From: Thermodesulfobacteriota bacterium
GTDB taxonomy: Bacteria > Desulfobacterota > GWC2-55-46 > DRQE01
Assembly: GCA_035655515.1 (NCBI GenBank)
Contig: DASRUI010000129.1
Location: 1 to 62,769 of the forward strand
DNA: 62,769 bases
Reading direction: 5' to 3'
Part shown: one piece after another, positions 1-62,769 of the stretch
How the letters are laid out: every line of letters begins with the position of its first letter
How positions within the stretch are numbered: position 1 is the stretch's first letter
The notes under the pieces: model-generated
What the model was told of the DNA's origin: nothing
Databases searched by the model: none
The model's input: only the letters and a program-made list of their open reading frames with translations
Position numbers and translations under genes: made by a program

Positions 1-147
1 GGCGTAGGGCGGAAGAAAAGGCTTGCCCTTTTCGAGAGGTTCGGAGACCTTGAAGGCGTTAGAAACGCCTCTATCCGCGAGCTTACCAAGGTGGCGGGCA
101 TAACCGAAAAGCTCGCGAACGACATTAAGAGGGAACTTTCCGTATAG
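1..147 (+). CDS. uvrC: Excinuclease ABC subunit C, C-terminal helix-hairpin-helix fragment (5' end outside window)
   Basis: Frame 1 reads GVGRKKRLALFERFGDLEGVRNASIRELTKVAGITEKLANDIKRELSV-stop. This resembles the conserved UvrC C-terminal (HhH)2 tail. Confidence 0.6.
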   Translation, partial: GVGRKKRLALFERFGDLEGVRNASIRELTKVAGITEKLANDIKRELSV

Positions 148-179
148 CCGCCCGGTAACGCGCATAAGGTTTCGACGCC

Positions 180-2597
180 ATGCATATGAAAACATTTTAT
201 TCCCGGATATCTCTTCGTCCCATGGCGCCTCTTACCGTTGCGTTCATCGCGGGGCTTGTCTTCGCCGAATATTCCGGCCTCCCGGGTTGGCAACACGCCG
301 GTCTGCTTTTTCTCTCCCTCTTGCCGCTTGTCGCGGCGGTTTTTAAAAGATTCAAGATGAACGCGCTTTTTGCCGTTCCTTCCTTTTTCTTCCTCGGCGC
401 GTTATTCCTCTCCTCTGCGGCGGATTTCCCGACGGCCTCCATAAAGGACTATTCCGATAAAGGCGTTGTAAGGGTTTACGGCGTTATAACGGGTCTTCCG
501 GACGAGGCCGGGCCCGATGCGATGTTCTACGTCCGGGCGGAGCGAGTGTTTTCGGACGGGGCATGGGAGAAGACCTCCGGCGGAATAGCGGTCGTTTCAC
601 ACGGCAGCGCGTTTCGCGCCGGAAACGGAGACAGGATTATTTTCGCGGGGCGCGTTAAAGAGATAAGAAACTTCGGCAACCCCGGCGAGTTCGATTACAG
701 GGGGCGTTTCGCGCGGAGCGGGATCTTCGTAAGGGCCTATATAAAAGACGGCCTTATAGTCAAGGTGAGAGAGGGAAGGGGATTTTTAAACGCGTTTTCC
801 GGTTTAAGGGAGCGGTTCAATGATTTCATTGACGCTTCGGGAGCCGCGAATCGAGGCGTCATCAAGGCGCTTTTGATAGGCGAGAGAAACGGGATTGCGG
901 CGGAGACTAACGACGCCTTCATATCCACGGGCACGGCGCACGTGCTTTCCGTGTCGGGACTTCATGTCGGCTTTGTGGCGTGGATTTCCTACGCCGCGGT
1001 TTTTTGGCTTTTAAGGAGAAGCAGGCGCGTTACTCTCGCAATCAACGCGAAAAAGTTTTCCCTTGCCCTGTCAATCTTGCCTGTCGTTGCCTACGCGGTC
1101 ATGTCCGGGTTTTCCGTGCCGACGCAGCGCGCCGCGATTATGGTCGCGGTATTCGTTCTCGCGATGCTTTCGGGCAAGGTGCGCGACATATATAGCGCCA
1201 TAGCTCTTGCCGCTTTGGCGGTGCTCGCGGCGTCGCCGGGGTCTTTGTGGGACGTTTCGTTTCTGCTTTCCTTCGCGGCCGTGATTTCAATGGCCTATCT
1301 TGTGCCGGAGTTGAATTCGTGGTTTTTCGCCGGAGAGGAGAGCGTCTCCGGAATTCAGGCAAGGTTTTTGCGCAAGGTTATGGTCTTCCTTACGGTGTCT
1401 TTGGCGGCGATACTCGGCACGTATCCGTTAAGCGTCTATTATTTCAACGGCGTTTCCGCTGTCGCGCTCGTCGCCAATATCGTGGCCGTGCCCGTTACCG
1501 CGGCAGCCGTGCCCGTGGGGCTTATCTCTTTCGCGCTTTTACCGGTGTGGCACGGAGGGGCGGAGTTTATGATGCGTTTCGCCGGCGTCCTCGCGGGCTT
1601 TATGGTATGGGTGATGGAATTCATGTCGAGTTTTGAATATTCTTATTTGCGCGCGGCGACGCCGACGCTCCTCGAGATAGCGATTTTTTATTGCGGCCTC
1701 GCGTGCCTGCCCAATTTGAGAAAAAGCCGCTTGGCGGTTTTTGTTTTTATGTTTTCCATGGCGGCCTTCGCGGCTGTTTTCGGTTGGTCGCGTTACGTCG
1801 CCATGAAGGGCGGGGATTTAAAGGTTACTTTCATAAGCGTGGGTCAGGGCGACGGCGCCCTGATTGAGTTTCCGGAATACCTCGGGCAAAGGCGAAAATT
1901 CATGCTCATAGACGCGGGGGGTTTTTACGGCGGCGATTTCGACACGGGAAAGATGATTGTTGCGCCGTTTCTCTGGGATAAGAGGATAACGAAGATTGAT
2001 TACGCGGTCTTGAGCCACGCCCAGAGAGACCACATGGGGGGGCTTCCGTTCATCGTCGAAAATTTCAGTCCGGATGAGTTCTGGTGGAACGGCATGGGAC
2101 GGCTTGACCCGAAACTTATTAAGGCAATCGGAGAAAAATCCGTGAAGGTCAACGTCGTTCGTGACGAAACGCCTGATATCGAAATAAACGGGGTCAAGGT
2201 CGAGTTCCTTAATTTGCGAAAAGGCTCGAATTACGACATAAACGACGTCTCGATGGTTTTAAGGCTTACGAAAGGGACGCGGAGTTTTCTTTTTACCGGG
2301 GACATAGGGATTAAGAGAGAGGCCGCGCTTTTGAGCGACGACATATCTGCCGACGTCATAAAGGTGCCGCACCACGGAAGCAAAACGTCTTCGAGCGAGA
2401 GTTTTATCAAGAAGGTAAATCCCTCTGTCGCGGTCGTGTCTTCCGGGTTCGCCAATCCGTTCGGCATGCCCGGCGGAGATGTCACGGAAAGATATGTTAA
2501 GGCGGGCGCGACAATTTACCGGACAGATATGAACGGAGCGGTCATCGTGACGACCGACGGAAAGGACATTGCCGTTCTTACGGGGCACAGTGAATGA
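180..2597 (+). CDS. comEC: DNA internalization competence protein ComEC/Rec2 (polytopic membrane competence domain plus C-terminal metallo-beta-lactamase domain)
   Basis: 805-aa ORF with many TM segments and the HVLSVSGLHVGF competence motif. The C-terminal MBL signature is GQGDGALIE ... SHAQRDHMGG ... KVPHHGS. Confidence 0.85.
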   Translation: MHMKTFYSRISLRPMAPLTVAFIAGLVFAEYSGLPGWQHAGLLFLSLLPLVAAVFKRFKMNALFAVPSFFFLGALFLSSAADFPTASIKDYSDKGVVRVYGVITGLPDEAGPDAMFYVRAERVFSDGAWEKTSGGIAVVSHGSAFRAGNGDRIIFAGRVKEIRNFGNPGEFDYRGRFARSGIFVRAYIKDGLIVKVREGRGFLNAFSGLRERFNDFIDASGAANRGVIKALLIGERNGIAAETNDAFISTGTAHVLSVSGLHVGFVAWISYAAVFWLLRRSRRVTLAINAKKFSLALSILPVVAYAVMSGFSVPTQRAAIMVAVFVLAMLSGKVRDIYSAIALAALAVLAASPGSLWDVSFLLSFAAVISMAYLVPELNSWFFAGEESVSGIQARFLRKVMVFLTVSLAAILGTYPLSVYYFNGVSAVALVANIVAVPVTAAAVPVGLISFALLPVWHGGAEFMMRFAGVLAGFMVWVMEFMSSFEYSYLRAATPTLLEIAIFYCGLACLPNLRKSRLAVFVFMFSMAAFAAVFGWSRYVAMKGGDLKVTFISVGQGDGALIEFPEYLGQRRKFMLIDAGGFYGGDFDTGKMIVAPFLWDKRITKIDYAVLSHAQRDHMGGLPFIVENFSPDEFWWNGMGRLDPKLIKAIGEKSVKVNVVRDETPDIEINGVKVEFLNLRKGSNYDINDVSMVLRLTKGTRSFLFTGDIGIKREAALLSDDISADVIKVPHHGSKTSSSESFIKKVNPSVAVVSSGFANPFGMPGGDVTERYVKAGATIYRTDMNGAVIVTTDGKDIAVLTGHSE

Positions 2598-2843
2598 ATA
2601 AACCCCGGTGGCCGCACACCGTTCTCCTCCCCCGGCGTAACGTCGGGGGAGGCGGGGTGGAGTAAGACAACCTTCCCGCTTCCCCTTGCATTGTCCGCCT
2701 GCGGCGGACGCAAAGGGAGCCTGCCTCCTTGTTAAGGAGGGGAGTTAAAGAGGCAGGCTGAAAACATTATCGGTCAAGAGCCCGCCCCCGCAGAGCTTGT
2801 TCCCGTAGGCGGTAAGCAGGGATATTAAGCAAGGGCTCAGCCC
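2598..2843. repeat. REP-rich intergenic spacer (nested short palindromes)
   Basis: Palindromic modules such as cctgcctccttgttaaggaggggagttaaagaggcagg and gcaagggctcagcccttg. Related modules recur at 12340-12420. Confidence 0.6.
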
Positions 2844-2882
2844 TTGTTTGACGAAAGAGCAAGTTTTGTATATACTTTAGCC

Positions 2883-3410
2883 ATGAGATACGTTTTTTTA
2901 GCCATAGCGTTGTCGTTTGCGTTGGTAACCGTTTCCCATGCCGTCATGTACCGTTGGGTGGATAAGGACGGGGTTTTGCACGTAACGGACGACGAGTTCA
3001 AGGTTCCGGTTGAATACCGGAAGAATATGATTGTAATAGAGGAAGCGGAGCCTAAGCCCCCTTCCGTCCAAGCGCCGGTTGAACCAATTCCTTCCCCGCG
3101 GAATAAAGCCGCCGAAGAAGAGCTTTACGGCGACCGCACGCTTCAAGGGTGGAAGTCCGAGATTAAAAGGCGAAAAGACGATATGGCAAAGAGCGAAAAG
3201 GATTACGGCGCGAGGAAGCAGTTTGCCGAGGTTTTTGAAAAGGGAAGAAGCATGGGACAGATTTACGAGCAATCCGAAGTGGACATCTATAATAAATATA
3301 AAAAGGAAATCCCCGAGATAGAAAGGCTTATCAAAAAACTCGCCGAAGAACTCGAAGAGATTAAAGACAAGGCCCGCAGGGCCGGGGTGCCAAAGAAAGA
3401 CAGGGAATAG
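2883..3410 (+). CDS. DUF4124-like secreted protein with charged coiled-coil tail
   Basis: ATG at 2883 gives MRYVFLAIALSFALVTVSHA (signal peptide) followed by YRWVDKDGVLHVTDD (DUF4124 hallmark). The ORF-track start at 2844 is a TTG upstream. Confidence 0.6.
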   Translation: MRYVFLAIALSFALVTVSHAVMYRWVDKDGVLHVTDDEFKVPVEYRKNMIVIEEAEPKPPSVQAPVEPIPSPRNKAAEEELYGDRTLQGWKSEIKRRKDDMAKSEKDYGARKQFAEVFEKGRSMGQIYEQSEVDIYNKYKKEIPEIERLIKKLAEELEEIKDKARRAGVPKKDRE

Positions 3411-3493
3411 CGCATGGATTTGCCTCTTCGTCAAGTCTTCGAATATCCGCAAATTGTCCGGTTTAAATCAAGCGCCGAGGCAGGGTCCCGTTG

Positions 3494-4468
3494 ATGGAAC
3501 CGGTCAGCGTCGGCACCCCGCTATTGTGGGCAGGTTTCGCCGCCTTCATGCTGTGCATGCTGGCTCTGGATTTGTTCGTTTTGGGCGGCAAGACGGCGCA
3601 TAAGGTTTCGACGAAGGAGGCGCTGGTCTGGAGCATAGTCTGGATTACCCTCTCGTTCATCTTCACCGGCTTGCTCTGGTGGTATCTCGACGGCACGGCC
3701 GGCCGCGAGGTGGCCAACGACAAGGCGTTGGAGTTCCTCACCGGCTATCTGATAGAGAAGTCCCTGTCCGTGGACAACGTCTTCGTCTTTTTGATGATAT
3801 TCGGCTTCTTCCACGTGCCGGATGAATATCAGCGCCGGACGCTAGTATTCGGCGTGTTCGGCGCCATCATCATGCGCGCGGCGATGATACTAATGGGCGC
3901 GTATCTGGTGGCCAAGTTCCATTGGATTCTCTACGTTTTCGGCCTGTTCCTGGCTGTCACCGGCTTTAAGATGTTGATATTCGCCGACAAGAAAATGAAC
4001 CTGGAGAAGAACCCGGTGTTGAAATGGATGCGCCGCCATCTGCGCATCACCCATGAATACCGCGGAGAGAAGTTTACGGTGACGCAGGAGGGCCTGCGCT
4101 GGTTCACGCCGCTCTTTCTGGTGCTGATGCTCATAGAGATATCGGACGTCATCTTCGCGGTGGACTCCATTCCGGCCATCTTCGCCGTCACGCGCGATCC
4201 CTTCATCGTTTTTACCTCAAACATGTTCGCCATCATGGGCTTGCGGGCGCTTTATTTTCTGCTTGCCCACATAGCCGGCCGCTTCCACCTGCTGAAATAC
4301 GGGCTGGCCCTTGTGCTGGTGTTCGTGGGCGCGAAGATGCTTGTGGTGGACATTTACAAGGTGCCGATTGGTTTGGCTCTGGGCATCGTGGCCATTATTA
4401 TCGCCGCTTCCGTCGCGGCCAGTCTGGCGGCTACGCGCAACGGCAATTCAACGGAACCCAACTTATGA
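3494..4468 (+). CDS. TerC/Alx family integral membrane protein
   Basis: Multi-TM ORF with the characteristic EKSLSVDNVFVF and later DSIPAIFAVT motifs of the TerC family. ATG at 3494. Confidence 0.85.
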   Translation: MEPVSVGTPLLWAGFAAFMLCMLALDLFVLGGKTAHKVSTKEALVWSIVWITLSFIFTGLLWWYLDGTAGREVANDKALEFLTGYLIEKSLSVDNVFVFLMIFGFFHVPDEYQRRTLVFGVFGAIIMRAAMILMGAYLVAKFHWILYVFGLFLAVTGFKMLIFADKKMNLEKNPVLKWMRRHLRITHEYRGEKFTVTQEGLRWFTPLFLVLMLIEISDVIFAVDSIPAIFAVTRDPFIVFTSNMFAIMGLRALYFLLAHIAGRFHLLKYGLALVLVFVGAKMLVVDIYKVPIGLALGIVAIIIAASVAASLAATRNGNSTEPNL

Positions 4469-4602
4469 ACCGATGGCTAATATCGCGGGCGCAGGGCCGG
4501 GGTGTCACGGAAAGACAGGGGAGGACTTCGTCTCTATCGCAAAGATGGAAGGATTAAATCCGCTTTACCGCGCTTCTTGAATTTCGTTTTCAAACAAGGC
4601 TT

Positions 4603-5781
4603 TTATTGAGATGGAGCCGGTTCTTTCGGTTTCGCCGGATGTATCAGGGCGCCCTCCGGCACGGATTGTTTGTCGTAGGCGTGGCACCTCATGCAGTCCG
4701 AGAACGTGAACGACACCCTGCCGTGGCATTTGCCGCAGTGCTTGCCGTCGAGCACCTCTTTCATGACGATTTTATTGGCGTTGAGTTCGGATTTGAAGAC
4801 GTTTTCGTGGCAGAGCGAGCATTTGATCCACGTCGAATGTATCTTGTGGCTGAAAAGAACCCCCTTCATGAAGCTCATCGAAGATTCGAAATAAATGAGG
4901 TTATCCTTCACACCTTCAACTTCTTCCTCGGCGTTTATCGAATCGAGCGGTTTGAACGCGCCTGTTTTGTCGAGTTTGACCCAGTTTATGAAGCCGAATT
5001 TGTCGCGCGGGTAGGTCTTTTCGGGAAGTTTTTCCGGGTCCCAGAACGAGCCGAGCCTCGCGGAAATCTCTTTAAGGTCTTTGTCCGTAAAACGGCTTAA
5101 GTCGCGAAACGGCTTCGATTTGTCCGTCCCGGCCATGTGGCATCTTTCGCAGTTTTTGTCGGTCGTCGAGAAGGATATCTTGCCGTTATGGCACGCGCCG
5201 CAAAATTTGCCTTCGTCTATCGTTTTATGCGAGATTCCGTTCGCCCCGCGTTTCATTTTTTCTATGCCTTCGTGGCACACCTTGCATCTGAAAAAGAGCC
5301 TGTGCACCCAATGCGGGTAAAGGACCGGGGCAAGCCCCTGCTTGACCATCTCCTCGTTGTGCGTCATGAGGACGAAGTTTCCGGGCACTTTTTCCTCGCG
5401 CGCGTACTTCTCTTTTTCTTCGACGCGTTTCTTTTCTTCCGCGATTTCTTTTTTCTGGATGTCTTCGACCTTCTTTAAAAGGCCTGCGTCGCCGGCGTTC
5501 CATTCAATATTCATGGCGGCAAGGGCGTTCGCCACGTCCAGGATGTCCATTTTCTCGAAGTAGCTTTTATCCTTCGATGCCGCCTCGTTTATCAGGAATT
5601 CCACCTCGGCCGATATTGCGCTTTTATACTGCCTTACGAGCGCGGCCGCGCGGTCGGATTTCATGGCCTTGTAGCTCGCGGTAAAGTCTTTTATGAAGGC
5701 GCTTTCCTCGGCCTTTGCGCCAAACGGCAGGACGGCCGAAACCAGAAACGCGAAAATAGCGAACAGAGTCTTTTTCTTCAT
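4603..5781 (-). CDS. Periplasmic multihaem cytochrome c (six CxxCH; two c7/c3-like trihaem modules)
   Basis: Signal peptide MKKKTLFAIFAFLVSAVLPFGAKA. Haem motifs are CKVCH, CGACH, CERCH, CSLCH, CGKCH and CMRCH, arranged as two similar modules. Confidence 0.8.
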   Translation of the reverse strand: MKKKTLFAIFAFLVSAVLPFGAKAEESAFIKDFTASYKAMKSDRAAALVRQYKSAISAEVEFLINEAASKDKSYFEKMDILDVANALAAMNIEWNAGDAGLLKKVEDIQKKEIAEEKKRVEEKEKYAREEKVPGNFVLMTHNEEMVKQGLAPVLYPHWVHRLFFRCKVCHEGIEKMKRGANGISHKTIDEGKFCGACHNGKISFSTTDKNCERCHMAGTDKSKPFRDLSRFTDKDLKEISARLGSFWDPEKLPEKTYPRDKFGFINWVKLDKTGAFKPLDSINAEEEVEGVKDNLIYFESSMSFMKGVLFSHKIHSTWIKCSLCHENVFKSELNANKIVMKEVLDGKHCGKCHGRVSFTFSDCMRCHAYDKQSVPEGALIHPAKPKEPAPSQ

Positions 5782-5874
5782 GACGCACCTCGTTTGCGAA
5801 GAGTAAAAGAATTATAAATCATTGCGTATATAAATGGCAAGAGGGATTTGAGAGGGGGGGGTTCCGGGCGAGTT

Positions 5875-7731
5875 TTAAGCCGTAACGCGCGCTCTCTCCA
5901 TTTGGAGGAAGAGTTCTTCCAGTTTTAAGTAGCAGCCGTCAAGACGCGATTGCATCTTGCCGATGGTTTTGTAGATCTCCCGGATTTGAGACCCGTCGAC
6001 TCTCTCCTGGAGCATCAGGATGATTTCTTCATTTTTATTTTTAATATCTTCTTCTAATATCAGGATTTCGTTTTCCATGCTTTCATAGTCTTTTTCGAGC
6101 GAATTCAGCGTAGGTTGGGGGAACCCATCGGTCGGCGAAGCGTAACCCGGCATTTTCCGGCTTTGCTCTTTTGACGGTTTGGCGCCTTCTTGTTTTGAAG
6201 GTTTTTCGGAAGGCTTTTCCTTTGGTTTTTTAAGGGAGGCTTCTTCTTCCCAACCTATGGTTTCCAAAAATTCATCGTAGGTTCCCGCGAAAACCTCCGC
6301 TTTGTTTTTATGAAAGATGATGAGTTTGGTGGCCAAGACCCTTAATATTTCTTCGTTATGGGTGACTATGACGACTGCGCCGGGGAACTTTTTTATCTCC
6401 TGCGTCATCACCTGTATGGAGTCCATGTCGAGGTGGTTTGATGGTTCGTCCAGGAACAGGATGTTTGCCGGGTGCGCCAGTATCTTCCCGAGCAAAACCC
6501 TGCTTTGCTCTCCGCCGGAAAGCACGGAGACTTTTTTGTTCGCCAAATCCCCGGAGAACATCATGGCCCCGCAGATGGCCCGGCTCTCCGAATTGCTCAG
6601 GCGCGGGTTCGCCTGCGCGATTTCCGCGGCCACGGTATGGTCGGGATTCAAATCCTTCCGGTTGGTTTGTTGATAATAACCGATTGAGATGCCGGGAGGA
6701 AACTTGACCGAACCCGCGGTCGGTTGCGCGGTTTGCGCCAAGACGTTCAAAAGGGTCGTTTTGCCTTTTCCGTTTTTGCCTATGACCGCAAGCCGGTCTT
6801 CGGGTTTTATCTGAAACGACAAATCTTCAAAAAGATTGTCTTTCGGATTTCCGGTGTACGAAAAGGCGAGGCCTTCGGCCTGCATGGATACTTTGGATGG
6901 AATGGGTTTATAGTTGAAACGGAATCCGAGTTTGTATTCGGGCCTGATTTCGTCGAGCAAGTTCATTTTTTCTATCTGCCGCAGTTTGGATTGGGCCTGG
7001 CCTGCCTTGGATGCCTTGGCTCCGAATCTATCCACGAACTTCATCAGGTCTTTTATCTTCTTTTCCTGACCCTGGCGGGTTTTTTCGTGGATTTCTTCGT
7101 CCAGCATAATCTGGGCGTAGTATTTTTCGGTCGAGCCCTCTGTCTTGGTCAGGCTTCCACGGTGAATGCCCATGGTGTGGGTCGTTATTGAATCCATGAA
7201 CTCGCGGTCATGGGTTATCAAGATGGCTTCTCCGCGAAAACTCTTTAAGAATCTTCTGAGCCAGCGAAGGCTCAGGATGTCAAGATAGTTCGTGGGCTCG
7301 TCCAGGAGCAGGAGGTCCGGATTCTGAAGCAGGGTCTTGGTCAGGTTTATCCTGAGCTGGAATCCTCCTGAAAATTCGGAAGGAGGCCGGAGAAGGTCGT
7401 CTTCCGTGAAACCGAGGCCAAAGAGGATTTTTTCGGCCTTGTAATGGTCGTATTGTTCTTCCGCGCTTAAGGCCTGACAGCATTCTTCCAGCACGGTATT
7501 TTGCGTAAAGCGGATATGCTGGTCGAGATAACCGAGTTTGTAGCCCTTGGGCGCGCTGAATACGCCTTTGTCGTAATTTTCAAGGCCCGCGAGGATTTTC
7601 ATAAGGGTTGACTTGCCGGAGCCGTTCCTGCCGACAAGGCCGATGATTTCGCCTTTGCCCACGGAAAAGGTAATGTCCTCGAAAAGAGGCTTGGCGTTAT
7701 AAGACTTTGAAAGGCCGGATACCTGAATCAT
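5875..7731 (-). CDS. ABC-F family ATPase (two ABC cassettes, C-terminal coiled coil)
   Basis: Two Walker A sites (GRNGSGKST, GKNGKGKTT) and two LSGG signatures (FSGGFQ, LSGGEQ). No TM domain and a long charged C-terminal tail. Confidence 0.9.
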   Translation of the reverse strand: MIQVSGLSKSYNAKPLFEDITFSVGKGEIIGLVGRNGSGKSTLMKILAGLENYDKGVFSAPKGYKLGYLDQHIRFTQNTVLEECCQALSAEEQYDHYKAEKILFGLGFTEDDLLRPPSEFSGGFQLRINLTKTLLQNPDLLLLDEPTNYLDILSLRWLRRFLKSFRGEAILITHDREFMDSITTHTMGIHRGSLTKTEGSTEKYYAQIMLDEEIHEKTRQGQEKKIKDLMKFVDRFGAKASKAGQAQSKLRQIEKMNLLDEIRPEYKLGFRFNYKPIPSKVSMQAEGLAFSYTGNPKDNLFEDLSFQIKPEDRLAVIGKNGKGKTTLLNVLAQTAQPTAGSVKFPPGISIGYYQQTNRKDLNPDHTVAAEIAQANPRLSNSESRAICGAMMFSGDLANKKVSVLSGGEQSRVLLGKILAHPANILFLDEPSNHLDMDSIQVMTQEIKKFPGAVVIVTHNEEILRVLATKLIIFHKNKAEVFAGTYDEFLETIGWEEEASLKKPKEKPSEKPSKQEGAKPSKEQSRKMPGYASPTDGFPQPTLNSLEKDYESMENEILILEEDIKNKNEEIILMLQERVDGSQIREIYKTIGKMQSRLDGCYLKLEELFLQMERARVTA

Positions 7732-7898
7732 AGCCGATTATGATAACATAAAAAACAGCGCTTTGCATTAAAATAAAGAGGGTTTGCATTCATACCATCG
7801 AGCCTTGCGGATTTTGGTTTAATTATATAAAATAGTTTTGAGGCCTCATAGGTTTTTTAACGCAAAAAAAAGGCGGTTCGTTTTCACATGGCAGCCTT

Positions 7899-7959
7899 GT
7901 AGGGTGGGCACCGCCCACCGTCTCTTTTTATGAGCAGCTTTCATTGTGGCGAAGCCTAC
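7899..7959. repeat. Degenerate copy of the GTAGGGTGGGC MITE-like element
   Basis: gtagggtgggcaccgcccaccgtctctttttatgagcagctttcattgtggcgaagcctac aligns with the 66-bp copies at 9101 and 9785. The left end is intact and the right end decayed. Confidence 0.6.
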
Positions 7960-7968
7960 TTATCATGA

Positions 7969-8002
7969 CCGGGGCTTCATCCGTTCAGACCCCGGGTTTT
8001 TT
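7969..8002 (+). terminator. Terminator-like hairpin plus T-run immediately upstream of the lpxB-like start
   Basis: ccgggg (7969-7974) pairs with ccccgg (7990-7995) around a 15-nt loop, followed by g + tttttt (7997-8002). The stem is short and the loop long, so this is weak. Confidence 0.3.
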
Positions 8003-8031
8003 GGCGCAAAAGAGAGGCGGTTCGTTTTCAC

Positions 8032-9090
8032 ATGGCAGAGAAGATATTTTTAGTAAGCTACGGAGAATACGGCGACCTCTACGTCGCCTCGCTTGCCTCA
8101 TCTCTTAAGGAGATAAGGCCGGAGGCGATTGTGAAGTGCATCGGAGCGGCCCACGGCCACTCAAAGGGCGGCCTCGAAAGGGAGCTCGAGAGCGAAAAGC
8201 CCGATTGCATTGTCCTCGCGGACCAGAGTGTCTTTGACTTTCACCTGATGGAGAAGGCCAAGACGAGGGGCATTCCTGTCGTAGATTACGCCGGAGCCGC
8301 AGGCAGGTCTTTGAAGACGAGGCGCCTCGTAAAATTGAGGGGGCTTATAGACAGGGCGCTTGCCGTATTCCCTTTTGAGACAGCCATGTACAAGCAAGCC
8401 GGAGTTGACGTCGAGTTTGTGGGACATCCCCTTGTGGACATTGTGGATTGCTCCATGAGCCGGACAGAGGCCAAGGCCGCCCTCGGGTACGATTGGACCG
8501 AGGCGCTCGTGGCCCTCATACCGGGCGACGGCGGCGCGGAAGAAACAATGGAGCGTCTGAGGGTCATTGTCGAGGGCGCGGCCGAGGCCGCGGCGTGGAG
8601 CTCGCGGAAGGTGAGGCTCGTGATACCGGACGCGGAAAAGTACGAGGAAGAGTTCCTGAACGGCCTTATCAAGGCGGCGCCCAGAAAGCCCAAGGCCGTC
8701 AAAGGTCAAAGGCAATTGGCCTTGCGGGCCGCCTCCGTTGCCGTTATAGGCGCGGGGACTGCGACCGTCGAGGCCGCTCTTTCCGGCGCGCATATGCTGA
8801 TAATCCGGAAGACTTTGGGGCTATCTTATTACCTCTCCAACTTTCTCTCCAAGTTCGCCGGACGCGGCATATCGTATGGTCTCCCGAACATCATCCTCGG
8901 TAGGCCCCTTTGCCCCGAGCTTGTGCAGAAGGACGTTACGGCGAAGAATATAACCATAGAACTCGGGGGGCTTCTGGAGAGCGCCACAAAGGAGGAGACG
9001 GATCACGGCCTCGCGGAGGTGAGGGCCGCGCTTGGAGAGCCGGGGACGGTAAGAAGGGCGGCGGAGGCGATACTGAGGGTGATGAGGTAG
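8032..9090 (+). CDS. lpxB: Lipid-A-disaccharide synthase-like glycosyltransferase (divergent LpxB)
   Basis: AVFPFETAMYKQAGVDVEFVGHPLVD matches the LpxB core motif (PFE..Y......FVGHP..D). The N-terminal SYGEYGDLY resembles the AGEASGDLH motif but is degenerate. At 352 aa it is slightly short. Confidence 0.6.
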   Translation: MAEKIFLVSYGEYGDLYVASLASSLKEIRPEAIVKCIGAAHGHSKGGLERELESEKPDCIVLADQSVFDFHLMEKAKTRGIPVVDYAGAAGRSLKTRRLVKLRGLIDRALAVFPFETAMYKQAGVDVEFVGHPLVDIVDCSMSRTEAKAALGYDWTEALVALIPGDGGAEETMERLRVIVEGAAEAAAWSSRKVRLVIPDAEKYEEEFLNGLIKAAPRKPKAVKGQRQLALRAASVAVIGAGTATVEAALSGAHMLIIRKTLGLSYYLSNFLSKFAGRGISYGLPNIILGRPLCPELVQKDVTAKNITIELGGLLESATKEETDHGLAEVRAALGEPGTVRRAAEAILRVMR

Positions 9091-9100
9091 GGGTAGTCCG

Positions 9101-9166
9101 GTAGGGTGGGCTGTGCCCACCAATCCCTTTTATGAGCGTATAAATGGTGGGCCGAGCCCACCCTAC
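9101..9166. repeat. MITE-like element, 66 bp, terminal inverted repeats GTAGGGTGGGC...GCCCACCCTAC
   Basis: gtagggtgggctgtgcccaccaatcccttttatgagcgtataaatggtgggccgagcccaccctac, identical to 9785-9850. Confidence 0.85.
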
Positions 9167-9306
9167 AAGGCCAAGACGGCGTTCCCACGCTCCTGCGTGG
9201 GAACGATAATAAAGGCATATTTTTTTATGCAAATACTGTGTGCTATGGGACTACGCTATTTTACGGTTTTTCAACAGCCCCGATGTCCCTAATTAGCATA
9301 GATAAT

Positions 9307-9639
9307 TCATTTCTGCCACAGAAGGCGTGAACAGCTGGAACTGCATTCGAGATATTCATCTTTTTTTGCCATGCACGCATCGAAGCACAAGTTGTAAGGG
9401 GTAGGTTGATAAAGAATGATTACATTTTCTTTACGCTGTCCGCTATCGTTTAGTTTGCGGTTTTTAACGACATCGGGATCACATCTTTCCGTGCAGGTCG
9501 AAGAATCGATGTATCTTATGCAATTCATATAACAGTTCTGATCTACGCCTTTTTCGCCAGCATAGGAAAATGTTGGGAAAAAGACAATGGAGATAGATAC
9601 GGTAACGAAAGCGGCCAACAATACGAGTGGTTTTTTCAT
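9307..9639 (-). CDS. Small secreted cysteine-rich protein with two twin-CX3C modules
   Basis: ATG at 9639 is preceded by AGGAGG 5 nt upstream. Signal peptide MKKPLVLLAAFVTVSISIVFFPTFSYA. Mature part has CYMNC-x8-CTERC and CFDAC-x9-CSSSC. Low GC. Confidence 0.6.
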   Translation of the reverse strand: MKKPLVLLAAFVTVSISIVFFPTFSYAGEKGVDQNCYMNCIRYIDSSTCTERCDPDVVKNRKLNDSGQRKENVIILYQPTPYNLCFDACMAKKDEYLECSSSCSRLLWQK

Positions 9640-9784
9640 GGTAACCTCCTTTTCTATTCCAAGCCCCGTAGGGTGGGCTAATCCCACCCTTTACCCTTCT
9701 AAAATCAGAACAGATTTATTTCTCACATATTATACCACAAAAGAACTTTTTTGAAATTCCCGGGGATGGGGCGAACGCAGTCCC

Positions 9785-9850
9785 GTAGGGTGGGCTGTGC
9801 CCACCAATCCCTTTTATGAGCGTATAAATGGTGGGCCGAGCCCACCCTAC
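9785..9850. repeat. MITE-like element, second identical 66-bp copy
   Basis: Identical by eye to 9101-9166. Confidence 0.85.
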
Positions 9851-9929
9851 GAACTGTGTAGCGCGGCTTGTTTTGTATTCCGCTTCGAACCGTTCCGGCG
9901 TCTTGTAGCCGAGCGTCGAATGCAGTCCT
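9851..9929 (-). pseudogene. Remnant of the 3' end of a DDE (rve-type, IS3/IS481-like) transposase
   Basis: The minus strand translates to GLHSTLGYKTPERFEAEYKTSRATQF. This is the classic C-terminal HS.LGY.TP.EFE motif of integrase-core transposases. Only about 26 codons remain, sandwiched between two MITE copies. Confidence 0.6.
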
Positions 9930-10004
9930 GTAGGGTGGGCTGTTATACTGTGCCCACCAATCCCTTTTTATGAGCGTCTAAATGGTAGGTCGAGCCCACC
10001 CTAC
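9930..10004. repeat. MITE-like element, 75-bp variant copy
   Basis: gtagggtgggctgttatactgtgcccaccaatccctttttatgagcgtctaaatggtaggtcgagcccaccctac. Same architecture with small indels. Confidence 0.8.
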
Positions 10005-10101
10005 AAGACTACCCATAATTGAGCATTAGACCAACCCATGACGCCTCCATGTTAGTATATTTATCGGGTTACGCTCCGCTCCGCTAACCCAACTTACAGG
10101 G

Positions 10102-10602
10102 CTACAGGACTTTCGTGACCTTCTTTCGGATTTTCCAACCGTAATAGATTCGCCACAGTGTCGGAAATCTGTGCATGTATTTATGGTACTCGCGCCCCGT
10201 TGCGTCGTATACTACTATATACCATGCACTTTTTAAAAATTCTTCATCCTGCTCCATCATGAAGTTCACGGTTGGATTTTCTTCCGTCAATATCTTGTTG
10301 GTATGCCCCAGTATACTGTCGTTAATAAGTGCGAAGTTTTTTTCTTTGCCAATAATTCGTATACCGACGTTGGAGATTCGGATTGATCTTCGACCTTTAT
10401 TTACGACTGTGACGTTGAAGTATGTCTTGTTCTTGTCATAAAGTGGCGAGTTGAACACCGCCATATCTCGCTGATACTTGATTCTTATTTTCGCCCTATC
10501 TCGGAATGACAAATATATTGATGCCACCAAACTTATGGTGCTGATTATCGCCGCATACCAAGCAACCGCACTTGCTGATATTTCAATATTTATATTCGAC
10601 AT
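10102..10602 (-). CDS. Hypothetical membrane-anchored protein (one N-terminal TM, beta-rich C-terminal domain)
   Basis: 166-aa ORF in a low-GC stretch (a sampled line is about 43% GC). The TM segment is VAWYAAIISTISLVASIYLSF. I recognise no family. Confidence 0.55.
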   Translation of the reverse strand: MSNINIEISASAVAWYAAIISTISLVASIYLSFRDRAKIRIKYQRDMAVFNSPLYDKNKTYFNVTVVNKGRRSIRISNVGIRIIGKEKNFALINDSILGHTNKILTEENPTVNFMMEQDEEFLKSAWYIVVYDATGREYHKYMHRFPTLWRIYYGWKIRKKVTKVL

Positions 10603-10710
10603 ACTCGTGGGTACCCCGAACCCAACAAAATATAGATAGGTCTATTATATCAACAATTTTCCTTTGAAGCGGAATTTTTTGAGGCAAGGCTATGGATAGT
10701 CAATGCCCCC

Positions 10711-10746
10711 AAAAAACCAAACGGCTTGCCAATAAGGCAAGCCGTT
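10711..10746 (-). terminator. Rho-independent terminator of ssrA
   Basis: The minus strand reads aacggcttgcc-ttat-tggcaagccgtt followed by tggtttttt. It starts 7 nt after the tmRNA CCA end. Confidence 0.75.
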
Positions 10747-10752
10747 AAAACT

Positions 10753-11103
10753 TGGTGGAGGCGGTGGGAATCGAACCCACGTCCGGAAACACTTGAGCCG
10801 GGGCATCTACATACTTAGCCTATGATTGAATCTCGCGCCGCGTTTCCCCACAGGCAGGGGCGCGGAGCCAGTCCCATTGAGTCTCGCCTTCGTTCGCTCG
10901 GGACAAAGTAACGAAGGCCATCCCGCAAAGTGTCGTCCTTACAAGGCCCGCGGGAGGGGACATGCAGGACGCTCGCCGTTAATTAAGCGGCGAGTGCGTA
11001 GTTTGGTTCGCCAGTTATGGCTGTCTACCCTGTTTTACGAGGAGATAGGACCTCGGTATGCTTCCCTCGACTTGCCGGCGTCCCGTCGAAGCCGGTCGCC
11101 CCC
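10753..11103 (-). ncRNA. ssrA: tmRNA (SsrA)
   Basis: Minus-strand 5' end is GGGGGCGACCGGCTTCGACGGG and the 3' end is GGGTTCGATTCCCACCGCCTCCACCA (tRNA-Ala-like acceptor/T-arm). The internal tag frame GCC ATA ACT GGC GAA CCA AAC TAC GCA CTC GCC GCT TAA ends in the canonical NYALAA. It lies adjacent to smpB. Confidence 0.9.
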
Positions 11104-11399
11104 ATATAAAAATTATAACATAAAAGAAGGAAGGAATACAAATTACCCCTCACCTCAACCCTCAAATCCCTCCTGACCTCCACGACCCACGCCGCTTGGC
11201 GTGGGTGCCCCGAAAGGGAGGAATCGCTCCCGCGAGGGGAGAGGGGGTTAATCTTGGGAAAAATATTCAGAAAAAGAACTGGATTCCCGCTCAAAAGACC
11301 GCGGGAATGACAGAAGGGGTTGGTTGTTTGCAGGAATGCGAGACCTCACCCACGGCGGAAAAAAGGGGACCTCTCCGCAGGCGGAGAAGGAAATCAGCC
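11104..11399. repeat. REP-rich spacer between smpB and ssrA
   Basis: Contains cccctcacctcaaccctc (reverse copy of the gagggttggggtgagggg module), cccacgccgcttggcgtggg, and ctggattcccgctcaaaagaccgcgggaatgaca (11279-11312). Confidence 0.7.
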
Positions 11400-11867
11400 T
11401 CAGCCTTCCTTTGCCTTTCTGCCCTTCACCGCGCGGTCCATCTCCCGCGTGACGTCTTTTTTCTTTATGGATTCTCTCTTGTCATAGAGTTTTTTTCCTT
11501 TGGCAAGGGCAATCTCTACTTTGGCCTTGCCGCCTTTGAAGTATATCTTGGTCGGGATGAGCGTATAGCCCTGCTCCCGTGTTTTGCCGATGAGTTTTTT
11601 CACTTCCCATTTGTGGAGGAGGAGTTTTCTCGTTCTCTCCGGGTCGTGCTTGGCCGTGGCGTCGGCTTGGGCGTAGGCGCTTATGTGGGCGTTTACGAGA
11701 AATACCTCGCTTCCCATGACCTTGGCGTAACTGTCTTTTAATTGCGCCCTGCCGAGCCTCAAGGATTTTACCTCGCCGCCCGTAAGGATTATCCCCGCCT
11801 CATGGGTCTCCTCCATGAAGTAGTCGAAGTAGGCTTTTTTATTCTGGCAGATGATTTTTATGCCCAA
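11400..11867 (-). CDS. smpB: SsrA-binding protein SmpB
   Basis: N-terminus is [29 protein letters not shown] and the C-terminal tail is basic. This is typical SmpB at 155 aa. Confidence 0.95.
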
Positions 11868-11877
11868 GGGGCGTCCT

Positions 11878-12309
11878 CTAAACCACGCGAAGGATTATAG
11901 GCATGTAGTTTTTTCTTGTTCGCGCCGAGTTTCCGTAAAACGAAAGAGCGACGTAGGTCAGGATAAGCAGGATAACCCCGGCCCCGGCTGAAACGAAGTC
12001 TTTGTTCCAGTCCGGAACGATGAGTTCCGAATATGCCTGAGCCACGACCGCGCCGAATATGAAGGCCGCGAGAGGGAAGAGGTAGATGAGGGCCCCGGCC
12101 TTTATGACGGTGCCGGCGCCTATCGAGATATAAACGCGGTCTCCGACCTTGGCGTTAATCGGATTAAGGGCCTCGACCACCATGTCGGTTTCGCTTACCC
12201 CTTGGCAGACGGATTTGGTCGCGCACTTGTCGCAGGAGGTGGTCCTCTGCGCTTTGACGATTGCCGTGCCGTCTTTCAATTCCAAAATCACGCCTTCTTC
12301 TTCTATCAT
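11878..12309 (-). CDS. RseC/MucC-family (SoxR-reducing system RseC-like) membrane protein
   Basis: N-terminal [32 protein letters not shown] followed by two TM helices, the typical RseC architecture. Confidence 0.7.
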
Positions 12310-12583
12310 AAGTTTATCGTATCAGAGGCACGTTGTCTTTTCAAGGCAGGGGCTGAGCCCCTGCCTGCCTTAACTCCCCTCCTTACCAAGGAGGGGCAGG
12401 GGGAGGTTGTCTTGAATTCCTTTTTACCCCACCACTTCCCGTCGGGGTACCCACCCGAAGGGTGGGTCGGCGCTTCGTCCGCCTTTGGCGGAGGAGCCCA
12501 GCCCCTTATAAAGGGGAGGAGCAAAGCGCCGTCCGCCGGACTTTGAAAATAAGGAAGCGCGTGGTATATTGTATTTTCCCGTT

Positions 12584-13975
12584 ATGGCCAAGAAGAACGT
12601 TGATAAAAAAGCGAGGCCCGTCGCCTTCGAAATACTCATGAGGGTCGAGAGCAACGGCGCGTATCCCGACATACTCCTTCACGAAGAACTCAAACGCGTT
12701 TCCGCCGTCGACAGGGCGCTCTTGACCGAGCTTGTTTACGGGGTTTTGCGGTGGCGGATAAAGATAGACTGGATAATAGACGCCTTCTCGAACATAAAAG
12801 TCAAGAAACTCGAGCACAGCGTGCTTAACGCCTTGAGGCTCGGCGTTTATCAGATTTTTTTCCTCACGAGAATCCCTCCCGAGGCGGCGATATTCGAAAC
12901 AGTCGAACTCATAAAGCCCTACGGCGAAAAAAAGGCCGGTTTCGTGAACGCGGTCTTGAGGAACGCGAACGCCCTGAAGGGAGGCGTCAGTTTTCCGCTC
13001 TTGAGCAGGGAGCCGGTAAAATATATCTCGATTGTTTTCTCTCATCCCGAATGGCTCGTCGAGAGGTGGATAAAGAGGCACGGCGCCAAGGACGCGATGT
13101 TGATGTGTCAGGCGAACCTCGCGTTGCCGCCGGTCGTGCTCCGGACGAACACGCTTAAGATTACGAGGGATAGGCTCGCGGAGGAACTCGCCTCTTCCGG
13201 CATCGTTACGAAGAATACCGTGTATTCGCCGGACGGGCTGGAGGTCGTCGAAAAAGGGGACGCCTTTTTAAATCCCTCGGATGAGCGTTATTATATTCAG
13301 GACGAGGCGTCCCAGATTGTCGCGTATCTCGTGTCCCCGGTTCCGGGCGAGGTCATACTGGATGCCTGCGCGGCCCCCGGCGGAAAGACGACCCATCTCG
13401 CCCAGCTTATGCGAAACGAGGGGACCATTATGGCGCTCGATAAACAGTCCTCGAGGCTCAGGACGGTCGAGGATATAAGCCGGAGGCTCGGCGTAAAAAA
13501 TATCATCGCCAACGCGGCCGACGCTTCGACGGTTGTTTTCGAGCCTCTGCTCGTTGGGGTGAAAGATTTAAGCCGCGGCTCGATCATGCCGTCCGGGGGC
13601 TTTGACGCGATATTGGTTGACGCGCCGTGTTCCGGGTTAGGGGTTTTACGGAGGACGCCCGACATAAAGTATAAAAGGACCAAGGAGGACGCGGAAAGAT
13701 TGGCGAAAATACAGGGAAGGCTCCTCGATAATCTCGCGAAGTACGTAAGGCGCGGCGGGAGGCTCGTTTACTCGGTTTGCACGTTCGAGCCCGAGGAGAC
13801 AATCGAGGTCGCGGAGCTTTTTTTAAAAACCCATCAGGATTTTTTCGCCGAAGATTTGTCAGGCGTTTTGCCGGGCGGATGCGCCGGACTTGTCGGCAGG
13901 GACGGTTATTTCACGTCCTATCCTCATAAGCACGGCATGGACGGCTTTTTCGCCGCGCGGTTCGGCAGGAAGTAA
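12584..13975 (+). CDS. rsmB: 16S rRNA (cytosine-C5)-methyltransferase RsmB/Sun
   Basis: N-terminal NusB-like domain (ARPVAFEILMRVESNGAYPD). SAM methyltransferase motifs are DACAAPGGKT, DAILVDAPCSGLGVLRR and LVYSVCT. First ATG at 12584. Confidence 0.9.
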   Translation: MAKKNVDKKARPVAFEILMRVESNGAYPDILLHEELKRVSAVDRALLTELVYGVLRWRIKIDWIIDAFSNIKVKKLEHSVLNALRLGVYQIFFLTRIPPEAAIFETVELIKPYGEKKAGFVNAVLRNANALKGGVSFPLLSREPVKYISIVFSHPEWLVERWIKRHGAKDAMLMCQANLALPPVVLRTNTLKITRDRLAEELASSGIVTKNTVYSPDGLEVVEKGDAFLNPSDERYYIQDEASQIVAYLVSPVPGEVILDACAAPGGKTTHLAQLMRNEGTIMALDKQSSRLRTVEDISRRLGVKNIIANAADASTVVFEPLLVGVKDLSRGSIMPSGGFDAILVDAPCSGLGVLRRTPDIKYKRTKEDAERLAKIQGRLLDNLAKYVRRGGRLVYSVCTFEPEETIEVAELFLKTHQDFFAEDLSGVLPGGCAGLVGRDGYFTSYPHKHGMDGFFAARFGRK

Positions 13976-14038
13976 ACCTTGTAAAAGTTTTTTCTTTTGT
14001 GTTAAATAAAGACGGTATAGCGGGCAGGGGGTTTCGTA

Positions 14039-14329
14039 ATGGAAGAATTCGAGGAATTGGAAAATATGCTCTTCGCGCAGATGGAAAAAGTAAAAAAACT
14101 GCCTTATTCGAGGCTCGCCTTATACGTGGGCGGAATTAACATAGAGAGTTACGACGCGAAGAGCGCCGAAGGCGCCGAGTACGAGGTGCAGGTGGAAAGC
14201 GAAGTGATTGACGAAGCCACGGGGCGTCTCCGCGTGAACGTGGCGGTCTATGAAAAGGGCTGGAAGTCGTTTCTTCCGGCCATAAGCAGTTTTTTCATAA
14301 CGCCCGACGGAACCATTACGGGCGGGTAG
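14039..14329 (+). CDS. Hypothetical small acidic protein
   Basis: 96-aa ORF with normal GC for this genome. No family recognised. Its 3' end overlaps the convergent DUF502 gene by 14 nt. Confidence 0.4.
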   Translation: MEEFEELENMLFAQMEKVKKLPYSRLALYVGGINIESYDAKSAEGAEYEVQVESEVIDEATGRLRVNVAVYEKGWKSFLPAISSFFITPDGTITGG

Positions 14330-14888
14330 GTTGGTTTTTAGCCTCTATCGAACCGGAAACTCCCGCCGACACGATGAACGCCATGAATTCCGAACTGTCC
14401 GCGAGGACAGGCTCCACCATGCCTTTAGGATACACGAAAAGCGCGCCCGAGAAGTTATAGGAGTGCGGGAGGTACACGGCGACGTGGCCGTGAAGACTGA
14501 GCGATTCGAGGCTCTCCCGCGTCACGAAACCAAGGGCCTTTGCTCCGGTCTCAGCGCTTATCGTGACGAGCACCGGCTTGGTGAAGCTTTTCTTGTCTCC
14601 GACGAACGCCCCTATCAAGTCCTTCATCGAGCCGTAGAGTATCTTGACGAGAGGAAGCCTCGCGAAGAGGCCCTCGACGTAAGAGATGAGTTTTTTAGTC
14701 AGGAAGTTGCTTGAGAGCGCCCCGAGCGACACTATAATCGCTATGGTCAGGGCAAAGCCTATTCCGGGGGTTGAAAAGCCGAATATGCCGTCAATCTTCC
14801 TGAAGACGGTCAAGACCACGTACACAGAGACGAATATGGGGATGAGTATCATGAGTCCCTCGAAAAAATATCTTATGATTCTTTTCAT
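14316..14888 (-). CDS. DUF502-family membrane protein
   Basis: MKRIIRYFFEGLMILIPIFVSVYVV plus a second TM and a conserved PGIGF-type loop. This is the typical DUF502 layout. Confidence 0.7.
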   Translation of the reverse strand: MKRIIRYFFEGLMILIPIFVSVYVVLTVFRKIDGIFGFSTPGIGFALTIAIIVSLGALSSNFLTKKLISYVEGLFARLPLVKILYGSMKDLIGAFVGDKKSFTKPVLVTISAETGAKALGFVTRESLESLSLHGHVAVYLPHSYNFSGALFVYPKGMVEPVLADSSEFMAFIVSAGVSGSIEAKNQPTRP

Positions 14889-14902
14889 ATCGCCCTCCGT
14901 AT

Positions 14903-15640
14903 TTACTTTCGGTTTTTCAAAAACTCAATTATCTCTTCAAACAATATAACCCCTTCGCGTATAAATTTAATCTCCGTTCCCGTGGCGTCAACTATTGTGG
15001 AGCCTTTTTCAGCGGTAAGATTTCCTCCGTCTATCACGACGTCCACGTTGCCGTTAAAGTATTCAGCGCAACTCGCCGCGTCTTTTGCCGGGGGTTTTCC
15101 CGAGGGGTTCGCGCTGGTCGCGGTTATGGCCGAGTTGAATTCAAAAACGAGTCTTTGCGCAACCGGGTTGGACGAAACCCTTACCCCTATGGTGCCGGTT
15201 CCGGCCGTTATGAGCGAAGGGATTTTTTTTGAGGCCTTTAATACCAACGTGAGAGGGCCGGGCCAGTAACGGTCCATGAGACCCGTCGCTTTTGCCGGGA
15301 TTACAGAGGCTATATCTTTCAATTCCTGCCGGTTTTTTATTATGAGGGTTACGGGTTTTTCCGGAGGCCGGCCTTTTATGGCGAAGAGTTTTCCGATTGC
15401 CTTCGGGTTTAACGCATGAACTCCCAATCCGTAGAAGGTCTCGGTCGGGTAAGCGACTATCCCTCCGCGCCTTAACGCCTCTATTGCCGGAGTGAAGTCG
15501 TCTCCGGGCTTCAATATGAGGGGTTTCCCCTTGACCCACGCCGCTTGGCGCGGGTGCCTTGAAAGGGGCCGGGTTCCCGTTGCCGCAACACATTGCAACG
15601 GGAAGCGGGGGGATTTGGGTTTTTTGCCGCCTGTTTTCAA
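14903..15640 (-). CDS. tsaC: L-threonylcarbamoyladenylate synthase (TsaC/YrdC/Sua5 family)
   Basis: AIEALRRGGIVAYPTETFYGLGVHA ... IKGRPPEKPVTLII ... ATSANPSG. The ORF maximum starts at a TTG (15640) and its first ~42 codons run through a REP module (cccacgccgcttggcgcggg). The real start may be the in-frame TTG at 15514. Confidence 0.85.
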   Translation of the reverse strand: MKTGGKKPKSPRFPLQCVAATGTRPLSRHPRQAAWVKGKPLILKPGDDFTPAIEALRRGGIVAYPTETFYGLGVHALNPKAIGKLFAIKGRPPEKPVTLIIKNRQELKDIASVIPAKATGLMDRYWPGPLTLVLKASKKIPSLITAGTGTIGVRVSSNPVAQRLVFEFNSAITATSANPSGKPPAKDAASCAEYFNGNVDVVIDGGNLTAEKGSTIVDATGTEIKFIREGVILFEEIIEFLKNRK

Positions 15641-15652
15641 GCGCGTTCCGGC

Positions 15653-16156
15653 TTATCTTTTTATGGCGGAGATTTTTCTCGCCTTTTCTTCCACTTTTTC
15701 AGCCTCCGCTTTTTTGAACTCTTTGAGCCTTACGCAAAGTTTTCTGTCGCTTAAGGAAAGTATCTGGGCCGCGAGCACTGCCGCGTTTTTGGCCCCGGAT
15801 TTCCCTATGGAAACGGTAGCAACGGGCACTCCGGCCGGCATCTGCACGGTCGAGAGAAGGGCGTCGAGCCCCTTTAAGGCGCTCGAATCTATGGGCACTC
15901 CTATAACCGGCAACGTCGTCTTTGCCGCGATGAATCCCGCGAGATGCGCCGCGTGTCCGGCGCCGGCTATGATTACCTTTATCCCTCTTTTTTCCGCCGT
16001 AGCGGCAATCTCAAATGTCCTGTCCGGAGCCCTGTGCGCCGAGGATACGGTCATCTCGTAAGGCACGTCGAAAAGCTCGAGCACCTTCGCCGCCTCGTCC
16101 ATGACCGCGAGGTCCGAGTCGCTTCCCATTACTATCGTTACAACCGGTTTTATCAT
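15653..16156 (-). CDS. purE: 5-(carboxyamino)imidazole ribonucleotide mutase
   Basis: [14 protein letters not shown] ... VSSAHRAPD ... [12 protein letters not shown] ... PVIGVP motifs. Confidence 0.95.
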
Positions 16157-16166
16157 AAAAGCCTCC

Positions 16167-17438
16167 TTAAGAGAGTTGTCTCAAAGCCTTTTTTCCTATG
16201 TCACGCCTGTAATGCGCCCCCTCGAAGCTGATTTTTCCGACTGCCGAGTAAGCCTTGTCCATGGCTGATTTTATGTCGTCGCCCAATGCCGTAACTCCCA
16301 AAACCCTTCCCCCGTTCGTTATCGTCTTATTGTCTTTTATCTTTGTTCCGGCGTGGAATATAAACGCGTCTTCGGTCTTTTCCGCCTCATCGAGTCCGAG
16401 TATTGCGTGCCCCTTTTCATAGTTTCCGGGGTATCCCTTGGCCGCCATGACCACGCATACCGAAGGCCGCGAGTCCCATTCGAGGTTTATTCCGTCGAGC
16501 TCGCCTTTTATCGCGGCGAGCATGACGGGGACGAGGTCTGTAGTGAGGCGCGTGAGTATGGGCTGGGTCTCGGGGTCTCCGAAACGCGCGTTGAATTCCA
16601 AGACCTTTGGCCCTTTGTTTGTTATCATAAGCCCGGCGTAAAGCACTCCTTTGTAAGGACGGCCTTCCTTTTCCATGGCCTCTATTGCCGGGAGCAGTAT
16701 AGTTGAAAGCGCTTCTTCTTCGAGTTCTTTTGTCATGACGGGGGCAGGCGAATAGGCGCCCATGCCGCCGGTATTCGGCCCCAAGTCGTCGTCGAAAACT
16801 GTTTTATGGTCCTGAGCCGACGCAAGAGGAAGCACGGTCTTGCCGTCCGTTATCGCGAGGAATGACACCTCCTCGCCTTTCAGGAATTCTTCTATTATCA
16901 CTCTTTTCCCGGCGTCTCCGAAGTCTATGCTTATACTCGTTATCGCGGCGGCGCTTTCTTCCGGGCTTTGCGATATTATGACGCCTTTTCCCGCGGCCAA
17001 TCCGTCGGCTTTAATGACAAGAGGGTGAGGTTCTTTTTTCGCGTATTTTATCGCTTCTTCGGGGATTGAAAAAGTCTTATACCTTGCCGTCGGAATACCG
17101 TATTTTCGCATGAGTTCTTTTGAAAAGGCCTTGCTTCCTTCAATCTCGGCGGCCTTTTTCGAGGGGCCGAAGATTTTAAGCCCCGCCATTTCAAACTCGT
17201 CCGCTATGCCGAGGGTGAGGGGAACCTCCGGCCCCACCACAGTGAGGCCGATACGTTCTTTTAAGGCAAAGGCCTTAAGGCCTTTTATGTCGTCCGCCTT
17301 TATGGCTATGTTTTCGCCGCGCATGAGCGTTCCGGCGTTGCCCGGGGCGATGAATATTTTTTCCGCGAGAGGGCTTTTGGATATCTTCCACGCGAGCGCG
17401 TGTTCCCTGCCGCCGGAACCTATTATGAGTATCTTCAA
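16167..17438 (-). CDS. purD: Phosphoribosylamine-glycine ligase
   Basis: [18 protein letters not shown] ... ATP-grasp core ... [12 protein letters not shown]. Confidence 0.95.
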
Positions 17439-17453
17439 AATGCTCTCCGTGAT

Positions 17454-19028
17454 TTAGTGCCTGAAGTGCCTTATGCCCGTAAATACCATGGCTATGCCGT
17501 GCTCGTCCGCGGCCTTCACGACCTCTTCGTCCCTTATCGAGCCGCCGGGCTGGATAATGGCGGTGATGCCGTTTTGCGAAGCGAGGTCAACGTTATCCCT
17601 GAACGGAAAAAAGGCGTCGGAGGCGAGGACGCTTCCCTTCAGGTCGAATCCCACGTCCTTGGCCTTCATGGAGGCGAGCTTTGTAGAGTCTATGCGGGAC
17701 ATCTGCCCCGCGCCTATGCCAAGGGTCTGCGAGCCTTTGGCGAATATTATGGCGTTGCTTTTAACGTGCTTGGCGACGTTCCACGCGAAAAGGAGGTCAG
17801 TGAGTTCCTCGTCCGTCGGAGCCCTCTTGGTGACGCATTTAAGGTCGGAGGCGCTTTCCCTGTCCACCGTTTGAATCAAAACCCCGCCCGAGACCCTTTT
17901 GATATCAAATGGCGATTCGAGCGGATTATGGCCGCTCTCCTCCCCTGCCGCCATTACGCGGAGGTTTTTCTTTTTCTCGAACGTCTCTATCGCGCCTTTG
18001 TCGAAAGACGGAGCCACGACGGCCTCGAGGAATATGTCGATAAGTTTTTCGGCGAGTTCTTTCGTTACTCTTCCGTTAAAGCCGACTATGCCGCCGAAGG
18101 CCGACACGGGGTCGCAGGCGAGCGCGAGTTCGTAGGCCTTTTTAAGCCCCTCCTTTGACATGGCGACGCCGCAGGGGTTATTGTGTTTTATTATCACGCA
18201 GGCCGGCTCGTGAAACTCGCGCGATATTTCAAGGGCCGCGTTAAGGTCGAGTATGTTGTTGAAAGAAAGTTCCTTGCCTTGAATCTGCGTGGCGGCCGAA
18301 AGGGCGCCGGGCGCGAGAGGGCGCGTCGAGTAGAAGGCCGCCTTCTGGTGGGGATTTTCGCCGTATCTCAGGTCCTGAATTTTCTTGAACTGGAAGGAGA
18401 AGGTCGCGGGGAAGTCCGTGTCTTTTTTGCCCGGTTCCTTCGAGAACGCGCCGAGCCAGTTGGCTATCGCGCCGTCGTAGCGCGAGGTCAGTTCAAAGGC
18501 CTTTTTGGCGAGCCGGAACCTCGTCTCGACGGAAAGCGTTCCGCCTGTTTTTTTCATCTCGCTTATTATCGAGGCATAGTCTTCCGGGTCGGTCACGCAG
18601 GCGACGTCTTTAAAGTTTTTTGCCGCGGCCCTTATCATCGTGGGGCCGCCGATGTCTATGTTTTCGATGGCGTCATCGAAGGGCCTTCCGCTCTTTATCG
18701 TCTCTTCGAACGCGTAGAGGTTCACGACCACCATGTCTATCGGGGGTATGCCGTAATCCGTCATCTGCTTCGAGTGAGAGGGGTTTTCCCTCATGCCGAG
18801 TATGCCGCCGTGGATTTTAGGGTGGAGCGTTTTCACCCTTCCGTCCAGCATCTCCGGCGAGCCCGTGTAAGAGGATATGGGTATTACGTTTACTCCTTCT
18901 TTTTTAAGGATGTCCGCCGTGCCGCCGGTCGAGATTATCTCCACCCCCGTTGCGGCGAGCCCTTTCACGAACTCCGCCACCCCTTTTTTGTCGGTTACGC
19001 TTACTATCGCGCGTTGGATTTTTTTCAT
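17454..19028 (-). CDS. purH: Bifunctional AICAR transformylase / IMP cyclohydrolase
   Basis: RAIVSVTDKKG ... GRVKTLHPKIHGGIL ... IIKHNNPCGVA ... FTGIRHFRH C-terminus. Confidence 0.95.
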   Translation of the reverse strand: MKKIQRAIVSVTDKKGVAEFVKGLAATGVEIISTGGTADILKKEGVNVIPISSYTGSPEMLDGRVKTLHPKIHGGILGMRENPSHSKQMTDYGIPPIDMVVVNLYAFEETIKSGRPFDDAIENIDIGGPTMIRAAAKNFKDVACVTDPEDYASIISEMKKTGGTLSVETRFRLAKKAFELTSRYDGAIANWLGAFSKEPGKKDTDFPATFSFQFKKIQDLRYGENPHQKAAFYSTRPLAPGALSAATQIQGKELSFNNILDLNAALEISREFHEPACVIIKHNNPCGVAMSKEGLKKAYELALACDPVSAFGGIVGFNGRVTKELAEKLIDIFLEAVVAPSFDKGAIETFEKKKNLRVMAAGEESGHNPLESPFDIKRVSGGVLIQTVDRESASDLKCVTKRAPTDEELTDLLFAWNVAKHVKSNAIIFAKGSQTLGIGAGQMSRIDSTKLASMKAKDVGFDLKGSVLASDAFFPFRDNVDLASQNGITAIIQPGGSIRDEEVVKAADEHGIAMVFTGIRHFRH

Positions 19029-19044
19029 GACGAATCGCCTTTCC

Positions 19045-20277
19045 TTACGAGAAGTTCATGTTTTCCATGAAGCGTTTTTCAAAAAGCCTGCTGCCGGAAA
19101 GAGGCGCGTATTTCGCCTCTGTTGCTATCTTTTCGGCCTTTCTCGCGGATTCATCCGATATAAGAGCCATCTTCGCCCCTTCGAGCGCCGCGTCTCCGGA
19201 TACCTCCGTTTTTTTATTCCATTCCCTGTCGAAGAGGCCGACTGTTTCGAGAGAGGCTTTTTTGATGTGGCTTCCGAACGCCCCGGCCACGAACACCTTT
19301 TCGACCTTATCCGGCGTAATCCCGGCTCTTTCGAAAATAACCTCCATGCCCGCCCTTATCGCGGCCTTCGCCATTTGAAAGGCCCTTACGTCGTCCTGCG
19401 ATATCGTAATCTCGGTTTTTGCCCCCTTAAAGAGAATGAAACTATTGCCTGACGAGCCTTCCTTAATCCTGCACGAGAGGTTTGTCGTGATTTCGCCTTT
19501 GGATTTTATGCGGCCCGTTTTATCCATGACTTCGCTTTTCAAGAGTTCCGCCATCGCGGAAACTATTCCCGAGCCGCATATCCCGACGGGGGGGGCATTG
19601 CCTATGGAAATTATCTTAACCTCGTCCCCTGTTATCGCAATGTCCTCTATGGCGCCCTCCGTTGCCGTCATGCCGAAACTTATGTTCCCTCCCTCGAAGG
19701 CCGGGCCGGAGGCCGCAGATGTCGTAAACAAGCCTTCCCGCGTCGAGAGCATTATTTCGCTGTTTGTGCCTATGTCTATGGCGAGGGTTACGCCCTTTTT
19801 TTCGTCGAGATTCAAAAAGAGCGCCGTTGCCACGCTGTCGCCCCCGACGAATCCCCCGATGAGAGGGAATACGTAAAGAGAGGCGTTTTCGGGGGCGTTA
19901 AAACCGGCTTCCCCGGCCTTCAAAACCCGCGCCTCCTTGAAGGCTGTTTTGAAGGGTATCCTTCCCATGGGCTCCGGGGAAATCCCGAGGAGGATGTGTT
20001 CCATGACGGAATTTCCGGCGACGGTTATCTTGCTTATCTTTTCCGCGTCAATGCCGAAGCCGCTTATCAACCCGTTACAGGCCGTGAGCGCCGCTTCCCT
20101 CATTTTCGCGAGAGCGTCAGGGGTTTTGGCGACGGCCTCTATCCTCGATATCACGTCGCTGCCCCAACGGGACTGCGGATTCGGGGCGCTTGCCTCGGCG
20201 AGCGTATTTCTTTTTTCCAGATGAACCAGCCCCGCCGCGATGGTCGTGGTGCCTATGTCAAAGGCGATGCCGTACAT
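19045..20277 (-). CDS. ASKHA-fold ATPase of the DUF4445 / RACo C-terminal type (no ferredoxin domain)
   Basis: YGIAFDIGTTTIAAGLV, ITVAGNSVMEHILLG, LAIDIGTNSEI and GPAFEGG motifs typical of the reductive activase (RACo)-like ATPase domain. Confidence 0.65.
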   Translation of the reverse strand: MYGIAFDIGTTTIAAGLVHLEKRNTLAEASAPNPQSRWGSDVISRIEAVAKTPDALAKMREAALTACNGLISGFGIDAEKISKITVAGNSVMEHILLGISPEPMGRIPFKTAFKEARVLKAGEAGFNAPENASLYVFPLIGGFVGGDSVATALFLNLDEKKGVTLAIDIGTNSEIMLSTREGLFTTSAASGPAFEGGNISFGMTATEGAIEDIAITGDEVKIISIGNAPPVGICGSGIVSAMAELLKSEVMDKTGRIKSKGEITTNLSCRIKEGSSGNSFILFKGAKTEITISQDDVRAFQMAKAAIRAGMEVIFERAGITPDKVEKVFVAGAFGSHIKKASLETVGLFDREWNKKTEVSGDAALEGAKMALISDESARKAEKIATEAKYAPLSGSRLFEKRFMENMNFS

Positions 20278-20297
20278 AAGGGGTTTTTAACAACCGA

Positions 20298-21764
20298 TTA
20301 GAATTGCATCGGCGGGGCGCTCGAGAAGATATACTTCAGGTCGTCGTCTTCGAACTGGAACCCGAGGCCCGCGTAGCTTGAGGCGAGGTCGAGTTTCGTG
20401 GCCGGGTCGTCGTAGCCCGCCGTAAGGAATATGTACTTGCCGAGATTCAACGTCGCCCCCGCCTTTATGTGCGTGCCTCTTTTTTTGTCGAAGTCCGAGG
20501 CCTCGAACGACAGTTTTATCCTGTCCTTCCAGAGATAGTAATCTATTCCCGCGCCTCCGGCGGACTCTATCACGCCGCCGCGTATGACGACGTCCTTAAT
20601 CCTCTTGGCAATCTGCGCCGACAGTTTTATCTGGTCGGAGGTTTTTACCTTTTCGGTGGTTGTCGTTACGCCGCCGGTCGTAATTTCCACGGTGTCCACT
20701 TTGCGTTTGCCCCTCGGGTCGTCTATTATCTCGATGAGGTAGTATTTATCGGCCTTCGGCTGTATCTTTATCGAGAAGTAGTTTTTCACCTCATTCGGGT
20801 CGAAGAGATATTCGGCGCGGTAGGCGAGGAACATCTTTATGCGGTCGCCCCTCTCTATGTATGAGTTTATGCCGGAGAGGGTCTTGTTGAGTTTTTCGTG
20901 CGTGGCGTCGTCGTTTATGAGTTTTCCGATGGTGCCTTCGCCTTTGTCTATCTTTCTCGCGACGTTCTTTATCGAAGCCACGGTCTCTTTGAGTTCGGGG
21001 CTCAAGTCCTGCGAGAGTTGGTTGAGATTCGTCATTGCCGCGTCGAGTTTCAAGGAGGCGGTCTTAAGATTCTCTATGCCCTGTTTTATGTTTTCTCTGT
21101 TTTCGCCGAGTATGTCCTTTATGCTCGCGGCGGCCTCTTTAAGGGTCGAGGAAAGTTCCGCGAAGTTTTGTACGGCCGTCGTGACGTTGTCCTCGTTTTT
21201 GGCGAGCATGTTGTCGAGCCTGAAGGTGATGTCCTCTATGTTCGTTACGATGTTCCTCAAGGTCGTCTCGCCCTCCTGGCCGCCGAGGACGTTGTTTAAG
21301 GACTCCGTGACTCCTTTTACGTCGGTCGCCACGTCGGACAGGATGGATACGAGTTTATCCATGTCGGCGTAGGTGAGGGTGCGCGTGATTTCGTCCCCGT
21401 CCCGCAAGGGCGTTGCCCCGGGCGCGCCGGGCAGGAGTTCGAGGTATTTTTCGCCGAGAAGACCCTTTGTCTTGAGCACCGCGACGAAGTCCTTGCCGAT
21501 GGTCATTTCGGGCTTTATCTTCAGGGTGAGCCGCGCCATGTTGTTGTCGAGCGAGATGTCGGTTATGCGCCCGGCCTCGACCCCGGCTATGCGGACAGAG
21601 GCGTCCTTGTCGAGCCCCGAGGCGTTTTCGACCCGCACGAAGAGAGTGTAGCCCTCCTCGCCGCGGAACTGTATGCCGCCGACGCGCAAGGACATATACA
21701 CGAGAAGCACGAAACCCGCGAAAACGAATATGCCTACTTTGGTTTCAGCGCTGAGTTTTTCCAT
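20298..21764 (-). CDS. mlaD: MlaD/MCE-family protein with long helical region and beta-rich C-terminal extension
   Basis: N-terminal anchor ETKVGIFVFAGFVLLVYMSL plus an MCE domain. About 170 aa of repetitive helical sequence follow, then about 170 aa of beta-rich sequence ending ...SSAPPMQF. Lies in an operon with mlaF and mlaE. Confidence 0.8.
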   Translation of the reverse strand: MEKLSAETKVGIFVFAGFVLLVYMSLRVGGIQFRGEEGYTLFVRVENASGLDKDASVRIAGVEAGRITDISLDNNMARLTLKIKPEMTIGKDFVAVLKTKGLLGEKYLELLPGAPGATPLRDGDEITRTLTYADMDKLVSILSDVATDVKGVTESLNNVLGGQEGETTLRNIVTNIEDITFRLDNMLAKNEDNVTTAVQNFAELSSTLKEAAASIKDILGENRENIKQGIENLKTASLKLDAAMTNLNQLSQDLSPELKETVASIKNVARKIDKGEGTIGKLINDDATHEKLNKTLSGINSYIERGDRIKMFLAYRAEYLFDPNEVKNYFSIKIQPKADKYYLIEIIDDPRGKRKVDTVEITTGGVTTTTEKVKTSDQIKLSAQIAKRIKDVVIRGGVIESAGGAGIDYYLWKDRIKLSFEASDFDKKRGTHIKAGATLNLGKYIFLTAGYDDPATKLDLASSYAGLGFQFEDDDLKYIFSSAPPMQF

Positions 21765-22510
21765 TAAAACACCTTTATCGGGCCGTGAGACCTTCCTTCG
21801 AGAAACTGCCTTAGTATGGGGTCGGGGTTTTTCTTCATTTCCTCGACCGTGCCGGCGGCTATGATCCTGCCCTGATGCAGCATCGCCATCTTGTCCGCTA
21901 TCTTGTAGGTGAGCGGTATGTCGTGCGTTATGGCTATGTAGGTTGTTTTCAAGGCCTTTTGCGTCTCAAGCATGAGTTCTCCCACCGAATCGCTCATTAT
22001 GGGGTCGAGTCCCGTCGTCGGCTCGTCGAATATCACGAATTCCGGGTCCATCACTATGGCCCTCGCGAGCCCGACCCTTTTTTTCATTCCTCCGCTTAAT
22101 TCCGAGGGCATCATGTCCTCGACCCCCGCGAGCCCGACCCTGTTCAATTTTTGGGTCACGATTTTTCTTATCTCCTGCCCGGATAAGTCCGTGTGCTCCT
22201 TCAACGCGAACCCGACGTTTTCCGCGACGGTCATGGAGTCGAAAAGCGCCGCCCCCTGAAATAACATGCCGAACCGCTTCAGAACCTCGTTGAATTCGGC
22301 GTCGGTCATCTTTGTCGTGTCTTTGCCGTCAAGCAGTATCTCGCCGCTGTCGGGTTTCAAGAGGCCGATTATGTGCTTTATAAGGACGCTCTTGCCCTCG
22401 CCGCTTCGCCCGATGATGACGGTTATCTTGCCCTGCTCTATGGCAAGGTCCACGCCGTCGAGAACTGCCTTATGGTTGAACGTTTTTTTAAGTCCCTTAA
22501 TTTGTATCAT
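21764..22510 (-). CDS. mlaF: Phospholipid ABC transporter ATP-binding protein MlaF
   Basis: Walker A GRSGEGKS, LSGGMKKR signature and FDEPTTGLDP Walker B. The 1-nt overlap with mlaD suggests coupling. Confidence 0.9.
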   Translation of the reverse strand: MIQIKGLKKTFNHKAVLDGVDLAIEQGKITVIIGRSGEGKSVLIKHIIGLLKPDSGEILLDGKDTTKMTDAEFNEVLKRFGMLFQGAALFDSMTVAENVGFALKEHTDLSGQEIRKIVTQKLNRVGLAGVEDMMPSELSGGMKKRVGLARAIVMDPEFVIFDEPTTGLDPIMSDSVGELMLETQKALKTTYIAITHDIPLTYKIADKMAMLHQGRIIAAGTVEEMKKNPDPILRQFLEGRSHGPIKVF

Positions 22511-22530
22511 ATATGGGAGAGTTCTTTCAA

Positions 22531-23301
22531 TTAGAACATTATCGCCGTCAGTATGTAATCGAAAATCAGAATCATGACGCAGCTTAAAACGACGGCCTTT
22601 GTCGCGGCGCGCCCCACGCCCTCGGCCCCGCCGCTCGTGGTGTAGCCCTGATAGCTCGACACGAGGGCTATTATGAGCCCGAATACGGCCGACTTTATGA
22701 GTCCGTAGAATATGTCGTCAACGTTCACGTAGTCTATCGTTCTTCCGATATAGACGCCGGAGTTTATGCCGAGGAGTTTCACGCCCACGAAGTAGCCGCC
22801 CAAGACCCCGACGAAGTCGGTTACGACGGCAAGAATCGGAAGCATCGTTATCCCGGCGACGAGCCGCGGCACGACGAGGTATTTCACGGGGTTAAGGGCC
22901 ATCGTGTATATGGCGTCGATCTGCTCGGTAACGCGCATGGTGCCGAGCTCGGTCGCCATGGCGCTTCCGGCCCTTCCAGCGACCATAAGCCCGGTTAAGA
23001 CCGGCCCGAGTTCCCTTGCCATGCTCAACGCGACCGTAGGGCCGACGAGGCTTTCGGCGCCGAAACGCTTAAGCGCGTCGTAGCTTTGCATGGCGAGCAC
23101 CATGCCCGTGAAGGTGCCGGTAAGTATGACGACGAAGAGGCTGTTGACCCCGACGAATTCCATCTGCTTGAAGATGTTCCTGAACTTGATGGGTGGAACG
23201 AAGAGGTGGTAGGTGGACTGGCCGAGCATTATGGTCACGTTGCCGACCGTTTTTACGAAGTTTTCCGCCGATTGGCCGAGGCTTTCGAAAAAGTTTTTCA
23301 T
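22531..23301 (-). CDS. mlaE: Phospholipid ABC transporter permease MlaE
   Basis: From the ATG at 23301 (MKNFFESLGQ...). Motifs include MARELGPVLTGLMVAGRAGSAMATELGTMRVTEQIDA. The start overlaps the alr stop (ATGA). The upstream Arg-rich 61 codons of the ORF track lie inside alr. Confidence 0.9.
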   Translation of the reverse strand: MKNFFESLGQSAENFVKTVGNVTIMLGQSTYHLFVPPIKFRNIFKQMEFVGVNSLFVVILTGTFTGMVLAMQSYDALKRFGAESLVGPTVALSMARELGPVLTGLMVAGRAGSAMATELGTMRVTEQIDAIYTMALNPVKYLVVPRLVAGITMLPILAVVTDFVGVLGGYFVGVKLLGINSGVYIGRTIDYVNVDDIFYGLIKSAVFGLIIALVSSYQGYTTSGGAEGVGRAATKAVVLSCVMILIFDYILTAIMF

Positions 23302-24413
23302 GCGGGAAGCCTCGGCACTCTCGCGGATATGTTGCAGAAAACCTCGTATGGGATGGTATCGGCCTTCGTGGCCACTTCTTCGACCGATATTGTTTCTTCG
23401 CCCTGCGTTCCTATAAGGATAGCCTCGTCGCCCGTTGCGACGCCCCGGATATCGGTTACGTCTATCATGGTGAAGTCCATGCATACGCGTCCGGCTATGG
23501 GCGCGCGCGCGCCTCTTACCAGAACCTCCCCTTTGCCCGAGAGGGCGAAGGGGAGACCGTCGCCATAGCCTATGGGAAGGGTGGCGATAAGGCTCTCTTT
23601 TTGCGTCATGAAAGTTCTCGAGTAGCTTATGGGCGTGCCCGCGGACATCTTCTTGACCTGTATTATCTGGGTCTTCAGCTTCATGACCGGCTTTAGACGC
23701 GCCTTGTCTTTGAGCCTTAACGACGTATACGCGCCGTAGAGCATGAGTCCCGGCCTGACGAGGCTGAATCTCGCGTCCGGCAAATCCAGTATCGCGGCGC
23801 TGTTGGCCATGTGGATATAAGGCGGGTCGCAGCCGAGCCCCTGCGCTATGGAGATTGTCTTCAAGAACGTGTCGAGTTGTTTTTTCGAGAACTGCTTGTC
23901 CGCCGCCTCGGCCTCGGATAAGTGCGAGAGCATGCCTTCGACGGCGAGGTTTCCGAAGGTCTTGAGTTCCTGAAAAAATCCGACTATCTGGCGGGGGAGT
24001 ATGCCGAGCCGCCCCATGCCTGAATCGATTTTCACGTGCACGGCTTTCTTCTTGTTGTGCTTTTTGGCGAAGGTGTCGAGAAGGGTGGCCGTGTCGGAGT
24101 CGAATATCACGGGAGTGAGGTCGAACTCAAAACAATCCTGTATCTGGCTCGGGTATATGCCGCCAAGAACGACTATCGGCCTTTTTATGCCGCCTTGCCG
24201 GAGTCTCGCGCCTTCTTCCACGAACGCCACGCCGAACATCTCGCAACCCGCGTCTTCGAGCGTTTTCGCCACGTATAAGTCCCCGTGGCCGTATGCGTTC
24301 GCCTTGACGACAGCCATTGTCTTGGTGCCGGGCATGAGGAGATTTTTTACCTCTCCGTAGTTATGCTTAAGCGCGGCAACGCTTATTATCGCGGCAGTCG
24401 GTCTTGTGCCCAA
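23298..24413 (-). CDS. alr: Alanine racemase
   Basis: AVVKANAYGHG (PLP lysine motif) ... GYGDG ... RVCMD. Confidence 0.9.
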   Translation of the reverse strand: MGTRPTAAIISVAALKHNYGEVKNLLMPGTKTMAVVKANAYGHGDLYVAKTLEDAGCEMFGVAFVEEGARLRQGGIKRPIVVLGGIYPSQIQDCFEFDLTPVIFDSDTATLLDTFAKKHNKKKAVHVKIDSGMGRLGILPRQIVGFFQELKTFGNLAVEGMLSHLSEAEAADKQFSKKQLDTFLKTISIAQGLGCDPPYIHMANSAAILDLPDARFSLVRPGLMLYGAYTSLRLKDKARLKPVMKLKTQIIQVKKMSAGTPISYSRTFMTQKESLIATLPIGYGDGLPFALSGKGEVLVRGARAPIAGRVCMDFTMIDVTDIRGVATGDEAILIGTQGEETISVEEVATKADTIPYEVFCNISARVPRLPA

Positions 24414-24555
24414 AACTAAATCCCTCCGGCCAATAAGATTCGTCTTTCTTTACACATATTTAATACCATTATTAGGGCTTATACGCAAAGGAAAATTAGG
24501 GGTTTGGGAGGGGGGGTTGGTGCGTAAAGAGTAGGGTGGGCTACGCCCTCCTTAA

Positions 24556-24605
24556 CTCCCTCTCCTCCGCCTGAGGCGGATGGGAGAGGGTTGGGGTGAG
24601 GGGGA
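24556..24605 (+). repeat. Hairpin repeat of the TCTCC...GGAGAGGGTTGGGGTGAGGGG family
   Basis: ctccctctcctccgcctgaggcggatgggagagggttggggtgaggggg. Same module as at 40569, 42491, 47564 and 57053. Confidence 0.75.
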
Positions 24606-24786
24606 ATGCCGTTCGCCCTTCGACAAGCTCAGGACGAACGGGTAACCATGCCCCGCAACTACGCGCGCGTGTTTTTATAGTTCTCAATTTTCAAAAGGAA
24701 TTAATCCGATATTCCCGGAGTCCCGTAGGTTGGGTTAGCGTAGCGTAACCCAACTATTAATTGCAATTTATTACATCAAAGGGGAC

Positions 24787-25575
24787 TTAATCGGATGTTC
24801 CGGAAGAAAGAGCGAGCCTTCCTTCTTTTGCCTCAAGGAAAAAACCCTTGAGTTTTTTCAGGGCCGCGGCCTCTATCTGCCTTACCCGTTCCCTCGTGAG
24901 GCCGAGTTTGGCGCCCACTTCCCGGAGGCTTATAGGCTCTTCGGAGAGTATTCTTTTTTCTATGACGAGTTTTTCTTTTTGGTTAAGCCGCTTGAGGGCC
25001 GAGGACACGTTTCTTTTAAGAAGGGTTTGCTCCTGCGCGGTTTCGATAGTCTCTTCCTGCAAGGCGGCAGTGTCCGCTATTCTTTCGAGGTGTGTCTTTC
25101 CCGCGCCGTCCTCGGTGTTTATCGGCGCGTCGAGGGAAAAATCCGCACCCGTATCCGCGCCGGCGGCGCTCAGGGCATTTCTGTAAAAAAGCGTCTTTTT
25201 AAGCTCTCTTGCCCCGCGTTTCACGAGCCCCTTTGTTTTTAATATGTATTCCTGTATGTGGGATTTTATCCACCACGCGGCGTAAGTTATGAGGCGAACC
25301 CCTTTATCAGGGTCGAACTTCTTTACCGCCGTCATAAGGCCGATGTTGCCTTCCTGTATGAGGTCTTTCAGGCCGATTCCGTAGTTGCGGTACTCAAGGG
25401 CGATTTTCACCACAAACCGGAGATTCGCGGTGACGAGTTTGTGCGCCGCGTCCAAATCGCCGCGCCTCTTCCAGAGGACGGCGAGGCGGTATTCTTCGTC
25501 CCTTGAAAGCAACGGGTAGCGGTTTATGTCCGCTATGTAGATTCCTATGGAATCGTTTAATGCCGGTAAATTCAT
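24787..25575 (-). CDS. rpoH: RNA polymerase sigma-70 family factor, RpoH (sigma-32)-like
   Basis: From the ATG at 25575. YIADINRYPLLSRDEE, NLRFVVKIALEYRNYG, DLIQEGNIGLMTAVKKFDP, AAWWIKSHIQEYI, a region resembling the RpoH box (KKTLFYR), and region 4.2 LREVGAKLGLTRERVRQIE. Confidence 0.8.
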   Translation of the reverse strand: MNLPALNDSIGIYIADINRYPLLSRDEEYRLAVLWKRRGDLDAAHKLVTANLRFVVKIALEYRNYGIGLKDLIQEGNIGLMTAVKKFDPDKGVRLITYAAWWIKSHIQEYILKTKGLVKRGARELKKTLFYRNALSAAGADTGADFSLDAPINTEDGAGKTHLERIADTAALQEETIETAQEQTLLKRNVSSALKRLNQKEKLVIEKRILSEEPISLREVGAKLGLTRERVRQIEAAALKKLKGFFLEAKEGRLALSSGTSD

Positions 25576-25738
25576 AATTGTCAAGTATAGCGCGTTTTTC
25601 GGATTTTTTGAAGCAAAAACAGGGACAGGCGCGGAAAATGATATTTCCAAACCGATCCCTGCCAATTTTTTTTGCCGGCTTCGAAAGCCGATTCTTGCCC
25701 CTGCTTACTGCCTCCGCTCGAGGCGGACGGGACGCCTC

Positions 25739-26116
25739 TTATATGAACTTCCCGGCAAATATGAAAAGAAGTATCAACGCCACGACGAACGGATATATCG
25801 CGAGCGCTTCTATCATGGCGAGACCAAGCAGCATCGTGGTCATAAGTTGTCCTGCTATGCCCGGGTTCCTTGCCATGCCTTCGCAGGCGGCTTTTACGGC
25901 CTTGCCCTGCGCCATGGCCGGGACAACGGCTCCTAACACTACCCCGAATCCGGCGGTGATAAATATTACCGCAAGCACCATGCTGTCCCTTCCGCCGCTT
26001 TTTGCGGCTTCCGCGGCTTCTTCGGCAGCCCACGCGGCCGGCGTTGCGAAGAAAAACGCAACGAGCGCGATAACGGCTATGATGCAAAGCCTTTTTGTTG
26101 TTTTATTTAGACTCAT
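25739..26116 (-). CDS. atpE: F0F1 ATP synthase subunit c with ~45-aa N-terminal extension
   Basis: C-terminal 75 aa form a typical c-subunit hairpin (GKAVKAACEGMARNPG ... LGLAMIEALAIY, with the carboxylate Glu). The N-terminus is signal-peptide-like. Confidence 0.85.
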   Translation of the reverse strand: MSLNKTTKRLCIIAVIALVAFFFATPAAWAAEEAAEAAKSGGRDSMVLAVIFITAGFGVVLGAVVPAMAQGKAVKAACEGMARNPGIAGQLMTTMLLGLAMIEALAIYPFVVALILLFIFAGKFI

Positions 26117-26338
26117 CGGTCACCTCCTATAGGATTGAGAAAAAAGTATATTAATGATTTTAAGGGATAAAGTCAAGCGTTTTTCATACATTTTTTTAAT
26201 GCGGCAGGGCTGAGCTCCCCGCTTAAGATTGCGCGGGGTACCCGCCCTATGGGGCGGGTCGGGCTCTGCGCCCGTAATGTTTTTACTGTCCATTGTAGAG
26301 CCATATGGACGATTGGGTTATTTAATCGCCGCGCGCCG

Positions 26339-26995
26339 TTAATGCGCTTCTTCAAGCGCCCCGCCGAGGTATGCCATCGCGAGAATCGAGAATACCATGG
26401 CCTGCAGCACCACCACAAGAACTCCGAGGACTGTCGCGAACGCAAGCAAAGGATAGGCGTAGGGCATGAGAATAAGAAACACAAAGACGAGCATCTCGTG
26501 TCCCATCATGTTGCCGAAAAGACGCAGGGAGAGGGAAATAGGCCTCGCGATGTGGGCGAATATCTCGATGAAAAGTATAAGCGGGGCAAGCCACCATATA
26601 GGGCCGAGGAAGTGTTTGACGTAGCCGATGCCGTGTTCTTTTATGCCGATTATGTGGGTTGAGGAGAAAACTATCAAAGCGAGCGCCAAGGTCGTGTTGA
26701 AGTTTGCCGTGGGGGGCGCAAGCCCGGGTATGAGGCCGAACGCGTTCGATATGAATATGAATAAGAAAAGCGTGAGTACGAACGGGAGCAGTTTTTTGCC
26801 TTTATGCCCCATCATCTCTCCGGCAAGGCCTTCGAAGGTTTCGAATATTACCTCGACTATGGACTGCGTCTTTCCGGGGACAAGCGCGAGGCCGCCTTTG
26901 AGAACGAGCGAAAATACGACAATCGCGGCCATCACGTAGAGCATGAGGGCCGTGTGGACCGGGAGTCCGAAGGTCGGCAACATTATTCCGTGCAT
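26339..26995 (-). CDS. atpB: F0F1 ATP synthase subunit a
   Basis: ISLSLRLFGNMMGHEM (essential Arg motif), multi-TM, 218 aa. Confidence 0.9.
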   Translation of the reverse strand: MHGIMLPTFGLPVHTALMLYVMAAIVVFSLVLKGGLALVPGKTQSIVEVIFETFEGLAGEMMGHKGKKLLPFVLTLFLFIFISNAFGLIPGLAPPTANFNTTLALALIVFSSTHIIGIKEHGIGYVKHFLGPIWWLAPLILFIEIFAHIARPISLSLRLFGNMMGHEMLVFVFLILMPYAYPLLAFATVLGVLVVVLQAMVFSILAMAYLGGALEEAH

Positions 26996-27381
26996 GATTT
27001 CCCTATCCCTTCTTTAAACGCAATGGCGGCGGTCGTTATGGTAATCAAAAATATAAACGTAAAGCCGGTCAAAACCGCCCACGCGCCGGACGAGAACTGC
27101 CACATGGCCGCGGCGAGCGCGAGGGTAGAGAGAAAAAACCTCGCGTAAAAACGGCTTACCACGTACGCGGCAGCCTTATCCGGAGCAAGAGAGGCTGTTT
27201 TCCCGGCTGCCGAAAAATAAAGATACTGGTTAAATACGCCGATAATAAGTCCCGCGGCAAAGCCGATTATCATGGCCTTGCCGATAAGGGCGCACGCCGC
27301 GGCTCCGAGCAGGCCGAAGACCGCGTCGGCCAAAAGGGCTTTCTTTGACATAACGGAAACGAATCGTATCGCAACGCTCAT
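26983..27381 (-). CDS. atpI: ATP synthase protein I (AtpI-like small membrane protein)
   Basis: 132-aa, four-TM hydrophobic protein directly upstream of and overlapping atpB. The call rests on position and topology rather than motif. Confidence 0.5.
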   Translation of the reverse strand: MSVAIRFVSVMSKKALLADAVFGLLGAAACALIGKAMIIGFAAGLIIGVFNQYLYFSAAGKTASLAPDKAAAYVVSRFYARFFLSTLALAAAMWQFSSGAWAVLTGFTFIFLITITTAAIAFKEGIGKSCTE

Positions 27382-27388
27382 GAGAGTC

Positions 27389-27604
27389 TCAAAATCCGCT
27401 TTTTTTTATCGTCATGTATATGTTCCTGAAGCCCGCTATGACGCCGAGTATCAGGAATAACAGCATAAGCCACGGCGTCGTGCCGAAAACCCCGTCAAGA
27501 TAAAGTCCGAACCAGAATCCGAGGAGCGTGGAGATAACCGTCGCGAACCCCATGGAGGTAAGCGACATGAGCGCTTTATATTGCTTTTTTTCCTGCTCGG
27601 GCAT
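27389..27604 (-). CDS. atpZ: AtpZ/ATPase_gene1 family small membrane protein
   Basis: 71 aa with two TM helices. LTSMGFATVISTLLGFWFGLYLD is typical of the AtpZ family that leads atp operons. Confidence 0.6.
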   Translation of the reverse strand: MPEQEKKQYKALMSLTSMGFATVISTLLGFWFGLYLDGVFGTTPWLMLLFLILGVIAGFRNIYMTIKKSGF

Positions 27605-27621
27605 AATTTATTTAACGCAAT

Positions 27622-27650
27622 TTTTTAACATACCCGGAAGGGTTAGTCAA
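27622..27650 (-). promoter_or_regulatory. Possible sigma-70 promoter for atpZIBE
   Basis: The minus strand has TTGACT (27650-27645), a 17-nt spacer, then TAAAAA (27627-22). The -10 is weak and the leader very short, so this is tentative. Confidence 0.25.
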
Positions 27651-27867
27651 CATTTATGTGGCTTCGGTGAATTGCGCGCAGTGTTCTCGAAATCTGTTTA
27701 GGATTTTGGCAAGGAAAAACCTTGCAAATCGTAATCTCTCTGTGGCAAGATTTTTATTCCGAACGGAATAAAATTGGGATTGCTTGAGTTGTGATGATGT
27801 CCCATGGATTACGTGTCGCCTGAATTTGCCCCAAAACTATAAAACAGGAAAAACAACTGTCTATATA

Positions 27868-28611
27868 TTAAGATTGAGGTTTTGGAATCTCTGGTGTTTC
27901 TTTTTTACCCCGGAGAGTATCTCCATAATCTCTAAGCTGTTTCATTGCTCCTTCCACGTTGTCTATGTGCTCACTTATTTCTCCTTCCTTAAGCATACGC
28001 GCCTTAAAGTCTGTACCATCCGGTGCCAGTACGGCAATCTGCATAGGCCCGTTGATACCTCCGGGATTTAGTTCTATCGCATGTTGAAGCGCCCATGCCA
28101 CCACGAATATTCCATCTTGATATGTCTCGGGTTGTCCTTTGGGCCAGAAAATTTTTCGCATAAGGCCTAAAAATGGATCGGCGATCAACTGACCACTTCC
28201 GATAGAAACATACCAAAGATGTTCTGTTTTTATCTCGGGTTGAAAATCTCTAACTTGGAATTCGCATAGGTGGCTCTTTTTTTCTGCAGGAAAAGCTACC
28301 AGTGCCCCATATTGCCCTTTATCTACGTTGGTAACGGCAAAGTCTTTAATCCCAATTTCGCACATTGTTCTTGCAACATCAATATGATGTCCTTTAAATT
28401 TTTTTTCATTCCATGCCTTTTCAATCTGATGAGAAAACCTTTGTCCTAATCCCACTTGTCCAGTACCTGCTATAATAATTTTTCCATCAATAATATCAAT
28501 TTTTTTTATTGGCTGTTCGATAGTTCTAAGTCTCTCATCACCAAAAGTGGCAGAACTGTCAGCGCCAACTACCACGCCGTTCTTACATAAGACGCCGATG
28601 AGTATAGTCAT
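27868..28611 (-). CDS. Orphan proteasome-beta/HslV-type N-terminal-nucleophile (Ntn) hydrolase
   Basis: MTILIGVLCKNGVVVGADSSAT...IKKIDIIDGKIIIAGTGQVGLGQRF parallels HslV/20S beta (TTIV.V...G.V..A.D...T......K(K)I..I.D.......AG). Thr directly follows the initiator Met. Asp is at +17 and Lys at about +35 relative to Thr1. There is a later SIGSG motif. No hslU or Anbu-type neighbours. Low GC. Confidence 0.75.
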   Translation of the reverse strand: MTILIGVLCKNGVVVGADSSATFGDERLRTIEQPIKKIDIIDGKIIIAGTGQVGLGQRFSHQIEKAWNEKKFKGHHIDVARTMCEIGIKDFAVTNVDKGQYGALVAFPAEKKSHLCEFQVRDFQPEIKTEHLWYVSIGSGQLIADPFLGLMRKIFWPKGQPETYQDGIFVVAWALQHAIELNPGGINGPMQIAVLAPDGTDFKARMLKEGEISEHIDNVEGAMKQLRDYGDTLRGKKETPEIPKPQS

Positions 28612-28614
28612 AAT

Positions 28615-29049
28615 TCAATCCTTAAACACACTGTTTTGCTTCATTTCTGGATATGCTTTATAAATTGCCGACACTAGTTGAGGGAACGATAGCGAGAGGA
28701 CAAATTTAGAAATCTCGCGGATGAATTCTTGCCCTTTGCTCTCGATGGAATTCAATGCGTTATCGCCAATCTTTTGTCCATTTGGAGTTAGACGATACTT
28801 CTTCCATGTTTGACCGCTCTCGATTATTTCAACCGATCCTTCTTGACAAAGCCCTTCGAGAACCGTATAAACATTTTGGTCGAAAGGACCGTAATCGTAA
28901 GGCTTGAAATTAAAATGAGGGCCTTGCACCATTGTGGAGACGCTTTTATCGATTAAAAAAAGTAATTTCTGAATCTGCACCGGCGTATGGATTCCACCAT
29001 TAGATGCCGCAAATGATGCTAAGACAATTGATTTTTTGTCTATTGTCAT
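28615..29049 (-). CDS. Panacea (DUF4065, SocA/GepA)-like protein with winged-helix-like C-terminal half
   Basis: ATG at 29049 with AAGGAG 7 nt upstream. TPVQIQKLLFLID ... FNFKPYDYGPFDQNVYTVL resembles the LQKLLY...F.AW.YGP....VY signature of DUF4065. EGSVEIIESGQTWKKYRLTPNG looks like a wHTH wing. Its stop lies 3 nt from the start of the Ntn-hydrolase gene. Confidence 0.5.
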   Translation of the reverse strand: MTIDKKSIVLASFAASNGGIHTPVQIQKLLFLIDKSVSTMVQGPHFNFKPYDYGPFDQNVYTVLEGLCQEGSVEIIESGQTWKKYRLTPNGQKIGDNALNSIESKGQEFIREISKFVLSLSFPQLVSAIYKAYPEMKQNSVFKD

Positions 29050-29096
29050 CGAATTTCTCCTTATCACAACGTAATCAAAGATTATTTTATCTTGCC

Positions 29097-29102
29097 ATTA
29101 TA
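29097..29102 (-). promoter_or_regulatory. Possible -10 box (TATAAT) for the Panacea-like/Ntn-hydrolase pair
   Basis: The minus strand reads gttgaatcTATAATggcaag, 48 nt upstream of the 29049 ATG. No good -35. Confidence 0.3.
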
Positions 29103-29146
29103 GATTCAACGACACACCGCGATATGGATCGTGGTGCAGAGGATTG

Positions 29147-29422
29147 TCAGCGTAGACCTAATCTTTTTGCAAGTTTTTCATCTGTTGCGTAAAACTCATC
29201 TTTTTCTAATCCTGATTGACGAATCATGCTGGCCATGAGTTCATTAGAATATTGATCCGTATCGCGCTGTAATTTTTTTACAGTTACAATGCGTCTTTGC
29301 CCTTTGGTATATCCTTCCCATTGTGTATGAGAAGAACCACTTTTTGATTTCGGATTGAAATTTAACCGTCTTAAAATTCGTTCAATATCCGGACGGGTTA
29401 AGAGAGGAAGTGATTTCCCCAT
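29147..29422 (-). CDS. hicA: HicA-family mRNA interferase toxin (with C-terminal extension)
   Basis: RPDIERILRRLNF...KSGSSHTQWEGY...RRIVTV fits the HicA/YcfA pattern (..L...GF.....GSH......G....VP.H). Abuts the hicB-like stop. Confidence 0.65.
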   Translation of the reverse strand: MGKSLPLLTRPDIERILRRLNFNPKSKSGSSHTQWEGYTKGQRRIVTVKKLQRDTDQYSNELMASMIRQSGLEKDEFYATDEKLAKRLGLR

Positions 29423-29755
29423 CTAACAGGCATTTTTGATAAGACAAAATGGGATGGATTCTTCAAAAACAAGGCGTGACCTAATTGCCTTGATTTTATT
29501 GAGAAGCCAAATGCTGTGGTAAAATAGGATGTCTTTAGGGGGACTTTTGCGCTTGAGAAGTTTAGGTATTGTGGTTAAATCTTGGGTATCTAAAACGGCG
29601 CCGAGATAGCCTTTTATGGCATTTTCGAGAGACTTCTTCGCTTTATCGAGGGTATCTTCTTCGTCTACAAGGTCAAGGTCTATACATTTGACAATCCATG
29701 TGCAACGAGAGGTTTGGTATCCGTAACACCGCAGTATCATTTCTTGTGGCCTCAT
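29423..29755 (-). CDS. hicB: HicB-like antitoxin (N-terminal HicB fold only; no recognisable RHH/HTH domain)
   Basis: ILRCYGYQTSRCTWIVKCIDLDLVDEEDTLDKAKKSLENAIKGYL resembles the HicB_N/UPF0150 pattern (Y.....ED....A.CP.L......G.T.EEA..N..EAI..YL). GGAGG lies 6 nt upstream of the ATG. Confidence 0.5.
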   Translation of the reverse strand: MRPQEMILRCYGYQTSRCTWIVKCIDLDLVDEEDTLDKAKKSLENAIKGYLGAVLDTQDLTTIPKLLKRKSPPKDILFYHSIWLLNKIKAIRSRLVFEESIPFCLIKNAC

Positions 29756-29825
29756 GACATCCCTCCTTTTCGCTAAATATCGAGAAACGGTACCATTACC
29801 TATTTCACTGCGATTGTCAAGATAA

Positions 29826-29849
29826 ATTATACACTATCATTATACACTA
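29826..29849 (-). promoter_or_regulatory. Tandem extended -10 promoters upstream of hicB
   Basis: The minus strand reads TAGTGTATAAT-GA-TAGTGTATAAT. That is two perfect TGnTATAAT boxes 13 nt apart, 70-85 nt upstream of the hicB ATG. Confidence 0.45.
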
Positions 29850-29926
29850 CATAGTGCTTTTCTTCAACCCCTAAACTTCTAACGTGGCGATTTTTTAAAA
29901 GAATTCGCTTAAGACTGTTCTGCCCC

Positions 29927-32312
<2,386 letters not shown>

Positions 32313-32389
32313 GGTTTGCCAATAAAAACACCCCCTCTCGCCCGATGACCAAGATAAAGTGGGCTAAAAGAGGTTACTTGAGCGAAGAC

Positions 32390-33973
32390 TTAAAGTTTCA
32401 CCACCAACGCCGATATCATGTGGGGCAGTTTAAGAATCTTATCAGTAAGCCCTTTTGAGGGCGGCGCGTCGATGCTCCAGATGGAGACGGCCTCTCCTCC
32501 GGCTTCCGCCCTGCCGAGGTGGAGTCTCGCGATATTCACCTTGGCTTCGCCTAAAAGCGTGCCGACGTTCCCGATGACGCCGGGCTTGTCCGCGTTATGC
32601 AGGAAAAGGAGGTAGCCTTCGGGCACGGCGTCGAGGAAGAACTTGTCTATCTTCACTATCCTCGGCTCGGATTTTCCGAAGAGCGCGCCTTCTATGACGT
32701 GAGTCCTTTCCTTGGTCTTTGCCGTTATCGTGACGCTTGAGGCGAAGTCTATGGCACGCGAGCTCTTTACCTCCACGACCTTTATGCCGCGTTCCTTTGC
32801 CGCGTGAGGCGCGTTCACGAAGTTTATGTACTGGTCCGTTATCCTGTCGAGTATGCCTTTTATGCAGGATATTGTTATGGGCGATACGTCGTAGTTCACG
32901 ACGTCCCCGCTGTACTCGACCGTTATCTCGGTAATCCCGCCCTTAACTGTCTGGCCGAGGAAACTTCCGAGTTTCTCGCCGAGATTAATATAGGGCCCGA
33001 GCGCCGAGAGAAGTTCCGCCGGTATGCTCGGCACGTTAACGGCGTTCCTTATCGTGCCGTTTACGAGATAATCCGCCATCTGCTCGGCTACGGCCTTGGC
33101 GACCTTTTCCTGCGCCTCGAAGGTCGATGCGCCAAGGTGAGGCGTGAGTATCACTTCTTCGAGTTGCAAGAGGGGGTTATCCTTTTTCGGAGGCTCTTCG
33201 TCGAATACGTCGAGAGCGGCCCCCGAAACAATGCCCGATTTAATCGCGTCATGGAGGTCTTTTTCGTTCACGATTCCGCCCCTGGCGCAGTTCACGAGTT
33301 TTACGCCCTTTTTCATCTTTGAGAAGGCGGCCGCGTTAACGAGGTTTTTGGTCTCGTTAAGCAGAGGCACGTGTATTGATATGAAATCGCTCTTCGCGTA
33401 GAGTTCATCGAGCGTTACGAGCGATATGCCGAGTTTGTCCGCGGCTTCTTTGGAGATATACGGGTCGTAGGCAATGACGTGCATCTTAAGACCAAGGGCG
33501 CGGGACGCCACGACCGCTCCGATATTTCCGACGCCCAATATGCCGAGGGTTTTGTCCGTGAGTTCCGTGCCCTCGAACTTCTTCTTTTCCCACTCGCCGC
33601 GCCTCATCGAGGCGGTCGCCTGAGGGATGTATCTCGCGAGAGACACAAGCATTGCTATCGCGTGCTCGGCCGTGGTTATGGTGTTTCCGCCCGGGGTGTT
33701 CATGACGATTATGCCCTTTTTCGTGGCGGCGGTAACGTCAATGTTATCAACCCCGGTGCCGGCCCTGCCTATTACCTTAAGGTTTTCGGCGGCTTCGATT
33801 ATCTCTTTCGTAACCTTTGTCCTGCTTCTGACGGCGAGGGCGTGGTAGTCCTTTATCTTCGCCTTCAACTCTTCGGCCGTAATCTTAGTGTCAACGTCGC
33901 ATTCGAGTCCCGGGGTGTTTTTGAATATGTCCACCGCGACCTTGGAGAGGCTGTCGCTTATGAGTACTTTCAT
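32390..33973 (-). CDS. serA: D-3-phosphoglycerate dehydrogenase (long form with ASB and ACT domains)
   Basis: From the ATG at 33973 (MKVLISD). GILGVGNIGAVVA NAD motif, NCARGG, HLGAST, and a C-terminal ACT domain (LLFLHNADKPGVIGNVGTLLGEAKVNI). Confidence 0.9.
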   Translation of the reverse strand: MKVLISDSLSKVAVDIFKNTPGLECDVDTKITAEELKAKIKDYHALAVRSRTKVTKEIIEAAENLKVIGRAGTGVDNIDVTAATKKGIIVMNTPGGNTITTAEHAIAMLVSLARYIPQATASMRRGEWEKKKFEGTELTDKTLGILGVGNIGAVVASRALGLKMHVIAYDPYISKEAADKLGISLVTLDELYAKSDFISIHVPLLNETKNLVNAAAFSKMKKGVKLVNCARGGIVNEKDLHDAIKSGIVSGAALDVFDEEPPKKDNPLLQLEEVILTPHLGASTFEAQEKVAKAVAEQMADYLVNGTIRNAVNVPSIPAELLSALGPYINLGEKLGSFLGQTVKGGITEITVEYSGDVVNYDVSPITISCIKGILDRITDQYINFVNAPHAAKERGIKVVEVKSSRAIDFASSVTITAKTKERTHVIEGALFGKSEPRIVKIDKFFLDAVPEGYLLFLHNADKPGVIGNVGTLLGEAKVNIARLHLGRAEAGGEAVSIWSIDAPPSKGLTDKILKLPHMISALVVKL

Positions 33974-34131
33974 TGTCGTCCTTTTCGACAGGGCGTCATA
34001 ACTTTGCATACCTGCGTTGCGCCTCGGCTCGTCGTTGCGGCGTATGAAAAATACGCCTCACTCCTCACCTTCGTCGCGCCTTGGTCTGCTTTGTTCTGAC
34101 GTCCTGTATGCGTTTTTATTTTAGCGGTCTC

Positions 34132-35277
34132 TTATTTGTAGCCTTCCATGAGTATCGCCTGAGCCGCGCCAACACCTTTGCCCAACTCGACCTTGTGGCC
34201 GAATTTGGCGAGGGCCATCTCTATGGCCGAAACAGACACTATTATGTCGAACGTGTCGATGTATCCGAGGTGCGCCACGCGGAGGATTTTCCCTTTGAGG
34301 TGGTCCTGCCCGCCCGCGAGGGTTATGCCAACTTCGTCACGGAGATATTTTACGAGTTTTCCGCCGTCAACTCCTTCGGGCACGAATACGCCTGTCGCGG
34401 AAAAGGCCGGGTTTTCCGGAGCGAGCAACTTAAGCCCGAGGGCTTTCATCGCCGCCCTTGTGGCCCTCGCGAGACGGTCGTGCCTCGCGAACATGTTTTG
34501 AAGGCCCTCTTCCTTAATCATGAGGAGGGCTTCCCTTAAGCCTATTATAAGTGATACGGCCGGCGTATAGGCGGTCGTATTGTCGGCGAGGTTTTTTCTT
34601 TCTTTTTTGAAATCCAGATAGAACCTCGGGCATTTGGCGGTTTCGTTAAACTTCCACGCCTTGTCGCTCATCGCGGCGAAGGCGAGGCCCGGAGGAAGCA
34701 TGAAGGCCTTCTGGCTCCCCGATACGAGTATGTCAATGCCCCAGTCGTCCATGGGTATGTCGGTAACTCCCACGGCTGTTATGCCGTCAACTATTAAGAG
34801 GCAGTTTTTGCCTTTGGTGAGTTCGGCGAGCTCTTTCACGGGGTGCTGGACGGTCGTCGAGGTTTCGCTCGCCTGAGAGAATACGCCTTTTATGTTCGGG
34901 TTTTTGTCGAGTATTGCTTTGACGTCCGAGGGGTTTACTGCCTTTCCCCACTCGACTTTTATTTCATGGACTTTAAGGCCGTAGGTTTGGCATATCTTTG
35001 TCCATCTTTCCCCGAACTTGCCGCCGTTTATGGTTATTACCTCGTCCCCGGGCGAGAAGAAGTTCGTGACCGAGCCTTCCATGGCGCCTGTTCCGGATGC
35101 CGCGAGGATTAAGACGTCCTGCTTTGTCTGGAACACGTACTTTAAGAGTTCGGCGGTTTCCTTGAATATGGCGGAAAATTCAGGAGTCCTGTGGTGAATC
35201 ATTGACTGGGCCATTTTTAACAATGCCCTTTCAGGCACGGGCGTCGGCCCCGGAGCGAGAAGATAGTGCTTTTTCAT
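34132..35277 (-). CDS. Class V PLP aminotransferase (serine-pyruvate/alanine-glyoxylate type; plausibly the phosphoserine aminotransferase partner of serA)
   Basis: LLAPGPTPVPERAL...HHRTPEF ... SGSQKAFMLPPG (PLP lysine). Immediately upstream of serA in the same orientation. Confidence 0.8.
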   Translation of the reverse strand: MKKHYLLAPGPTPVPERALLKMAQSMIHHRTPEFSAIFKETAELLKYVFQTKQDVLILAASGTGAMEGSVTNFFSPGDEVITINGGKFGERWTKICQTYGLKVHEIKVEWGKAVNPSDVKAILDKNPNIKGVFSQASETSTTVQHPVKELAELTKGKNCLLIVDGITAVGVTDIPMDDWGIDILVSGSQKAFMLPPGLAFAAMSDKAWKFNETAKCPRFYLDFKKERKNLADNTTAYTPAVSLIIGLREALLMIKEEGLQNMFARHDRLARATRAAMKALGLKLLAPENPAFSATGVFVPEGVDGGKLVKYLRDEVGITLAGGQDHLKGKILRVAHLGYIDTFDIIVSVSAIEMALAKFGHKVELGKGVGAAQAILMEGYK

Positions 35278-35315
35278 AAAGCGGATTATTCCTCCTTAAA
35301 GAGAAGATTATTTTG

Positions 35316-35372
35316 AGATTGCTTCGTTACACTCGCAATGACAGTCATTGCGAGGCTTCAAGCCGAAGCAAT
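35316..35372. repeat. Palindromic repeat of the GATTGCTTC...GTCATTGCGAG...GAAGCAATC family
   Basis: gagattgcttcgttacactcgcaatgacagtcattgcgaggcttcaagccgaagcaatc. Related copies at 39779-39873 and 46435-46485. Confidence 0.75.
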
Positions 35373-35854
35373 CCCGCCTTTGTCAGGCTTAAGTATAGCC
35401 ATGTAAAATTAACAGAGGGTTTTATTTGTGTCAAGGGAAATTTTGGGGGAAAGGCGGGGCGCAAATGTTCCCTGTTGATTGCCTGTTAGGCCGGGTGTAT
35501 GATTTAGTAGGGCAAGGCTTCAGCCTTGCGTTAAAGACGCAGACCTAAAGAGCCTGCCCCCGCAATATTAAGCGGGGGTCTGCCCTACAAGTAATGACAA
35601 AACAGTGTATAGTTCGGGAAGGTCTTTTTTATTTCTTCTCCTCTCCCTCAATGAGACATACCTTATCTCCTCCCCCTCCGCCTAAGGCGGATGGGGGAGG
35701 GCAGGGTGGGGGCGGGGAGAGGGTAGAGCCTGCCTCCGCCCGAGGCGGACGAAGCCGAAGGGGTGAGGGGGAAAGGTTAGTTGCACATAAAAACGAAAAT
35801 CATCCGTTCGTCCTGAGCCAGTCGAAGGACAGACTACTTTAAAAGGAGGGCAAT

Positions 35855-36988
35855 ATGCGCTTTCGTTGCGTCAATATTCTCGTTGCATTGTTTTTTATTT
35901 TCAGTTTTTCTTCAATAGCGTATTCAGGCGAGATGGATGACGGAGTCGCGGCCTATAAAAAGGGCGACTTTGCCGCGGCAATTAAAAAATTCCGCCAATT
36001 GGCCGAGCAGGGGGATGCCGATGCGCAGTTTAATCTCGGGTTTATGTATTACAGAGGCGAAGGTGCGCCTCGGGATTTTAAGGAAGCGGCTAAATGGTTT
36101 CAAAAATCCGCCGAGCAGGGATTTACAGGGGCGCAAAATAAGATTGGTTTAATGTATGAAAAAGGCAAAGGTGTACCACAGGACTATAGAGTAATGCCAA
36201 CACCAATAAATCCAGATGAAGTTGTGTGGGACGATGATGAAGCGGAGTTGGCAGAATTAAATAAGACTGATGTGGAAGTTGACGCAGATAAAAAGGAAGC
36301 GGTTAAATGGTTTCTCGAGTCCGCTGATCAAGGGAGCGCCAATGTACGGTATGTTCTCGGGTTAATGTATTATGAAGGATACCAAAATGTGCCACAGGAC
36401 TATAAAGAAGCGGCTAATTGGTATCGCAAGGCCGCTGAGCAAGGGAAAGCAGAGGCGCAGTATAATCTCGGGTTAATGTATTACAAAGGCGAAGGCGTGG
36501 CTCAGGACTATAAGGAAGCGGTTAGATGGTGGCGCAAGGCCGCTGAGCAGGGACATGCCGGTGCGCAGAATAATCTCGGGAATTCGTATCACGAAGGCGA
36601 AGGCGTGCCTCAGGATTATAAGGAAGCGGTTAAGTGGTATCGCAAGGCCGCCGAGCAGGGAGATGCCGGTGCGCAGGGTATACTCGGGTACATGTATCTC
36701 GAAGGCAAAGGTGTGCCTCAGGATTTCAAGGAAGCGGTTAAATGGTCTCGCAAGGCCGCTGAGCAGGGGAATGCCGATGCGCAGTTTAGTCTCGGGTCAA
36801 TGTATTTCGAAGGCAAAGGCGTGCCTCAGGATGATGTTTTGGCTTATATGTGGTTTAATATTTCCGCGTATAATGGGAATTCATCGGAGACAAAGGCCAG
36901 AGATGCTATGATGAAAGTAATGACTCCGAGCCAGATAGAAGAAGCGCAGACCCTCACAAGAGAATGGCTGGAGAAAAAGGGGAAATAA
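35855..36988 (+). CDS. Sel1-like repeat (SLR/TPR-like) secreted protein
   Basis: Signal peptide, then about nine 36-aa units (A.KWYRKAAEQG.A.AQ.NLG.MY..G.GV.QDYKEA). The repeats are visible at DNA level with a 108-bp period. Confidence 0.9.
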   Translation: MRFRCVNILVALFFIFSFSSIAYSGEMDDGVAAYKKGDFAAAIKKFRQLAEQGDADAQFNLGFMYYRGEGAPRDFKEAAKWFQKSAEQGFTGAQNKIGLMYEKGKGVPQDYRVMPTPINPDEVVWDDDEAELAELNKTDVEVDADKKEAVKWFLESADQGSANVRYVLGLMYYEGYQNVPQDYKEAANWYRKAAEQGKAEAQYNLGLMYYKGEGVAQDYKEAVRWWRKAAEQGHAGAQNNLGNSYHEGEGVPQDYKEAVKWYRKAAEQGDAGAQGILGYMYLEGKGVPQDFKEAVKWSRKAAEQGNADAQFSLGSMYFEGKGVPQDDVLAYMWFNISAYNGNSSETKARDAMMKVMTPSQIEEAQTLTREWLEKKGK

Positions 36989-37084
36989 GTCCCGCCTTTT
37001 TTACTTTTCCCGGTTGCCCCTCACCTCTGCTTTGCGAAGTATTTTTCTTGGCAACTTTATGGTAAATATGTTAAATATGAATGT

Positions 37085-37402
37085 ATGGGCGAGAAGGAGT
37101 TCATAAAGACCATAAGCGTGGACGGCAATGACAGGTTAAGGGTCAGGATTATCACGCAGAAAGGCGTTGTTGCCGATGTCGTTGTCCAGTATGAAGCAAA
37201 GATAAAAGACAGATGGCATCCCGTGGTGAGGTATGATTGTTCTCATGGCTTTTTTCACAGGGATATGTTGAACTTTAAAGGAGAGGACGAGAAAAAGGTC
37301 ATTCCCATCAATAATCTGAAAGACGCGTTGACATACGCGGAACAGGACATTTCGGACAGGTGGGAGTGGTATAAGGAAAGGTTCAAAAGGAGGATGAAAT
37401 GA
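37085..37402 (+). CDS. Hypothetical small protein (first gene of an overlapping two-gene cassette)
   Basis: 105 aa. The core WHPVVRYDCSHGFFHRDM...VIPINNLKDAL is reminiscent by eye of TumE/DUF6516-type toxins (unverified). Its stop overlaps the next start (ATGA). Confidence 0.45.
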   Translation: MGEKEFIKTISVDGNDRLRVRIITQKGVVADVVVQYEAKIKDRWHPVVRYDCSHGFFHRDMLNFKGEDEKKVIPINNLKDALTYAEQDISDRWEWYKERFKRRMK

Positions 37403-37614
37403 CAAAGAAAGAGATTGCCGCGAGAAACATCGGCATGACGTTCGATTTTATAAGAAACATTGTGGACAACCCCGCTGCCGTTGCGTCAGTTCCGGACGGC
37501 GCAGAGGTTGATTTTATAGGCTCCGACTTTCCTTTAGGCCCGGAGATAGGGACAAAAGGCAAGACTGTGGCAAGGTATAAGGTCAGCCATGTGTTCGAGC
37601 AAGTAAAGCGGTAG
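37399..37614 (+). CDS. Hypothetical small protein (second gene of the cassette)
   Basis: 71-aa ORF translationally coupled to the previous gene. No family recognised. Confidence 0.4.
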   Translation: MTKKEIAARNIGMTFDFIRNIVDNPAAVASVPDGAEVDFIGSDFPLGPEIGTKGKTVARYKVSHVFEQVKR

Positions 37615-37764
37615 TTTTGCAGGCACTGGCTCTGCCCACCATTTTTTACCTTTTTAAAATCTATTTTAAGAATAGCAGGTTGATAGACAGGCGAGACGCC
37701 TGTCCTACGGAATGGCTCAGTGCGAACGGCTCTTTTCCCACCTCTTTTCCCGTCAAAATTATCC

Positions 37765-37800
37765 TTGACATGACCCCCTGCTATTGTATACAGTATACAA
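37765..37800 (+). promoter_or_regulatory. Sigma-70-like promoter with overlapping perfect 17-bp palindromic operator, upstream of mdh
   Basis: TTGACA (37765-70), a 16-nt spacer, then TATACA (37787-92). The palindrome TTGTATAC-A-GTATACAA (37784-37800) overlaps the -10. Confidence 0.4.
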
Positions 37801-37978
37801 TGTAGGGTCAGTCTGTTTTTGCCTTTTTAAACAATAAAAACCCTGCGACTTTTTATCGTATTTCGGTTTGATTTTGCCTTCCGTCTGAGGCGGAAGGGTT
37901 GCGTTCTTGATTGGCGTCATTGCGTATCAGGGCTGAAGCCCTGAGTTACGGAAGACAAAGGATTTTCGAGGAGGTCCG

Positions 37979-38908
37979 ATGGCTCGCAAAAAGATAACGG
38001 TGGTAGGCGCCGGAAACGTAGGGGCTCAGACCGCCCTCTGGCTGGCGCAAAAGGAACTTGGCGACGTCTTGCTCCTTGACGTGGTCGAGGGCATGCCGCA
38101 GGGCAAATCCCTTGACATGATGCAGGCCTCGGCCATAGAAGGTTTCGACTCCAACATAACAGGCTCTAATGATTTTAAAGACATTTCCGGAAGCGACTTA
38201 GTCATCGTAACCGCCGGTCTCGCCAGAAAACCCGGTATGACGAGAGGCGACCTCATCGGGAAGAATATCGAGATAATGAAGGGCGTTATGGGGCATATCT
38301 CCGCCCGCTCGCCTCAGGCGATAGTCATAGTCGTAACCAATCCCCTTGACGTCATGGTTTACGGCGCGTGGAAACTCTCAGGCCTTCCTCCCGAGAGGAT
38401 TATAGGCATGGCAGGGGCATTGGATTCGGCGAGGCTTAGGGCTTTTATAGCAATGGAGCTCAAGGTTTCAATGAACGACGTGCAGGCAATGGTCATAGGC
38501 GGGCACGCGGACGAGATGGTGCCGTTGGAGCGGTATTCGACTGTTTCGGGCATACCCGTAACGCAACTTATAAGCAAGGTCAGATTTCAAGCAATGATGG
38601 AGAGGACAAAGGGGGCCGGAGGCGAGATTGTCGGGCTACTTAAGACAGGGAGCGCTTATTACGCGCCATCCGCCGCGGCCGCGGAGATGGCCGAGGCCAT
38701 AATAAAAGACAAAAAAAGGGTCATGCCCTGCGCGGCCTATTGTAACGGGGAATATGGCGTTAAAGGGCTTTACGTGGGCGTACCGGTAGTATTGGGCTCA
38801 AGAGGAGTTGAAAAGGTAATAGAGATTGAACTGAACGCGGATGAGAAAAAGGCCTTTGACCACTCGGTCGAAGCCATAAGGAAACTCGTTTCCGACTTAA
38901 ACGTATGA
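37979..38908 (+). CDS. mdh: Malate dehydrogenase (LDH-like type)
   Basis: KITVVGAGNVGAQTA ... DVVEGMPQGKSLD ... VTAGLARKPGMTRGDL ... VTNPLD ... IGGHADEMVP. Confidence 0.95.
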   Translation: MARKKITVVGAGNVGAQTALWLAQKELGDVLLLDVVEGMPQGKSLDMMQASAIEGFDSNITGSNDFKDISGSDLVIVTAGLARKPGMTRGDLIGKNIEIMKGVMGHISARSPQAIVIVVTNPLDVMVYGAWKLSGLPPERIIGMAGALDSARLRAFIAMELKVSMNDVQAMVIGGHADEMVPLERYSTVSGIPVTQLISKVRFQAMMERTKGAGGEIVGLLKTGSAYYAPSAAAAEMAEAIIKDKKRVMPCAAYCNGEYGVKGLYVGVPVVLGSRGVEKVIEIELNADEKKAFDHSVEAIRKLVSDLNV

Positions 38909-39744
38909 AAAGAACCATAACCGCCTCCGATATAACCAAAACAGTAAAAGAGCTTTGCGTAAAGGCGGCCTACGAACTCGAAGAGGACGTAAAAGACGCT
39001 CTTTCCGTTGCCTACTCCACCGAGGAATCCCCTCTCGGAAGGGAGATTTTGGGCGAGATAATCGAAAACTTCCGTATTGCCGGGCAAGGGGAGTTGCCTC
39101 TTTGCCAGGATACCGGTATAGCGGTATTTTTCGTGGACATCGGGCGCGACGTTTCAATGGACGGCTCTTTGGAGGATGCTATAAACGAGGGAGTGAGGCA
39201 GGGTTACGCCGGCGGGTATTTGAGAAAATCGGTCTGCGACCCTCTTACGAGAAAGAATACCAACGACAATACCCCCGCGATAATTCACGTTACGATTATC
39301 GAAGGCGATAAGGTAAGGATAAGGTTCGCGCCAAAGGGGGCGGGAAGCGAGAACATGAGCAGGCTAAAAATGCTTAAACCTGCCGAAGGCATTGACGGCA
39401 TAAAAAACTTCGTCATTGAGACAGTGAAAGAGGCCGGAGGCAATCCCTGTCCTCCGATAATCGTCGGAGTGGGCATAGGCGGGGATTTCGAGAAGTCCGC
39501 CATACTCGCGAAAGAGGCTCTTTTACGGCGCGTCGGAAGTCCTAATCCCGATAAAGAGGCAGGCGCAATCGAACGCGACTTGCTCGATAAGATAAATAAC
39601 CTTGGCATAGGGCCCATGGGTTTCGGCGGAAGGGCGACGGCCCTCGCCGTGCATATAAAGACCCACCCCTGCCACATAGCGAGCCTTCCGGTGGCGATAA
39701 ACATCCAGTGCCACGCCGACAGGCACAAAGAGGCGGAGATATAG
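38905..39744 (+). CDS. fumA: Class I (Fe-S) fumarate hydratase, alpha (N-terminal domain) subunit
   Basis: LCQDTGIAVFFVDIG ... GAGSENMS ... PPIIVGVGIGG. The start overlaps the mdh stop (ATGA). Confidence 0.9.
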   Translation: MKRTITASDITKTVKELCVKAAYELEEDVKDALSVAYSTEESPLGREILGEIIENFRIAGQGELPLCQDTGIAVFFVDIGRDVSMDGSLEDAINEGVRQGYAGGYLRKSVCDPLTRKNTNDNTPAIIHVTIIEGDKVRIRFAPKGAGSENMSRLKMLKPAEGIDGIKNFVIETVKEAGGNPCPPIIVGVGIGGDFEKSAILAKEALLRRVGSPNPDKEAGAIERDLLDKINNLGIGPMGFGGRATALAVHIKTHPCHIASLPVAINIQCHADRHKEAEI

Positions 39745-39778
39745 GGCGGTTATACTTGAGCGTTATGCGTGAAAAACG

Positions 39779-39873
39779 AGATTGCTTCCCCCCGTTTTCA
39801 CGGGGGCTTCGGCTCACTCGCTCGCAATGACTGTCATTGCGAGTCCCGATGCAACATCGGGACGAAGCAATCT
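39779..39873. repeat. Palindromic GTCATTGCGAG-family repeat (double unit) between the fumarase subunit genes
   Basis: gattgcttccccccgttttcacgggggcttcggctcactcgctcgcaatgactgtcattgcgagtcccgatgcaacatcgggacgaagcaatc. Confidence 0.75.
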
Positions 39874-39915
39874 CGGAGTTATATCAGTAAAAAATAAAAT
39901 AACCGATGACTATTT

Positions 39916-40473
39916 ATGAGCGATACGAAAAAAATAATCCTTCCGCTTAAAGACTCTGACATCGAGAATCTAAAGGCCGGAGACAGGGTTCTTTTAAGCG
40001 GTGTCATTTACACGGCAAGAGACGTGGCGCATAAAAGGCTTATCGAGCTTTTGGATAAGGGAGAGAAACTCCCGTTCGACGTGAAAGGGGAGGTTATCTA
40101 TTACGTAGGCCCGACTCCGGCCAAGCCCGGCTTTGTCATAGGCTCCGCCGGCCCGACCACGAGCGGCAGGATGGACGCTTATACGCCGAGGCTTCTTTCA
40201 TTGGGGCTTAAAGGCACGATAGGCAAGGGCCAGAGGTCGCCGGAGGTCATAGAGGCCATGAAAAAGCATAAGGCGATTTACATGGCGGCGGTAGGAGGGG
40301 CGGCGGCCGTCATCGCGAAGACCATAAAAAAGGCCGAGGTGGTCGCTTACGAGGATTTGGGCGCCGAGGCCATAAGAAGGCTTACGGTCGAGGACTTTCC
40401 CGCGATTGTTGTGAACGACATATACGGCGGAGACCTTTTCAAGCTCGGGGTGGAGAAGTATAAGAGGTCATGA
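39916..40473 (+). CDS. fumB: Class I fumarate hydratase, beta (C-terminal domain) subunit
   Basis: GDRVLLSGVIYTARDVAHKRL ... GPTTSGRMD ... GKGQRS ... typical Fe-S hydro-lyase beta subunit. Confidence 0.9.
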   Translation: MSDTKKIILPLKDSDIENLKAGDRVLLSGVIYTARDVAHKRLIELLDKGEKLPFDVKGEVIYYVGPTPAKPGFVIGSAGPTTSGRMDAYTPRLLSLGLKGTIGKGQRSPEVIEAMKKHKAIYMAAVGGAAAVIAKTIKKAEVVAYEDLGAEAIRRLTVEDFPAIVVNDIYGGDLFKLGVEKYKRS

Positions 40474-40568
40474 TGCGTTCGTAAAATATTCACCCTCCCC
40501 CTACCCCTCCCATTAAGGGAGGGGAGATTCATGGGTATTTCGGCAAGAGAAGTGCATTGAATGTAGTA

Positions 40569-40608
40569 ATCTCCCTCTCCCCTTGGGGGAGAGGGTTGGG
40601 GTGAGGGG
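40569..40608 (+). repeat. Hairpin repeat TCTCCCTCTCCCC-loop-GGGGAGAGGGTTGGGGTGAGGGG
   Basis: atctccctctccccttgggggagagggttggggtgagggg, 41 nt upstream of hdrC. Confidence 0.8.
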
Positions 40609-40649
40609 TAGTTACGCAGAATGAGACGCGGTAATTAAAGGTATTTACC

Positions 40650-41057
40650 ATGAATATAAAACTCGTAAACAAGGCCTTAAAAAGCCCTGAAATCGAACTC
40701 GTGGAGAAGGTAAGCTCCGAGACGATTGCGAAGTGCTACCAGTGCGGTAATTGCACCGGCGGCTGTCCGGTGTCTTACGCCATGGACCTTCCCCCGACCC
40801 GGATGATAAGGGCATTGCAACTCGGCAGGTTCGATGAGGCCGCATCCGCCGAGTCCATGTGGATTTGCGTCGGATGCCTTCAGTGCTATTCGAGATGCCC
40901 GCAGGGCGTGAGCGCGGCCAATATATTCGAGGCTCTTCGGCAGTTGTCTTTAAGGAGCGGGCGCGACAAGAAGGAGATAAAAGACATACCGATCGAGTTT
41001 TTGAAGAAGGCGCCGCAGCAGGCAATAGTGTGCGGGTTCAGGAAGTTCGTGGGTTGA
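40650..41057 (+). CDS. hdrC: Heterodisulfide reductase subunit C-like 2x[4Fe-4S] protein
   Basis: CYQCGNCTGGCP and CVGCLQCYSRCP motifs, 135 aa, directly upstream of hdrB. Confidence 0.8.
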   Translation: MNIKLVNKALKSPEIELVEKVSSETIAKCYQCGNCTGGCPVSYAMDLPPTRMIRALQLGRFDEAASAESMWICVGCLQCYSRCPQGVSAANIFEALRQLSLRSGRDKKEIKDIPIEFLKKAPQQAIVCGFRKFVG

Positions 41058-41147
41058 CTCCGAAGGCGAAGGACTTAGGGGACTGTCCCAGATTTACGGA
41101 CGGAGCGAAGCGGAGTCGTAGAATCGGGACTGTCCCCGGAACAAATT

Positions 41148-42014
41148 ATGAAGATACCCTATTATCCGGGATGCACCTTAAATACGGTCGCAAAGGCCTT
41201 TGACGTATCCGCGAGGGAGAGCGCGCTCGCGTTGGGCTTCGAGATGCAGGAGTTGCCTCAGTGGAATTGCTGCGGCGCGGCCTTTCCTCTTACTCCGGAT
41301 AATATAATGGGCTTGACCGCTCCGGCAAAGGTCTTGACAGAGGCGAGGGCTTTGGGCGATAGCGTGGTTACCCTCTGTAGCGTCTGCTATAACGTGCTTA
41401 AGCGCACGAATAAGGTTTTAAAGGACGACAAGGAAAAAAGAGGCGTCGTGAACGGCTTCATGGAGCGCGATTACGACGGAAGTTTGAGCGTGGTGCATTA
41501 TCTCGAAGTTTTGAGGGACAAGGTCGGTTTCGATAACGTCAAGAAATCCGTAAAAAGGCCTCTTAAAGGCATTAAGGCGGGCGCTTATTACGGGTGCATG
41601 CTCCTCAGGCCTTTCGAGGACATGGGCATAGACAGGCACGAGGGGCCGACCATAATCGAAGACCTTCTTTCCGCCCTCGGATGCGCTCCCGTTGATTTTC
41701 CGAATAAGATAGAGTGCTGCGGAGCGCACCTTTCCATGTCAAGGACCGACGTGGTGGAAAAACTCTCGACAAGCGTAATGCAGTCGGCCGTCAGAAACGG
41801 CGCCGAGGTTATTGTGACGAGTTGCCCTCTTTGCCAGTACAACTTAGAGATGAGCCAGACTAAGGCCATTGAAACAGTAGCGGGTTATAAGCAGATTCCG
41901 GTAGTTTACTTTACGCAACTCCTCGGATTGGCGTTAGGCCAGACCGAAGATATAGCGGGGTTTAACAGCAACAAATGGGACGCAAGACCGCTCCTTAGGG
42001 AAAGGGGAGTGTGA
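41148..42014 (+). CDS. hdrB: Heterodisulfide reductase subunit B-like (two CCG domains)
   Basis: YYPGCTL ... WNCCGA and YYGCMLLRP ... IECCGA ... SCPLCQ cysteine-rich CCG motifs. Confidence 0.85.
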   Translation: MKIPYYPGCTLNTVAKAFDVSARESALALGFEMQELPQWNCCGAAFPLTPDNIMGLTAPAKVLTEARALGDSVVTLCSVCYNVLKRTNKVLKDDKEKRGVVNGFMERDYDGSLSVVHYLEVLRDKVGFDNVKKSVKRPLKGIKAGAYYGCMLLRPFEDMGIDRHEGPTIIEDLLSALGCAPVDFPNKIECCGAHLSMSRTDVVEKLSTSVMQSAVRNGAEVIVTSCPLCQYNLEMSQTKAIETVAGYKQIPVVYFTQLLGLALGQTEDIAGFNSNKWDARPLLRERGV

Positions 42015-42015
42015 A

Positions 42016-42489
42016 ATGGATAAGCGTTGGGGAGGAGAATTTTTCAAGGAAGAGTTAAAAGAAAAATTTAAAAAAGGTGGAGAAGAAAATCTCACTTTTA
42101 AGCGGAAAGGCGGTAAGGATTTTTGGGAAGTAAAAAACGAACCCAATGAAAAAACTATAAGTTTTCGGATTAAATCAAGCAAGAGTTATGAAAAGGATGA
42201 TGGGTGGGATGGGTGGTATAGAGTAACTGAAGAAGGTTTAGAAGAAAACGAATCCGATTTCTGGGTTTTTTGTTTTAAAGAAAAAGAAGAAAAGCGGCAT
42301 TGCGTTATTGTTCCGTACGAAGAGTTTAAGAGTTTTATGAAGAAGCATGGTGATTTTAGCAAACAATTTAATTTTGGTATTAAGTTGACCGAGGACGGCA
42401 AGTTGAAGACAATAGGCAGCGTTAAAGAGGATTACTCGGATTATTTAGACGACAAAGGGCGGGATTTGATTAAAAAAGCGTTTGCCTGA
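42016..42489 (+). CDS. Hypothetical Lys/Glu-rich protein, low-GC insertion inside the hdr operon
   Basis: 157-aa ORF starting 1 nt after the hdrB stop. A sampled line is about 35% GC against about 60% for its neighbours. No family recognised. Confidence 0.55.
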   Translation: MDKRWGGEFFKEELKEKFKKGGEENLTFKRKGGKDFWEVKNEPNEKTISFRIKSSKSYEKDDGWDGWYRVTEEGLEENESDFWVFCFKEKEEKRHCVIVPYEEFKSFMKKHGDFSKQFNFGIKLTEDGKLKTIGSVKEDYSDYLDDKGRDLIKKAFA

Positions 42490-42490
42490 A

Positions 42491-42553
42491 ATCTCCCTCT
42501 CCCGGGGAGCCCGCGCCAAGCGGCGTGGGTCTGGAGAGGGTTGGGGTGAGGGG
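42491..42553 (+). repeat. Hairpin repeat (TCTCCCTCTCCC...GGAGAGGGTTGGGGTGAGGGG) with a second palindrome nested in its loop
   Basis: atctccctctcccggggagcccgcgccaagcggcgtgggtctggagagggttggggtgagggg, ending 16 nt before the hdrA ATG. Confidence 0.8.
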
Positions 42554-42569
42554 TAATAAGGAGCAGATT

Positions 42570-44543
42570 ATGCCGCGTATAGGCGTATTTGTTTGTCAGT
42601 GCGGAAATAACATAGAGTCAACGGTCGACACCAAGAAGGTGGCCGAAGATATATCGGCCGTGCCCGGGGTGGCGTTCACGTGTTCCTACAAGTTCATGTG
42701 TTCCGCGCCCGGACAGGAGATGTTCAAAAACGCCATAAAGGAGCATAAACTCGACGGCGTGGTCGTATCGGCCTGCTCTCCTCACATGCACGAAAAGACC
42801 TTCAGAAAGGCCGCCGAGGCCGCCGGGCTTAACCCCTTTAAGTGCGAGATAACGAACATCCGCGAGCAGTGCTCATGGGTGCACCACGACACCACGAAGG
42901 CCGCCGGTACGCCGAAGAGCATCGACCTGACGCGCATGACGGTAGAGAGGCTTAAAAGAAATAAAAACCTCAAAAAGATAAAGATACCCATAACAAAAAG
43001 GGCGCTCGTCATAGGCGGCGGAATCGCGGGCATTCAGGCGGCGCTGGACATAGCGGACGGAGGAATGGAGGTCGTGATAGTCGAGAGAGAGCCGTCAATC
43101 GGAGGCAACATGGCGCGCCTTTCCGAGACATTCCCGACAATGGACTGCTCTCAGTGCATCATGACCCCGAAGATGGTCGAGGCGCAGCTTAACGAGAAGA
43201 TAAAACTCTACACCTACTCCGAGGTCGAGAAGGTTGACGGCTATATAGGGAACTTCACGGTCAGGATAAAGAAGAAGGCAAAGTACGTGAACGAGGACCT
43301 CTGCACCGGGTGCGGCGAATGCGTTGAAAAATGCCCGTTCAAGGCCGGAAGCGAATTCGAATTGGGACTCAGCAAAAGAAAGGTCATCTACACGCCGTTT
43401 CCTCAGGCCGTTCCGAACATACCCGTGATAGACGCCCCGAATTGCGCCATGCTCCAGAAGGGCAAATGCGGGATATGCGCCAAGGTCTGCGGGCCCAAGG
43501 CAATAGACTTCGAGCAGAAGGACGAATTTGTAACCGAAAAATTCGGCGCGATAGTCGTGGCCACGGGCTTTGAGCTCATGCCGAACGAGAGGTTCGGAGA
43601 GTACGGATACGGAAAGATTAAGGACGTCATAAACGGGCTTCAGTTCGAACGTTTGGCGTCTTCATCCGGCCCGACCGGAGGCGAGATAAGGCGCCCGTCC
43701 GACGGAAAAATCCCGGAGACAATCGTTTTTCTCCAGTGCGTCGGGTCGAGGGACGAGGCAAAGGGGGTTTCTTATTGCTCGAAGATTTGTTGCATGTACA
43801 CGGCCAAGCACACGATGCTCTACAAGCACAAGGTTCACCACGGACAGGCATACGTCTTCTATATGGACATAAGAAGCGGCGGAAAACGTTACGAAGAATT
43901 CGTCCGCAGGGCCATAGAGCATGAAGGGGCGATGTATCTAAGGAGCCGCGTTTCGAGGGTTTACGAAAAGGACGGAAAAATCATGGTGCAGGGCGCCGAT
44001 ACCTTGAGCGGAACCCAGGTCGAGATAGAGGCCGACATGGTTGTTTTGGCCACAGCCATTGTTTCAAGAAAAGGCGCGGACAGCTTCGCGCAAAAGCTCG
44101 GCATAAGTTACGACAAGCACGGCTTTTATAACGAGTATCATCCGAAACTTAAGCCCGTCGAGACGGTAACGGCCGGGATTTTTCTCGCCGGAACCGCCGT
44201 CGGGCCAATGGACATACCGGAATCAGTGAGCATGGGGAGCGCCTCGGCAAGCAAGGTCTTGGCTCTTTTTTCGAATAGCGAGATGATGAGGGAGCCGATA
44301 GTGGCCGGAGTGAACGCGGCGAGTTGCAACGCCTGCTGGGATTGCGTAACGGCCTGTCCTTATTCGGCCATAGAAAAATTCGCCGTGAAGAACAGGCAGG
44401 GCGAGACAATAAGGTGGCACGCGAAGGTCAACGAAGGGGTTTGTCAGGGTTGCGGGGTTTGCGTGGCGGCTTGCAGGAGCAAGGTCATTGATTTGGCGGG
44501 GTATACGGACGAGCAGGTTTATGCGGCTATAAACGCCTTTTAG
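42570..44543 (+). CDS. hdrA: Heterodisulfide reductase subunit A-like FAD/Fe-S protein
   Basis: ATG at 42570 with AAGGAG upstream. RIGVFVCQCGNNI, FAD motif ALVIGGGIAGIQAALDIA, CTGCGECVEKCP, CGICAKVC, CSKICC, and C-terminal CNACWDCVTACP / CQGCGVCVAAC. Confidence 0.9.
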   Translation: MPRIGVFVCQCGNNIESTVDTKKVAEDISAVPGVAFTCSYKFMCSAPGQEMFKNAIKEHKLDGVVVSACSPHMHEKTFRKAAEAAGLNPFKCEITNIREQCSWVHHDTTKAAGTPKSIDLTRMTVERLKRNKNLKKIKIPITKRALVIGGGIAGIQAALDIADGGMEVVIVEREPSIGGNMARLSETFPTMDCSQCIMTPKMVEAQLNEKIKLYTYSEVEKVDGYIGNFTVRIKKKAKYVNEDLCTGCGECVEKCPFKAGSEFELGLSKRKVIYTPFPQAVPNIPVIDAPNCAMLQKGKCGICAKVCGPKAIDFEQKDEFVTEKFGAIVVATGFELMPNERFGEYGYGKIKDVINGLQFERLASSSGPTGGEIRRPSDGKIPETIVFLQCVGSRDEAKGVSYCSKICCMYTAKHTMLYKHKVHHGQAYVFYMDIRSGGKRYEEFVRRAIEHEGAMYLRSRVSRVYEKDGKIMVQGADTLSGTQVEIEADMVVLATAIVSRKGADSFAQKLGISYDKHGFYNEYHPKLKPVETVTAGIFLAGTAVGPMDIPESVSMGSASASKVLALFSNSEMMREPIVAGVNAASCNACWDCVTACPYSAIEKFAVKNRQGETIRWHAKVNEGVCQGCGVCVAACRSKVIDLAGYTDEQVYAAINAF

Positions 44544-44740
44544 GAGTTAATGCGTATAAACGCCCGTCTGCTTTGTCAGGACTTCGGATTCGAATCCTCA
44601 CATACTATAAAAGTATGCTCCGGTTCGATTCCGACCCGCCCTTTGGGCGGGTGCCCCGCTTTCGCGCATCCGGACGTTTCTCCGCATTAACTGCGCATTC
44701 GGAAGACGTGAGGGTATTTAAAGAATGAACGAAGAGATTT

Positions 44741-44812
44741 GTAGGGTGGGCATTGCCCACCATTTATAGAGAAGCAAATGGCTAATGTTTTGGTGGGCGG
44801 TGCCCACCCTAC
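44741..44812. repeat. MITE-like GTAGGGTGGGC element (72-bp variant) between hdrA and mvhD
   Basis: gtagggtgggcattgcccaccatttatagagaagcaaatggctaatgttttggtgggcggtgcccaccctac. Confidence 0.8.
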
Positions 44813-44846
44813 AAAATTAAGTAAGGTTTTGAAATGAGGAAGCGAT

Positions 44847-45311
44847 ATGGAAGATAATTTACCGATAACTGATAACCGTCAACCGATAACCGCTTTCGAG
44901 CCCAAGATAATGGCCTTTGTGTGCAACTGGTGCACTTACGCCGGGGCTGATTTGGCCGGCACTTCGAGGATGGAGTACAGGCCGAACGTGCGCATCATAA
45001 AATTTCCCTGCACCGGAAGGATTGACCCGCTCTTCATAATAAAGGCGTTTGAAAACGGCGCGGACGGGATATTGGTTTCGGGCTGCCATCCCGGAGACTG
45101 CCACTATACCACGGGCAATTATCACGCGCGGAGAAGGTGGATAGCGTTCAAGGAACTCATGGAATTCACGGGAATAGATTTAAGAAGGCTTCATTTTTCG
45201 TGGGTGTCGGCCTCAGAGGCCATAAAGTGGGTTGATTTGATAAATAATATCACCGATGACGTAAAAAAATTAGGCCCGTTTATCGAGTACAAGGGGCTTA
45301 AGGGGAGGTAG
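44847..45311 (+). CDS. mvhD: Methyl-viologen-reducing hydrogenase delta subunit-like protein (MvhD/FlxD)
   Basis: IMAFVCNWCTYAGADLAG ... IKFPCTGRIDP ... GADGILVSGCHPGDCHY, the typical MvhD/FlpD domain. Confidence 0.85.
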   Translation: MEDNLPITDNRQPITAFEPKIMAFVCNWCTYAGADLAGTSRMEYRPNVRIIKFPCTGRIDPLFIIKAFENGADGILVSGCHPGDCHYTTGNYHARRRWIAFKELMEFTGIDLRRLHFSWVSASEAIKWVDLINNITDDVKKLGPFIEYKGLKGR

Positions 45312-45315
45312 GGTC

Positions 45316-45525
45316 ATGGAAGTTACTTTGAGCATGATAATAGTGGAACTTGAAGACGGAAGTTTCAGGGCCGATTGTCCGGAATTCGATTTTTCCGCAG
45401 TCGGCAAAAACGAAGGAGAGGCGTCGGCGAATCTAAAGGCAGAGGCCGCGAGGCGCGCGAAAGAGGCGAAAGGCTCTTTTACGATAAATAAGGTCAAGTG
45501 CATGAAGTTTAAAGTGAACGCGTAG
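45316..45525 (+). CDS. Small hypothetical protein, possibly HicB/UPF0150-fold
   Basis: 69-aa ORF 4 nt after the mvhD stop. IIVELEDGSFRADCPEFDFSAVGKNEGEASANLKAEA resembles the HicB_N pattern. Confidence 0.4.
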   Translation: MEVTLSMIIVELEDGSFRADCPEFDFSAVGKNEGEASANLKAEAARRAKEAKGSFTINKVKCMKFKVNA

Positions 45526-45531
45526 GGGAAC

Positions 45532-46425
45532 ATGGAAAACGCGATAAGACAAAAGGCAAAGGAACTCCTTGAAAAAGGAGAGGTGAAGGTCGTAGTTGGT
45601 TACGGCTGGAATAAGGCCAAAACGCGCGCCACCCCTGTTTTCATAACAAAGCCGGAGGACGCGGAAAAACTCGTGTTTAATCCCCTTTGCGTGAATAACC
45701 TCTCGCTCTATCTCACGAGGAAGCATAACGAGATAAAGGCCCTTGGCCGCCCCGCGATAGTCGCGAAGGGTTGCGACATAAAAACTATCGCTGTTTTGAT
45801 TGCCGAGGGGCAGTTGAAGAGAGAAGACGTTTACATAATAGGCGTTACCTGTAACGGGGTCGCTTATAAGCAGGAACTCTTTAAGCACGAACTTAAGCCC
45901 GAGATAATGCCGACCAAGTGTCATAACTGCGACGTGAGGAATCCGCATATCGCGGACTTTATTGTCGGCGAGAAGTCTTCTTTTGTTCCTCCTGACGCCC
46001 CGACCGGAATGGTGTTCGACAAGATAAAAGAGATAGACAGGCTGAGTCTTTCCGAAAGGCGGGAGTTCTGGCAGGGGCATTTTTCGAGGTGCGTCAAGTG
46101 TTACGCCTGCAGCAAGGTTTGCCCTCTCTGCTATTGCGAGAGGTGCATAGCGGAAAAGAACGTGCCTCAGTGGATAGAAACCTCGGCCCATCCGAGAGGC
46201 AACCTTGCGTGGAACCTCATACGGGCCATGCACCTTACGGGAAGGTGCACGTTTTGCGGCGAGTGCGAGAGGTCGTGCCCGGTGAACATTCCTCTTAACC
46301 TCGTTAACCAGAAGATGTCGCTCACGGTGAAGGAGGCGTTCGATTATAAATCGGGCTATGACCCGGACGCGCATCCTCCTCTCATAGTATTTAATCCCGA
46401 TGATAAAGAGGATTTCATAAAGTGA
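45532..46425 (+). CDS. 2x[4Fe-4S] iron-sulfur protein (FlxC/FlxB-like)
   Basis: CVKCYACSKVCPLC and CTFCGECERSCPVN ferredoxin motifs. Position matches Flx-type Fe-S subunits next to MvhD/HdrA. Confidence 0.65.
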   Translation: MENAIRQKAKELLEKGEVKVVVGYGWNKAKTRATPVFITKPEDAEKLVFNPLCVNNLSLYLTRKHNEIKALGRPAIVAKGCDIKTIAVLIAEGQLKREDVYIIGVTCNGVAYKQELFKHELKPEIMPTKCHNCDVRNPHIADFIVGEKSSFVPPDAPTGMVFDKIKEIDRLSLSERREFWQGHFSRCVKCYACSKVCPLCYCERCIAEKNVPQWIETSAHPRGNLAWNLIRAMHLTGRCTFCGECERSCPVNIPLNLVNQKMSLTVKEAFDYKSGYDPDAHPPLIVFNPDDKEDFIK

Positions 46426-46434
46426 CCCTTTAGG

Positions 46435-46485
46435 GTCATTGCGAGCGAGTGAGCCGAAGCCCCGTGAAAACGGGGGAAGCAATCT
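46435..46485. repeat. GTCATTGCGAG-family palindromic repeat
   Basis: gtcattgcgagcgagtgagccgaagccccgtgaaaacgggggaagcaatc. This is the inverse of the left half of the 39779 copy. Confidence 0.75.
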
Positions 46486-46533
46486 TTCGAAATAAATAAA
46501 AGCATCCGGTATTTTTGAGCGTGAAATGGATAG

Positions 46534-47556
46534 ATGATTATGGCAAACAAACTTCTAAAAAAAGAAAAACTCGCCTCTCTCATCAGCGGCGTCATTAAGA
46601 AGGGCGGCGTATTCGTCGCTCCGAAGGTTGTGGCGCGGCAGGTTGTTTATTGCCCCGTAACCACGGCGGAGGAGCTCGCCCCGGATTACATAGCGCCGAG
46701 GAATTCCTTTAAAGAGGTCTTCTTTCCGCAGACCGAGGTCATAGCGGAATTTAAGACCGGCAAGGAAGGCACGGAACTGTCGGACGCGAAGGTTACTCCG
46801 AAAAAGACGGTGGTATTCGGCTCGAGGCCGTGCGACGCCGCGAGCGGCGCTTCCTTACGGAGCGTTTTCACGTGGGACTTTGTGGACGAGTTCTATACAA
46901 AGAGGGAAGACAACTCGATTGTGATGAGCATAGCCTGCACAAAAGGCGACGAGTCGTGTTTTTGCGCCACAGTCGGCTTAAAGCCGGATTCCACGGACGG
47001 GAGCGACATACTCCTCAGAGAGGCAGAGGACGGTAATTTCGCCGTTCAGGCGGTAACGGAAAAAGGCAAGGCTTTTATTCAGGAACATAAAGACGCCTTC
47101 GAGGACGACCCGGGCGTAAAGACAAAGGAGATATTCAAGCCAACGGAGCTTAAAAACGTTGACCTCAAGACTCTCTCGGAGAATCTTAAAAAGCGCGAGC
47201 ATTACGAAGACGTGAATTGGGTTCAGCTGGCGGCTAAATGCATAGGGTGCGGCGCTTGCACGTTTTCGTGCCCCACCTGCCACTGCTTCGACATAACGGA
47301 CGAGGGGAGTTTTTCGGAAGGCGAGAGGAGAAAGAACTGGGACGCGTGCCAGTTCGATTTCTTCACCCTCCACGCGAGCGGGCATAATCCGAGGGACGCC
47401 CAGTATAAGAGGTGGAGAAACAGGTTTATGTGCAAGTTCAACATATACCCGGAAAAATTCAAGACAAAGGGTTGCGTGGGTTGCGGAAGGTGCGTGAGGG
47501 TGTGCCCCGTGAGGCTCGACATAACCGAAGTAATGGCCGAGATGTCTAAAATATAA
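46534..47556 (+). CDS. AsrA/HydB-like 2x[4Fe-4S] protein (FlxB-like)
   Basis: CIGCGACTFSCPTCHC and CVGCGRCVRVCPV. Overall layout resembles anaerobic sulfite reductase subunit A / sulfhydrogenase beta. Confidence 0.7.
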   Translation: MIMANKLLKKEKLASLISGVIKKGGVFVAPKVVARQVVYCPVTTAEELAPDYIAPRNSFKEVFFPQTEVIAEFKTGKEGTELSDAKVTPKKTVVFGSRPCDAASGASLRSVFTWDFVDEFYTKREDNSIVMSIACTKGDESCFCATVGLKPDSTDGSDILLREAEDGNFAVQAVTEKGKAFIQEHKDAFEDDPGVKTKEIFKPTELKNVDLKTLSENLKKREHYEDVNWVQLAAKCIGCGACTFSCPTCHCFDITDEGSFSEGERRKNWDACQFDFFTLHASGHNPRDAQYKRWRNRFMCKFNIYPEKFKTKGCVGCGRCVRVCPVRLDITEVMAEMSKI

Positions 47557-47563
47557 GATAATT

Positions 47564-47602
47564 CTCCCTCTCCCCTTTGGGGAGAGGGTTGGGGTGAGGG
47601 GT
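47564..47602 (+). repeat. Hairpin repeat TCTCCCTCTCCCC-loop-GGGGAGAGGGTTGGGGTGAGGGG
   Basis: tctccctctcccctttggggagagggttggggtgagggg, 82 nt upstream of the next ATG. Confidence 0.8.
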
Positions 47603-47684
47603 ATTGGGATTGCTTCCTCGTTCGTCTCCGGATGTATGCGAAAGGGGACTGTCCCCGGAATTGAAGGGTTTCAGGGAAATAATT

Positions 47685-48518
47685 ATGGCCAACATATATC
47701 TGCCGGAACTTGTTACCATAGAAGACGTAAGGGACGAGGCGCCTGACGTAAGGACACTGAGGCTCGTTTTCAAGGACCCCTCGCGGAGGGATAGTTTCGA
47801 GTTCAAGACAGGCCAGTTCGCCCTGTATTCGGCCTTTGGCTACGGAGAATCCACCTTTTGCATAGCCTCGCCTTCGACCCGCAAAGGTTATGTCGAATGC
47901 ACCTTCAGGCGGAGCGGAAGGGTAACAGGGGCGTTGTCCCAACTGGACGTCGGCGACACAATGGGTTTCAGGGGCCCTTACGGGAACTCTTTTCCCGTAG
48001 AGGAGTGGAAGGGCAAGAACCTCGTTTTCATAGCCGGCGGCATAGGGCTTCCGCCCGTCCGTAGCGTAATCTGGACTTGCCTCGACAATAGGAAAGATTA
48101 CGGCGATATAACCATAGTTTACGGCGCGAAGACGGTTAACGATCTCGTCTATAAGAGCGAGCTCAAGGAGTGGGAAGAGAGAGGCGACGTAACGCTCGTT
48201 CAAACCGTTGACCCGGGCGGCGAGACGAGCGAGTGGAAGGGCAAGGTCGGCTTCGTGCCGACCGTCGTCACAGAGACCGCGCCCAAGCCCGGGAACACGG
48301 TTTGCGTGATATGCGGGCCTCCCGTCATGATAAAGTTTTCTTTGCAGGCGCTCGAAAAATCGGGCTTTAGCGCGGACTCTGTTTATACGACCCTGGAGAA
48401 CAAGATGAAGTGCGGCGTGGGCAAGTGCGGAAGGTGCAACGTCGGAGACGTTTATGTTTGCAAGGAAGGCCCTGTCTATACCGCGTCTGAAATTAAAAAG
48501 ATGTATAATGATTTTTAA
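47685..48518 (+). CDS. FAD/NAD(P)H-binding oxidoreductase with C-terminal [2Fe-2S] (AsrB/HydG/PyrK/FlxA-like)
   Basis: ATG at 47685. FNR-like fold: GQFALYS...STFCIASP (FAD), LVFIAGGIGLPPV (NAD(P)), MKCGVGKCGRCNVG...VCKEGPV (2Fe-2S). Confidence 0.8.
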   Translation: MANIYLPELVTIEDVRDEAPDVRTLRLVFKDPSRRDSFEFKTGQFALYSAFGYGESTFCIASPSTRKGYVECTFRRSGRVTGALSQLDVGDTMGFRGPYGNSFPVEEWKGKNLVFIAGGIGLPPVRSVIWTCLDNRKDYGDITIVYGAKTVNDLVYKSELKEWEERGDVTLVQTVDPGGETSEWKGKVGFVPTVVTETAPKPGNTVCVICGPPVMIKFSLQALEKSGFSADSVYTTLENKMKCGVGKCGRCNVGDVYVCKEGPVYTASEIKKMYNDF

Positions 48519-48529
48519 AGGAGCCCGTT

Positions 48530-49318
48530 ATGGCGAACGATAAAAAACAGATAAAGCAGATAGCTACCGGCGACAGGACCATACCCCCGAAAGACGCTCT
48601 TATGATACCCATATACATAATGGGCAAGGAGTACGTGGTTCCCGAGACCCTTACCATAATGAAGGCCATAGAGTATTCAGGGTACAAGTATGTGAGGGGT
48701 TGCGGCTGCAGGGGAGGGATATGCGGCGCGTGCGCCACGTTCTACCGCTTTATTGGAGACTATAAGTTGAGAACCGGGCTCGCCTGCCAGACGGTCGTCG
48801 CGGCGAACATGGTCATAGTCCAGTTGCCGTTCTTTCCGTCGAACAGGCCGCGCTACGACCTCGCGGGGATTAGCAATGGCCCGCACGAGGAATTGAGGCG
48901 TCTTTATCCCGAGGTCTTCAAGTGCGTCGGATGCGGCACGTGCACGAGGACGTGCCCCATGGACATAGACGTCATGGACTACATAGCGCTCATGAAAAGA
49001 GGGGATTTGAAAGGCGCGGCGCATAAGAGTTTCGACTGCGTCATGTGCGGTCTTTGCGCTTCGAGGTGCCCGGCCCAGATATCCCAGTTCACGGCCGCGA
49101 TGTTCGTAAGGCGTCTTTACGGCAGGTACATATTGCCTGCGGCGGAACATCTCAAAAAGAGGGTCGAGGAAGTCAAAAGCGGCAAATACGAGCCCATGCT
49201 CAAGGAACTCGTGGGAAAGAAAGAGGAAGAGGTGAAAAAGCTTTACGTGGAGCGCGAGAGGGAGCCGGATCTGTCCGAGCAGGGCGCGTGGCTTCCGAAG
49301 GATAAGACGAAGCTGTAG
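48530..49318 (+). CDS. SdhB/FrdB-like iron-sulfur protein (2Fe-2S plus two cubane motifs)
   Basis: GCRGGICGACAT parallels SCREGICGSCAM of SdhB. Followed by CVGCGTCTRTCP and CVMCGLCASRCP. Confidence 0.7.
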   Translation: MANDKKQIKQIATGDRTIPPKDALMIPIYIMGKEYVVPETLTIMKAIEYSGYKYVRGCGCRGGICGACATFYRFIGDYKLRTGLACQTVVAANMVIVQLPFFPSNRPRYDLAGISNGPHEELRRLYPEVFKCVGCGTCTRTCPMDIDVMDYIALMKRGDLKGAAHKSFDCVMCGLCASRCPAQISQFTAAMFVRRLYGRYILPAAEHLKKRVEEVKSGKYEPMLKELVGKKEEEVKKLYVEREREPDLSEQGAWLPKDKTKL

Positions 49319-49407
49319 GGAAGGGGACTGTCCCGGATTTACGTGTTTCGTTGTCATTCCCGAGGCTTTAATCGGGAATCCAGGGATTTTTGTTTTAAAG
49401 ACAAAGA

Positions 49408-49441
49408 CTGGATTCCCGCTCAAAAGATTGCGGGAATGACA
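49408..49441. repeat. GGATTCCCGC...GCGGGAATGAC hairpin repeat
   Basis: ctggattcccgctcaaaagattgcgggaatgaca. Near-identical units at 11279-11312 and, inverted, at 61459-61492. A sister unit lies at 49353-49384. Confidence 0.8.
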
Positions 49442-49514
49442 AAAGAGGGACAGATTTACGGGCTTCGCTTGGCGGAGTCCCCGGAACTAAACAACGCTAA
49501 AAAGAGAGGCCAAG

Positions 49515-51170
49515 ATGAGCGGCTACACGAGAGAACTCAAAGAACTCATAAAAAAGGTCGAGGCGACGCGAGGGAAGCGGGTCGAGCGCGCCAGGAAAGG
49601 CGAGCACTTTCCCGCCCTCACCATGGACGAGAGAAAAAAATGGCTCAAGCAATACCATCCCGACTATAAGTCCGACGGGAGGAGGGCGGTTCTCGCGGGG
49701 CCCAATAAGGGAGACGTGTTCCCCGAGGAGGTCGCGGTTCTCCTCGAATCCGAAAGCCTGCTTGACGCCGAAGGCCTTGCCATAAGCAAGCCTGACTACG
49801 AAACCGACGTGCTCGTCATAGGCGGCGGAGGCGCCGGAACATCGGCCGCTCTTTACGCCGCGGCCGAGGGCGCGAGAGTCATACTCTCGACAAAGCTCCG
49901 CCACGGCGATTCCAACACCGTCATGGCCGAGGGCGGCATACAGTGCGCGGACCATGAAGGAGATTCTCCGTACTTTCACTATCTGGACGTCATGGGCGGA
50001 GGACACTTCACGAACCAGCCCGACCTCGTCGCGGCCATGACGAACGACGCCCCCTTGATAGTGAGCTGGCTCGAAGAGATGGGGCTGATGTTCGACAAGC
50101 TTCCGGCCGGAAGGATGAAAGTCAGGCACGGCGGAGGCACCTCGAGGAAACGCATGCACTCGGCCGGAGACATGACCGGAGCCGAGATAATGAGGGTCTT
50201 AAGGGACGAGGCGCAGAACAGGACCGAAAAGATAAAGGTGATGGAATTTTCCCCGGCCGTCGAACTTCTTACGGATAAGTCCGGAGCAATCGCCGGGGCG
50301 ATATTGTATAACCTCGAAACAAAGGAATATTACGTGGTCGCGGCCAAGTCCGTCATCATAGCGACCGGCGGCTTCGGAAGGTTGCACATACAGGGTTTCC
50401 CCACGACAAACCACTACGGCGCCACGGCGGACGGCATTGTTATGGCCTACAGGGCGGGAGTCAGGATGCAGGATCTCGATTCCACCCAGTACCACCCGAC
50501 CGGGGTTGTTTTTCCGGAGCAGAACGTCGGGCTTCTCATAACCGAGAAGGTGAGGGGGCTCGGAACGCAGCTCGTGAACGTCGAGGGGGAAGAGTTCTGT
50601 TTTCCGCTCGAGCCGAGGGACATAGAATCCTCCTGCATAATAAGGGAGTGCCTTGAAATAGGCAAGGGCGTGAACACCCCGACGGGAAGAATCGGCGTTT
50701 GGCTGGATTCCCCGATGATAGACCTGATACACGGCGAAGGCACCATAAGAAAAGAACTTCCGGCCAAGTATATACAGTTTAAGCGCTACAACATCGACAT
50801 AAGCAAGGAGCCCATGCTCATTTACCCGACGTTGCATTATCAAAACGGCGGGCTCAGCATAAACGACAAGAGCGAAACATCCGTTAAGGGGCTTTACGCG
50901 GCGGGAGAGGTATCCGGAGGGGTGCACGGAAGAAACAGGCTCATGGGGAATTCCCTTCTGGACATACTGGTCTTCGGAAGAAGGGCGGGACAAAACGCGG
51001 CCGAATATTCGAAGAAGACGGCCTCTTATCCCGCGCCTACGCTTAATCACGTGAAGGCGTTCCATAAGGAACTCGACAAGGCAGGAGTGAAGGCTCCCGT
51101 AAAGGCGCCGGTGCTTCTTCCGGATTACGCGCCCGACCACGTGAAGAAAAGGCAGTGGTCACAGGAATAG
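49515..51170 (+). CDS. Fumarate reductase/succinate dehydrogenase-type flavoprotein, non-covalent-FAD type, with ~85-aa N-terminal extension
   Basis: DVLVIGGGGAGTSAAL, YHPTG, LITEKVRGLG, LHYQNGG and HGRNRLMGNSL parallel the FrdA/SdhA motifs (FHPT, TEG.RGEGG, HY.MGG, NRLG.NSL). The histidine that carries covalent FAD is absent (GDSNTVMAEGG versus [10 protein letters not shown] in the 57255 gene). Confidence 0.75.
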   Translation: MSGYTRELKELIKKVEATRGKRVERARKGEHFPALTMDERKKWLKQYHPDYKSDGRRAVLAGPNKGDVFPEEVAVLLESESLLDAEGLAISKPDYETDVLVIGGGGAGTSAALYAAAEGARVILSTKLRHGDSNTVMAEGGIQCADHEGDSPYFHYLDVMGGGHFTNQPDLVAAMTNDAPLIVSWLEEMGLMFDKLPAGRMKVRHGGGTSRKRMHSAGDMTGAEIMRVLRDEAQNRTEKIKVMEFSPAVELLTDKSGAIAGAILYNLETKEYYVVAAKSVIIATGGFGRLHIQGFPTTNHYGATADGIVMAYRAGVRMQDLDSTQYHPTGVVFPEQNVGLLITEKVRGLGTQLVNVEGEEFCFPLEPRDIESSCIIRECLEIGKGVNTPTGRIGVWLDSPMIDLIHGEGTIRKELPAKYIQFKRYNIDISKEPMLIYPTLHYQNGGLSINDKSETSVKGLYAAGEVSGGVHGRNRLMGNSLLDILVFGRRAGQNAAEYSKKTASYPAPTLNHVKAFHKELDKAGVKAPVKAPVLLPDYAPDHVKKRQWSQE

Positions 51171-51395
51171 GAAATTCTTGACAAGGGGATAGTCTTATAG
51201 TAAAAAAGGGTGAAAAATCCCTTTGCAACTGACGGAATAAAGGTGGTTACCACCGGGAAGCACAGGGCGGGTACCCATGCGAAGCATGGGTCGGGATAAT
51301 TGTCGACCGTCTGGGCAAATAAAGCGCATCCTTTTTTTAAAAGAAAAGGATAGCTTGTGCTTGGGCGGTTTTTTGTTTTAGAAGCGCGACAATCC

Positions 51396-51424
51396 TTGAC
51401 TACGGGCTTTTTTTGAGGATAAAT
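51396..51424 (+). promoter_or_regulatory. Possible sigma-70 promoter for sucCD
   Basis: TTGACT (51396-51401), a 17-nt spacer, then ATAAAT (51419-24), 33 nt upstream of the sucC ATG, which carries an AAGGAG RBS. Confidence 0.35.
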
Positions 51425-51456
51425 AATATCGCATTCGCGCTTTTTAAGGAGAATCC

Positions 51457-52635
51457 ATGAACATCCACGAATATCAGGCCAAAGAACTTCTCTCAAGGTA
51501 CGGGGTTCGAGTGCCCAGAGGCAAAGTCGCCTTTACTCCGGCCGAGGCCGAGGAAGCGGCAAGGGAATTCCTGAAGGACGGATCAATGTGCGTGGTCAAG
51601 GCTCAGATACACGCGGGAGGCCGCGGCAAGGCCGGAGGGGTTAAGCTCGCGAAGACCAAGGACGAGGCAACGGCCTTCACCGCCGAACTCCTCGGAAAGA
51701 TTTTAGTAACGCACCAGACCGGAGCGCAAGGCAAAGAAGTCAAGAAGGTGCTTGTCGAAGAGGGTTGCGCCATTGCCAAGGAATATTACCTCGGAGTCGT
51801 GGTTGACAGGGCCAGCCAGAGCGTTACTCTTATCGCTTCGAGCGAGGGAGGAGTCGAGATAGAAGAGGTCGCGGCAAAATCCCCGGAAAAAATCTTGAAG
51901 GTATCGGTGGATATTGCCGTCGGGCTTATGCCGTTTCAGGCCCGTAACATAGCCTTTGCCCTCGGCATGGACAAAAACGCCGTTAATAAGGCCGTTAAGT
52001 TCATGGCCTCCCTTTATAACGCGTTCGTTGACCTCGATTGTTCCATGGCCGAGATAAACCCGCTTGTGGTCACGAAAGACGGGGACGTTATGGCTCTCGA
52101 CGCGAAGATTTCATTCGACGATAACGCGCTTTTCCGCCACAAAGACATCGAAGGCATGCGCGACCCGGACGAGGAAGACCCCAAGGAAGTCGCGGCATCG
52201 AGGTTCAACCTCAACTACGTCTCCCTTGACGGCAATATCGGGTGCATGGTGAACGGGGCGGGCCTCGCTATGGCCACGATGGACATGATAAAACTCTCCG
52301 GCGGAAGCCCGGCGAACTTTCTCGACGTCGGGGGCGGAGCGACGAAGGAGCAGGTTACGGCCGCGTTCAAGCTCCTGATGTCGGACCCTAACGTGGAGGC
52401 GGTTTTAGTGAACATATTCGGCGGCATAATGAAGTGCGACATAATAGCCGAGGGCATAGTGCAGGCCGCCAAAGACGTGGGCGTGAAGATCCCTCTCGTG
52501 GTAAGGCTTCAGGGCACTAACGTTGACAAGGGCAGGAAAATTCTCAATGAGTCGGGACTCAACATAATATCCGCCGAGCACATGGACGATGCCGCGAAAA
52601 AAGCAGTGCAAGCGGTTCGGGGAGCCAAGAGATGA
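51457..52635 (+). CDS. sucC: Succinyl-CoA ligase (ADP-forming) beta subunit
   Basis: [12 protein letters not shown] ... [18 protein letters not shown] ... [11 protein letters not shown] ... [10 protein letters not shown]. Confidence 0.9.
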
Positions 52636-53507
52636 GCATACTCGTAAATAAATCCACGAAGGTAATCTGTCAGGGAATAACCGGCGAGCAGGGCGCTTTT
52701 CATACCGCCCAGATGGTCGCCTACGGCACCCGGATGGTCGGAGGCGTAACGCCGGGCAAGGGCGGAACGGACGTTAACGGCATTCCGGTCTTTAACACCG
52801 TGGGAGAGGCCAAGAAAAAGACAAATGCCGACGCCTCCGTCATATACGTTCCCGCGGCCTTTGCCGCCGACGCCATAATGGAGGCAATTGACGCGGGAAT
52901 CGGCCTTATTATCTGCATAACCGAAGGCATACCCGTCGTTGACATGATAAAGGTGAAAAAATTTATGCAGGGAAAACCCTCGAGGCTTGTCGGGCCGAAC
53001 TGCCCCGGCGTCATAACTCCGGATGAGTGCAAGATAGGCATAATGCCGGGACACATCCACAAGAAAGGCTCCATAGGAGTGGTATCGAGGAGCGGGACAC
53101 TTACCTACGAGGCGGTTGACCAGTTGACGCGTCTCGGACTCGGGCAATCCACCTGCGTCGGCATAGGCGGAGACCCGATAAACGGCGCTAATTTCATAGA
53201 CGTATTGGGCATGTTCGAAAAAGACCCGGAAACTTCGGCGATGATAATGATAGGAGAGATAGGCGGAAGCGCGGAGGAAGAGGCCGCGGAGTTCATAAAG
53301 AAAAACGTCAAAAAGCCCGTCGTCGCCTACATAGCCGGGGTTACGGCCCCGAAAGGCAAGAGGATGGGGCACGCCGGGGCCATCATAGCCGGAGGCAAGG
53401 GCACGGCGGACGAAAAATACGCGGCATTGGAAATGGCCGGAATAAAGACCACCAGAAGCCCGGCCGAACTCGGCAAGACCGTCATGGAACTCGTGAAGAA
53501 AGCGTGA
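52632..53507 (+). CDS. sucD: Succinyl-CoA ligase alpha subunit
   Basis: [14 protein letters not shown] ... GPNCPGVI ... SRSGTLTYE ... GIGGDP ... MGHAGAII (phosphohistidine loop). ATGA overlap with sucC. Confidence 0.95.
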
Positions 53508-53510
53508 TAT

Positions 53511-53709
53511 AAAAAACCCGTAGTTGCGTATATCGCAGGGGTTACCGCCCCCAAGGGAAAGAGGATGGGCCACGCCGGAGCCATCATAGCAAGAGGCTGA
53601 GGGCACGGCGGACGAAAAATACGCGGCATTGGAAATGGCCGGTATAAAGACCACAAGAAGCCCGGCCGAACTCGGCAAGACCGTCATGGAACTCGCGAAG
53701 AAAGTGTGA
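53511..53709 (+). pseudogene. Ghost copy of the last ~65 codons of sucD (frameshifted, premature stop)
   Basis: Starts 3 nt after the sucD stop and aligns with 53311-53507. The first 27 codons encode the same peptide ([27 protein letters not shown]) with 14 synonymous changes. A 1-nt insertion (ggcTGAggg versus ggcAAGggc) then creates a stop and frameshift. The last ~110 nt are nearly identical. Confidence 0.85.
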
Positions 53710-53763
53710 TAAATTGTAAAAGCCCGTTATAATCCGTCTGTAAACAGTAAGGAGATTTTTAAG

Positions 53764-53967
53764 ATGAGCGAGGCCGCGAAGAAACTCCCGAGAATCGTGA
53801 TAAGCGAAAGACTCTGCAAGGGGTGCAGCATCTGCGTTGATTTTTGCCCCACGAACGTGCTCGAGATGAAGGGTTCGATTGTTGCGGTGAAAAATCTGGA
53901 GGCCTGCACGAGGTGCCAGCTCTGCGATTTAAGGTGTCCGGACTTCGCCATACAGGTATTTGATTGA
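53764..53967 (+). CDS. korD: 2-oxoacid:ferredoxin oxidoreductase delta subunit (2x[4Fe-4S] ferredoxin)
   Basis: CKGCSICVDFCP and CTRCQLCDLRCP, 67 aa, directly upstream of the alpha subunit. Confidence 0.8.
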   Translation: MSEAAKKLPRIVISERLCKGCSICVDFCPTNVLEMKGSIVAVKNLEACTRCQLCDLRCPDFAIQVFD

Positions 53968-54120
53968 GTATGCAGAACGTCATAACTTCGCATACCCGAC
54001 CCACACTTTGTGTGGGCGCCCCTGCTTTGTCCTGACGTTCTGTGGTGCGCTGGCGCTGTCTGACATTATAGGGTAGGATTTTTCGGAAGCCTTACAGTAA
54101 GTTCACGGAGGGTCTTAAAC

Positions 54121-55254
54121 ATGGCCGAGAAGAGAGCCAAAAAATTCATGCAGGGCAACGAGGCCTGCGTAGAGGGCGCGCTTTACGCCGGATGCAGGTT
54201 TTACGGCGGATATCCCATAACCCCCTCGACCGAGGTCGCGGAGCACATGTCGGTCAGGCTTCCGAAGCTCGGAGGCAAGTTCATCCAGACGGAAGACGAG
54301 ATAGCCGCCATATCGGTGATAGTCGGCGCCTCTTTAGCCGGCATGAAGACCCTTACCGCCACGAGCGGCCCCGGTTTTTCCCTTAAGCAGGAAGGCATTG
54401 GCTACGCTTGCATGGCCGAGGTGCCGTGCGTGATAATAAACGTGATGAGGGGCGGCCCTTCGACGGGTTATCCGACAGGCCCGGGGCAATCCGACGTCAT
54501 GCAGGCCAAGTGGGGCACGCACGGAGACCATCCCGTGATAGCCCTTACCCCGGCCTACGTGCCGGAAATACTTGCCGAGACAGTGAGGGCTTTTAACCTC
54601 GCGGAAAAATACAGGACTCCGGTCATGGTTCTTTACGATGAAATAGTCGGCCACATGAGGGAGGCCGTTACCATACCAATGCCCGGAGAACTCGAGGTCA
54701 TAGACAGAGTTAAGCCGACATGTCCTCCTGAGGAGTACCTGCCGTATGACGAAAAATACGAGGTTCCGCCTCTCGCCGCGTTCGGCGAAGGCTATCGCTT
54801 TCACGTAACCGGCCTTAACCACAAGGCCGACGGGTTTCCGACGAACGACCCGTGCGTCATAGAAGAGGGCATAAAGAGGCTTTTAAGAAAGGTGGAGAAT
54901 AATAAGAGCGATATTCTTAAAAACGACGAATTCGAACTCGACAACGCCGAGGTGGTGGTCTTCGCAATAGGCTCGACCGCGAGGAGCGCGCGTTTCGCCG
55001 TAAGGGCCTGCCGCGAGAGGGGCATAAAGGCGGGTCTTTTGAGGCCTCTCACCCTTTGGCCTTTTCCCGAGGAAGCCGTGAGAAAGACTGCCAAGAAGGC
55101 AAAGGCCATAATAGTGCCCGAGCTTAGCCTCGGCCAGATGATTTACGAGGTCGAGAGGTGCGCCCCGGGCGTAAAGACAGTCGGCATAAACAGGGTTGAC
55201 GGAGAGCCGATAAAACCGGCTCAGATTATAGAGGCCATAGAGAAGTTTAAGTAA
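54121..55254 (+). CDS. korA: 2-oxoacid (likely 2-oxoglutarate):ferredoxin oxidoreductase alpha subunit
   Basis: MQGNEACVEGALYAGCRFYGGYPITPSTEV ... TSGPGFSL ... typical OFOR alpha. The 2-oxoglutarate specificity is inferred only from the sucCD context. Confidence 0.85.
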   Translation: MAEKRAKKFMQGNEACVEGALYAGCRFYGGYPITPSTEVAEHMSVRLPKLGGKFIQTEDEIAAISVIVGASLAGMKTLTATSGPGFSLKQEGIGYACMAEVPCVIINVMRGGPSTGYPTGPGQSDVMQAKWGTHGDHPVIALTPAYVPEILAETVRAFNLAEKYRTPVMVLYDEIVGHMREAVTIPMPGELEVIDRVKPTCPPEEYLPYDEKYEVPPLAAFGEGYRFHVTGLNHKADGFPTNDPCVIEEGIKRLLRKVENNKSDILKNDEFELDNAEVVVFAIGSTARSARFAVRACRERGIKAGLLRPLTLWPFPEEAVRKTAKKAKAIIVPELSLGQMIYEVERCAPGVKTVGINRVDGEPIKPAQIIEAIEKFK

Positions 55255-55279
55255 GAGAGGATTTTCAACGGAGGTAGAT

Positions 55280-56140
55280 ATGCCGGAAAGCGCGACAGCG
55301 GAAAAAAAGACTAAACTCAGCGTTCCCTTTGATTACGATAAGTATCTTCGCAAGAATAAGCTCCCGCACATCTGGTGTCCGGGGTGCGGCCACGGCATAG
55401 TTCTGAAGGCGCTTCTCCGGGCCATAGACAAGGCCGCCATCGATAAAAACGACGTCTGCATGGTCTCGGGCATAGGTTGCTCTTCGAGGACGCCGGGTTA
55501 CGTGGATTTCAATACCCTCCACACGCTCCACGGAAGGGCGCTTTCCTACGCGACCGGAGTAAAGTTCGCGAAGCCAAAGATGAAGATGATAGTCGTTACC
55601 GGAGACGGGGACGCCCTTGCCATAGGCGGAAATCACTTCATCCACACCTGCAGGCGGAACATTGACATGACGATACTGGTTTACAGTAACGCCATATACG
55701 GAATGACCGGCGGGCAGTTCTCCCCCACGACCCCCGGAGGCGCCATGTCCACCACGAGCAGGTACGGCAACATCGAGCCTGTGTTCGATTGCTGTGAACT
55801 CGCGAAATCCGCTGGAGCGAGTTTTGTCGCGAGGGCGACTTCATACCATGTTCAGGAACTCGAAAGGACGATTTACGAGGCGATAAAGCACAAGGGCACG
55901 TCGGTTGTCGAGATTCTGGACCAGTGCCCGATTTATTTCGGACGCCAGAATAAGTATAAGAGCGCCTCGCACATGATGGAGATGATAGAAAAAGACGGCA
56001 CCGTGCCCGTTGCTCAGGCAGGGAAACTCCCGCCGGAAAAGCTTCAGGGAAAACTCTTAAGAGGCATACTGCACCGGGTCGAGAAGCCGGAATATTGCGA
56101 GGAGTACGCGAAGCTCGTGGAAAAGGCTCAGGCCAAGTAA
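55280..56140 (+). CDS. korB: 2-oxoacid:ferredoxin oxidoreductase beta (TPP-binding) subunit
   Basis: WCPGCGHG ... SGIGCS ... VTGDGDALAIGGNH ... NAIYGMTGGQ. Confidence 0.9.
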   Translation: MPESATAEKKTKLSVPFDYDKYLRKNKLPHIWCPGCGHGIVLKALLRAIDKAAIDKNDVCMVSGIGCSSRTPGYVDFNTLHTLHGRALSYATGVKFAKPKMKMIVVTGDGDALAIGGNHFIHTCRRNIDMTILVYSNAIYGMTGGQFSPTTPGGAMSTTSRYGNIEPVFDCCELAKSAGASFVARATSYHVQELERTIYEAIKHKGTSVVEILDQCPIYFGRQNKYKSASHMMEMIEKDGTVPVAQAGKLPPEKLQGKLLRGILHRVEKPEYCEEYAKLVEKAQAK

Positions 56141-56281
56141 GATACAGGCTTTTTACCGTAGCTCAGGGCTTTAGCCCTGATAGTAATCAGCCCTAAAGGG
56201 CGGAGGCTGCGAAATACTAAACCCTGATAGGGTAGGGCAAGAAGCGAAGCAAGAGACATCATCCGAGGGAGGAAAGATAAA

Positions 56282-56836
56282 ATGGGGAAGAGATACGAAC
56301 TCAGGTTCAGCGGCTCGGGCGGGCAGGGCATGATACTTGCCGGCATAATCATGGCCGAGGCCGCGAGCATATACGACGACAAAATAGCGGTGCAGAGCCA
56401 GTCCTACGGCCCCGAATCGAGAGGCGGCGCGAGCAGGGCCGAGGTCGTGATAAGCGACCAACCCATAGATTATCCCAAGGCGACCGCCATAGACTGCATG
56501 CTGGCGTTGACTCAGGAGGCATGCACGAAATACCACGGCGACATAAAAGAGAGCGGCATGCTCCTCGTTGATTCGGACGAGGTCAAAAACCTCCCGGCAG
56601 GCAAATTCAAGACCTACGCCTTTCCCATTACGGAGACAGTGAGGAAGGAACTCGGAAAAACCATAGTCGCCAACATAATGAGCCTCGGTATGATGACGGA
56701 ATTAACGGGCGTTGTGAAGCGCGAGGCCATGGAAGCGGCGGTGCTTTCGAGGGTTCCCGCGGCGTTCAAGGACTTGAACAAAAAGGCCCTTGAACTCGGC
56801 TTTGAAAAGGCGAAGGAGATGAAGGGTAAGATGTAG
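56282..56836 (+). CDS. korC: 2-oxoacid:ferredoxin oxidoreductase gamma subunit
   Basis: ELRFSGSGGQGMILAG ... SYGPESRGG ... typical OFOR gamma. Confidence 0.9.
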   Translation: MGKRYELRFSGSGGQGMILAGIIMAEAASIYDDKIAVQSQSYGPESRGGASRAEVVISDQPIDYPKATAIDCMLALTQEACTKYHGDIKESGMLLVDSDEVKNLPAGKFKTYAFPITETVRKELGKTIVANIMSLGMMTELTGVVKREAMEAAVLSRVPAAFKDLNKKALELGFEKAKEMKGKM

Positions 56837-56866
56837 GACAGGCCGTTCGCCCTGAGCTTGTCGAAG

Positions 56867-56937
56867 GGTCGAAGCCTGTCCTGAGCGAAGCCGAAGGAGG
56901 TCGAAGCCTGTCCTGAGCGAAGCCGAAGGAGGTCGAA
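56867..56937 (+). repeat. Tandem repeat, 32-bp unit x 2.2
   Basis: ggtcgaagcctgtcctgagcgaagccgaagga occurs at 56867-56898 and again at 56899-56930, then a partial ggtcgaa. Related single modules lie at 24605-24645, 35800-35835 and 58950-58985. Confidence 0.85.
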
Positions 56938-57052
56938 TCCGGCGGTTTTACAGGTTAGATGAAAAATAAAGGGAGTTTACGGAATTTCTGCTATAATCAA
57001 AAGCAGGTTTCCTAAACTCCCTTTGCATTTATTTTTCTTTTCTTCTTTATTT

Positions 57053-57090
57053 TCTCCTCTCCCCTTGCGGGAGAGGGTAGGGTGAGGGGG
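57053..57090 (+). repeat. Hairpin repeat TCTCCTCTCCCC-loop-GGGAGAGGGTAGGGTGAGGGGG
   Basis: tctcctctccccttgcgggagagggtagggtgaggggg, followed by further palindromic modules up to about 57180. Confidence 0.75.
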
Positions 57091-57254
57091 TATATATATC
57101 AGGGCTAAAGCCCTGAGTTACGTAACTCAGCCCTCCGCCTGAGGCGGAAGAGCCTGCCCCCGCAATCTTAAGCGCCCCGATGCCTCTGGATACGGGGCGC
57201 TCCGTATTGAAACATCGGAGCGGGGGGCTGATAGGAAAATTTCGGAGGTTTTTT

Positions 57255-58928
57255 TTGGTCAGGCATGACGTGGTAATCATAGGCGGAGGGATTGCCGGCA
57301 TGAGGGCGGCAATCGAGGTTTCAAACGCGGGGCTCGATTGCGCCATAGTTTCGAAGGTCCATCCGGTGCGTAGCCATTCGGTGGCGGCGCAGGGCGGCAT
57401 CAACGCCGTTTTAAAGGCCGACGATTCGTTCGATGCCCACGCCTTCGACACGGTAAAGGGGAGCGATTATCTCGCCGACCAGGACGCGGTGGACGTTCTA
57501 TGCAGGGAAGGCCCGGAGTGCATAGAAGAACTTGAAGAAATGGGCGCTGTCTTCAGCCGGGACGAGCGGGGAAGAATCGCGCAACGCCCGTTCGGAGGCG
57601 CCGGGTATGCCCGCGCTTGTTACCTTGCCGACAGGACGGGGCACGGCCTCATACACGTGCTTTATGAACAAATCCTTAAGCGCGATATCTGCGTTTACGA
57701 CGAATGGCACGTCCTTGAAATCACGGTAAAAAACAATTCGGTAAGGGGAGTGGTCGCTCTCGAGCTCGCAACGGGAAGACTCCACAGGCTTATCGCCAAG
57801 GCCGTGATGCTCGCAACAGGCGGCTACGGAAGGGTTTTTTCATCCACCACCAACGCCATATCCTCGACAGGCGACGGCATGGCGCTGGCCCTTTCGGCGG
57901 GGGCGCCCTTGATGGACATGGAGTTCGTCCAGTTTCATCCGACTACCTTGAAAAGAACGGGCATACTCATAACAGAGGGAGCGAGGGGCGAAGGCGGCTA
58001 TCTTGTGAACGCATCCGGCGAGAGGTTCATGAAACGCTACGCCCCGGAAAAGATGGAGCTCGCGAGCAGGGACGTCGTGGCGAGGGCCGAGCAAAAAGAG
58101 ATTGACGAGGGAAGAGGAGTCAACGGGTGCGTGCTTCTCGATTTGAGGCATCTCGGCGAAAGAAAGATAAATGAGGCGCTTCCCCAGATAAGGGAACTTT
58201 CCATAAAGTTCGCCGGAGTCGACCCGGTAAGAGAGCCGATTCCGGTACGGCCGGGCGCTCATTATTCCATGGGCGGAATAATGACGGACGTCTTCGGAAA
58301 GACCCCGGTGGAGGGGCTTTGGTCGGCCGGAGAATCCGCTTGCGTGAGCGTGCACGGCGCGAACAGGCTCGGAGGGAATTCGCTCCTCGAAACAATCGTC
58401 TTCGGGAAAAAGGCCGGTAAAGAGGCGGCGCGGTTTTGCGTCGAAGAACCCGATACGCGGGATTTTCCGGAAGACGCCTTAAAAGAGTGCGCTTCCGGCG
58501 TTGCGGCTCTTTTCAAGAGACAAAAAGGCGAGTCTGCTTACAGGATAATGGAAGAGGCAGGGCTCGTGATGAGCGAGCACTGCGGCATTTTCAGGAAAGA
58601 GGAGACCCTCTCTGTCGGACTGAAAAAGATAAGGGAATTAAAAGAGAGGCATAAAGGAATTTGTCTCACCGACAAGGGCGACGTCTTTAACACGGAATTT
58701 CAGACGGCTCTGGAACTCGGCTGCATGCTGGAGCTTTCGGAGGTTATCCTTCTCTCGGCCATTTCGAGGCAGGAGAGCAGGGGCTCGCACTTCAGGCTCG
58801 ATTATCCGGAGCGGGACGACGGCCGCTGGCTCAAGCACACGATAGCGCGGAGGCACGGCAAGGGTTACGCCATAGAATACAAGGACGTGAACATTACGAG
58901 GTGGAAGCCGGGCGAGAGGAAGTATTAG
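57255..58928 (+). CDS. sdhA: Succinate dehydrogenase/fumarate reductase flavoprotein subunit (covalent-FAD type)
   Basis: Probable TTG start at 57255 with GGAGG 6 nt upstream ([19 protein letters not shown]). [40 protein letters not shown]. The ORF-track start at 57180 lies in repeat DNA. Confidence 0.9.
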
Positions 58929-58997
58929 GGTTTTTCGAGTAGTATTCCATGTTCACCCTTCGACAGGCTCAGGGCGAACGACGGCGCGGATATTATC

Positions 58998-59945
58998 ATG
59001 AGAATAAAGATAAAAATCAAAAGATGCGACCCGATAAAAGAAGGCGCTTGCGCTCCCTTCTGGCAGGTCTACGACGTCCTTGTAACCGAGGACATGACGA
59101 TATTGGACGCCCTCATGAAACTCGTCTCCGAAGACGACCCGACAATCGCCTTCAGAAAATCCTGCCGGAGCGCCATCTGCGGCTCGTGCGCCGTTTCCCT
59201 TAACGGTTTTCCCAAGCTCGCCTGCTCGACGCTCATGCTTCCCGAATACAGGAAGGCAGGCAAAATCGAGCTCGCCCCTCTTTCCAATTATCCCGTAATA
59301 AAAGACCTTGTCGTTGACTTCGATAGATTCTGGAAAAAGATGGAGGCCGTGACCCCGTATCTTACCCCTTCTTCGGGTTCCGTGGTTACGGTAACCGGAG
59401 AAGACGAGGCCGCGATAGACCGCTCCCAGAAGTGCGTCATGTGCGGGAGTTGCAACGCCGTTTGCGACAGCGAGGAGGCGGATTCCTCTTTCGTGGGCCC
59501 GTCGGCGTCGGCAAAGGCATGGAGGTTCGCGGGAGACGTGAGGGAAGGTTATAAAACGAAACGCCTCGAAAAGTTAAGCAATAGTCACGGCGTGTGGGAT
59601 TGCGTCAGGTGCGTTCACTGCACGGAGTACTGCCCGAAGGACGTCTCTCCTCTCGAAGCCATAGAGAGGCTCCGCTCCGAAGCGGTTAAAGAGGGCGTAA
59701 CGGATAATCACGGGGCAAAGCACGTTTTAGCCATGGCGGAATCCGTCAAAAGGGTGGGGAGGCTTGACGAGGCGGCAATGACTTTCAAGACATTGGGATT
59801 TTTGCGCTCTTTCGGAATGATACCCTTCGGCATAAAGATGGAACTTCACGGCAAGATGCCTCATCCCATAATATTCCCGGCCATAGACAACATCGAAGAG
59901 GTAAGGACGATTTTCGAGGCAACGAAAAAGAAGAAAAAGGATTAA
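58998..59945 (+). CDS. sdhB: Succinate dehydrogenase/fumarate reductase iron-sulfur subunit (with C-terminal extension)
   Basis: SCRSAICGSCAVSLNG (2Fe-2S), CVMCGSCNAVC and CVRCVHCTEYCP. Confidence 0.9.
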   Translation: MRIKIKIKRCDPIKEGACAPFWQVYDVLVTEDMTILDALMKLVSEDDPTIAFRKSCRSAICGSCAVSLNGFPKLACSTLMLPEYRKAGKIELAPLSNYPVIKDLVVDFDRFWKKMEAVTPYLTPSSGSVVTVTGEDEAAIDRSQKCVMCGSCNAVCDSEEADSSFVGPSASAKAWRFAGDVREGYKTKRLEKLSNSHGVWDCVRCVHCTEYCPKDVSPLEAIERLRSEAVKEGVTDNHGAKHVLAMAESVKRVGRLDEAAMTFKTLGFLRSFGMIPFGIKMELHGKMPHPIIFPAIDNIEEVRTIFEATKKKKKD

Positions 59946-59948
59946 CGC

Positions 59949-60812
59949 ATGACTTTAAGGTACGCATATTATCCGGGTTGCGCCTCTCAGGCCATAACCA
60001 AAGAATCGAACGACACCACGAGGAAGGCGGCCGCGCTTTTAGGTATCGAGCTTTGCGACATGCCGGCCGCGAATTGCTGCGGCGCCGGGCTTTTAAAGGA
60101 CTACGATTACATGCTGCATCTTTCGTTGAACGCCAGAATATTTTCGCAGGCCGAAAAAATGGGTCTGGACATACTCACCATATGCTCCACCTGCCTCATG
60201 ATTATGAGAACCGCCAACGACGACATGAAGCGCGACGCGGGTCTTCTCGAAAAGGTAAACAGGATACTTTTCGAGGCAGGGCTCGAATACAAAGGCACAA
60301 TCGAAGTGAAGCAACTGCTATGGGTTTTAAAGAAAGACTACGGCCTCGAGAGATTGAAAAAGAAGGTAACGCGGCCTCTTGATTGGCTGAAGGCCGCGCC
60401 TTTTTACGGTTGCCACAGTCTTAGGCCTTCGTCGGCCCTTGGTTTTGACGACCCCGAAAATCCCTCGTCCCTCGAAGACGTCCTCCGCTCTCTCGGGGCC
60501 GCTGTGGTGGAATACGGCGGAAGGACGAAGTGTTGCGGCTTTCAGGCGGACCTCGTTAATCTCGATTCAGCCGTCGCCTTGACAGCCGACAGGCTCCTCG
60601 ACGCCAAGAATAACGGGGCTGACTGCGTGGTGACGCCGTGCCCGTTTTGCCATATAAATCTGGATAATTATCAGGCCATGGCCGAAAAGAAAGCCGGAAC
60701 GAAGATAAGTCTTCCGGTATTTCACCTCTCGCAGATGGTCGGGCTTTCCATGGGCATGACGCCCGTGGAATTGGGGCTTCACCGTCATCTTGTAACGCCG
60801 AAGAACGTCTAA
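59949..60812 (+). CDS. CCG-domain (HdrB-like) subunit of a type E succinate:quinone oxidoreductase / thiol:fumarate reductase-like enzyme (SdhE)
   Basis: YYPGCAS ... ANCCGAG ... FYGCHSLRP ... TKCCGF ... PCPFCH. Same cysteine pattern as the hdrB-like gene at 41148. Confidence 0.8.
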   Translation: MTLRYAYYPGCASQAITKESNDTTRKAAALLGIELCDMPAANCCGAGLLKDYDYMLHLSLNARIFSQAEKMGLDILTICSTCLMIMRTANDDMKRDAGLLEKVNRILFEAGLEYKGTIEVKQLLWVLKKDYGLERLKKKVTRPLDWLKAAPFYGCHSLRPSSALGFDDPENPSSLEDVLRSLGAAVVEYGGRTKCCGFQADLVNLDSAVALTADRLLDAKNNGADCVVTPCPFCHINLDNYQAMAEKKAGTKISLPVFHLSQMVGLSMGMTPVELGLHRHLVTPKNV

Positions 60813-60832
60813 ATTTTTTTGTTTGCCCTCCT

Positions 60833-61402
60833 TTATCTCTCGTATGTTCCCATAACAACCGCCTCGGCAAGGACATGGCCTTTTGTGGCTTTTTCAACGT
60901 CTTTTTTATTGCTTCCCGCGCTCAACCCGAGGGTCTTTACGTCAAGGGCCTTTAGCGTGAAGAAGTAGCGGTGCTTGCCGTGCCCTTTCGGAGGGCAAGG
61001 CCCTTTGTAGCCGATTTTGCCGAAGTCGTTCATTCCTTGCTTTGTGCCGTTTTTGAGTTCAGCCGTTGTCGGCACGGCTTTTCCAAGTCCTTTGGCAGAG
61101 GCAGGTATGTCGTAGGCCACCCAGTGGGTAAAGCTACCCATGGGCGCGTCCGGGTCGGTGACGATAAGCGCGAAACTTTTAGTTCTCTCCGGAGGGTGGT
61201 TATCCCAGAAAAGCGCCGGAGAGAGGTCGTTTCCGTCGCAACTGTATTCGAGCGGTATGGCGGATTTTTCGGAAAAGGCGTCGGTGCGTATCGAGAAAGA
61301 CATGACAGTACCTCCTTCTTTTGGCGAGCCGCTTGCCTCGAGCGCGGCCGCGTGGAGAAGCAACGTTGAAAAGACAAAGACTAATACGGGGTTTTTCTTC
61401 AA
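60833..61402 (-). CDS. YbhB/YbcL family (PEBP-like) periplasmic protein
   Basis: Signal peptide, then LEYSCDGNDLSPALFW ... LIVTDPDAP ... HWVAYDI ... GYKGPCPPKGHGKHRYFFTLKAL. Confidence 0.85.
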   Translation of the reverse strand: MKKNPVLVFVFSTLLLHAAALEASGSPKEGGTVMSFSIRTDAFSEKSAIPLEYSCDGNDLSPALFWDNHPPERTKSFALIVTDPDAPMGSFTHWVAYDIPASAKGLGKAVPTTAELKNGTKQGMNDFGKIGYKGPCPPKGHGKHRYFFTLKALDVKTLGLSAGSNKKDVEKATKGHVLAEAVVMGTYER

Positions 61403-61458
61403 GCAATCACCTTGAAGGTGTTTCTTTTAAATGGTGGGCACAGCCCACCCTACAAGTC

Positions 61459-61492
61459 TGTCATTCCCGCGGTCTTTTGAGCGGGAATCCAG
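61459..61492. repeat. GTCATTCCCGC...GCGGGAATCC hairpin repeat (inverted orientation)
   Basis: tgtcattcccgcggtcttttgagcgggaatccag. Adjacent to a half MITE (aatggtgggcacagcccaccctac, 61431-61454). Confidence 0.8.
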
Positions 61493-61706
61493 TGTCCTTA
61501 CAGTATATCCTCGTTTCGCAAGATTGCAAGGCAGGGTTGCCCACTTTTATCAACCGCAGGCGAGGTCTCGTGTTTATGCGGACAAAGGGGGGTTAGGCGG
61601 GATTAGGGATAAATTCCTTGAAAAAATCCTCCAATAACTTATACTTAAGAATACGGGTGCGGCTCGGCGCTTCCTGTCTTGAGCCTTGAGTTTGCCGAAG
61701 GGTTAA

Positions 61707-62627
61707 ATGGCTTTGAGCCGCGTACAAGGGGGAGAATTTAGCGTGAAAATAAGGTTCATAGTGAATCCCATATCGGGCGGCAAGGAAAAGGTTGAGGCGA
61801 TAACCGACGGCGTCAGCAGGGTTTTCTCGAACGTGGAAGGTATCTTCGAGGTAAGGGTCACGAGGTTTCAGGGGGACGCATTTCATCTTTCCGAGGAGGC
61901 CGTTAAAAAGGGCTATGAGACGGTTTTCGCCTGCGGCGGGGACGGCACGATAAACGAGGTCGCCTCGGCGCTCGTCGGCTCGGAAACCGTTTTGGGCATA
62001 CTTCCCGTGGGAAGCGGCAATGCCCTCGCCGGGGCTCTCGGCATACCCTTTGGAACCCTTGAGGCGTTCGGCCTTCCTCTAAAGGGCAGGGTCAAGGAGA
62101 TTGACGCGGGGCAAGTGTGCGACAGGTTTTTCTTTTCGACGGCCGGCATGGGGCTCGACGCCTCGATATCAAAGAGTTACGACGAAAGGGCGCGGAAGAG
62201 TTTCAGGCGCGGCATTCTTCCTTATCTGCCTCTCGCGGCAATGGAGTACTTCAGGTACGATTCGGGCGAGGTTTTCATAAAGCACGACGAAGGGCATATG
62301 AAGGTCTCGCCGCTTTTATTGACTGTCGCGAATACCGGCGAATACGGCGCCAAGGCGCTCATCTCGCCCGGGGCCTCGCCGGACGACGGGTACTTCGATT
62401 TATGCGTGGTCGAGGATATGGGGTTCTTTAACGCCTTGACTTTCGCGAGAAGGCTTTTTAACGGCACGGTGGCTACGATGAAAAATTACAGGAGCGTCCG
62501 GACAAAAAACGTCGAGGTCGTCAAAAAATCGCCCGGCGTCATGCAGATAGACGGCGAGCCGCTTGGATGCGGCGAGAAGGTAACGTTCAGCATGAGGCCC
62601 AAGGCATTGAAGGTGTGGGTCTCTTAG
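61707..62627 (+). CDS. Diacylglycerol kinase catalytic-domain lipid kinase (YegS/DagK family)
   Basis: IRFIVNPISGG ... VFACGGDGTINEV ... LGILPVGSGNA. The start may instead be the GTG at 61743. Confidence 0.85.
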   Translation: MALSRVQGGEFSVKIRFIVNPISGGKEKVEAITDGVSRVFSNVEGIFEVRVTRFQGDAFHLSEEAVKKGYETVFACGGDGTINEVASALVGSETVLGILPVGSGNALAGALGIPFGTLEAFGLPLKGRVKEIDAGQVCDRFFFSTAGMGLDASISKSYDERARKSFRRGILPYLPLAAMEYFRYDSGEVFIKHDEGHMKVSPLLLTVANTGEYGAKALISPGASPDDGYFDLCVVEDMGFFNALTFARRLFNGTVATMKNYRSVRTKNVEVVKKSPGVMQIDGEPLGCGEKVTFSMRPKALKVWVS

Positions 62628-62629
62628 CG

Positions 62630-62769
62630 ATGACCAAAAAAGGCATAATACTAGGCGACAAGGCCGAAAGTGTGGTATCCGGAACGCCTTTTACCGGGCT
62701 TCCGGAGAGGCAAAAATTGGCAATCGCCTACAAGCATCTGGAAGACCTCCGCAGCCTTAACGGCGGCTA
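62630..62769 (+). CDS. Hypothetical protein, N-terminal fragment (3' end outside window)
   Basis: ATG at 62630, 3 nt after the preceding stop. MTKKGIILGDKAESVVSGTPFTGLPERQKLAIAYKHLEDLRSLNGG. Too short to assign. Confidence 0.3.
   Translation, partial: MTKKGIILGDKAESVVSGTPFTGLPERQKLAIAYKHLEDLRSLNGG

Follow-up and report, generated by a model that had tools for sequence, protein, structure and literature searches.

A mobile gene pair encoding a predicted proteasome-family threonine protease and an antitoxin-type partner, a possible toxin-antitoxin or abortive-infection module

Gene arrangement at the locus

The window (the whole stretch of DNA analysed, 62,769 nucleotides) carries a small gene followed on the same strand by a gene for a proteasome-type protease (Table 1). 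The arrangement described in an earlier, sequence-only reading, in which the TGA codon of the small gene is separated from the ATG of the protease gene by three nucleotides, was read directly in the sequence. The ATG listed in Table 1 is the most likely start of the small gene. The motif AAGGA lies within the 3' end of the small gene and could act as the ribosome-binding site of the protease gene; together with the short spacer this suggests translational coupling of the two genes. Promoter-like sites in the region were not more numerous than expected from shuffled sequence. The candidate site 5' of the small gene, a weak match to consensus, would, if real, allow the pair to be transcribed separately from the neighbouring hicA-like pair.

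The pair lies in an island of low G+C content that also holds a hicB-like and a hicA-like gene, flanked by atpI-like and atpB genes on one side and by purA on the other. The G+C content is 0.41 between 28 and 29 kb and 0.38 between 29 and 30 kb, against approximately 0.54 in the surrounding DNA. The sequence-only reading had placed the pair in a low-GC island beside hicBA. Base composition bears out the island. The hicA-like gene scored 21 bits against Pfam HicA_toxin, below the cutoff of 27, and the 110-aa partner encoded upstream of it gave no family match. A chance pair of open reading frames (ORFs) can be excluded because both proteins have hundreds of homologues (at least 485 for the protease and at least 463 for the small protein).

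Table 1. Coordinates of the gene pair and associated features
Feature	Position	Strand	Details and basis
Low-GC island	27700..29900	.	hicB-like gene, hicA-like gene, small gene and protease gene
Protease gene	27868..28611	-	247 aa; ORF list and sequence
Spacer, small-gene stop TGA to protease ATG	28612..28614	-	3 nt; sequence
Small partner gene	28615..29049	-	144 aa, ATG at 29049; ORF list
Small-gene ORF at full extent	28615..29067	-	alternative GTG at 29067 would give 150 aa
Shine-Dalgarno-like AAGGAG of small gene	29057..29062	-	7 nt 5' of ATG; sequence reading
Candidate promoter-like site TTGAAT-17-AATAAT	29081..29109	-	5' of small gene; consensus match, weak
hicA-like neighbour	29147..29422		Pfam match, sub-threshold

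The encoded proteins

The protease begins MTILIGVLCKNGVVVGADSSAT, with Thr2 directly after the initiator Met and no propeptide. Asp18 corresponds to Asp17 of the mature protein, Lys37 is at +35 from the threonine and a GSG motif is formed by G138-S139-G140. A match to Pfam PF00227 (Proteasome) was obtained at 35.2 bits (gathering cutoff 22.4, E = 1.3e-8), and most homologues of the protease carry the same family. In an alignment of 27 sequences T2, D18, K37, G51 and S139, the counterparts of the Thr nucleophile, Asp17, Lys33, oxyanion Gly and Ser129 of proteasome-like Ntn hydrolases, were invariant or nearly so. In a residue comparison over 76 loci, reaching down to approximately 32% identity, Thr2 and Asp18 were each present in 74 of 74 sequences, Lys37 and Gly51 in 76 of 76 and Ser139 in 71 of 76. 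Thr1, Asp17, the lysine and the oxyanion glycine were retained in all full-length homologues examined, and further invariant residues specific to the family include Q57, P125-E126, Q141, D145-P146-F147 and W173.

An AlphaFold2 (AF2) monomer model of the protease, predicted from an alignment of database homologues, had a pLDDT of 87.5 and a pTM of 0.85. Foldseek matched it to 20S beta and alpha subunits with E of approximately 1e-11 and TM scores of up to 0.80, in agreement with the alpha-beta-beta-alpha sandwich of these subunits. In the model the C-terminal region of approximately 40 aa forms a long helix (209-233) with a Pro-rich tail after it, and there are neither large insertions nor connectase-type insertions over the active site. 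By its profile matches, residues and predicted structure the large protein is an Ntn threonine protease of the proteasome family, with a 20S-beta-like fold and all of its catalytic residues in place. This agrees with the sequence-only reading, which had described a catalytically intact protease of proteasome/HslV type lacking a propeptide, and had expected the PF00227 match, obtained here above the gathering score.

Assignment to HslV, Anbu or BPH was considered and ruled out by profile searches and, for HslV and Anbu, by the lack of their partner genes. No NCBIfam HslV model was matched, weak archaeal proteasome matches alone being returned. In a PDB profile search the top-ranked entries were beta subunits of archaea and eukaryotes (E = 1e-4), and no HslV, Anbu or BPH entry was returned at E <= 0.01; BPH (PDB 5ovu/5ovs) gave E = 0.68 against the protease using phmmer. 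HslV shares with the protease its fold superfamily and a Met-Thr start but differs in its partner, since the loci of the pair lack HslU and no AAA+ unfoldase gene (hslU) was conserved across 80 of them. Anbu and BPH belong to the same fold superfamily, whereas the Anbu-type ATP-grasp, alpha-E and transglutaminase-like genes were absent among the 25 most frequent neighbour families listed. The absence of HslU, an alpha subunit and Anbu-type partners, first remarked from the letters of this locus, holds here and in the 80 loci.

Orphan prokaryotic proteasome homologues, e.g. WPH and PHD, have been catalogued in 22 groups by Fuchs, Alva and Lupas 2021 (PMC8665760), who gained no functional clue from their gene context and suggested that they may work without partners. 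A long C-terminal helix was described for Anbu, WPH, ACC and some PHI, and connectase is a proteasome homologue acting as a monomeric, specific ligase (PMC8665760). The protease shares with the orphan homologues a beta-like core, the Thr1/Asp17/Lys33 triad, the absence of both a propeptide and an AAA+ partner, a long C-terminal helix and a wide bacterial and archaeal distribution; it differs from them in possessing a near-obligate partner gene. The predicted structure, with no large insertions and the long C-terminal helix, speaks on those two features against the PMI groups and would fit membership of WPH or PHD. Two accessions of protease homologues were looked for among the reference accessions of PMC8665760 and neither was present.

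The motifs quoted for the small protein by the sequence-only reading, IQKLLFL, FNFKPYDYGPFD..VY and VEIIE..KKYRLTPNG, were found in its sequence and are the most conserved segments of its family. The same reading had named it a Panacea (DUF4065) protein and anticipated a PF13274 match. The score against Pfam PF13274 (SocA_Panacea) was 14.6 bits, below the gathering threshold of 25.7 (E = 0.066), although 12 of 41 relatives matched that family at E <= 0.01 (best 6.3e-5); among database homologues, fewer than half carried a precomputed PF13274 match. Y-G-P-F (G54, P55, F56) is invariant in the family, placing Phe where the conserved Panacea signature motif 'GPV' (PMC8832971) has Val, and an annotated phage SocA/Panacea protein was a weak structural match. 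The PADLOC models gave the defence candidate PDC-M19A at E = 4e-11 (PDC-M19A positions 3-125), DarG at E = 3e-6 and the C-terminal part of a type I HsdS model at E = 9e-6, which points to the occurrence of this domain in defence loci; the NCBIfam DarG model scored 17.3 bits against a cutoff of 250, and the NCBIfam SocA antitoxin model was also weak. In both DarG models the matching part was confined to the C-terminal domain. The AF2 model (pLDDT 93.7) found its best PDB match using Foldseek in 7yk3_B, the DarG C-terminal domain from the DarTG complex (E = 6e-5, TM approximately 0.58). Further winged-helix matches were to PadR, MarR, TrmB and RTP, weak in the case of PadR, TrmB and RTP. Because PF13274 is sub-threshold and the DarG C-terminal domain and the N-domain of PDC-M19A are closest, the small protein is, on profiles and model, a distant relative of the antitoxin-type winged-helix class rather than an established DUF4065 member, and the Panacea label is partly supported.

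The model of the small protein is fully globular, without a disordered labile tail. A net acidic charge on its putative recognition helix and a family median pI of 6.3 favour binding to protein over binding to DNA. A C-terminal motif, YPEM..NSVF, is invariant and usually placed two residues from the end. Its interpretation as an HbYX-style docking or pseudo-substrate peptide was dropped: in a sister clade that lacks the protease, and carries the domain inside a type III restriction-modification (RM) operon and next to other small genes, the motif is conserved internally and hence is not specific to the protease. The region of the motif also lies within the PADLOC HsdS C-terminal model.

Linkage, distribution and mobility

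Across 80 genome loci, which span more than 15 phyla, the two genes lay side by side in 78; the exceptions were a contig end and a decayed remnant. Both genes were present in all seven further loci examined. Had the two families failed to co-occur elsewhere, the sequence-only reading would have lost its footing; their co-occurrence is now evident. The small gene was upstream on the same strand in 75 of the 80 loci, with a distance from the end of its match to the protease start of -1 to 25 nt, one partial copy excepted. Three loci were convergent, and there is therefore no co-transcription of the genes there. The 80 loci had no third conserved gene, and no other gene cluster was common to more than five of them. 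The core small-protein family pairs with the protease alone. Distances between members of one family track those between members of the other (r = 0.75, Mantel p = 0.001), and the mean distances of the two families, 0.58 and 0.59, show that both are equally conserved. Adjacency of the two genes is near-obligate and their evolution is joint.

At the only locus without the small gene the protease had also lost its catalytic N-terminus, an anecdotal case. Another locus, at first taken as a protease with no upstream partner, was rejected as such, an IS1595 element having inserted between the two genes. The protease was frameshifted or truncated at three loci where the small gene was intact, and a few small genes were damaged too. 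Asymmetric decay, in which a toxin is lost and its antitoxin kept, is not claimed from these cases, as the assemblies are metagenome-assembled genomes (MAGs), one labelled LR, in which indel errors are possible.

The pair moves as a unit. A 1,448-bp segment comprising the two genes is duplicated within one chromosome at 98% identity. A 2,385-bp unit comprising the pair and an IS1595 transposase gene occurs on two contigs of one MAG at 99.9% identity and in another MAG at 94.5%. Insertions were found between panB and panC and between tsaD and plsY, and in Paraburkholderia the pair lies between integrases. Matches numbered 94 among 185,579 species genomes (approximately 0.05%) and included Proteobacteria, Acidobacteriota, Chloroflexota, PVC, CPR, Bacillota, Bacteroidota and one archaeon (a methanogen). 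In IMG/VR the pair was present in 2 of 2.9 million viral contigs, and the GenBank plasmid and phage collections yielded no tblastn match to it.

In a small neighbour census, drawn from the 25 most frequent families listed, nearest neighbours included RM methylases, ResIII, HsdS, a DpnII restriction endonuclease, IS1595, DDE transposases and integrases. Toxin-antitoxin (TA)-like pairs adjoin the gene pair in several places, the hicA-like pair here and ParE with a helix-turn-helix (HTH) gene or DUF4258 with an HTH gene at other loci. The duplicated and IS-borne copies and the RM, IS, integrase and TA genes that often adjoin the pair are in line with the TA- or defence-type module proposed from the sequence. 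Many insertions lie among housekeeping genes, outside recognisable defence islands.

Possible function and relation to known systems

The layout is of TA type, with adjacent, co-oriented small genes, a 3-nt spacer and a mobile, patchy distribution. The pair is tentatively best explained as a self-contained, horizontally mobile two-gene TA or abortive-infection conflict module, a reading whose probability we would place a little short of even. That the proteasome-family protease is its toxic or abortive-infection effector, held in check by the DarG-CTD/Panacea-like partner, is a possibility we would place somewhat below even. Methionine aminopeptidase is established to remove Met that precedes Thr. 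Cleavage of Met-Thr by this enzyme would expose the Thr1 nucleophile, so that the protease would probably need no autoprocessing and would be made as an active effector. We infer that the co-translated small protein, with its fold closest to the toxin-binding domain of DarG, attaches physically to the protease and restrains it, whether by occluding the active site or by preventing the active oligomer from assembling. The trigger may be that the small protein is lost or titrated, as could happen when host expression is shut off or a phage product binds; the freed protease would then degrade essential proteins of the host or the invader; a toxic protease would in this way be neutralised by its partner until released.

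Several observations count against a TA reading. In classical systems the antitoxin tends to evolve more quickly than the toxin, while the two families here are equally conserved, and the partner is globular without a labile tail. Proteasome-type chambers without an unfoldase normally degrade unfolded substrates only, and for that reason toxicity of the protease is not obvious. Insertion among housekeeping genes, rarity in viral contigs, absence from the plasmid and phage collections and the three convergent loci are further points of this kind.

One alternative is a dedicated protease and its adaptor, in which the small protein would hand over one particular substrate, for instance a protein of phage or plasmid origin or one damaged by stress, or would assemble the protease. 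By analogy with SocA, the pair may then be protective or regulatory and not toxic. One-to-one obligate pairing, joint evolution and equal conservation are typical of enzyme-subunit pairs, a globular and highly conserved partner is in keeping with them, and insertions in a housekeeping context are tolerated. There is also a precedent, since SocA is a Panacea protein that acts as an adaptor delivering SocB to ClpXP (PMC8832971). However, an unfoldase gene was linked to the pair in none of the 80 loci, and other PanA proteins neutralise by direct binding without ClpXP or Lon, according to Kurata et al. (PMC8832971). A patchy, IS-borne and duplicated distribution is more readily expected of selfish or defence cassettes than of a physiological protease, and the closest fold is a toxin-blocking domain. 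The adaptor explanation is considered unlikely.

The gene order, with an HTH-like gene first and a protease second, would suit a repressor and an anti-repressor protease of the ImmR/ImmA or CapH/CapP type, in which a winged-helix protein represses transcription and is cleaved on a signal, so that the mobile element or a defence system next to it is activated. The winged-helix matches to PadR, MarR and TrmB, the location on mobile elements and a perfect palindrome of 13-15 bp just 5' of the pair in three IS1595-borne copies are consistent with such a role. Conserved operator palindromes 5' of the small gene were sought and rejected, the excess over shuffled sequences being marginal and not general (mean best arm 6.0 nt vs 5.4 nt). 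The mobile unit can be the two genes alone (1,448 bp) with unconserved flanks, and there is consequently nothing constant to regulate; moreover, approximately half of the downstream nearest neighbours are on the opposite strand and the putative recognition helix is acidic. Such a switch is judged improbable.

An ordinary housekeeping or stress protease, a proteasome homologue of general quality control under a PadR-like factor, appears quite improbable. Weak PadR, TrmB and RTP winged-helix matches, the position of certain loci among core metabolic genes and the suggestion that orphan homologues may act partnerless (Fuchs et al. 2021; PMC8665760) are in its favour. Against these stand a distribution that jumps between phyla and reaches approximately 0.05% of species genomes, the duplicated and IS-borne copies, the low-GC island here, pairing that is strict even when convergent, and best matches of the partner to antitoxin- or defence-associated domains and not to regulators. 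A sequence-specific transpeptidase or ligase that would process or conjugate a defined substrate, perhaps its own partner protein, could draw on the connectase precedent (PMC8665760), the family-specific invariant residues of the protease and the invariant C-terminal motif of the small protein, but this purely speculative idea is highly improbable given a motif kept in the protease-less sister clade and a protease model without connectase-type insertions.

The TA or abortive-infection reading invites comparison with known systems. PanA-PanT are type II TA pairs (Kurata et al. 2022, PMC8832971; Ernits et al. 2023, PMC10440598) in which, as here, a small globular winged-helix-type protein is encoded beside, and usually 5' of, an unrelated enzyme. 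The compact two-gene unit and the patchy mobile distribution are shared. The sequence motifs are similar (Q-K-L-L-F and Y-x-Y-G-P-(V/F), with Phe for Val here), and the domain also recurs with different partners, although here it does so in the sister clade and in the PDC-M19A, HsdS and DarG models, the core family keeping to the protease. The present pair differs in a small protein that scores below the PF13274 threshold and matches phage Panacea structure weakly, and in a toxicity that we infer. No proteasome-like partner was found in the text or accessible supplements of PMC8832971 and PMC10440598. In PADLOC-DB v2.0.0 no model matched the protease and no system matched both proteins, the small protein matching PDC-M19A, DarG and the HsdS domain alone. 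The searchable literature holds no description of a proteasome homologue paired with Panacea, DUF4065, antitoxin, anti-phage or PDC-M19 proteins, and a TA or defence role for a proteasome-type protease is unreported in it.

If the reading is correct, the protease would be the first of the proteasome type to act as a toxin or defence effector and would bring to TA systems and phage defence a new effector chemistry, that of an Ntn threonine protease synthesised with no propeptide. A clade of orphan prokaryotic proteasome homologues would thereby gain its first functional context; for the proteasome field a near-obligate, jointly evolving partner offers a testable hypothesis for one widespread clade. 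The cassette is small (two genes, approximately 1.2-1.4 kb), which makes toxicity and rescue, phage and structural work straightforward.

PDC-M19 and HsdS proteins with an additional C-terminal domain share with the small protein a domain of approximately 130 aa, although PDC-M19A is a protein of 294 aa with a further C-terminal part. DarTG provides the best structural match, the DarT-binding C-terminal domain of DarG (PDB 7yk3), which neutralises its partner enzyme by direct binding (PMC8832971). The small protein differs from DarG in lacking a macrodomain, and its partner is a protease, not a DNA ADP-ribosyltransferase; if the reading holds, the Panacea/DarG-CTD-like neutraliser fold would have a wider range of partners.

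The two genes and their low-GC island

A product of 144 residues, as the sequence-only reading had it, is most likely for the small gene, since AAGGAG stands 7 nt ahead of the ATG at 29049. Only 3 nt separate its TGA stop from the protease ATG and an AAGGA lies within the 3' end of the small gene, ahead of that ATG; this arrangement suggests that the two genes are translationally coupled. The G+C content is 0.41 at 28-29 kb and 0.38 at 29-30 kb, against approximately 0.54 in the surroundings. This low-GC stretch comprises four genes (hicB-like, hicA-like, small gene and protease) flanked by purA and by atpI-like, atpB and atpE genes, and several JGI metagenome contigs carry loci identical to that of the window. 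The hicA-like gene scored 21 bits against Pfam HicA_toxin, below the cutoff of 27, and the 110-aa gene ahead of it was without any family match. This hicA-like pair, located in the same island as the cassette, probably has its own promoter (TTGAAG-17-TATAAT, 29867..29839). The promoter-like TTGAAT-17-AATAAT ahead of the small gene matches the consensus weakly, such sites being no more frequent than in shuffled sequence.

A second lower-GC stretch at 36-38 kb encodes a Sel1-repeat protein and a 105-aa DUF7718 protein, the gene for the latter overlapping a 71-aa gene by 4 nt; these two may form another small two-gene module.

Features of the window and of related loci (L handles denote related genome or metagenome loci)
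Feature	Position	Strand	Basis or remark
Protease ORF, 247 aa	27868..28611	minus	ORF list
Small-gene ORF	28615..29067	minus	ORF list; directly upstream of protease ORF
Pro-rich tail of protease, after long C-terminal helix	27868-27906	minus	residues about 235-247
Promoter-like TTGAAT-17-AATAAT, small gene	29109..29081	minus	weak consensus match
hicA-like gene (91 aa, GSSH motif) and preceding 110-aa gene	29147-29755	minus	Pfam, below cutoff
Genes of second lower-GC stretch	37085-37614 and 35855-36988	plus	
tmRNA gene, tag peptide GEPNYALAA	10753-11103	minus	in local low-GC kilobase
ZMP/ZTP riboswitch	51215-51323	plus	50 bits; gathering score 39
Pair plus IS1595 transposase units (~2.4 kb)	L067:5451-7835; L068:5451-7835; L074:5450-7824		two Acidobacteriota MAGs
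Sister-clade gene, 215 aa, domain plus C-terminal extension	L092:5001-5648		locus 1891-9089

Linkage and mobility of the pair

A scan of 185,579 species, each represented by a single genome, yielded 94 relatives of the protease, and 80 loci were kept. The relatives were distributed among Proteobacteria, Acidobacteriota, Chloroflexota, Verrucomicrobiota, Planctomycetota, Nitrospirota, Nitrospinota, Latescibacterota, CPR/Patescibacteria, Bacillota, Bacteroidota and Actinomycetota, together with one Methanolinea archaeon. Co-occurrence of the two families in other genomes, on which the pairing had been staked beforehand, was strongly borne out: a small-protein homologue adjoined the protease in 78 of the 80 loci (tblastn), and both genes were present in 7/7 further loci. 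In 75 of the paired loci the small gene directly precedes the protease in the same orientation; in three alphaproteobacterial loci (L045, L047 and L056; e.g. L047:5986-7250) it follows the protease on the other strand, the 3' ends overlapping by ~4 nt, so that adjacency persists without co-transcription. Of the two loci without an adjacent small gene, L034 is a contig end and L043 (5380-6726) is a remnant in which the small gene is absent and the protease lacks about 28 N-terminal residues, Thr1 and Asp17 of the mature numbering among them. A 183-aa ORF on the opposite strand occupies the place of the partner in this remnant. Clustering of 979 flanking ORFs, all against all, recovered only the small and protease families as conserved, the next cluster occurring in 5 loci. 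Pairwise distances within the two families are correlated (r=0.75, Mantel p=0.001), and on average the two families have diverged equally. The two-gene pair is a real observation.

Evidence of movement was found at several loci. A 1,448-bp segment holding just the two genes is present in two copies of 98% identity on one Latescibacteria chromosome, and a 2,385-bp unit of small gene, protease and IS1595 transposase occurs on two contigs of one Acidobacteriota MAG at 99.9% identity and in another MAG at 94.5%. On a groundwater contig, an IS1595 element (L097:5483-6403) separates the two genes, having inserted precisely between them. The pair lies between panB and panC in one locus and between tsaD and plsY in another; elsewhere it adjoins ParE+HTH and an HNH gene, DUF4258+HTH pairs or, on an IMG/VR contig, a DNA methyltransferase and a CI-like repressor, and in Paraburkholderia sediminicola integrases and a resolvase stand on either side. 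Among the 112 nearest-neighbour ORFs, IS1595 and DDE transposases, integrases, type I/II/III methylases, ResIII, HsdS, DpnII REase and HTH_3 proteins recur, alongside housekeeping genes. Searches of the plasmid and phage collections of GenBank gave no homologue. In the IS-borne copies a perfect AT-rich palindrome of 13-15 bp precedes the small gene by about 20 nt.

The protease and its winged-helix partner

The assignment of the larger protein to the proteasome/HslV type was upheld by Pfam Proteasome (PF00227; 35.2 bits, curated threshold 22.4). NCBIfam gave only weak archaeal beta and alpha subunit matches and no match to the HslV model. At least 485 homologues were obtained at E<=0.001, the 120 listed being ~210-280 aa long. 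T2, D18, K37, G49-T50-G51, S139 and D145 (Met = 1) are invariant in an alignment of 27 sequences. Across 76 genome loci, with identity down to about 32%, Thr2 and Asp18 are each kept in 74/74 N-terminally complete copies, Lys37 and Gly51 in 76/76 and Ser139 in 71/76. The AF2 model is confident (pLDDT 87.5, pTM 0.85); in it, helices H1-H4 accompany the beta sandwich, large insertions are absent and residues 209-233 form a long C-terminal helix. Foldseek matched it to 20S beta and alpha subunits in the PDB (E about 1e-11, TM up to 0.80). By sequence profile the nearest solved structures were archaeal beta subunits (E=1.4e-4), with no HslV, Anbu or BPH at E<=0.01; phmmer placed BPH at E=0.68. Profile, conservation, model and fold results together identify a distinct, catalytically intact proteasome homologue without propeptide, in keeping with the active site first read from the sequence. 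Methionine aminopeptidase specificity permits removal of the initiator Met where Thr is at position 2, and would permit it here. Most family members end in a conserved P-[DE]-[IV]-P-[KR]-P-like motif, and this Pro-rich tail may serve as a docking peptide.

The small protein gave sub-threshold Pfam matches only (SocA_Panacea, E=0.066; winged-helix PadR, TrmB and RTP). When 41 family members were scanned singly, 12 matched SocA_Panacea at E<=0.01 (best 6.3e-5) and 9 matched PadR. In PADLOC it matched PDC-M19A over model positions 3-125 of 294 (E=4e-11), DarG over positions 160-273 of 329 (E=3e-6) and two type I HsdS models in their C-terminal parts; NCBIfam gave weak DarG and SocA antitoxin matches. 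AF2 modelled the protein with very high confidence (pLDDT 93.7), and the best PDB match of the model was 7yk3 chain B (E=6e-5, TM 0.58), the DarG C-terminal domain within the DarTG complex, followed by MarR- and PadR-type regulators (E>=5e-3). Of the viral models, uncharacterised proteins of Sulfolobus viruses matched best (TM 0.6-0.7), and a phage protein annotated as SocA-like Panacea came only 26th (E=0.11). Across the family the median pI is 6.3, and the would-be DNA-recognition helix is acidic overall. From the model and fold matches, the pI and this helix, we conclude that the small protein is a putative protein-binding winged-helix domain of the DarG-CTD/PDC-M19A/Panacea class. The earlier Panacea label is thus to be softened: the protein is a distant DUF4065 relative, but not a demonstrated member.

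Candidate functions and related modules

The pair has the anatomy of a selfish or defensive two-gene cassette, given the compact bicistron with a small putative binding protein first and an enzyme second, near-obligate pairing, joint evolution, a patchy phyletic pattern, IS-borne or duplicated copies, TA and RM neighbours, and a partner whose nearest relatives are toxin-neutralising or defence-associated domains. This anatomy and these relatives favour, tentatively, the hypothesis of a toxin-antitoxin or abortive-infection cassette in which the threonine protease would be the effector. The main rival, an adaptor with its dedicated protease after the SocA precedent, gains support from the equal conservation of the two proteins and the globular partner, and is considered rather unlikely. 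Lower probability still is given to an ImmR/ImmA-like switch, an ordinary regulated protease and a connectase-like ligase.

When 1.84 billion representatives were searched with a profile of the small protein, 293 proteins matched at E<=1e-30, 1,160 at E<=1e-10 and 2,690 at E<=1e-3. A sister clade of about 215 aa contains the whole domain plus a 70-90-aa C-terminal extension and shares the motif IY..YP.M..NSV; no proteasome homologue adjoined its genes at the loci examined. One such gene lies inside a type III restriction-modification operon (L092), overlapping the 3' end of a 1,037-aa ResIII-like gene and followed by a type III methyltransferase, while others adjoin unrelated small genes. The domain is thus found as an insert in RM operons too. 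Occurring there or beside unrelated genes without the protease, it is a module that defence and toxin-antitoxin loci reuse, a property described for Panacea as well (PMC8832971).

Fuchs, Alva and Lupas 2021 (PMC8665760) described 22 new proteasome homologue groups, for which neither function-suggesting genomic context nor an AAA+ partner was found; the present clade may be one of these, WPH or PHD being most compatible. The protease matches no model in PADLOC v2, literature searches found no description of its pairing with the small gene, and the text and the supplements searched of Kurata et al. 2022 and Ernits et al. 2023 (PMC10440598) do not mention a proteasome-like partner. With a proteasome-type partner, which was not found described for such modules, the cassette is a two-gene module of the Panacea/DarG-CTD type.

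Follow-up and report, generated by a model that had tools for sequence, protein, structure and literature searches.

Linkage of a fumarate reductase-like pair to Flx-Hdr genes in a Thermodesulfobacteriota lineage: a candidate soluble, electron-bifurcating NAD(P)H:fumarate reductase

Do the Flx-Hdr genes of this locus and the fumarate reductase-like pair beside them encode a single soluble enzyme that couples fumarate reduction to ferredoxin reduction? We analyzed a window of 62,769 nucleotides from an uncultured Thermodesulfobacteriota ('Deltaproteobacteria') MAG lineage, using domain labels from Pfam and NCBIfam and further comparison with solved structures. Nine conserved genes and two extra open reading frames occupy the forward strand at positions 40650–51170, and an ORF check recovered all eleven (Table 1). 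The domains agree with the gene identifications of a preliminary description, which had also placed the cluster between fumarase and succinyl-CoA ligase genes; it lies in a same-strand run, with mdh and fumarase on the 5' side and sucCD and korDABC on the 3' side. A promoter-like site is present near mdh (37765–37794). No terminator was found within the cluster that would divide hdr/flx from frd into separate transcription units, and its wide intergenic gaps are occupied by REP-like repeats. Nine of the eleven genes first counted as one cluster are conserved, but two are not: orf157 has no DNA or protein counterpart in any related locus, including a relative at ~94% protein identity, and orf69 has one only in the closest relative (L055, ~94% protein identity) and in no other related locus. 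These two are lineage-specific inserts outside the conserved system.

Table 1. Features of the cluster and its flanks (positions in the window).
Feature	Position	Strand	Supporting match or remark
mdh (malate dehydrogenase)	37979..38908	+	TIGR01763, 452 bits; opens same-strand run
Class I fumarase alpha	38905-39744	+	PF05681, 396 bits
Class I fumarase beta	39916-40473	+	PF05683, 210 bits
HdrC-like, 2x[4Fe-4S]	40650..41057	+	TIGR03290, 74 bits (under cut-off)
HdrB-like, two CCG domains	41148..42014	+	PF02754 twice
orf157, Lys/Glu-rich	42016..42489	+	no Pfam/NCBIfam match
HdrA, methanogen-type flavo-Fe-S protein	42525..44543	+	HdrA2 model, 760 bits
MvhD/FlxD-like [2Fe-2S] connector	44847..45311	+	PF02662, 175 bits
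orf69, small	45316..45525	+	no family match
FlxC-like Fe-S protein	45532..46425	+	PF04432 at 3e-6; weak FrhB/FdhB-C domain + 2x[4Fe-4S]
FlxB-like, AsrA/HydB-type Fe-S protein	46534..47556	+	PF17179, 108 bits
FlxA-like (AsrB/HydG-like) FAD/NAD(P)H/[2Fe-2S] protein	47604..48518	+	PF00175, PF00970, PF10418
FrdB'-type Fe-S subunit (FeS262, 262 aa)	48530..49318	+	[2Fe-2S] + 2x[4Fe-4S] motifs
FrdA'-type flavoprotein (flavo551, 551 aa)	49515..51170	+	PF00890, 261 bits
ZTP riboswitch aptamer	51215..51323	+	RF01750, 50.1 bits vs gathering score 39
sucC + sucD (succinyl-CoA synthetase)	51457..53507	+	NF001913, 596 bits; NF004230, 487 bits
korD, korA, korB, korC (four-subunit 2-oxoacid:ferredoxin oxidoreductase)	53764..56836	+	PF01855, PF02775, PF01558
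Second, canonical type-E-like sdhA-sdhB-sdhE (context only)	57180..60812	+	PF00890 + PF02910; PF13085; two CCG domains

The Hdr and Flx modules are complete. HdrC contains two cluster motifs (C29xxCxxCxxxC39P and C73xxCxxCxxxC83P), and HdrB matches solved HdrB at 1e-41, and 9sfi_C and 5odc_B at 8e-41 and 2e-35, with both CCG motifs complete (Cys 9/41/42/77/80 and 150/190/191/226/229). HdrA aligns over its full length (residues 4–643) with M. wolfeii HdrA (5odc_A) at 654 bits, compared with 133 bits to the short sHdrA type (6tjr_A); judged by sequence, it belongs to the full-length bifurcating type and not to the short type. The true start of HdrA is probably ATG 42570 and that of the FlxA-like protein probably ATG 47685. 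Residues 175–288 of the FlxC-like protein match the FdhB C-terminus of Fdh-Hdr complexes (7bkb_E, 1e-23), and the FlxB- and FlxA-like proteins match the beta and gamma subunits of P. furiosus sulfhydrogenase I, respectively (9nez_B, 1e-37; 9nez_C, 205 bits). HdrA, HdrB, HdrC, and MvhD are full-length homologues of the methanogen Mvh/Fdh-HdrABC subunits (PDB 5odc, 7bkb, 8rvu), and the FlxC-like C-terminus resembles that of methanogen FdhB. In contrast, the methanogen donor is a hydrogenase or formate dehydrogenase and the acceptor a heterodisulfide, whereas this locus contains an NAD(P)H-type HydBG-like pair and its proposed acceptor is fumarate.

FrdB', initially termed SdhB-like, is an iron-sulfur subunit, but it scores 41 bits on the SdhB model against a cut-off of 88 and combines a [2Fe-2S] motif (C60x4C65x2C68...C86) with two [4Fe-4S] motifs (C132xxCxxCxxxC142P and C170xxCxxCxxxC180P) and no [3Fe-4S] motif. 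Since the three clusters take up all 13 of its Cys residues and it contains no CCG domain, FrdB' should be unable to oxidize thiols alone. The flavoprotein FrdA' was described as completing a fumarate reductase catalytic dimer. Its fumarate site is intact, but it is not a standard FrdA, as it lacks the C-terminal PF02910 domain and the covalent-FAD His (Asn134 at this position; the canonical downstream SdhA retains His) and carries an extra, family-specific N-terminal extension of 95 aa. H327, R347, H441, R475, and N134 are invariant, as are the motifs QYHPTG, EKVRGLG, HYQNGG, and NRLMGNS down to 39% identity. With Asn134 in place of the His, FAD is predicted to be bound non-covalently, which is typical of one-way fumarate reductases. 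The AF2 model of FrdA' (pLDDT 94) has as its best fold matches 5vpn_A and 1kf6_A (E. coli FrdA), and also Sdh1 subunit A and Fcc3. Gly206 occupies the position of NadB Glu121, which we take to be a NadB-specific Glu. The invariant H327/R347/H441/R475, the FrdA fold, the lack of this Glu, and the fumarase and sucCD neighbours support the original assignment as a fumarate-type flavoprotein, and the protein groups with neither NadB nor AprA. The absence of a membrane anchor was also borne out for all eleven proteins, because their maximum 19-residue Kyte-Doolittle means (0.04–1.66) stay under the value for soluble SucD (1.84).

We compared 80 related loci, of which 22 from the same clade and 27 from other phyla were informative. 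The proposed linkage of hdr/flx to the frd-like pair was upheld: the order fum-hdrCBA-flxDCBA-frdB'A'-sucCD-kor is kept in all 22 same-clade loci, and hdrCB lies directly upstream of frdB'A' in 21 of the 27 others, with spacing below 50 bp or overlapping in at least some cases. FrdB' adjoins the flavoprotein wherever upstream DNA exists, and fumarase, sucCD, or kor adjoins the pair in 54/80 loci. HdrA and Flx are missing from many relatives that do have hdrCB-frdB'A', and a four-gene hdrCB-frdB'A' core in nine loci resembles TfrAB split into four genes; others combine FrdB'A' with a NuoF-like protein (L081/L082) or with NrfCD and cytochromes. Such relatives indicate that the Frd dimer works without needing bifurcation.

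On balance, we think it somewhat probable that the products of the nine conserved genes form a soluble, bifurcating NAD(P)H:fumarate reductase of many subunits, with direct HdrB/C-to-FrdB' transfer, acting in a reductive TCA branch. The FlxA-, FlxB-, and FlxC-like proteins would oxidize NAD(P)H, with NADH or NADPH as putative donor, and the electrons would reach the HdrA FAD by way of the [2Fe-2S] protein MvhD/FlxD. HdrA would push one electron uphill via its ferredoxin domains to low-potential ferredoxin and send the other downhill to HdrC and HdrB. These, presumably in physical complex with the pair, would give the downhill electrons straight to the FrdB' Fe-S chain and thence to the non-covalent FAD of FrdA', where fumarate would be reduced to succinate. 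The net reaction would be 2 NAD(P)H + fumarate + 2 Fd(ox) -> 2 NAD(P)+ + succinate + 2 Fd(red), and the ferredoxin so reduced would supply KorDABC next door, in which KorD contains two CxxCxxCxxxCP motifs. Bifurcation to ferredoxin is proposed solely because the cluster encodes an HdrA of the full-length, methanogen type together with MvhD. The tabulated value for NADH:fumarate of -58 kJ/mol (PMC13147460) leaves room for ferredoxin reduction. Counting against this reading, tfrAB expression in Endoriftia departs from the pattern of the rest of the cluster (PMC11636981), and the relatives above have the Frd dimer without HdrA or Flx. Counting against direct transfer, both HdrB CCG motifs are intact, as a disulfide-reducing site would need.

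That same observation suits another reading, raised as an option in supplementary note 3 of PMC6315080, in which bifurcating Flx-HdrABC reduces a disulfide, either a protein (e.g., DsrC-like) or a low-molecular-weight one, and HdrBC-FrdB'A' acts as a split thiol:fumarate reductase comparable to methanogen TfrAB. The four-gene core and the best NCBIfam match of FrdA', to TfrA (348 bits), point the same way. We nevertheless consider this unlikely, since the single hdrB/hdrC pair of the operon could hardly be both reducer and oxidizer of one carrier, Pfam/NCBIfam detected no DsrC-like or other carrier gene in the cluster, and FrdB' itself lacks a CCG domain. It also counts against this reading that no bacterium is known to make the CoM-CoB heterodisulfide. 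It is likewise improbable that Hdr/Flx serve as a mere electron wire in a plain NAD(P)H:fumarate reductase that reduces no ferredoxin. This would fit the relatives L081/L082, in which FrdB'A' is joined to a simple NuoF-like NADH module, and the soluble Hydrogenobacter enzyme, which PMC13147460 calls NADH-dependent with no mention there of bifurcation. However, a full-length HdrA with all ferredoxin domains plus MvhD would be an expensive wire, and the solved-structure matches of such HdrA are all from complexes named heterodisulfide/ferredoxin reductase.

We regard as very unlikely that the pair uses another substrate (L-aspartate like NadB, or another enoate) or adjoins Hdr/Flx by coincidence. 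The score of the NadB model (290 bits) comes close to those of the Frd models (298–348 bits), all being under cut-off, and the FrdA' family is divergent in its N-terminal extension and missing C-terminal domain. Against this stand Gly206, the ranking of NadB as just 24th in the fold search, and the obligate Fe-S partner always adjacent, which NadB does not have; the TCA-type neighbours and the hdrCB linkage across phyla weigh the same way. The least probable reading is confurcation in an oxidative TCA cycle, with succinate and Kor-reduced ferredoxin co-oxidized to yield NAD(P)H. HdrA-type enzymes are reversible in principle, and with Kor, sucCD, and a second Sdh adjoining, the cycle could run both ways. 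From textbook potentials, however, the mean donor potential of (+30 - 450)/2 = about -210 mV lies above that of NAD+/NADH (-320 mV), and under standard conditions the reverse reaction would therefore be about 40 kJ/mol uphill (our estimate). Loss of the covalent-FAD His from FrdA' also argues against succinate oxidation, for which a His-containing canonical SdhABE is encoded next door.

The preferred reading, a bifurcating NAD(P)H:fumarate reductase, is reasonable but not new. The preliminary description did not recognize this gene combination as characterized, yet it is already in print with the same mechanism (PMC6315080, PMC7282089, PMC11636981, PMC8542988, PMC13147460), and the locus joins a design predicted since 2019 for other bacteria. 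Earlier papers put forward the Flx-Hdr/Frd association and the idea of bifurcation for Thioflavicoccus and the symbionts of tubeworms (Rubin-Blum 2019, PMC6315080), with co-expression data for the symbiont rTCA cluster (Mitchell 2024, PMC11636981), for the 'succinate operon' of Pseudoclostridium thermosuccinogenes (2019/2020; Koendjbiharie and van Kranenburg, preprint 10.20944/preprints201912.0288.v1, as presented in PMC7282089), and for Cloacimonadota with Mvh hydrogenase as donor (2021). The literature searched contained no biochemical data on any Flx-Hdr-linked fumarate reductase of this kind. By their published descriptions, the symbiont/Thioflavicoccus mobilis and P. thermosuccinogenes clusters have the same nine genes (frdB, frdA, hdrC, hdrB, hdrA, flxD-C-B-A), no reported anchor gene, fumarase, kor, and sucCD as neighbours, and the same proposed bifurcation of NADH to fumarate and ferredoxin. 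The P. thermosuccinogenes order, as far as PMC7282089 relays it, is also as here: fumarase, seven Flx-Hdr genes, two Frd genes. The host lineage differs from those published; kor is interleaved with hdr genes in the symbionts but stands apart here, and unlike the published clusters this one has no aclAB nearby. With no ATP-citrate lyase encoded in the window, a complete rTCA cycle is not demonstrated.

All seven subunit types of Desulfovibrio vulgaris FlxABCD-HdrABC (Ramos et al. 2015, as cited in PMC6315080 and PMC7282089) are present here, contiguous on one strand, with a FlxA-type protein, MvhD-like FlxD, and HdrABC with CCG motifs. From those citations, the gene order here is reversed, the D. 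vulgaris genes are linked to alcohol dehydrogenase rather than to fumarase and Frd genes, and the proposed high-potential acceptor is DsrC rather than fumarate via FrdB'A'. Methanothermobacter TfrAB (Heim et al. 1998, as cited in PMC6315080) is described there as similarly soluble, with a flavoprotein, a [2Fe-2S]/two-[4Fe-4S] subunit, and HdrB-type CCG domains; TfrB unites in one protein the Fe-S and CCG parts that have separate genes here (FrdB', HdrC, HdrB), and its host differs from the bacterial host here. The TfrA model lacks the FrdA' N-terminal extension, and its 348-bit score falls below the cut-off of 718 with the last model quarter unmatched. The five-subunit NADH-fumarate reductase of Hydrogenobacter thermophilus (Miura et al. 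2008, via PMC13147460 and PMC10052474), initially offered as comparator, proved a poor one. As relayed there it is soluble, NADH-dependent, and part of the rTCA cycle, with a FrdA/FrdB pair, but its genes are scattered and bifurcation is not claimed. The Aquifex counterparts of FrdC, D, and E (59.5, aq_116; 53.3, 'nox', aq_835; 19.4 kDa, 'dmsB2', aq_067; per PMC10052474) are, judged by annotation, not Hdr or Flx.

In type E SQR/MFR (SdhABE), a CCG protein (SdhE/HdrB-like) partners an SdhB with a second [4Fe-4S] motif; against the MFR SdhE model, HdrB of this locus reaches 178 bits where the cut-off is 500. The genuine SdhABE has the covalent-FAD His and C-terminal domain that the Frd' pair lacks, and the covalent-FAD motif is kept in this canonical SdhA 6 kb past the pair. 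The ZTP riboswitch before sucC is well-formed and is followed by a terminator extending to about 51380, with an alternative terminator fold. This ZTP-controlled terminator between frdA' and sucC counts against the preferred reading, as it suggests that the ferredoxin-consuming Kor genes are separately regulated in this genome.

Domain and family matches confirm that the gene cluster of the preliminary description is real and was read correctly, its limits falling exactly at the hdrC and FrdA' genes. All genes of the surrounding region are on the + strand (table). They are ordered as mdh, class I fumarase alpha and beta, hdrC-like, hdrB-like, orf157, hdrA, mvhD/flxD and orf69, followed by genes for a FlxC-like Fe-S protein, an AsrA/HydB-like Fe-S protein (FlxB-like), an AsrB/HydG-like FAD-NAD(P)H-[2Fe-2S] protein (FlxA-like), the 262-aa Fe-S protein FrdB' and the 551-aa flavoprotein FrdA', and then by a ZTP riboswitch, sucC, sucD, korD, korA, korB, korC and a canonical sdhA-sdhB-sdhE. 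Read backwards, hdrCBA-flxDCBA is FlxABCD-HdrABC, the reversed order that had been claimed; the claimed place between fumarase and succinyl-CoA ligase genes also stands, with fumarase upstream, sucCD downstream and kor next. The window matched MAGs labelled Thermodesulfobacteriota or 'Deltaproteobacteria bacterium', and FrdA' was 100% identical to the homologous protein P0001. A promoter-like site was located upstream of mdh. Between a Sel1/TPR repeat protein and mdh lie a DUF7718 protein and two small ORFs without family match, and a tmRNA encoded elsewhere in the window marks it as bacterial.

Coordinates of the features discussed, in the window unless a homologous locus is named
Feature	Position	Strand	Remark
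tmRNA	10753-11103		
purD, purH, purA	16167-19028; 29927-31252	-	
DUF7718 protein	37085-37402	+	
DUF7718 protein and two small ORFs	37085-37805		between Sel1/TPR repeat protein and mdh
Promoter-like site	37765-37794		upstream of mdh
Same-strand genes	37979-60812	+	mdh to sdhE
REP-like repeats	39790-39831 / 46435-46476		
REP-like repeats	40570-40610, 42515-42555, 47563-47603		
REP-like repeat	44738-44815		
Gene cluster	40650-51170	+	hdrC to FrdA'
orf157	42016-42489	+	insert
hdrA, probable true start	42570	+	ATG
orf69	45316-45525	+	insert
FrdB'	48530-49318	+	262 aa
FrdA'	49515-51170	+	551 aa
ZTP riboswitch	51215-51323	+	RF01750
Terminator after ZTP aptamer	to ~51380		
sucD, last ~200 bp	53310-53509	+	
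sucD pseudo-copy	53511-53711	+	
sdhA-sdhB-sdhE	57180-60812	+	type-E-like
FrdB'-FrdA' with cytochromes	6550-13884		locus L063
FrdB'-FrdA' with NuoF-like protein	9366-12891		loci L081/L082

A consensus scan for terminators gave a count not above chance and none in the + strand intergenic gaps; separate transcription units for the hdr/flx and frd-like genes are thus not indicated. The wide gaps (176 bp upstream of hdrC, 303 bp from hdrA to mvhD, 108 bp ahead of the AsrA-like gene and 196 bp separating FrdB' from FrdA') were considered as operon breaks and rejected, since they hold REP-like palindromic repeats without terminators, and their filling by these repeats explains such width within an operon. 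The repeats recur elsewhere in the window and in several places in related loci, and they extend over the annotated starts of hdrA and the AsrB-like gene, which were probably placed too early. At least in some cases in other lineages, the spacing of hdrB, FrdB' and FrdA' is below 50 bp, or the genes overlap.

Pfam, NCBIfam and PDB matches identified the seven contiguous same-strand genes of an Flx-Hdr set, hdrCBA-flxDCBA, with two non-conserved inserts. HdrA aligned with 5odc_A of the solved Mvh-Hdr complex at 654 bits (query 2-651, chain 4-643) with all Cys motifs aligned, and it is full-length, comprising N-terminal, inserted and C-terminal ferredoxin domains and a thioredoxin-reductase-like FAD domain; to the short, non-bifurcating sHdrA type (6tjr_A) it aligned in the core only (133 bits). 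Because homology begins at Met16 of the listed ORF, its true start is probably a downstream ATG. HdrB contains two complete CCG motifs (CXnCCXnCXXC), the ligands of non-cubane [4Fe-4S] clusters, at C9, C41C42, C77xxC80 and at C150, C190C191, C226xxC229. HdrC contains the motif CxxCxxCxxxCP twice, and MvhD is unambiguous (PF02662, 175 bits). The FlxB-like and FlxA-like proteins are counterparts of the beta (9nez_B, 1e-37) and gamma (9nez_C, 205 bits) subunits of Pyrococcus sulfhydrogenase I, matches that predict an NAD(P)H-oxidising flavo-Fe-S pair, and the C-terminus of the FlxC-like protein resembles that of FdhB in Fdh-Hdr complexes (7bkb_E).

The two extra ORFs are inserts inside the operon rather than subunits, as neither is conserved with it. 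The Lys/Glu-rich orf157 had no family match or homologue found and is missing even from the closest relative locus, L055 (~94% protein identity), and orf69 is present only in L055 among related loci; Pfam scans of both at E <= 1 gave nothing meaningful. By eye, orf69 is reminiscent of a HicB/UPF0150-type small protein.

All 13 cysteines of FrdB' fall in three motifs, C60x4C65x2C68...C86, C132xxCxxCxxxC142P and C170xxCxxCxxxC180P, which correspond to one [2Fe-2S] and two [4Fe-4S] clusters; neither a [3Fe-4S] motif nor a CCG domain is present. The protein falls outside canonical SdhB/FrdB (TIGR00384, 41 bits vs a cut-off of 88), a family that combines Fer2_3 with one [4Fe-4S] and one [3Fe-4S] motif, both ferredoxin motifs of FrdB' being full CxxCxxCxxxCP. 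FrdA' contains only a FAD_binding_2 domain (residues 98-481); Pfam found no PF02910 C-terminal helical domain, and the protein ends ~50 residues past the FAD domain. No NCBIfam model scored above its cut-off: the best was TfrA (NF004900; 348 bits vs 718, matching only model positions 6-410 of 546), followed by Sdh/Frd models (309 and 298) and NadB.

The dicarboxylate site of FrdA' is conserved. Across 36 aligned family members with identities as low as 39%, H327, R347, H441 and R475 did not vary. They match the HPT, RGxG, HY..GG and NRL motifs both in solved SdhA and in the canonical SdhA nearby; we take them to correspond to H232, R287, H355 and R390 of E. coli FrdA. At the R-S-H-[ST] motif, whose His carries the covalent 8-alpha-FAD linkage, FrdA' has D-S-N134-T, with the Asn invariant across the family; the canonical SdhA encoded 6 kb downstream keeps the motif. 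A non-covalently bound FAD would suit a reductase that works in one direction, as known from soluble fumarate reductases. The 95-residue N-terminal extension has HPDY and GPNKG motifs that are near-invariant in the family alignment, and is therefore a family trait rather than a mis-called start; Pfam scans of the extension and the C-terminal tail at E <= 1 gave nothing meaningful. AlphaFold modelling gave a pLDDT of 60 with 34 close homologues and of 94 (pTM 0.92) with a 76-sequence alignment. The best solved folds for the predicted structure were E. coli FrdA, M. smegmatis Sdh1 subunit A and flavocytochrome c3.

Assignment of FrdA' to NadB, a non-fumarate enzyme, was rejected: it scored 290 bits vs the cut-off of 453 (TIGR00551), NadB ranked 24th among the folds matched by the model, and Gly206 occupies the position of the NadB-specific Glu, presumably Glu121 of E. 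coli NadB, the binder of the substrate amino group. Membership of canonical complex II was likewise rejected, as the covalent-FAD His, PF02910 and a membrane anchor are all missing; none of the 11 proteins of the cluster has a hydrophobic segment beyond that of soluble SucD, in agreement with the earlier description of a catalytic pair without an anchor. Directly after korC lies a second, canonical type-E-like set of sdhA, sdhB (Fer2_3) and a CCG-domain sdhE, in which SdhA has both the covalent-FAD His (RSHS) and PF02910 (143 bits). One locus thus encodes two different fumarate/succinate enzymes. HdrB was considered as the SdhE anchor of the downstream enzyme and rejected, since that Sdh has its own CCG protein.

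We scanned one genome per species, obtaining 123 relatives and keeping 80 loci for the census. FrdB' adjoined FrdA' in every locus with enough upstream DNA to show it. Within the window's own clade (73-94% identity), the full hdrCBA-mvhD-flxCBA-frdB'A' order was present in all 22 loci with enough upstream DNA, two further loci that end inside hdrA lying outside this count; where flanks reach, fumarase is upstream and sucCD and kor are downstream. Relatives in other phyla (59-66% identity) came from MAGs labelled, among others, as Zixibacteria, Acidobacteriota, Aminicenantes, Methylomirabilis, Dehalococcoidales and Gemmatimonadota. In nine of these loci hdrCB alone precedes frdB'A', 12 have hdrCB and hdrA, with or without mvhD and without AsrAB-like genes, and six have no Hdr within reach. 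Pfam searches of neighbours in 10-kb flanks of the distant HdrA-containing loci gave no clear donor module. In four loci from Thermodesulfobacteriota MAGs (L062, L063, L068 and L071), the pair sits amid multihaem cytochromes c, Fe-S proteins and an NrfC/NrfD-type membrane module, and Hdr genes were not found around it. In two loci from marine Gammaproteobacteria, a NuoF-like FMN/NADH/[4Fe-4S] protein comes after the pair (49% identity), an arrangement that suggests a three-subunit NADH:fumarate reductase variant.

This pattern indicates that FrdB'A' is the constant unit, HdrCB its commonest partner, and HdrA-MvhD and Flx add-ons; conserved pairing across phyla argues against coincidental adjacency. 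It fits HdrCB being the docking and electron-delivery partner of FrdB', a partnership with a parallel in methanogens, whose TfrB unites an FrdB-like part and CCG domains in one protein. An all-against-all representative search gave 2541 proteins at E <= 1e-30, with members bearing the N-terminal extension down to ~40% identity. One 542-aa protein with the extension (P0285, whose cluster representative P0128 is at 44% identity) is recorded from an unexpected host, Prochlorococcus sp. MIT 1201. A search seeded with a flavoprotein from an Eubacteriales MAG returned metagenome or MAG proteins and no cultured carrier.

The preliminary description had not recognised a set of this composition as characterised. 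Biochemical characterisation of such Flx-Hdr/Frd clusters was indeed not found in the literature searched; the association and the mechanistic idea, however, are already predicted in print, and the window cluster adds no new idea to them. A cluster frdB-frdA-hdrC-hdrB-korDABC-hdrA-flxDCBA-aclBA occurs in tubeworm symbionts, Thioflavicoccus mobilis and an aquifer MAG, and its complex was proposed to shuttle electrons to OGOR and fumarate reductase (Rubin-Blum et al., 2019; PMC6315080). The cluster is co-expressed in Endoriftia, tfrAB deviating somewhat (Mitchell et al., 2024; PMC11636981). The 'succinate operon' of Pseudoclostridium thermosuccinogenes comprises fumarate hydratase, seven Flx-Hdr genes and two Frd genes (Koendjbiharie and van Kranenburg, via PMC7282089), in the same order as the window cluster. 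A cluster reported from Cloacimonadota (Williams et al., 2021; PMC8542988) combines TFR and OGOR with fumarase, succinyl-CoA synthetase, Mvh hydrogenase and Hdr, and a 2026 survey repeats the bifurcation hypothesis (PMC13147460). Compared by gene list and operon description (PMC6315080 supplementary file 2, PMC7282089), the published Flx-Hdr clusters with TfrAB/Frd share the same nine gene types on one strand, with TCA genes alongside. TfrB fuses its Fe-S part to two CCG domains, whereas in the window the CCG domains are on a separate HdrB; it is possible that HdrB and FrdB' are the functional equivalent of TfrB in trans. The five-subunit NADH-dependent fumarate reductase of Hydrogenobacter, previously offered as a comparator, proved a looser analogue with differently annotated accessory subunits: judged by annotations and by the sizes of the Aquifex counterparts, nothing like FrdC, FrdD or FrdE is in the window cluster (PMC10052474). 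The present analysis contributes the characters, in sequence and in structure, by which the FrdA'B' family is defined, and a cross-phylum census of its modular wiring, with linkage of the Frd pair to hdrCB in many uncultured phyla. The window is a clean, compact example, with fumarase, Hdr-Flx and Frd in one run and sucCD and Kor after it; coming from an uncultured lineage, it lends itself less well to testing than P. thermosuccinogenes and T. mobilis, which are in culture.

The modules are identified, their sites conserved and their genes linked; from here we infer that the proteins form a complex, that HdrB/C pass electrons directly to FrdB', that bifurcation takes place, and which nucleotide is used. 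On our best reading, the FlxA-like flavoprotein would oxidise NAD(P)H, and FlxB, FlxC and MvhD would relay electrons to the FAD of HdrA. There the electron pair would be split, one electron passing to ferredoxin via the HdrA ferredoxin domains and the other travelling by way of HdrC and HdrB into FrdB' and on to the non-covalently bound FAD of FrdA', where fumarate would be reduced. The NADH:fumarate reaction releases ~58 kJ/mol (table, PMC13147460), enough to pull ferredoxin reduction. Among the main rivals, electrons might pass between Hdr and the fumarate reductase by a thiol shuttle, for which the CCG sites of HdrB are intact, but there is a single hdrBC pair and no carrier gene, and FrdB' lacks a CCG domain. 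The proteins might instead form a plain electron wire without bifurcation, or run in reverse by confurcation, a direction that is uphill by our own estimate. The flavoprotein pair might also act on a different substrate.

A further-reaching reading is quite possible, though somewhat short of probable: FrdA'B' would be a distinct, widespread, plug-in class of soluble fumarate reductase wired to several input modules, and here part of a true electron-bifurcating NAD(P)H:fumarate/ferredoxin oxidoreductase. The putative class may be marked by non-covalent FAD, an HPDY/GPNKG N-terminal extension replacing the C-terminal domain, and a partner with one 2Fe-2S and two 4Fe-4S clusters, and may use at least five input modules: HdrCB alone, HdrABC-MvhD, HdrABC-Flx, NuoF-like, and NrfCD with multihaem cytochromes. 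If so, the Hdr-Flx version would let an anaerobe run ferredoxin-dependent reductive TCA steps on NAD(P)H alone. Should the predicted mechanism hold, fumarate reduction would pay for low-potential ferredoxin made from NAD(P)H. This would account for the supply of ferredoxin, in many anaerobes, to those carboxylases of the reductive TCA cycle that depend on it, and explain why an apparently wasteful NADH:fumarate step is tolerated. The His-containing type-E SdhABE next door could take succinate oxidation, so that the locus may be equipped to run the cycle either way.

The ZTP (pfl-motif) riboswitch scored 50.1 bits vs a gathering score of 39, and its pseudoknot shows a compensatory GACGG/CCGUC change. 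It is followed by a terminator whose 5' arm overlaps the 3' pseudoknot strand and which leads into a U-run, a predicted aptamer-terminator arrangement that is the classic ON-switch layout. As the riboswitch lies between the FrdA' stop and sucC, it would place succinyl-CoA synthetase, and possibly kor, under ZMP/ZTP control; sucC is an unusual target for it. The riboswitch was not found in six related loci, the closest relative included. The window also encodes purD, purH and purA, of which purH specifies the ZMP-consuming AICAR transformylase/IMP cyclohydrolase; no riboswitch match was found beside these three genes. Immediately after sucD, its final ~200 bp occur a second time at 83-96% identity, as a frame-shifted, non-coding copy that is either a duplication remnant or an assembly artefact.
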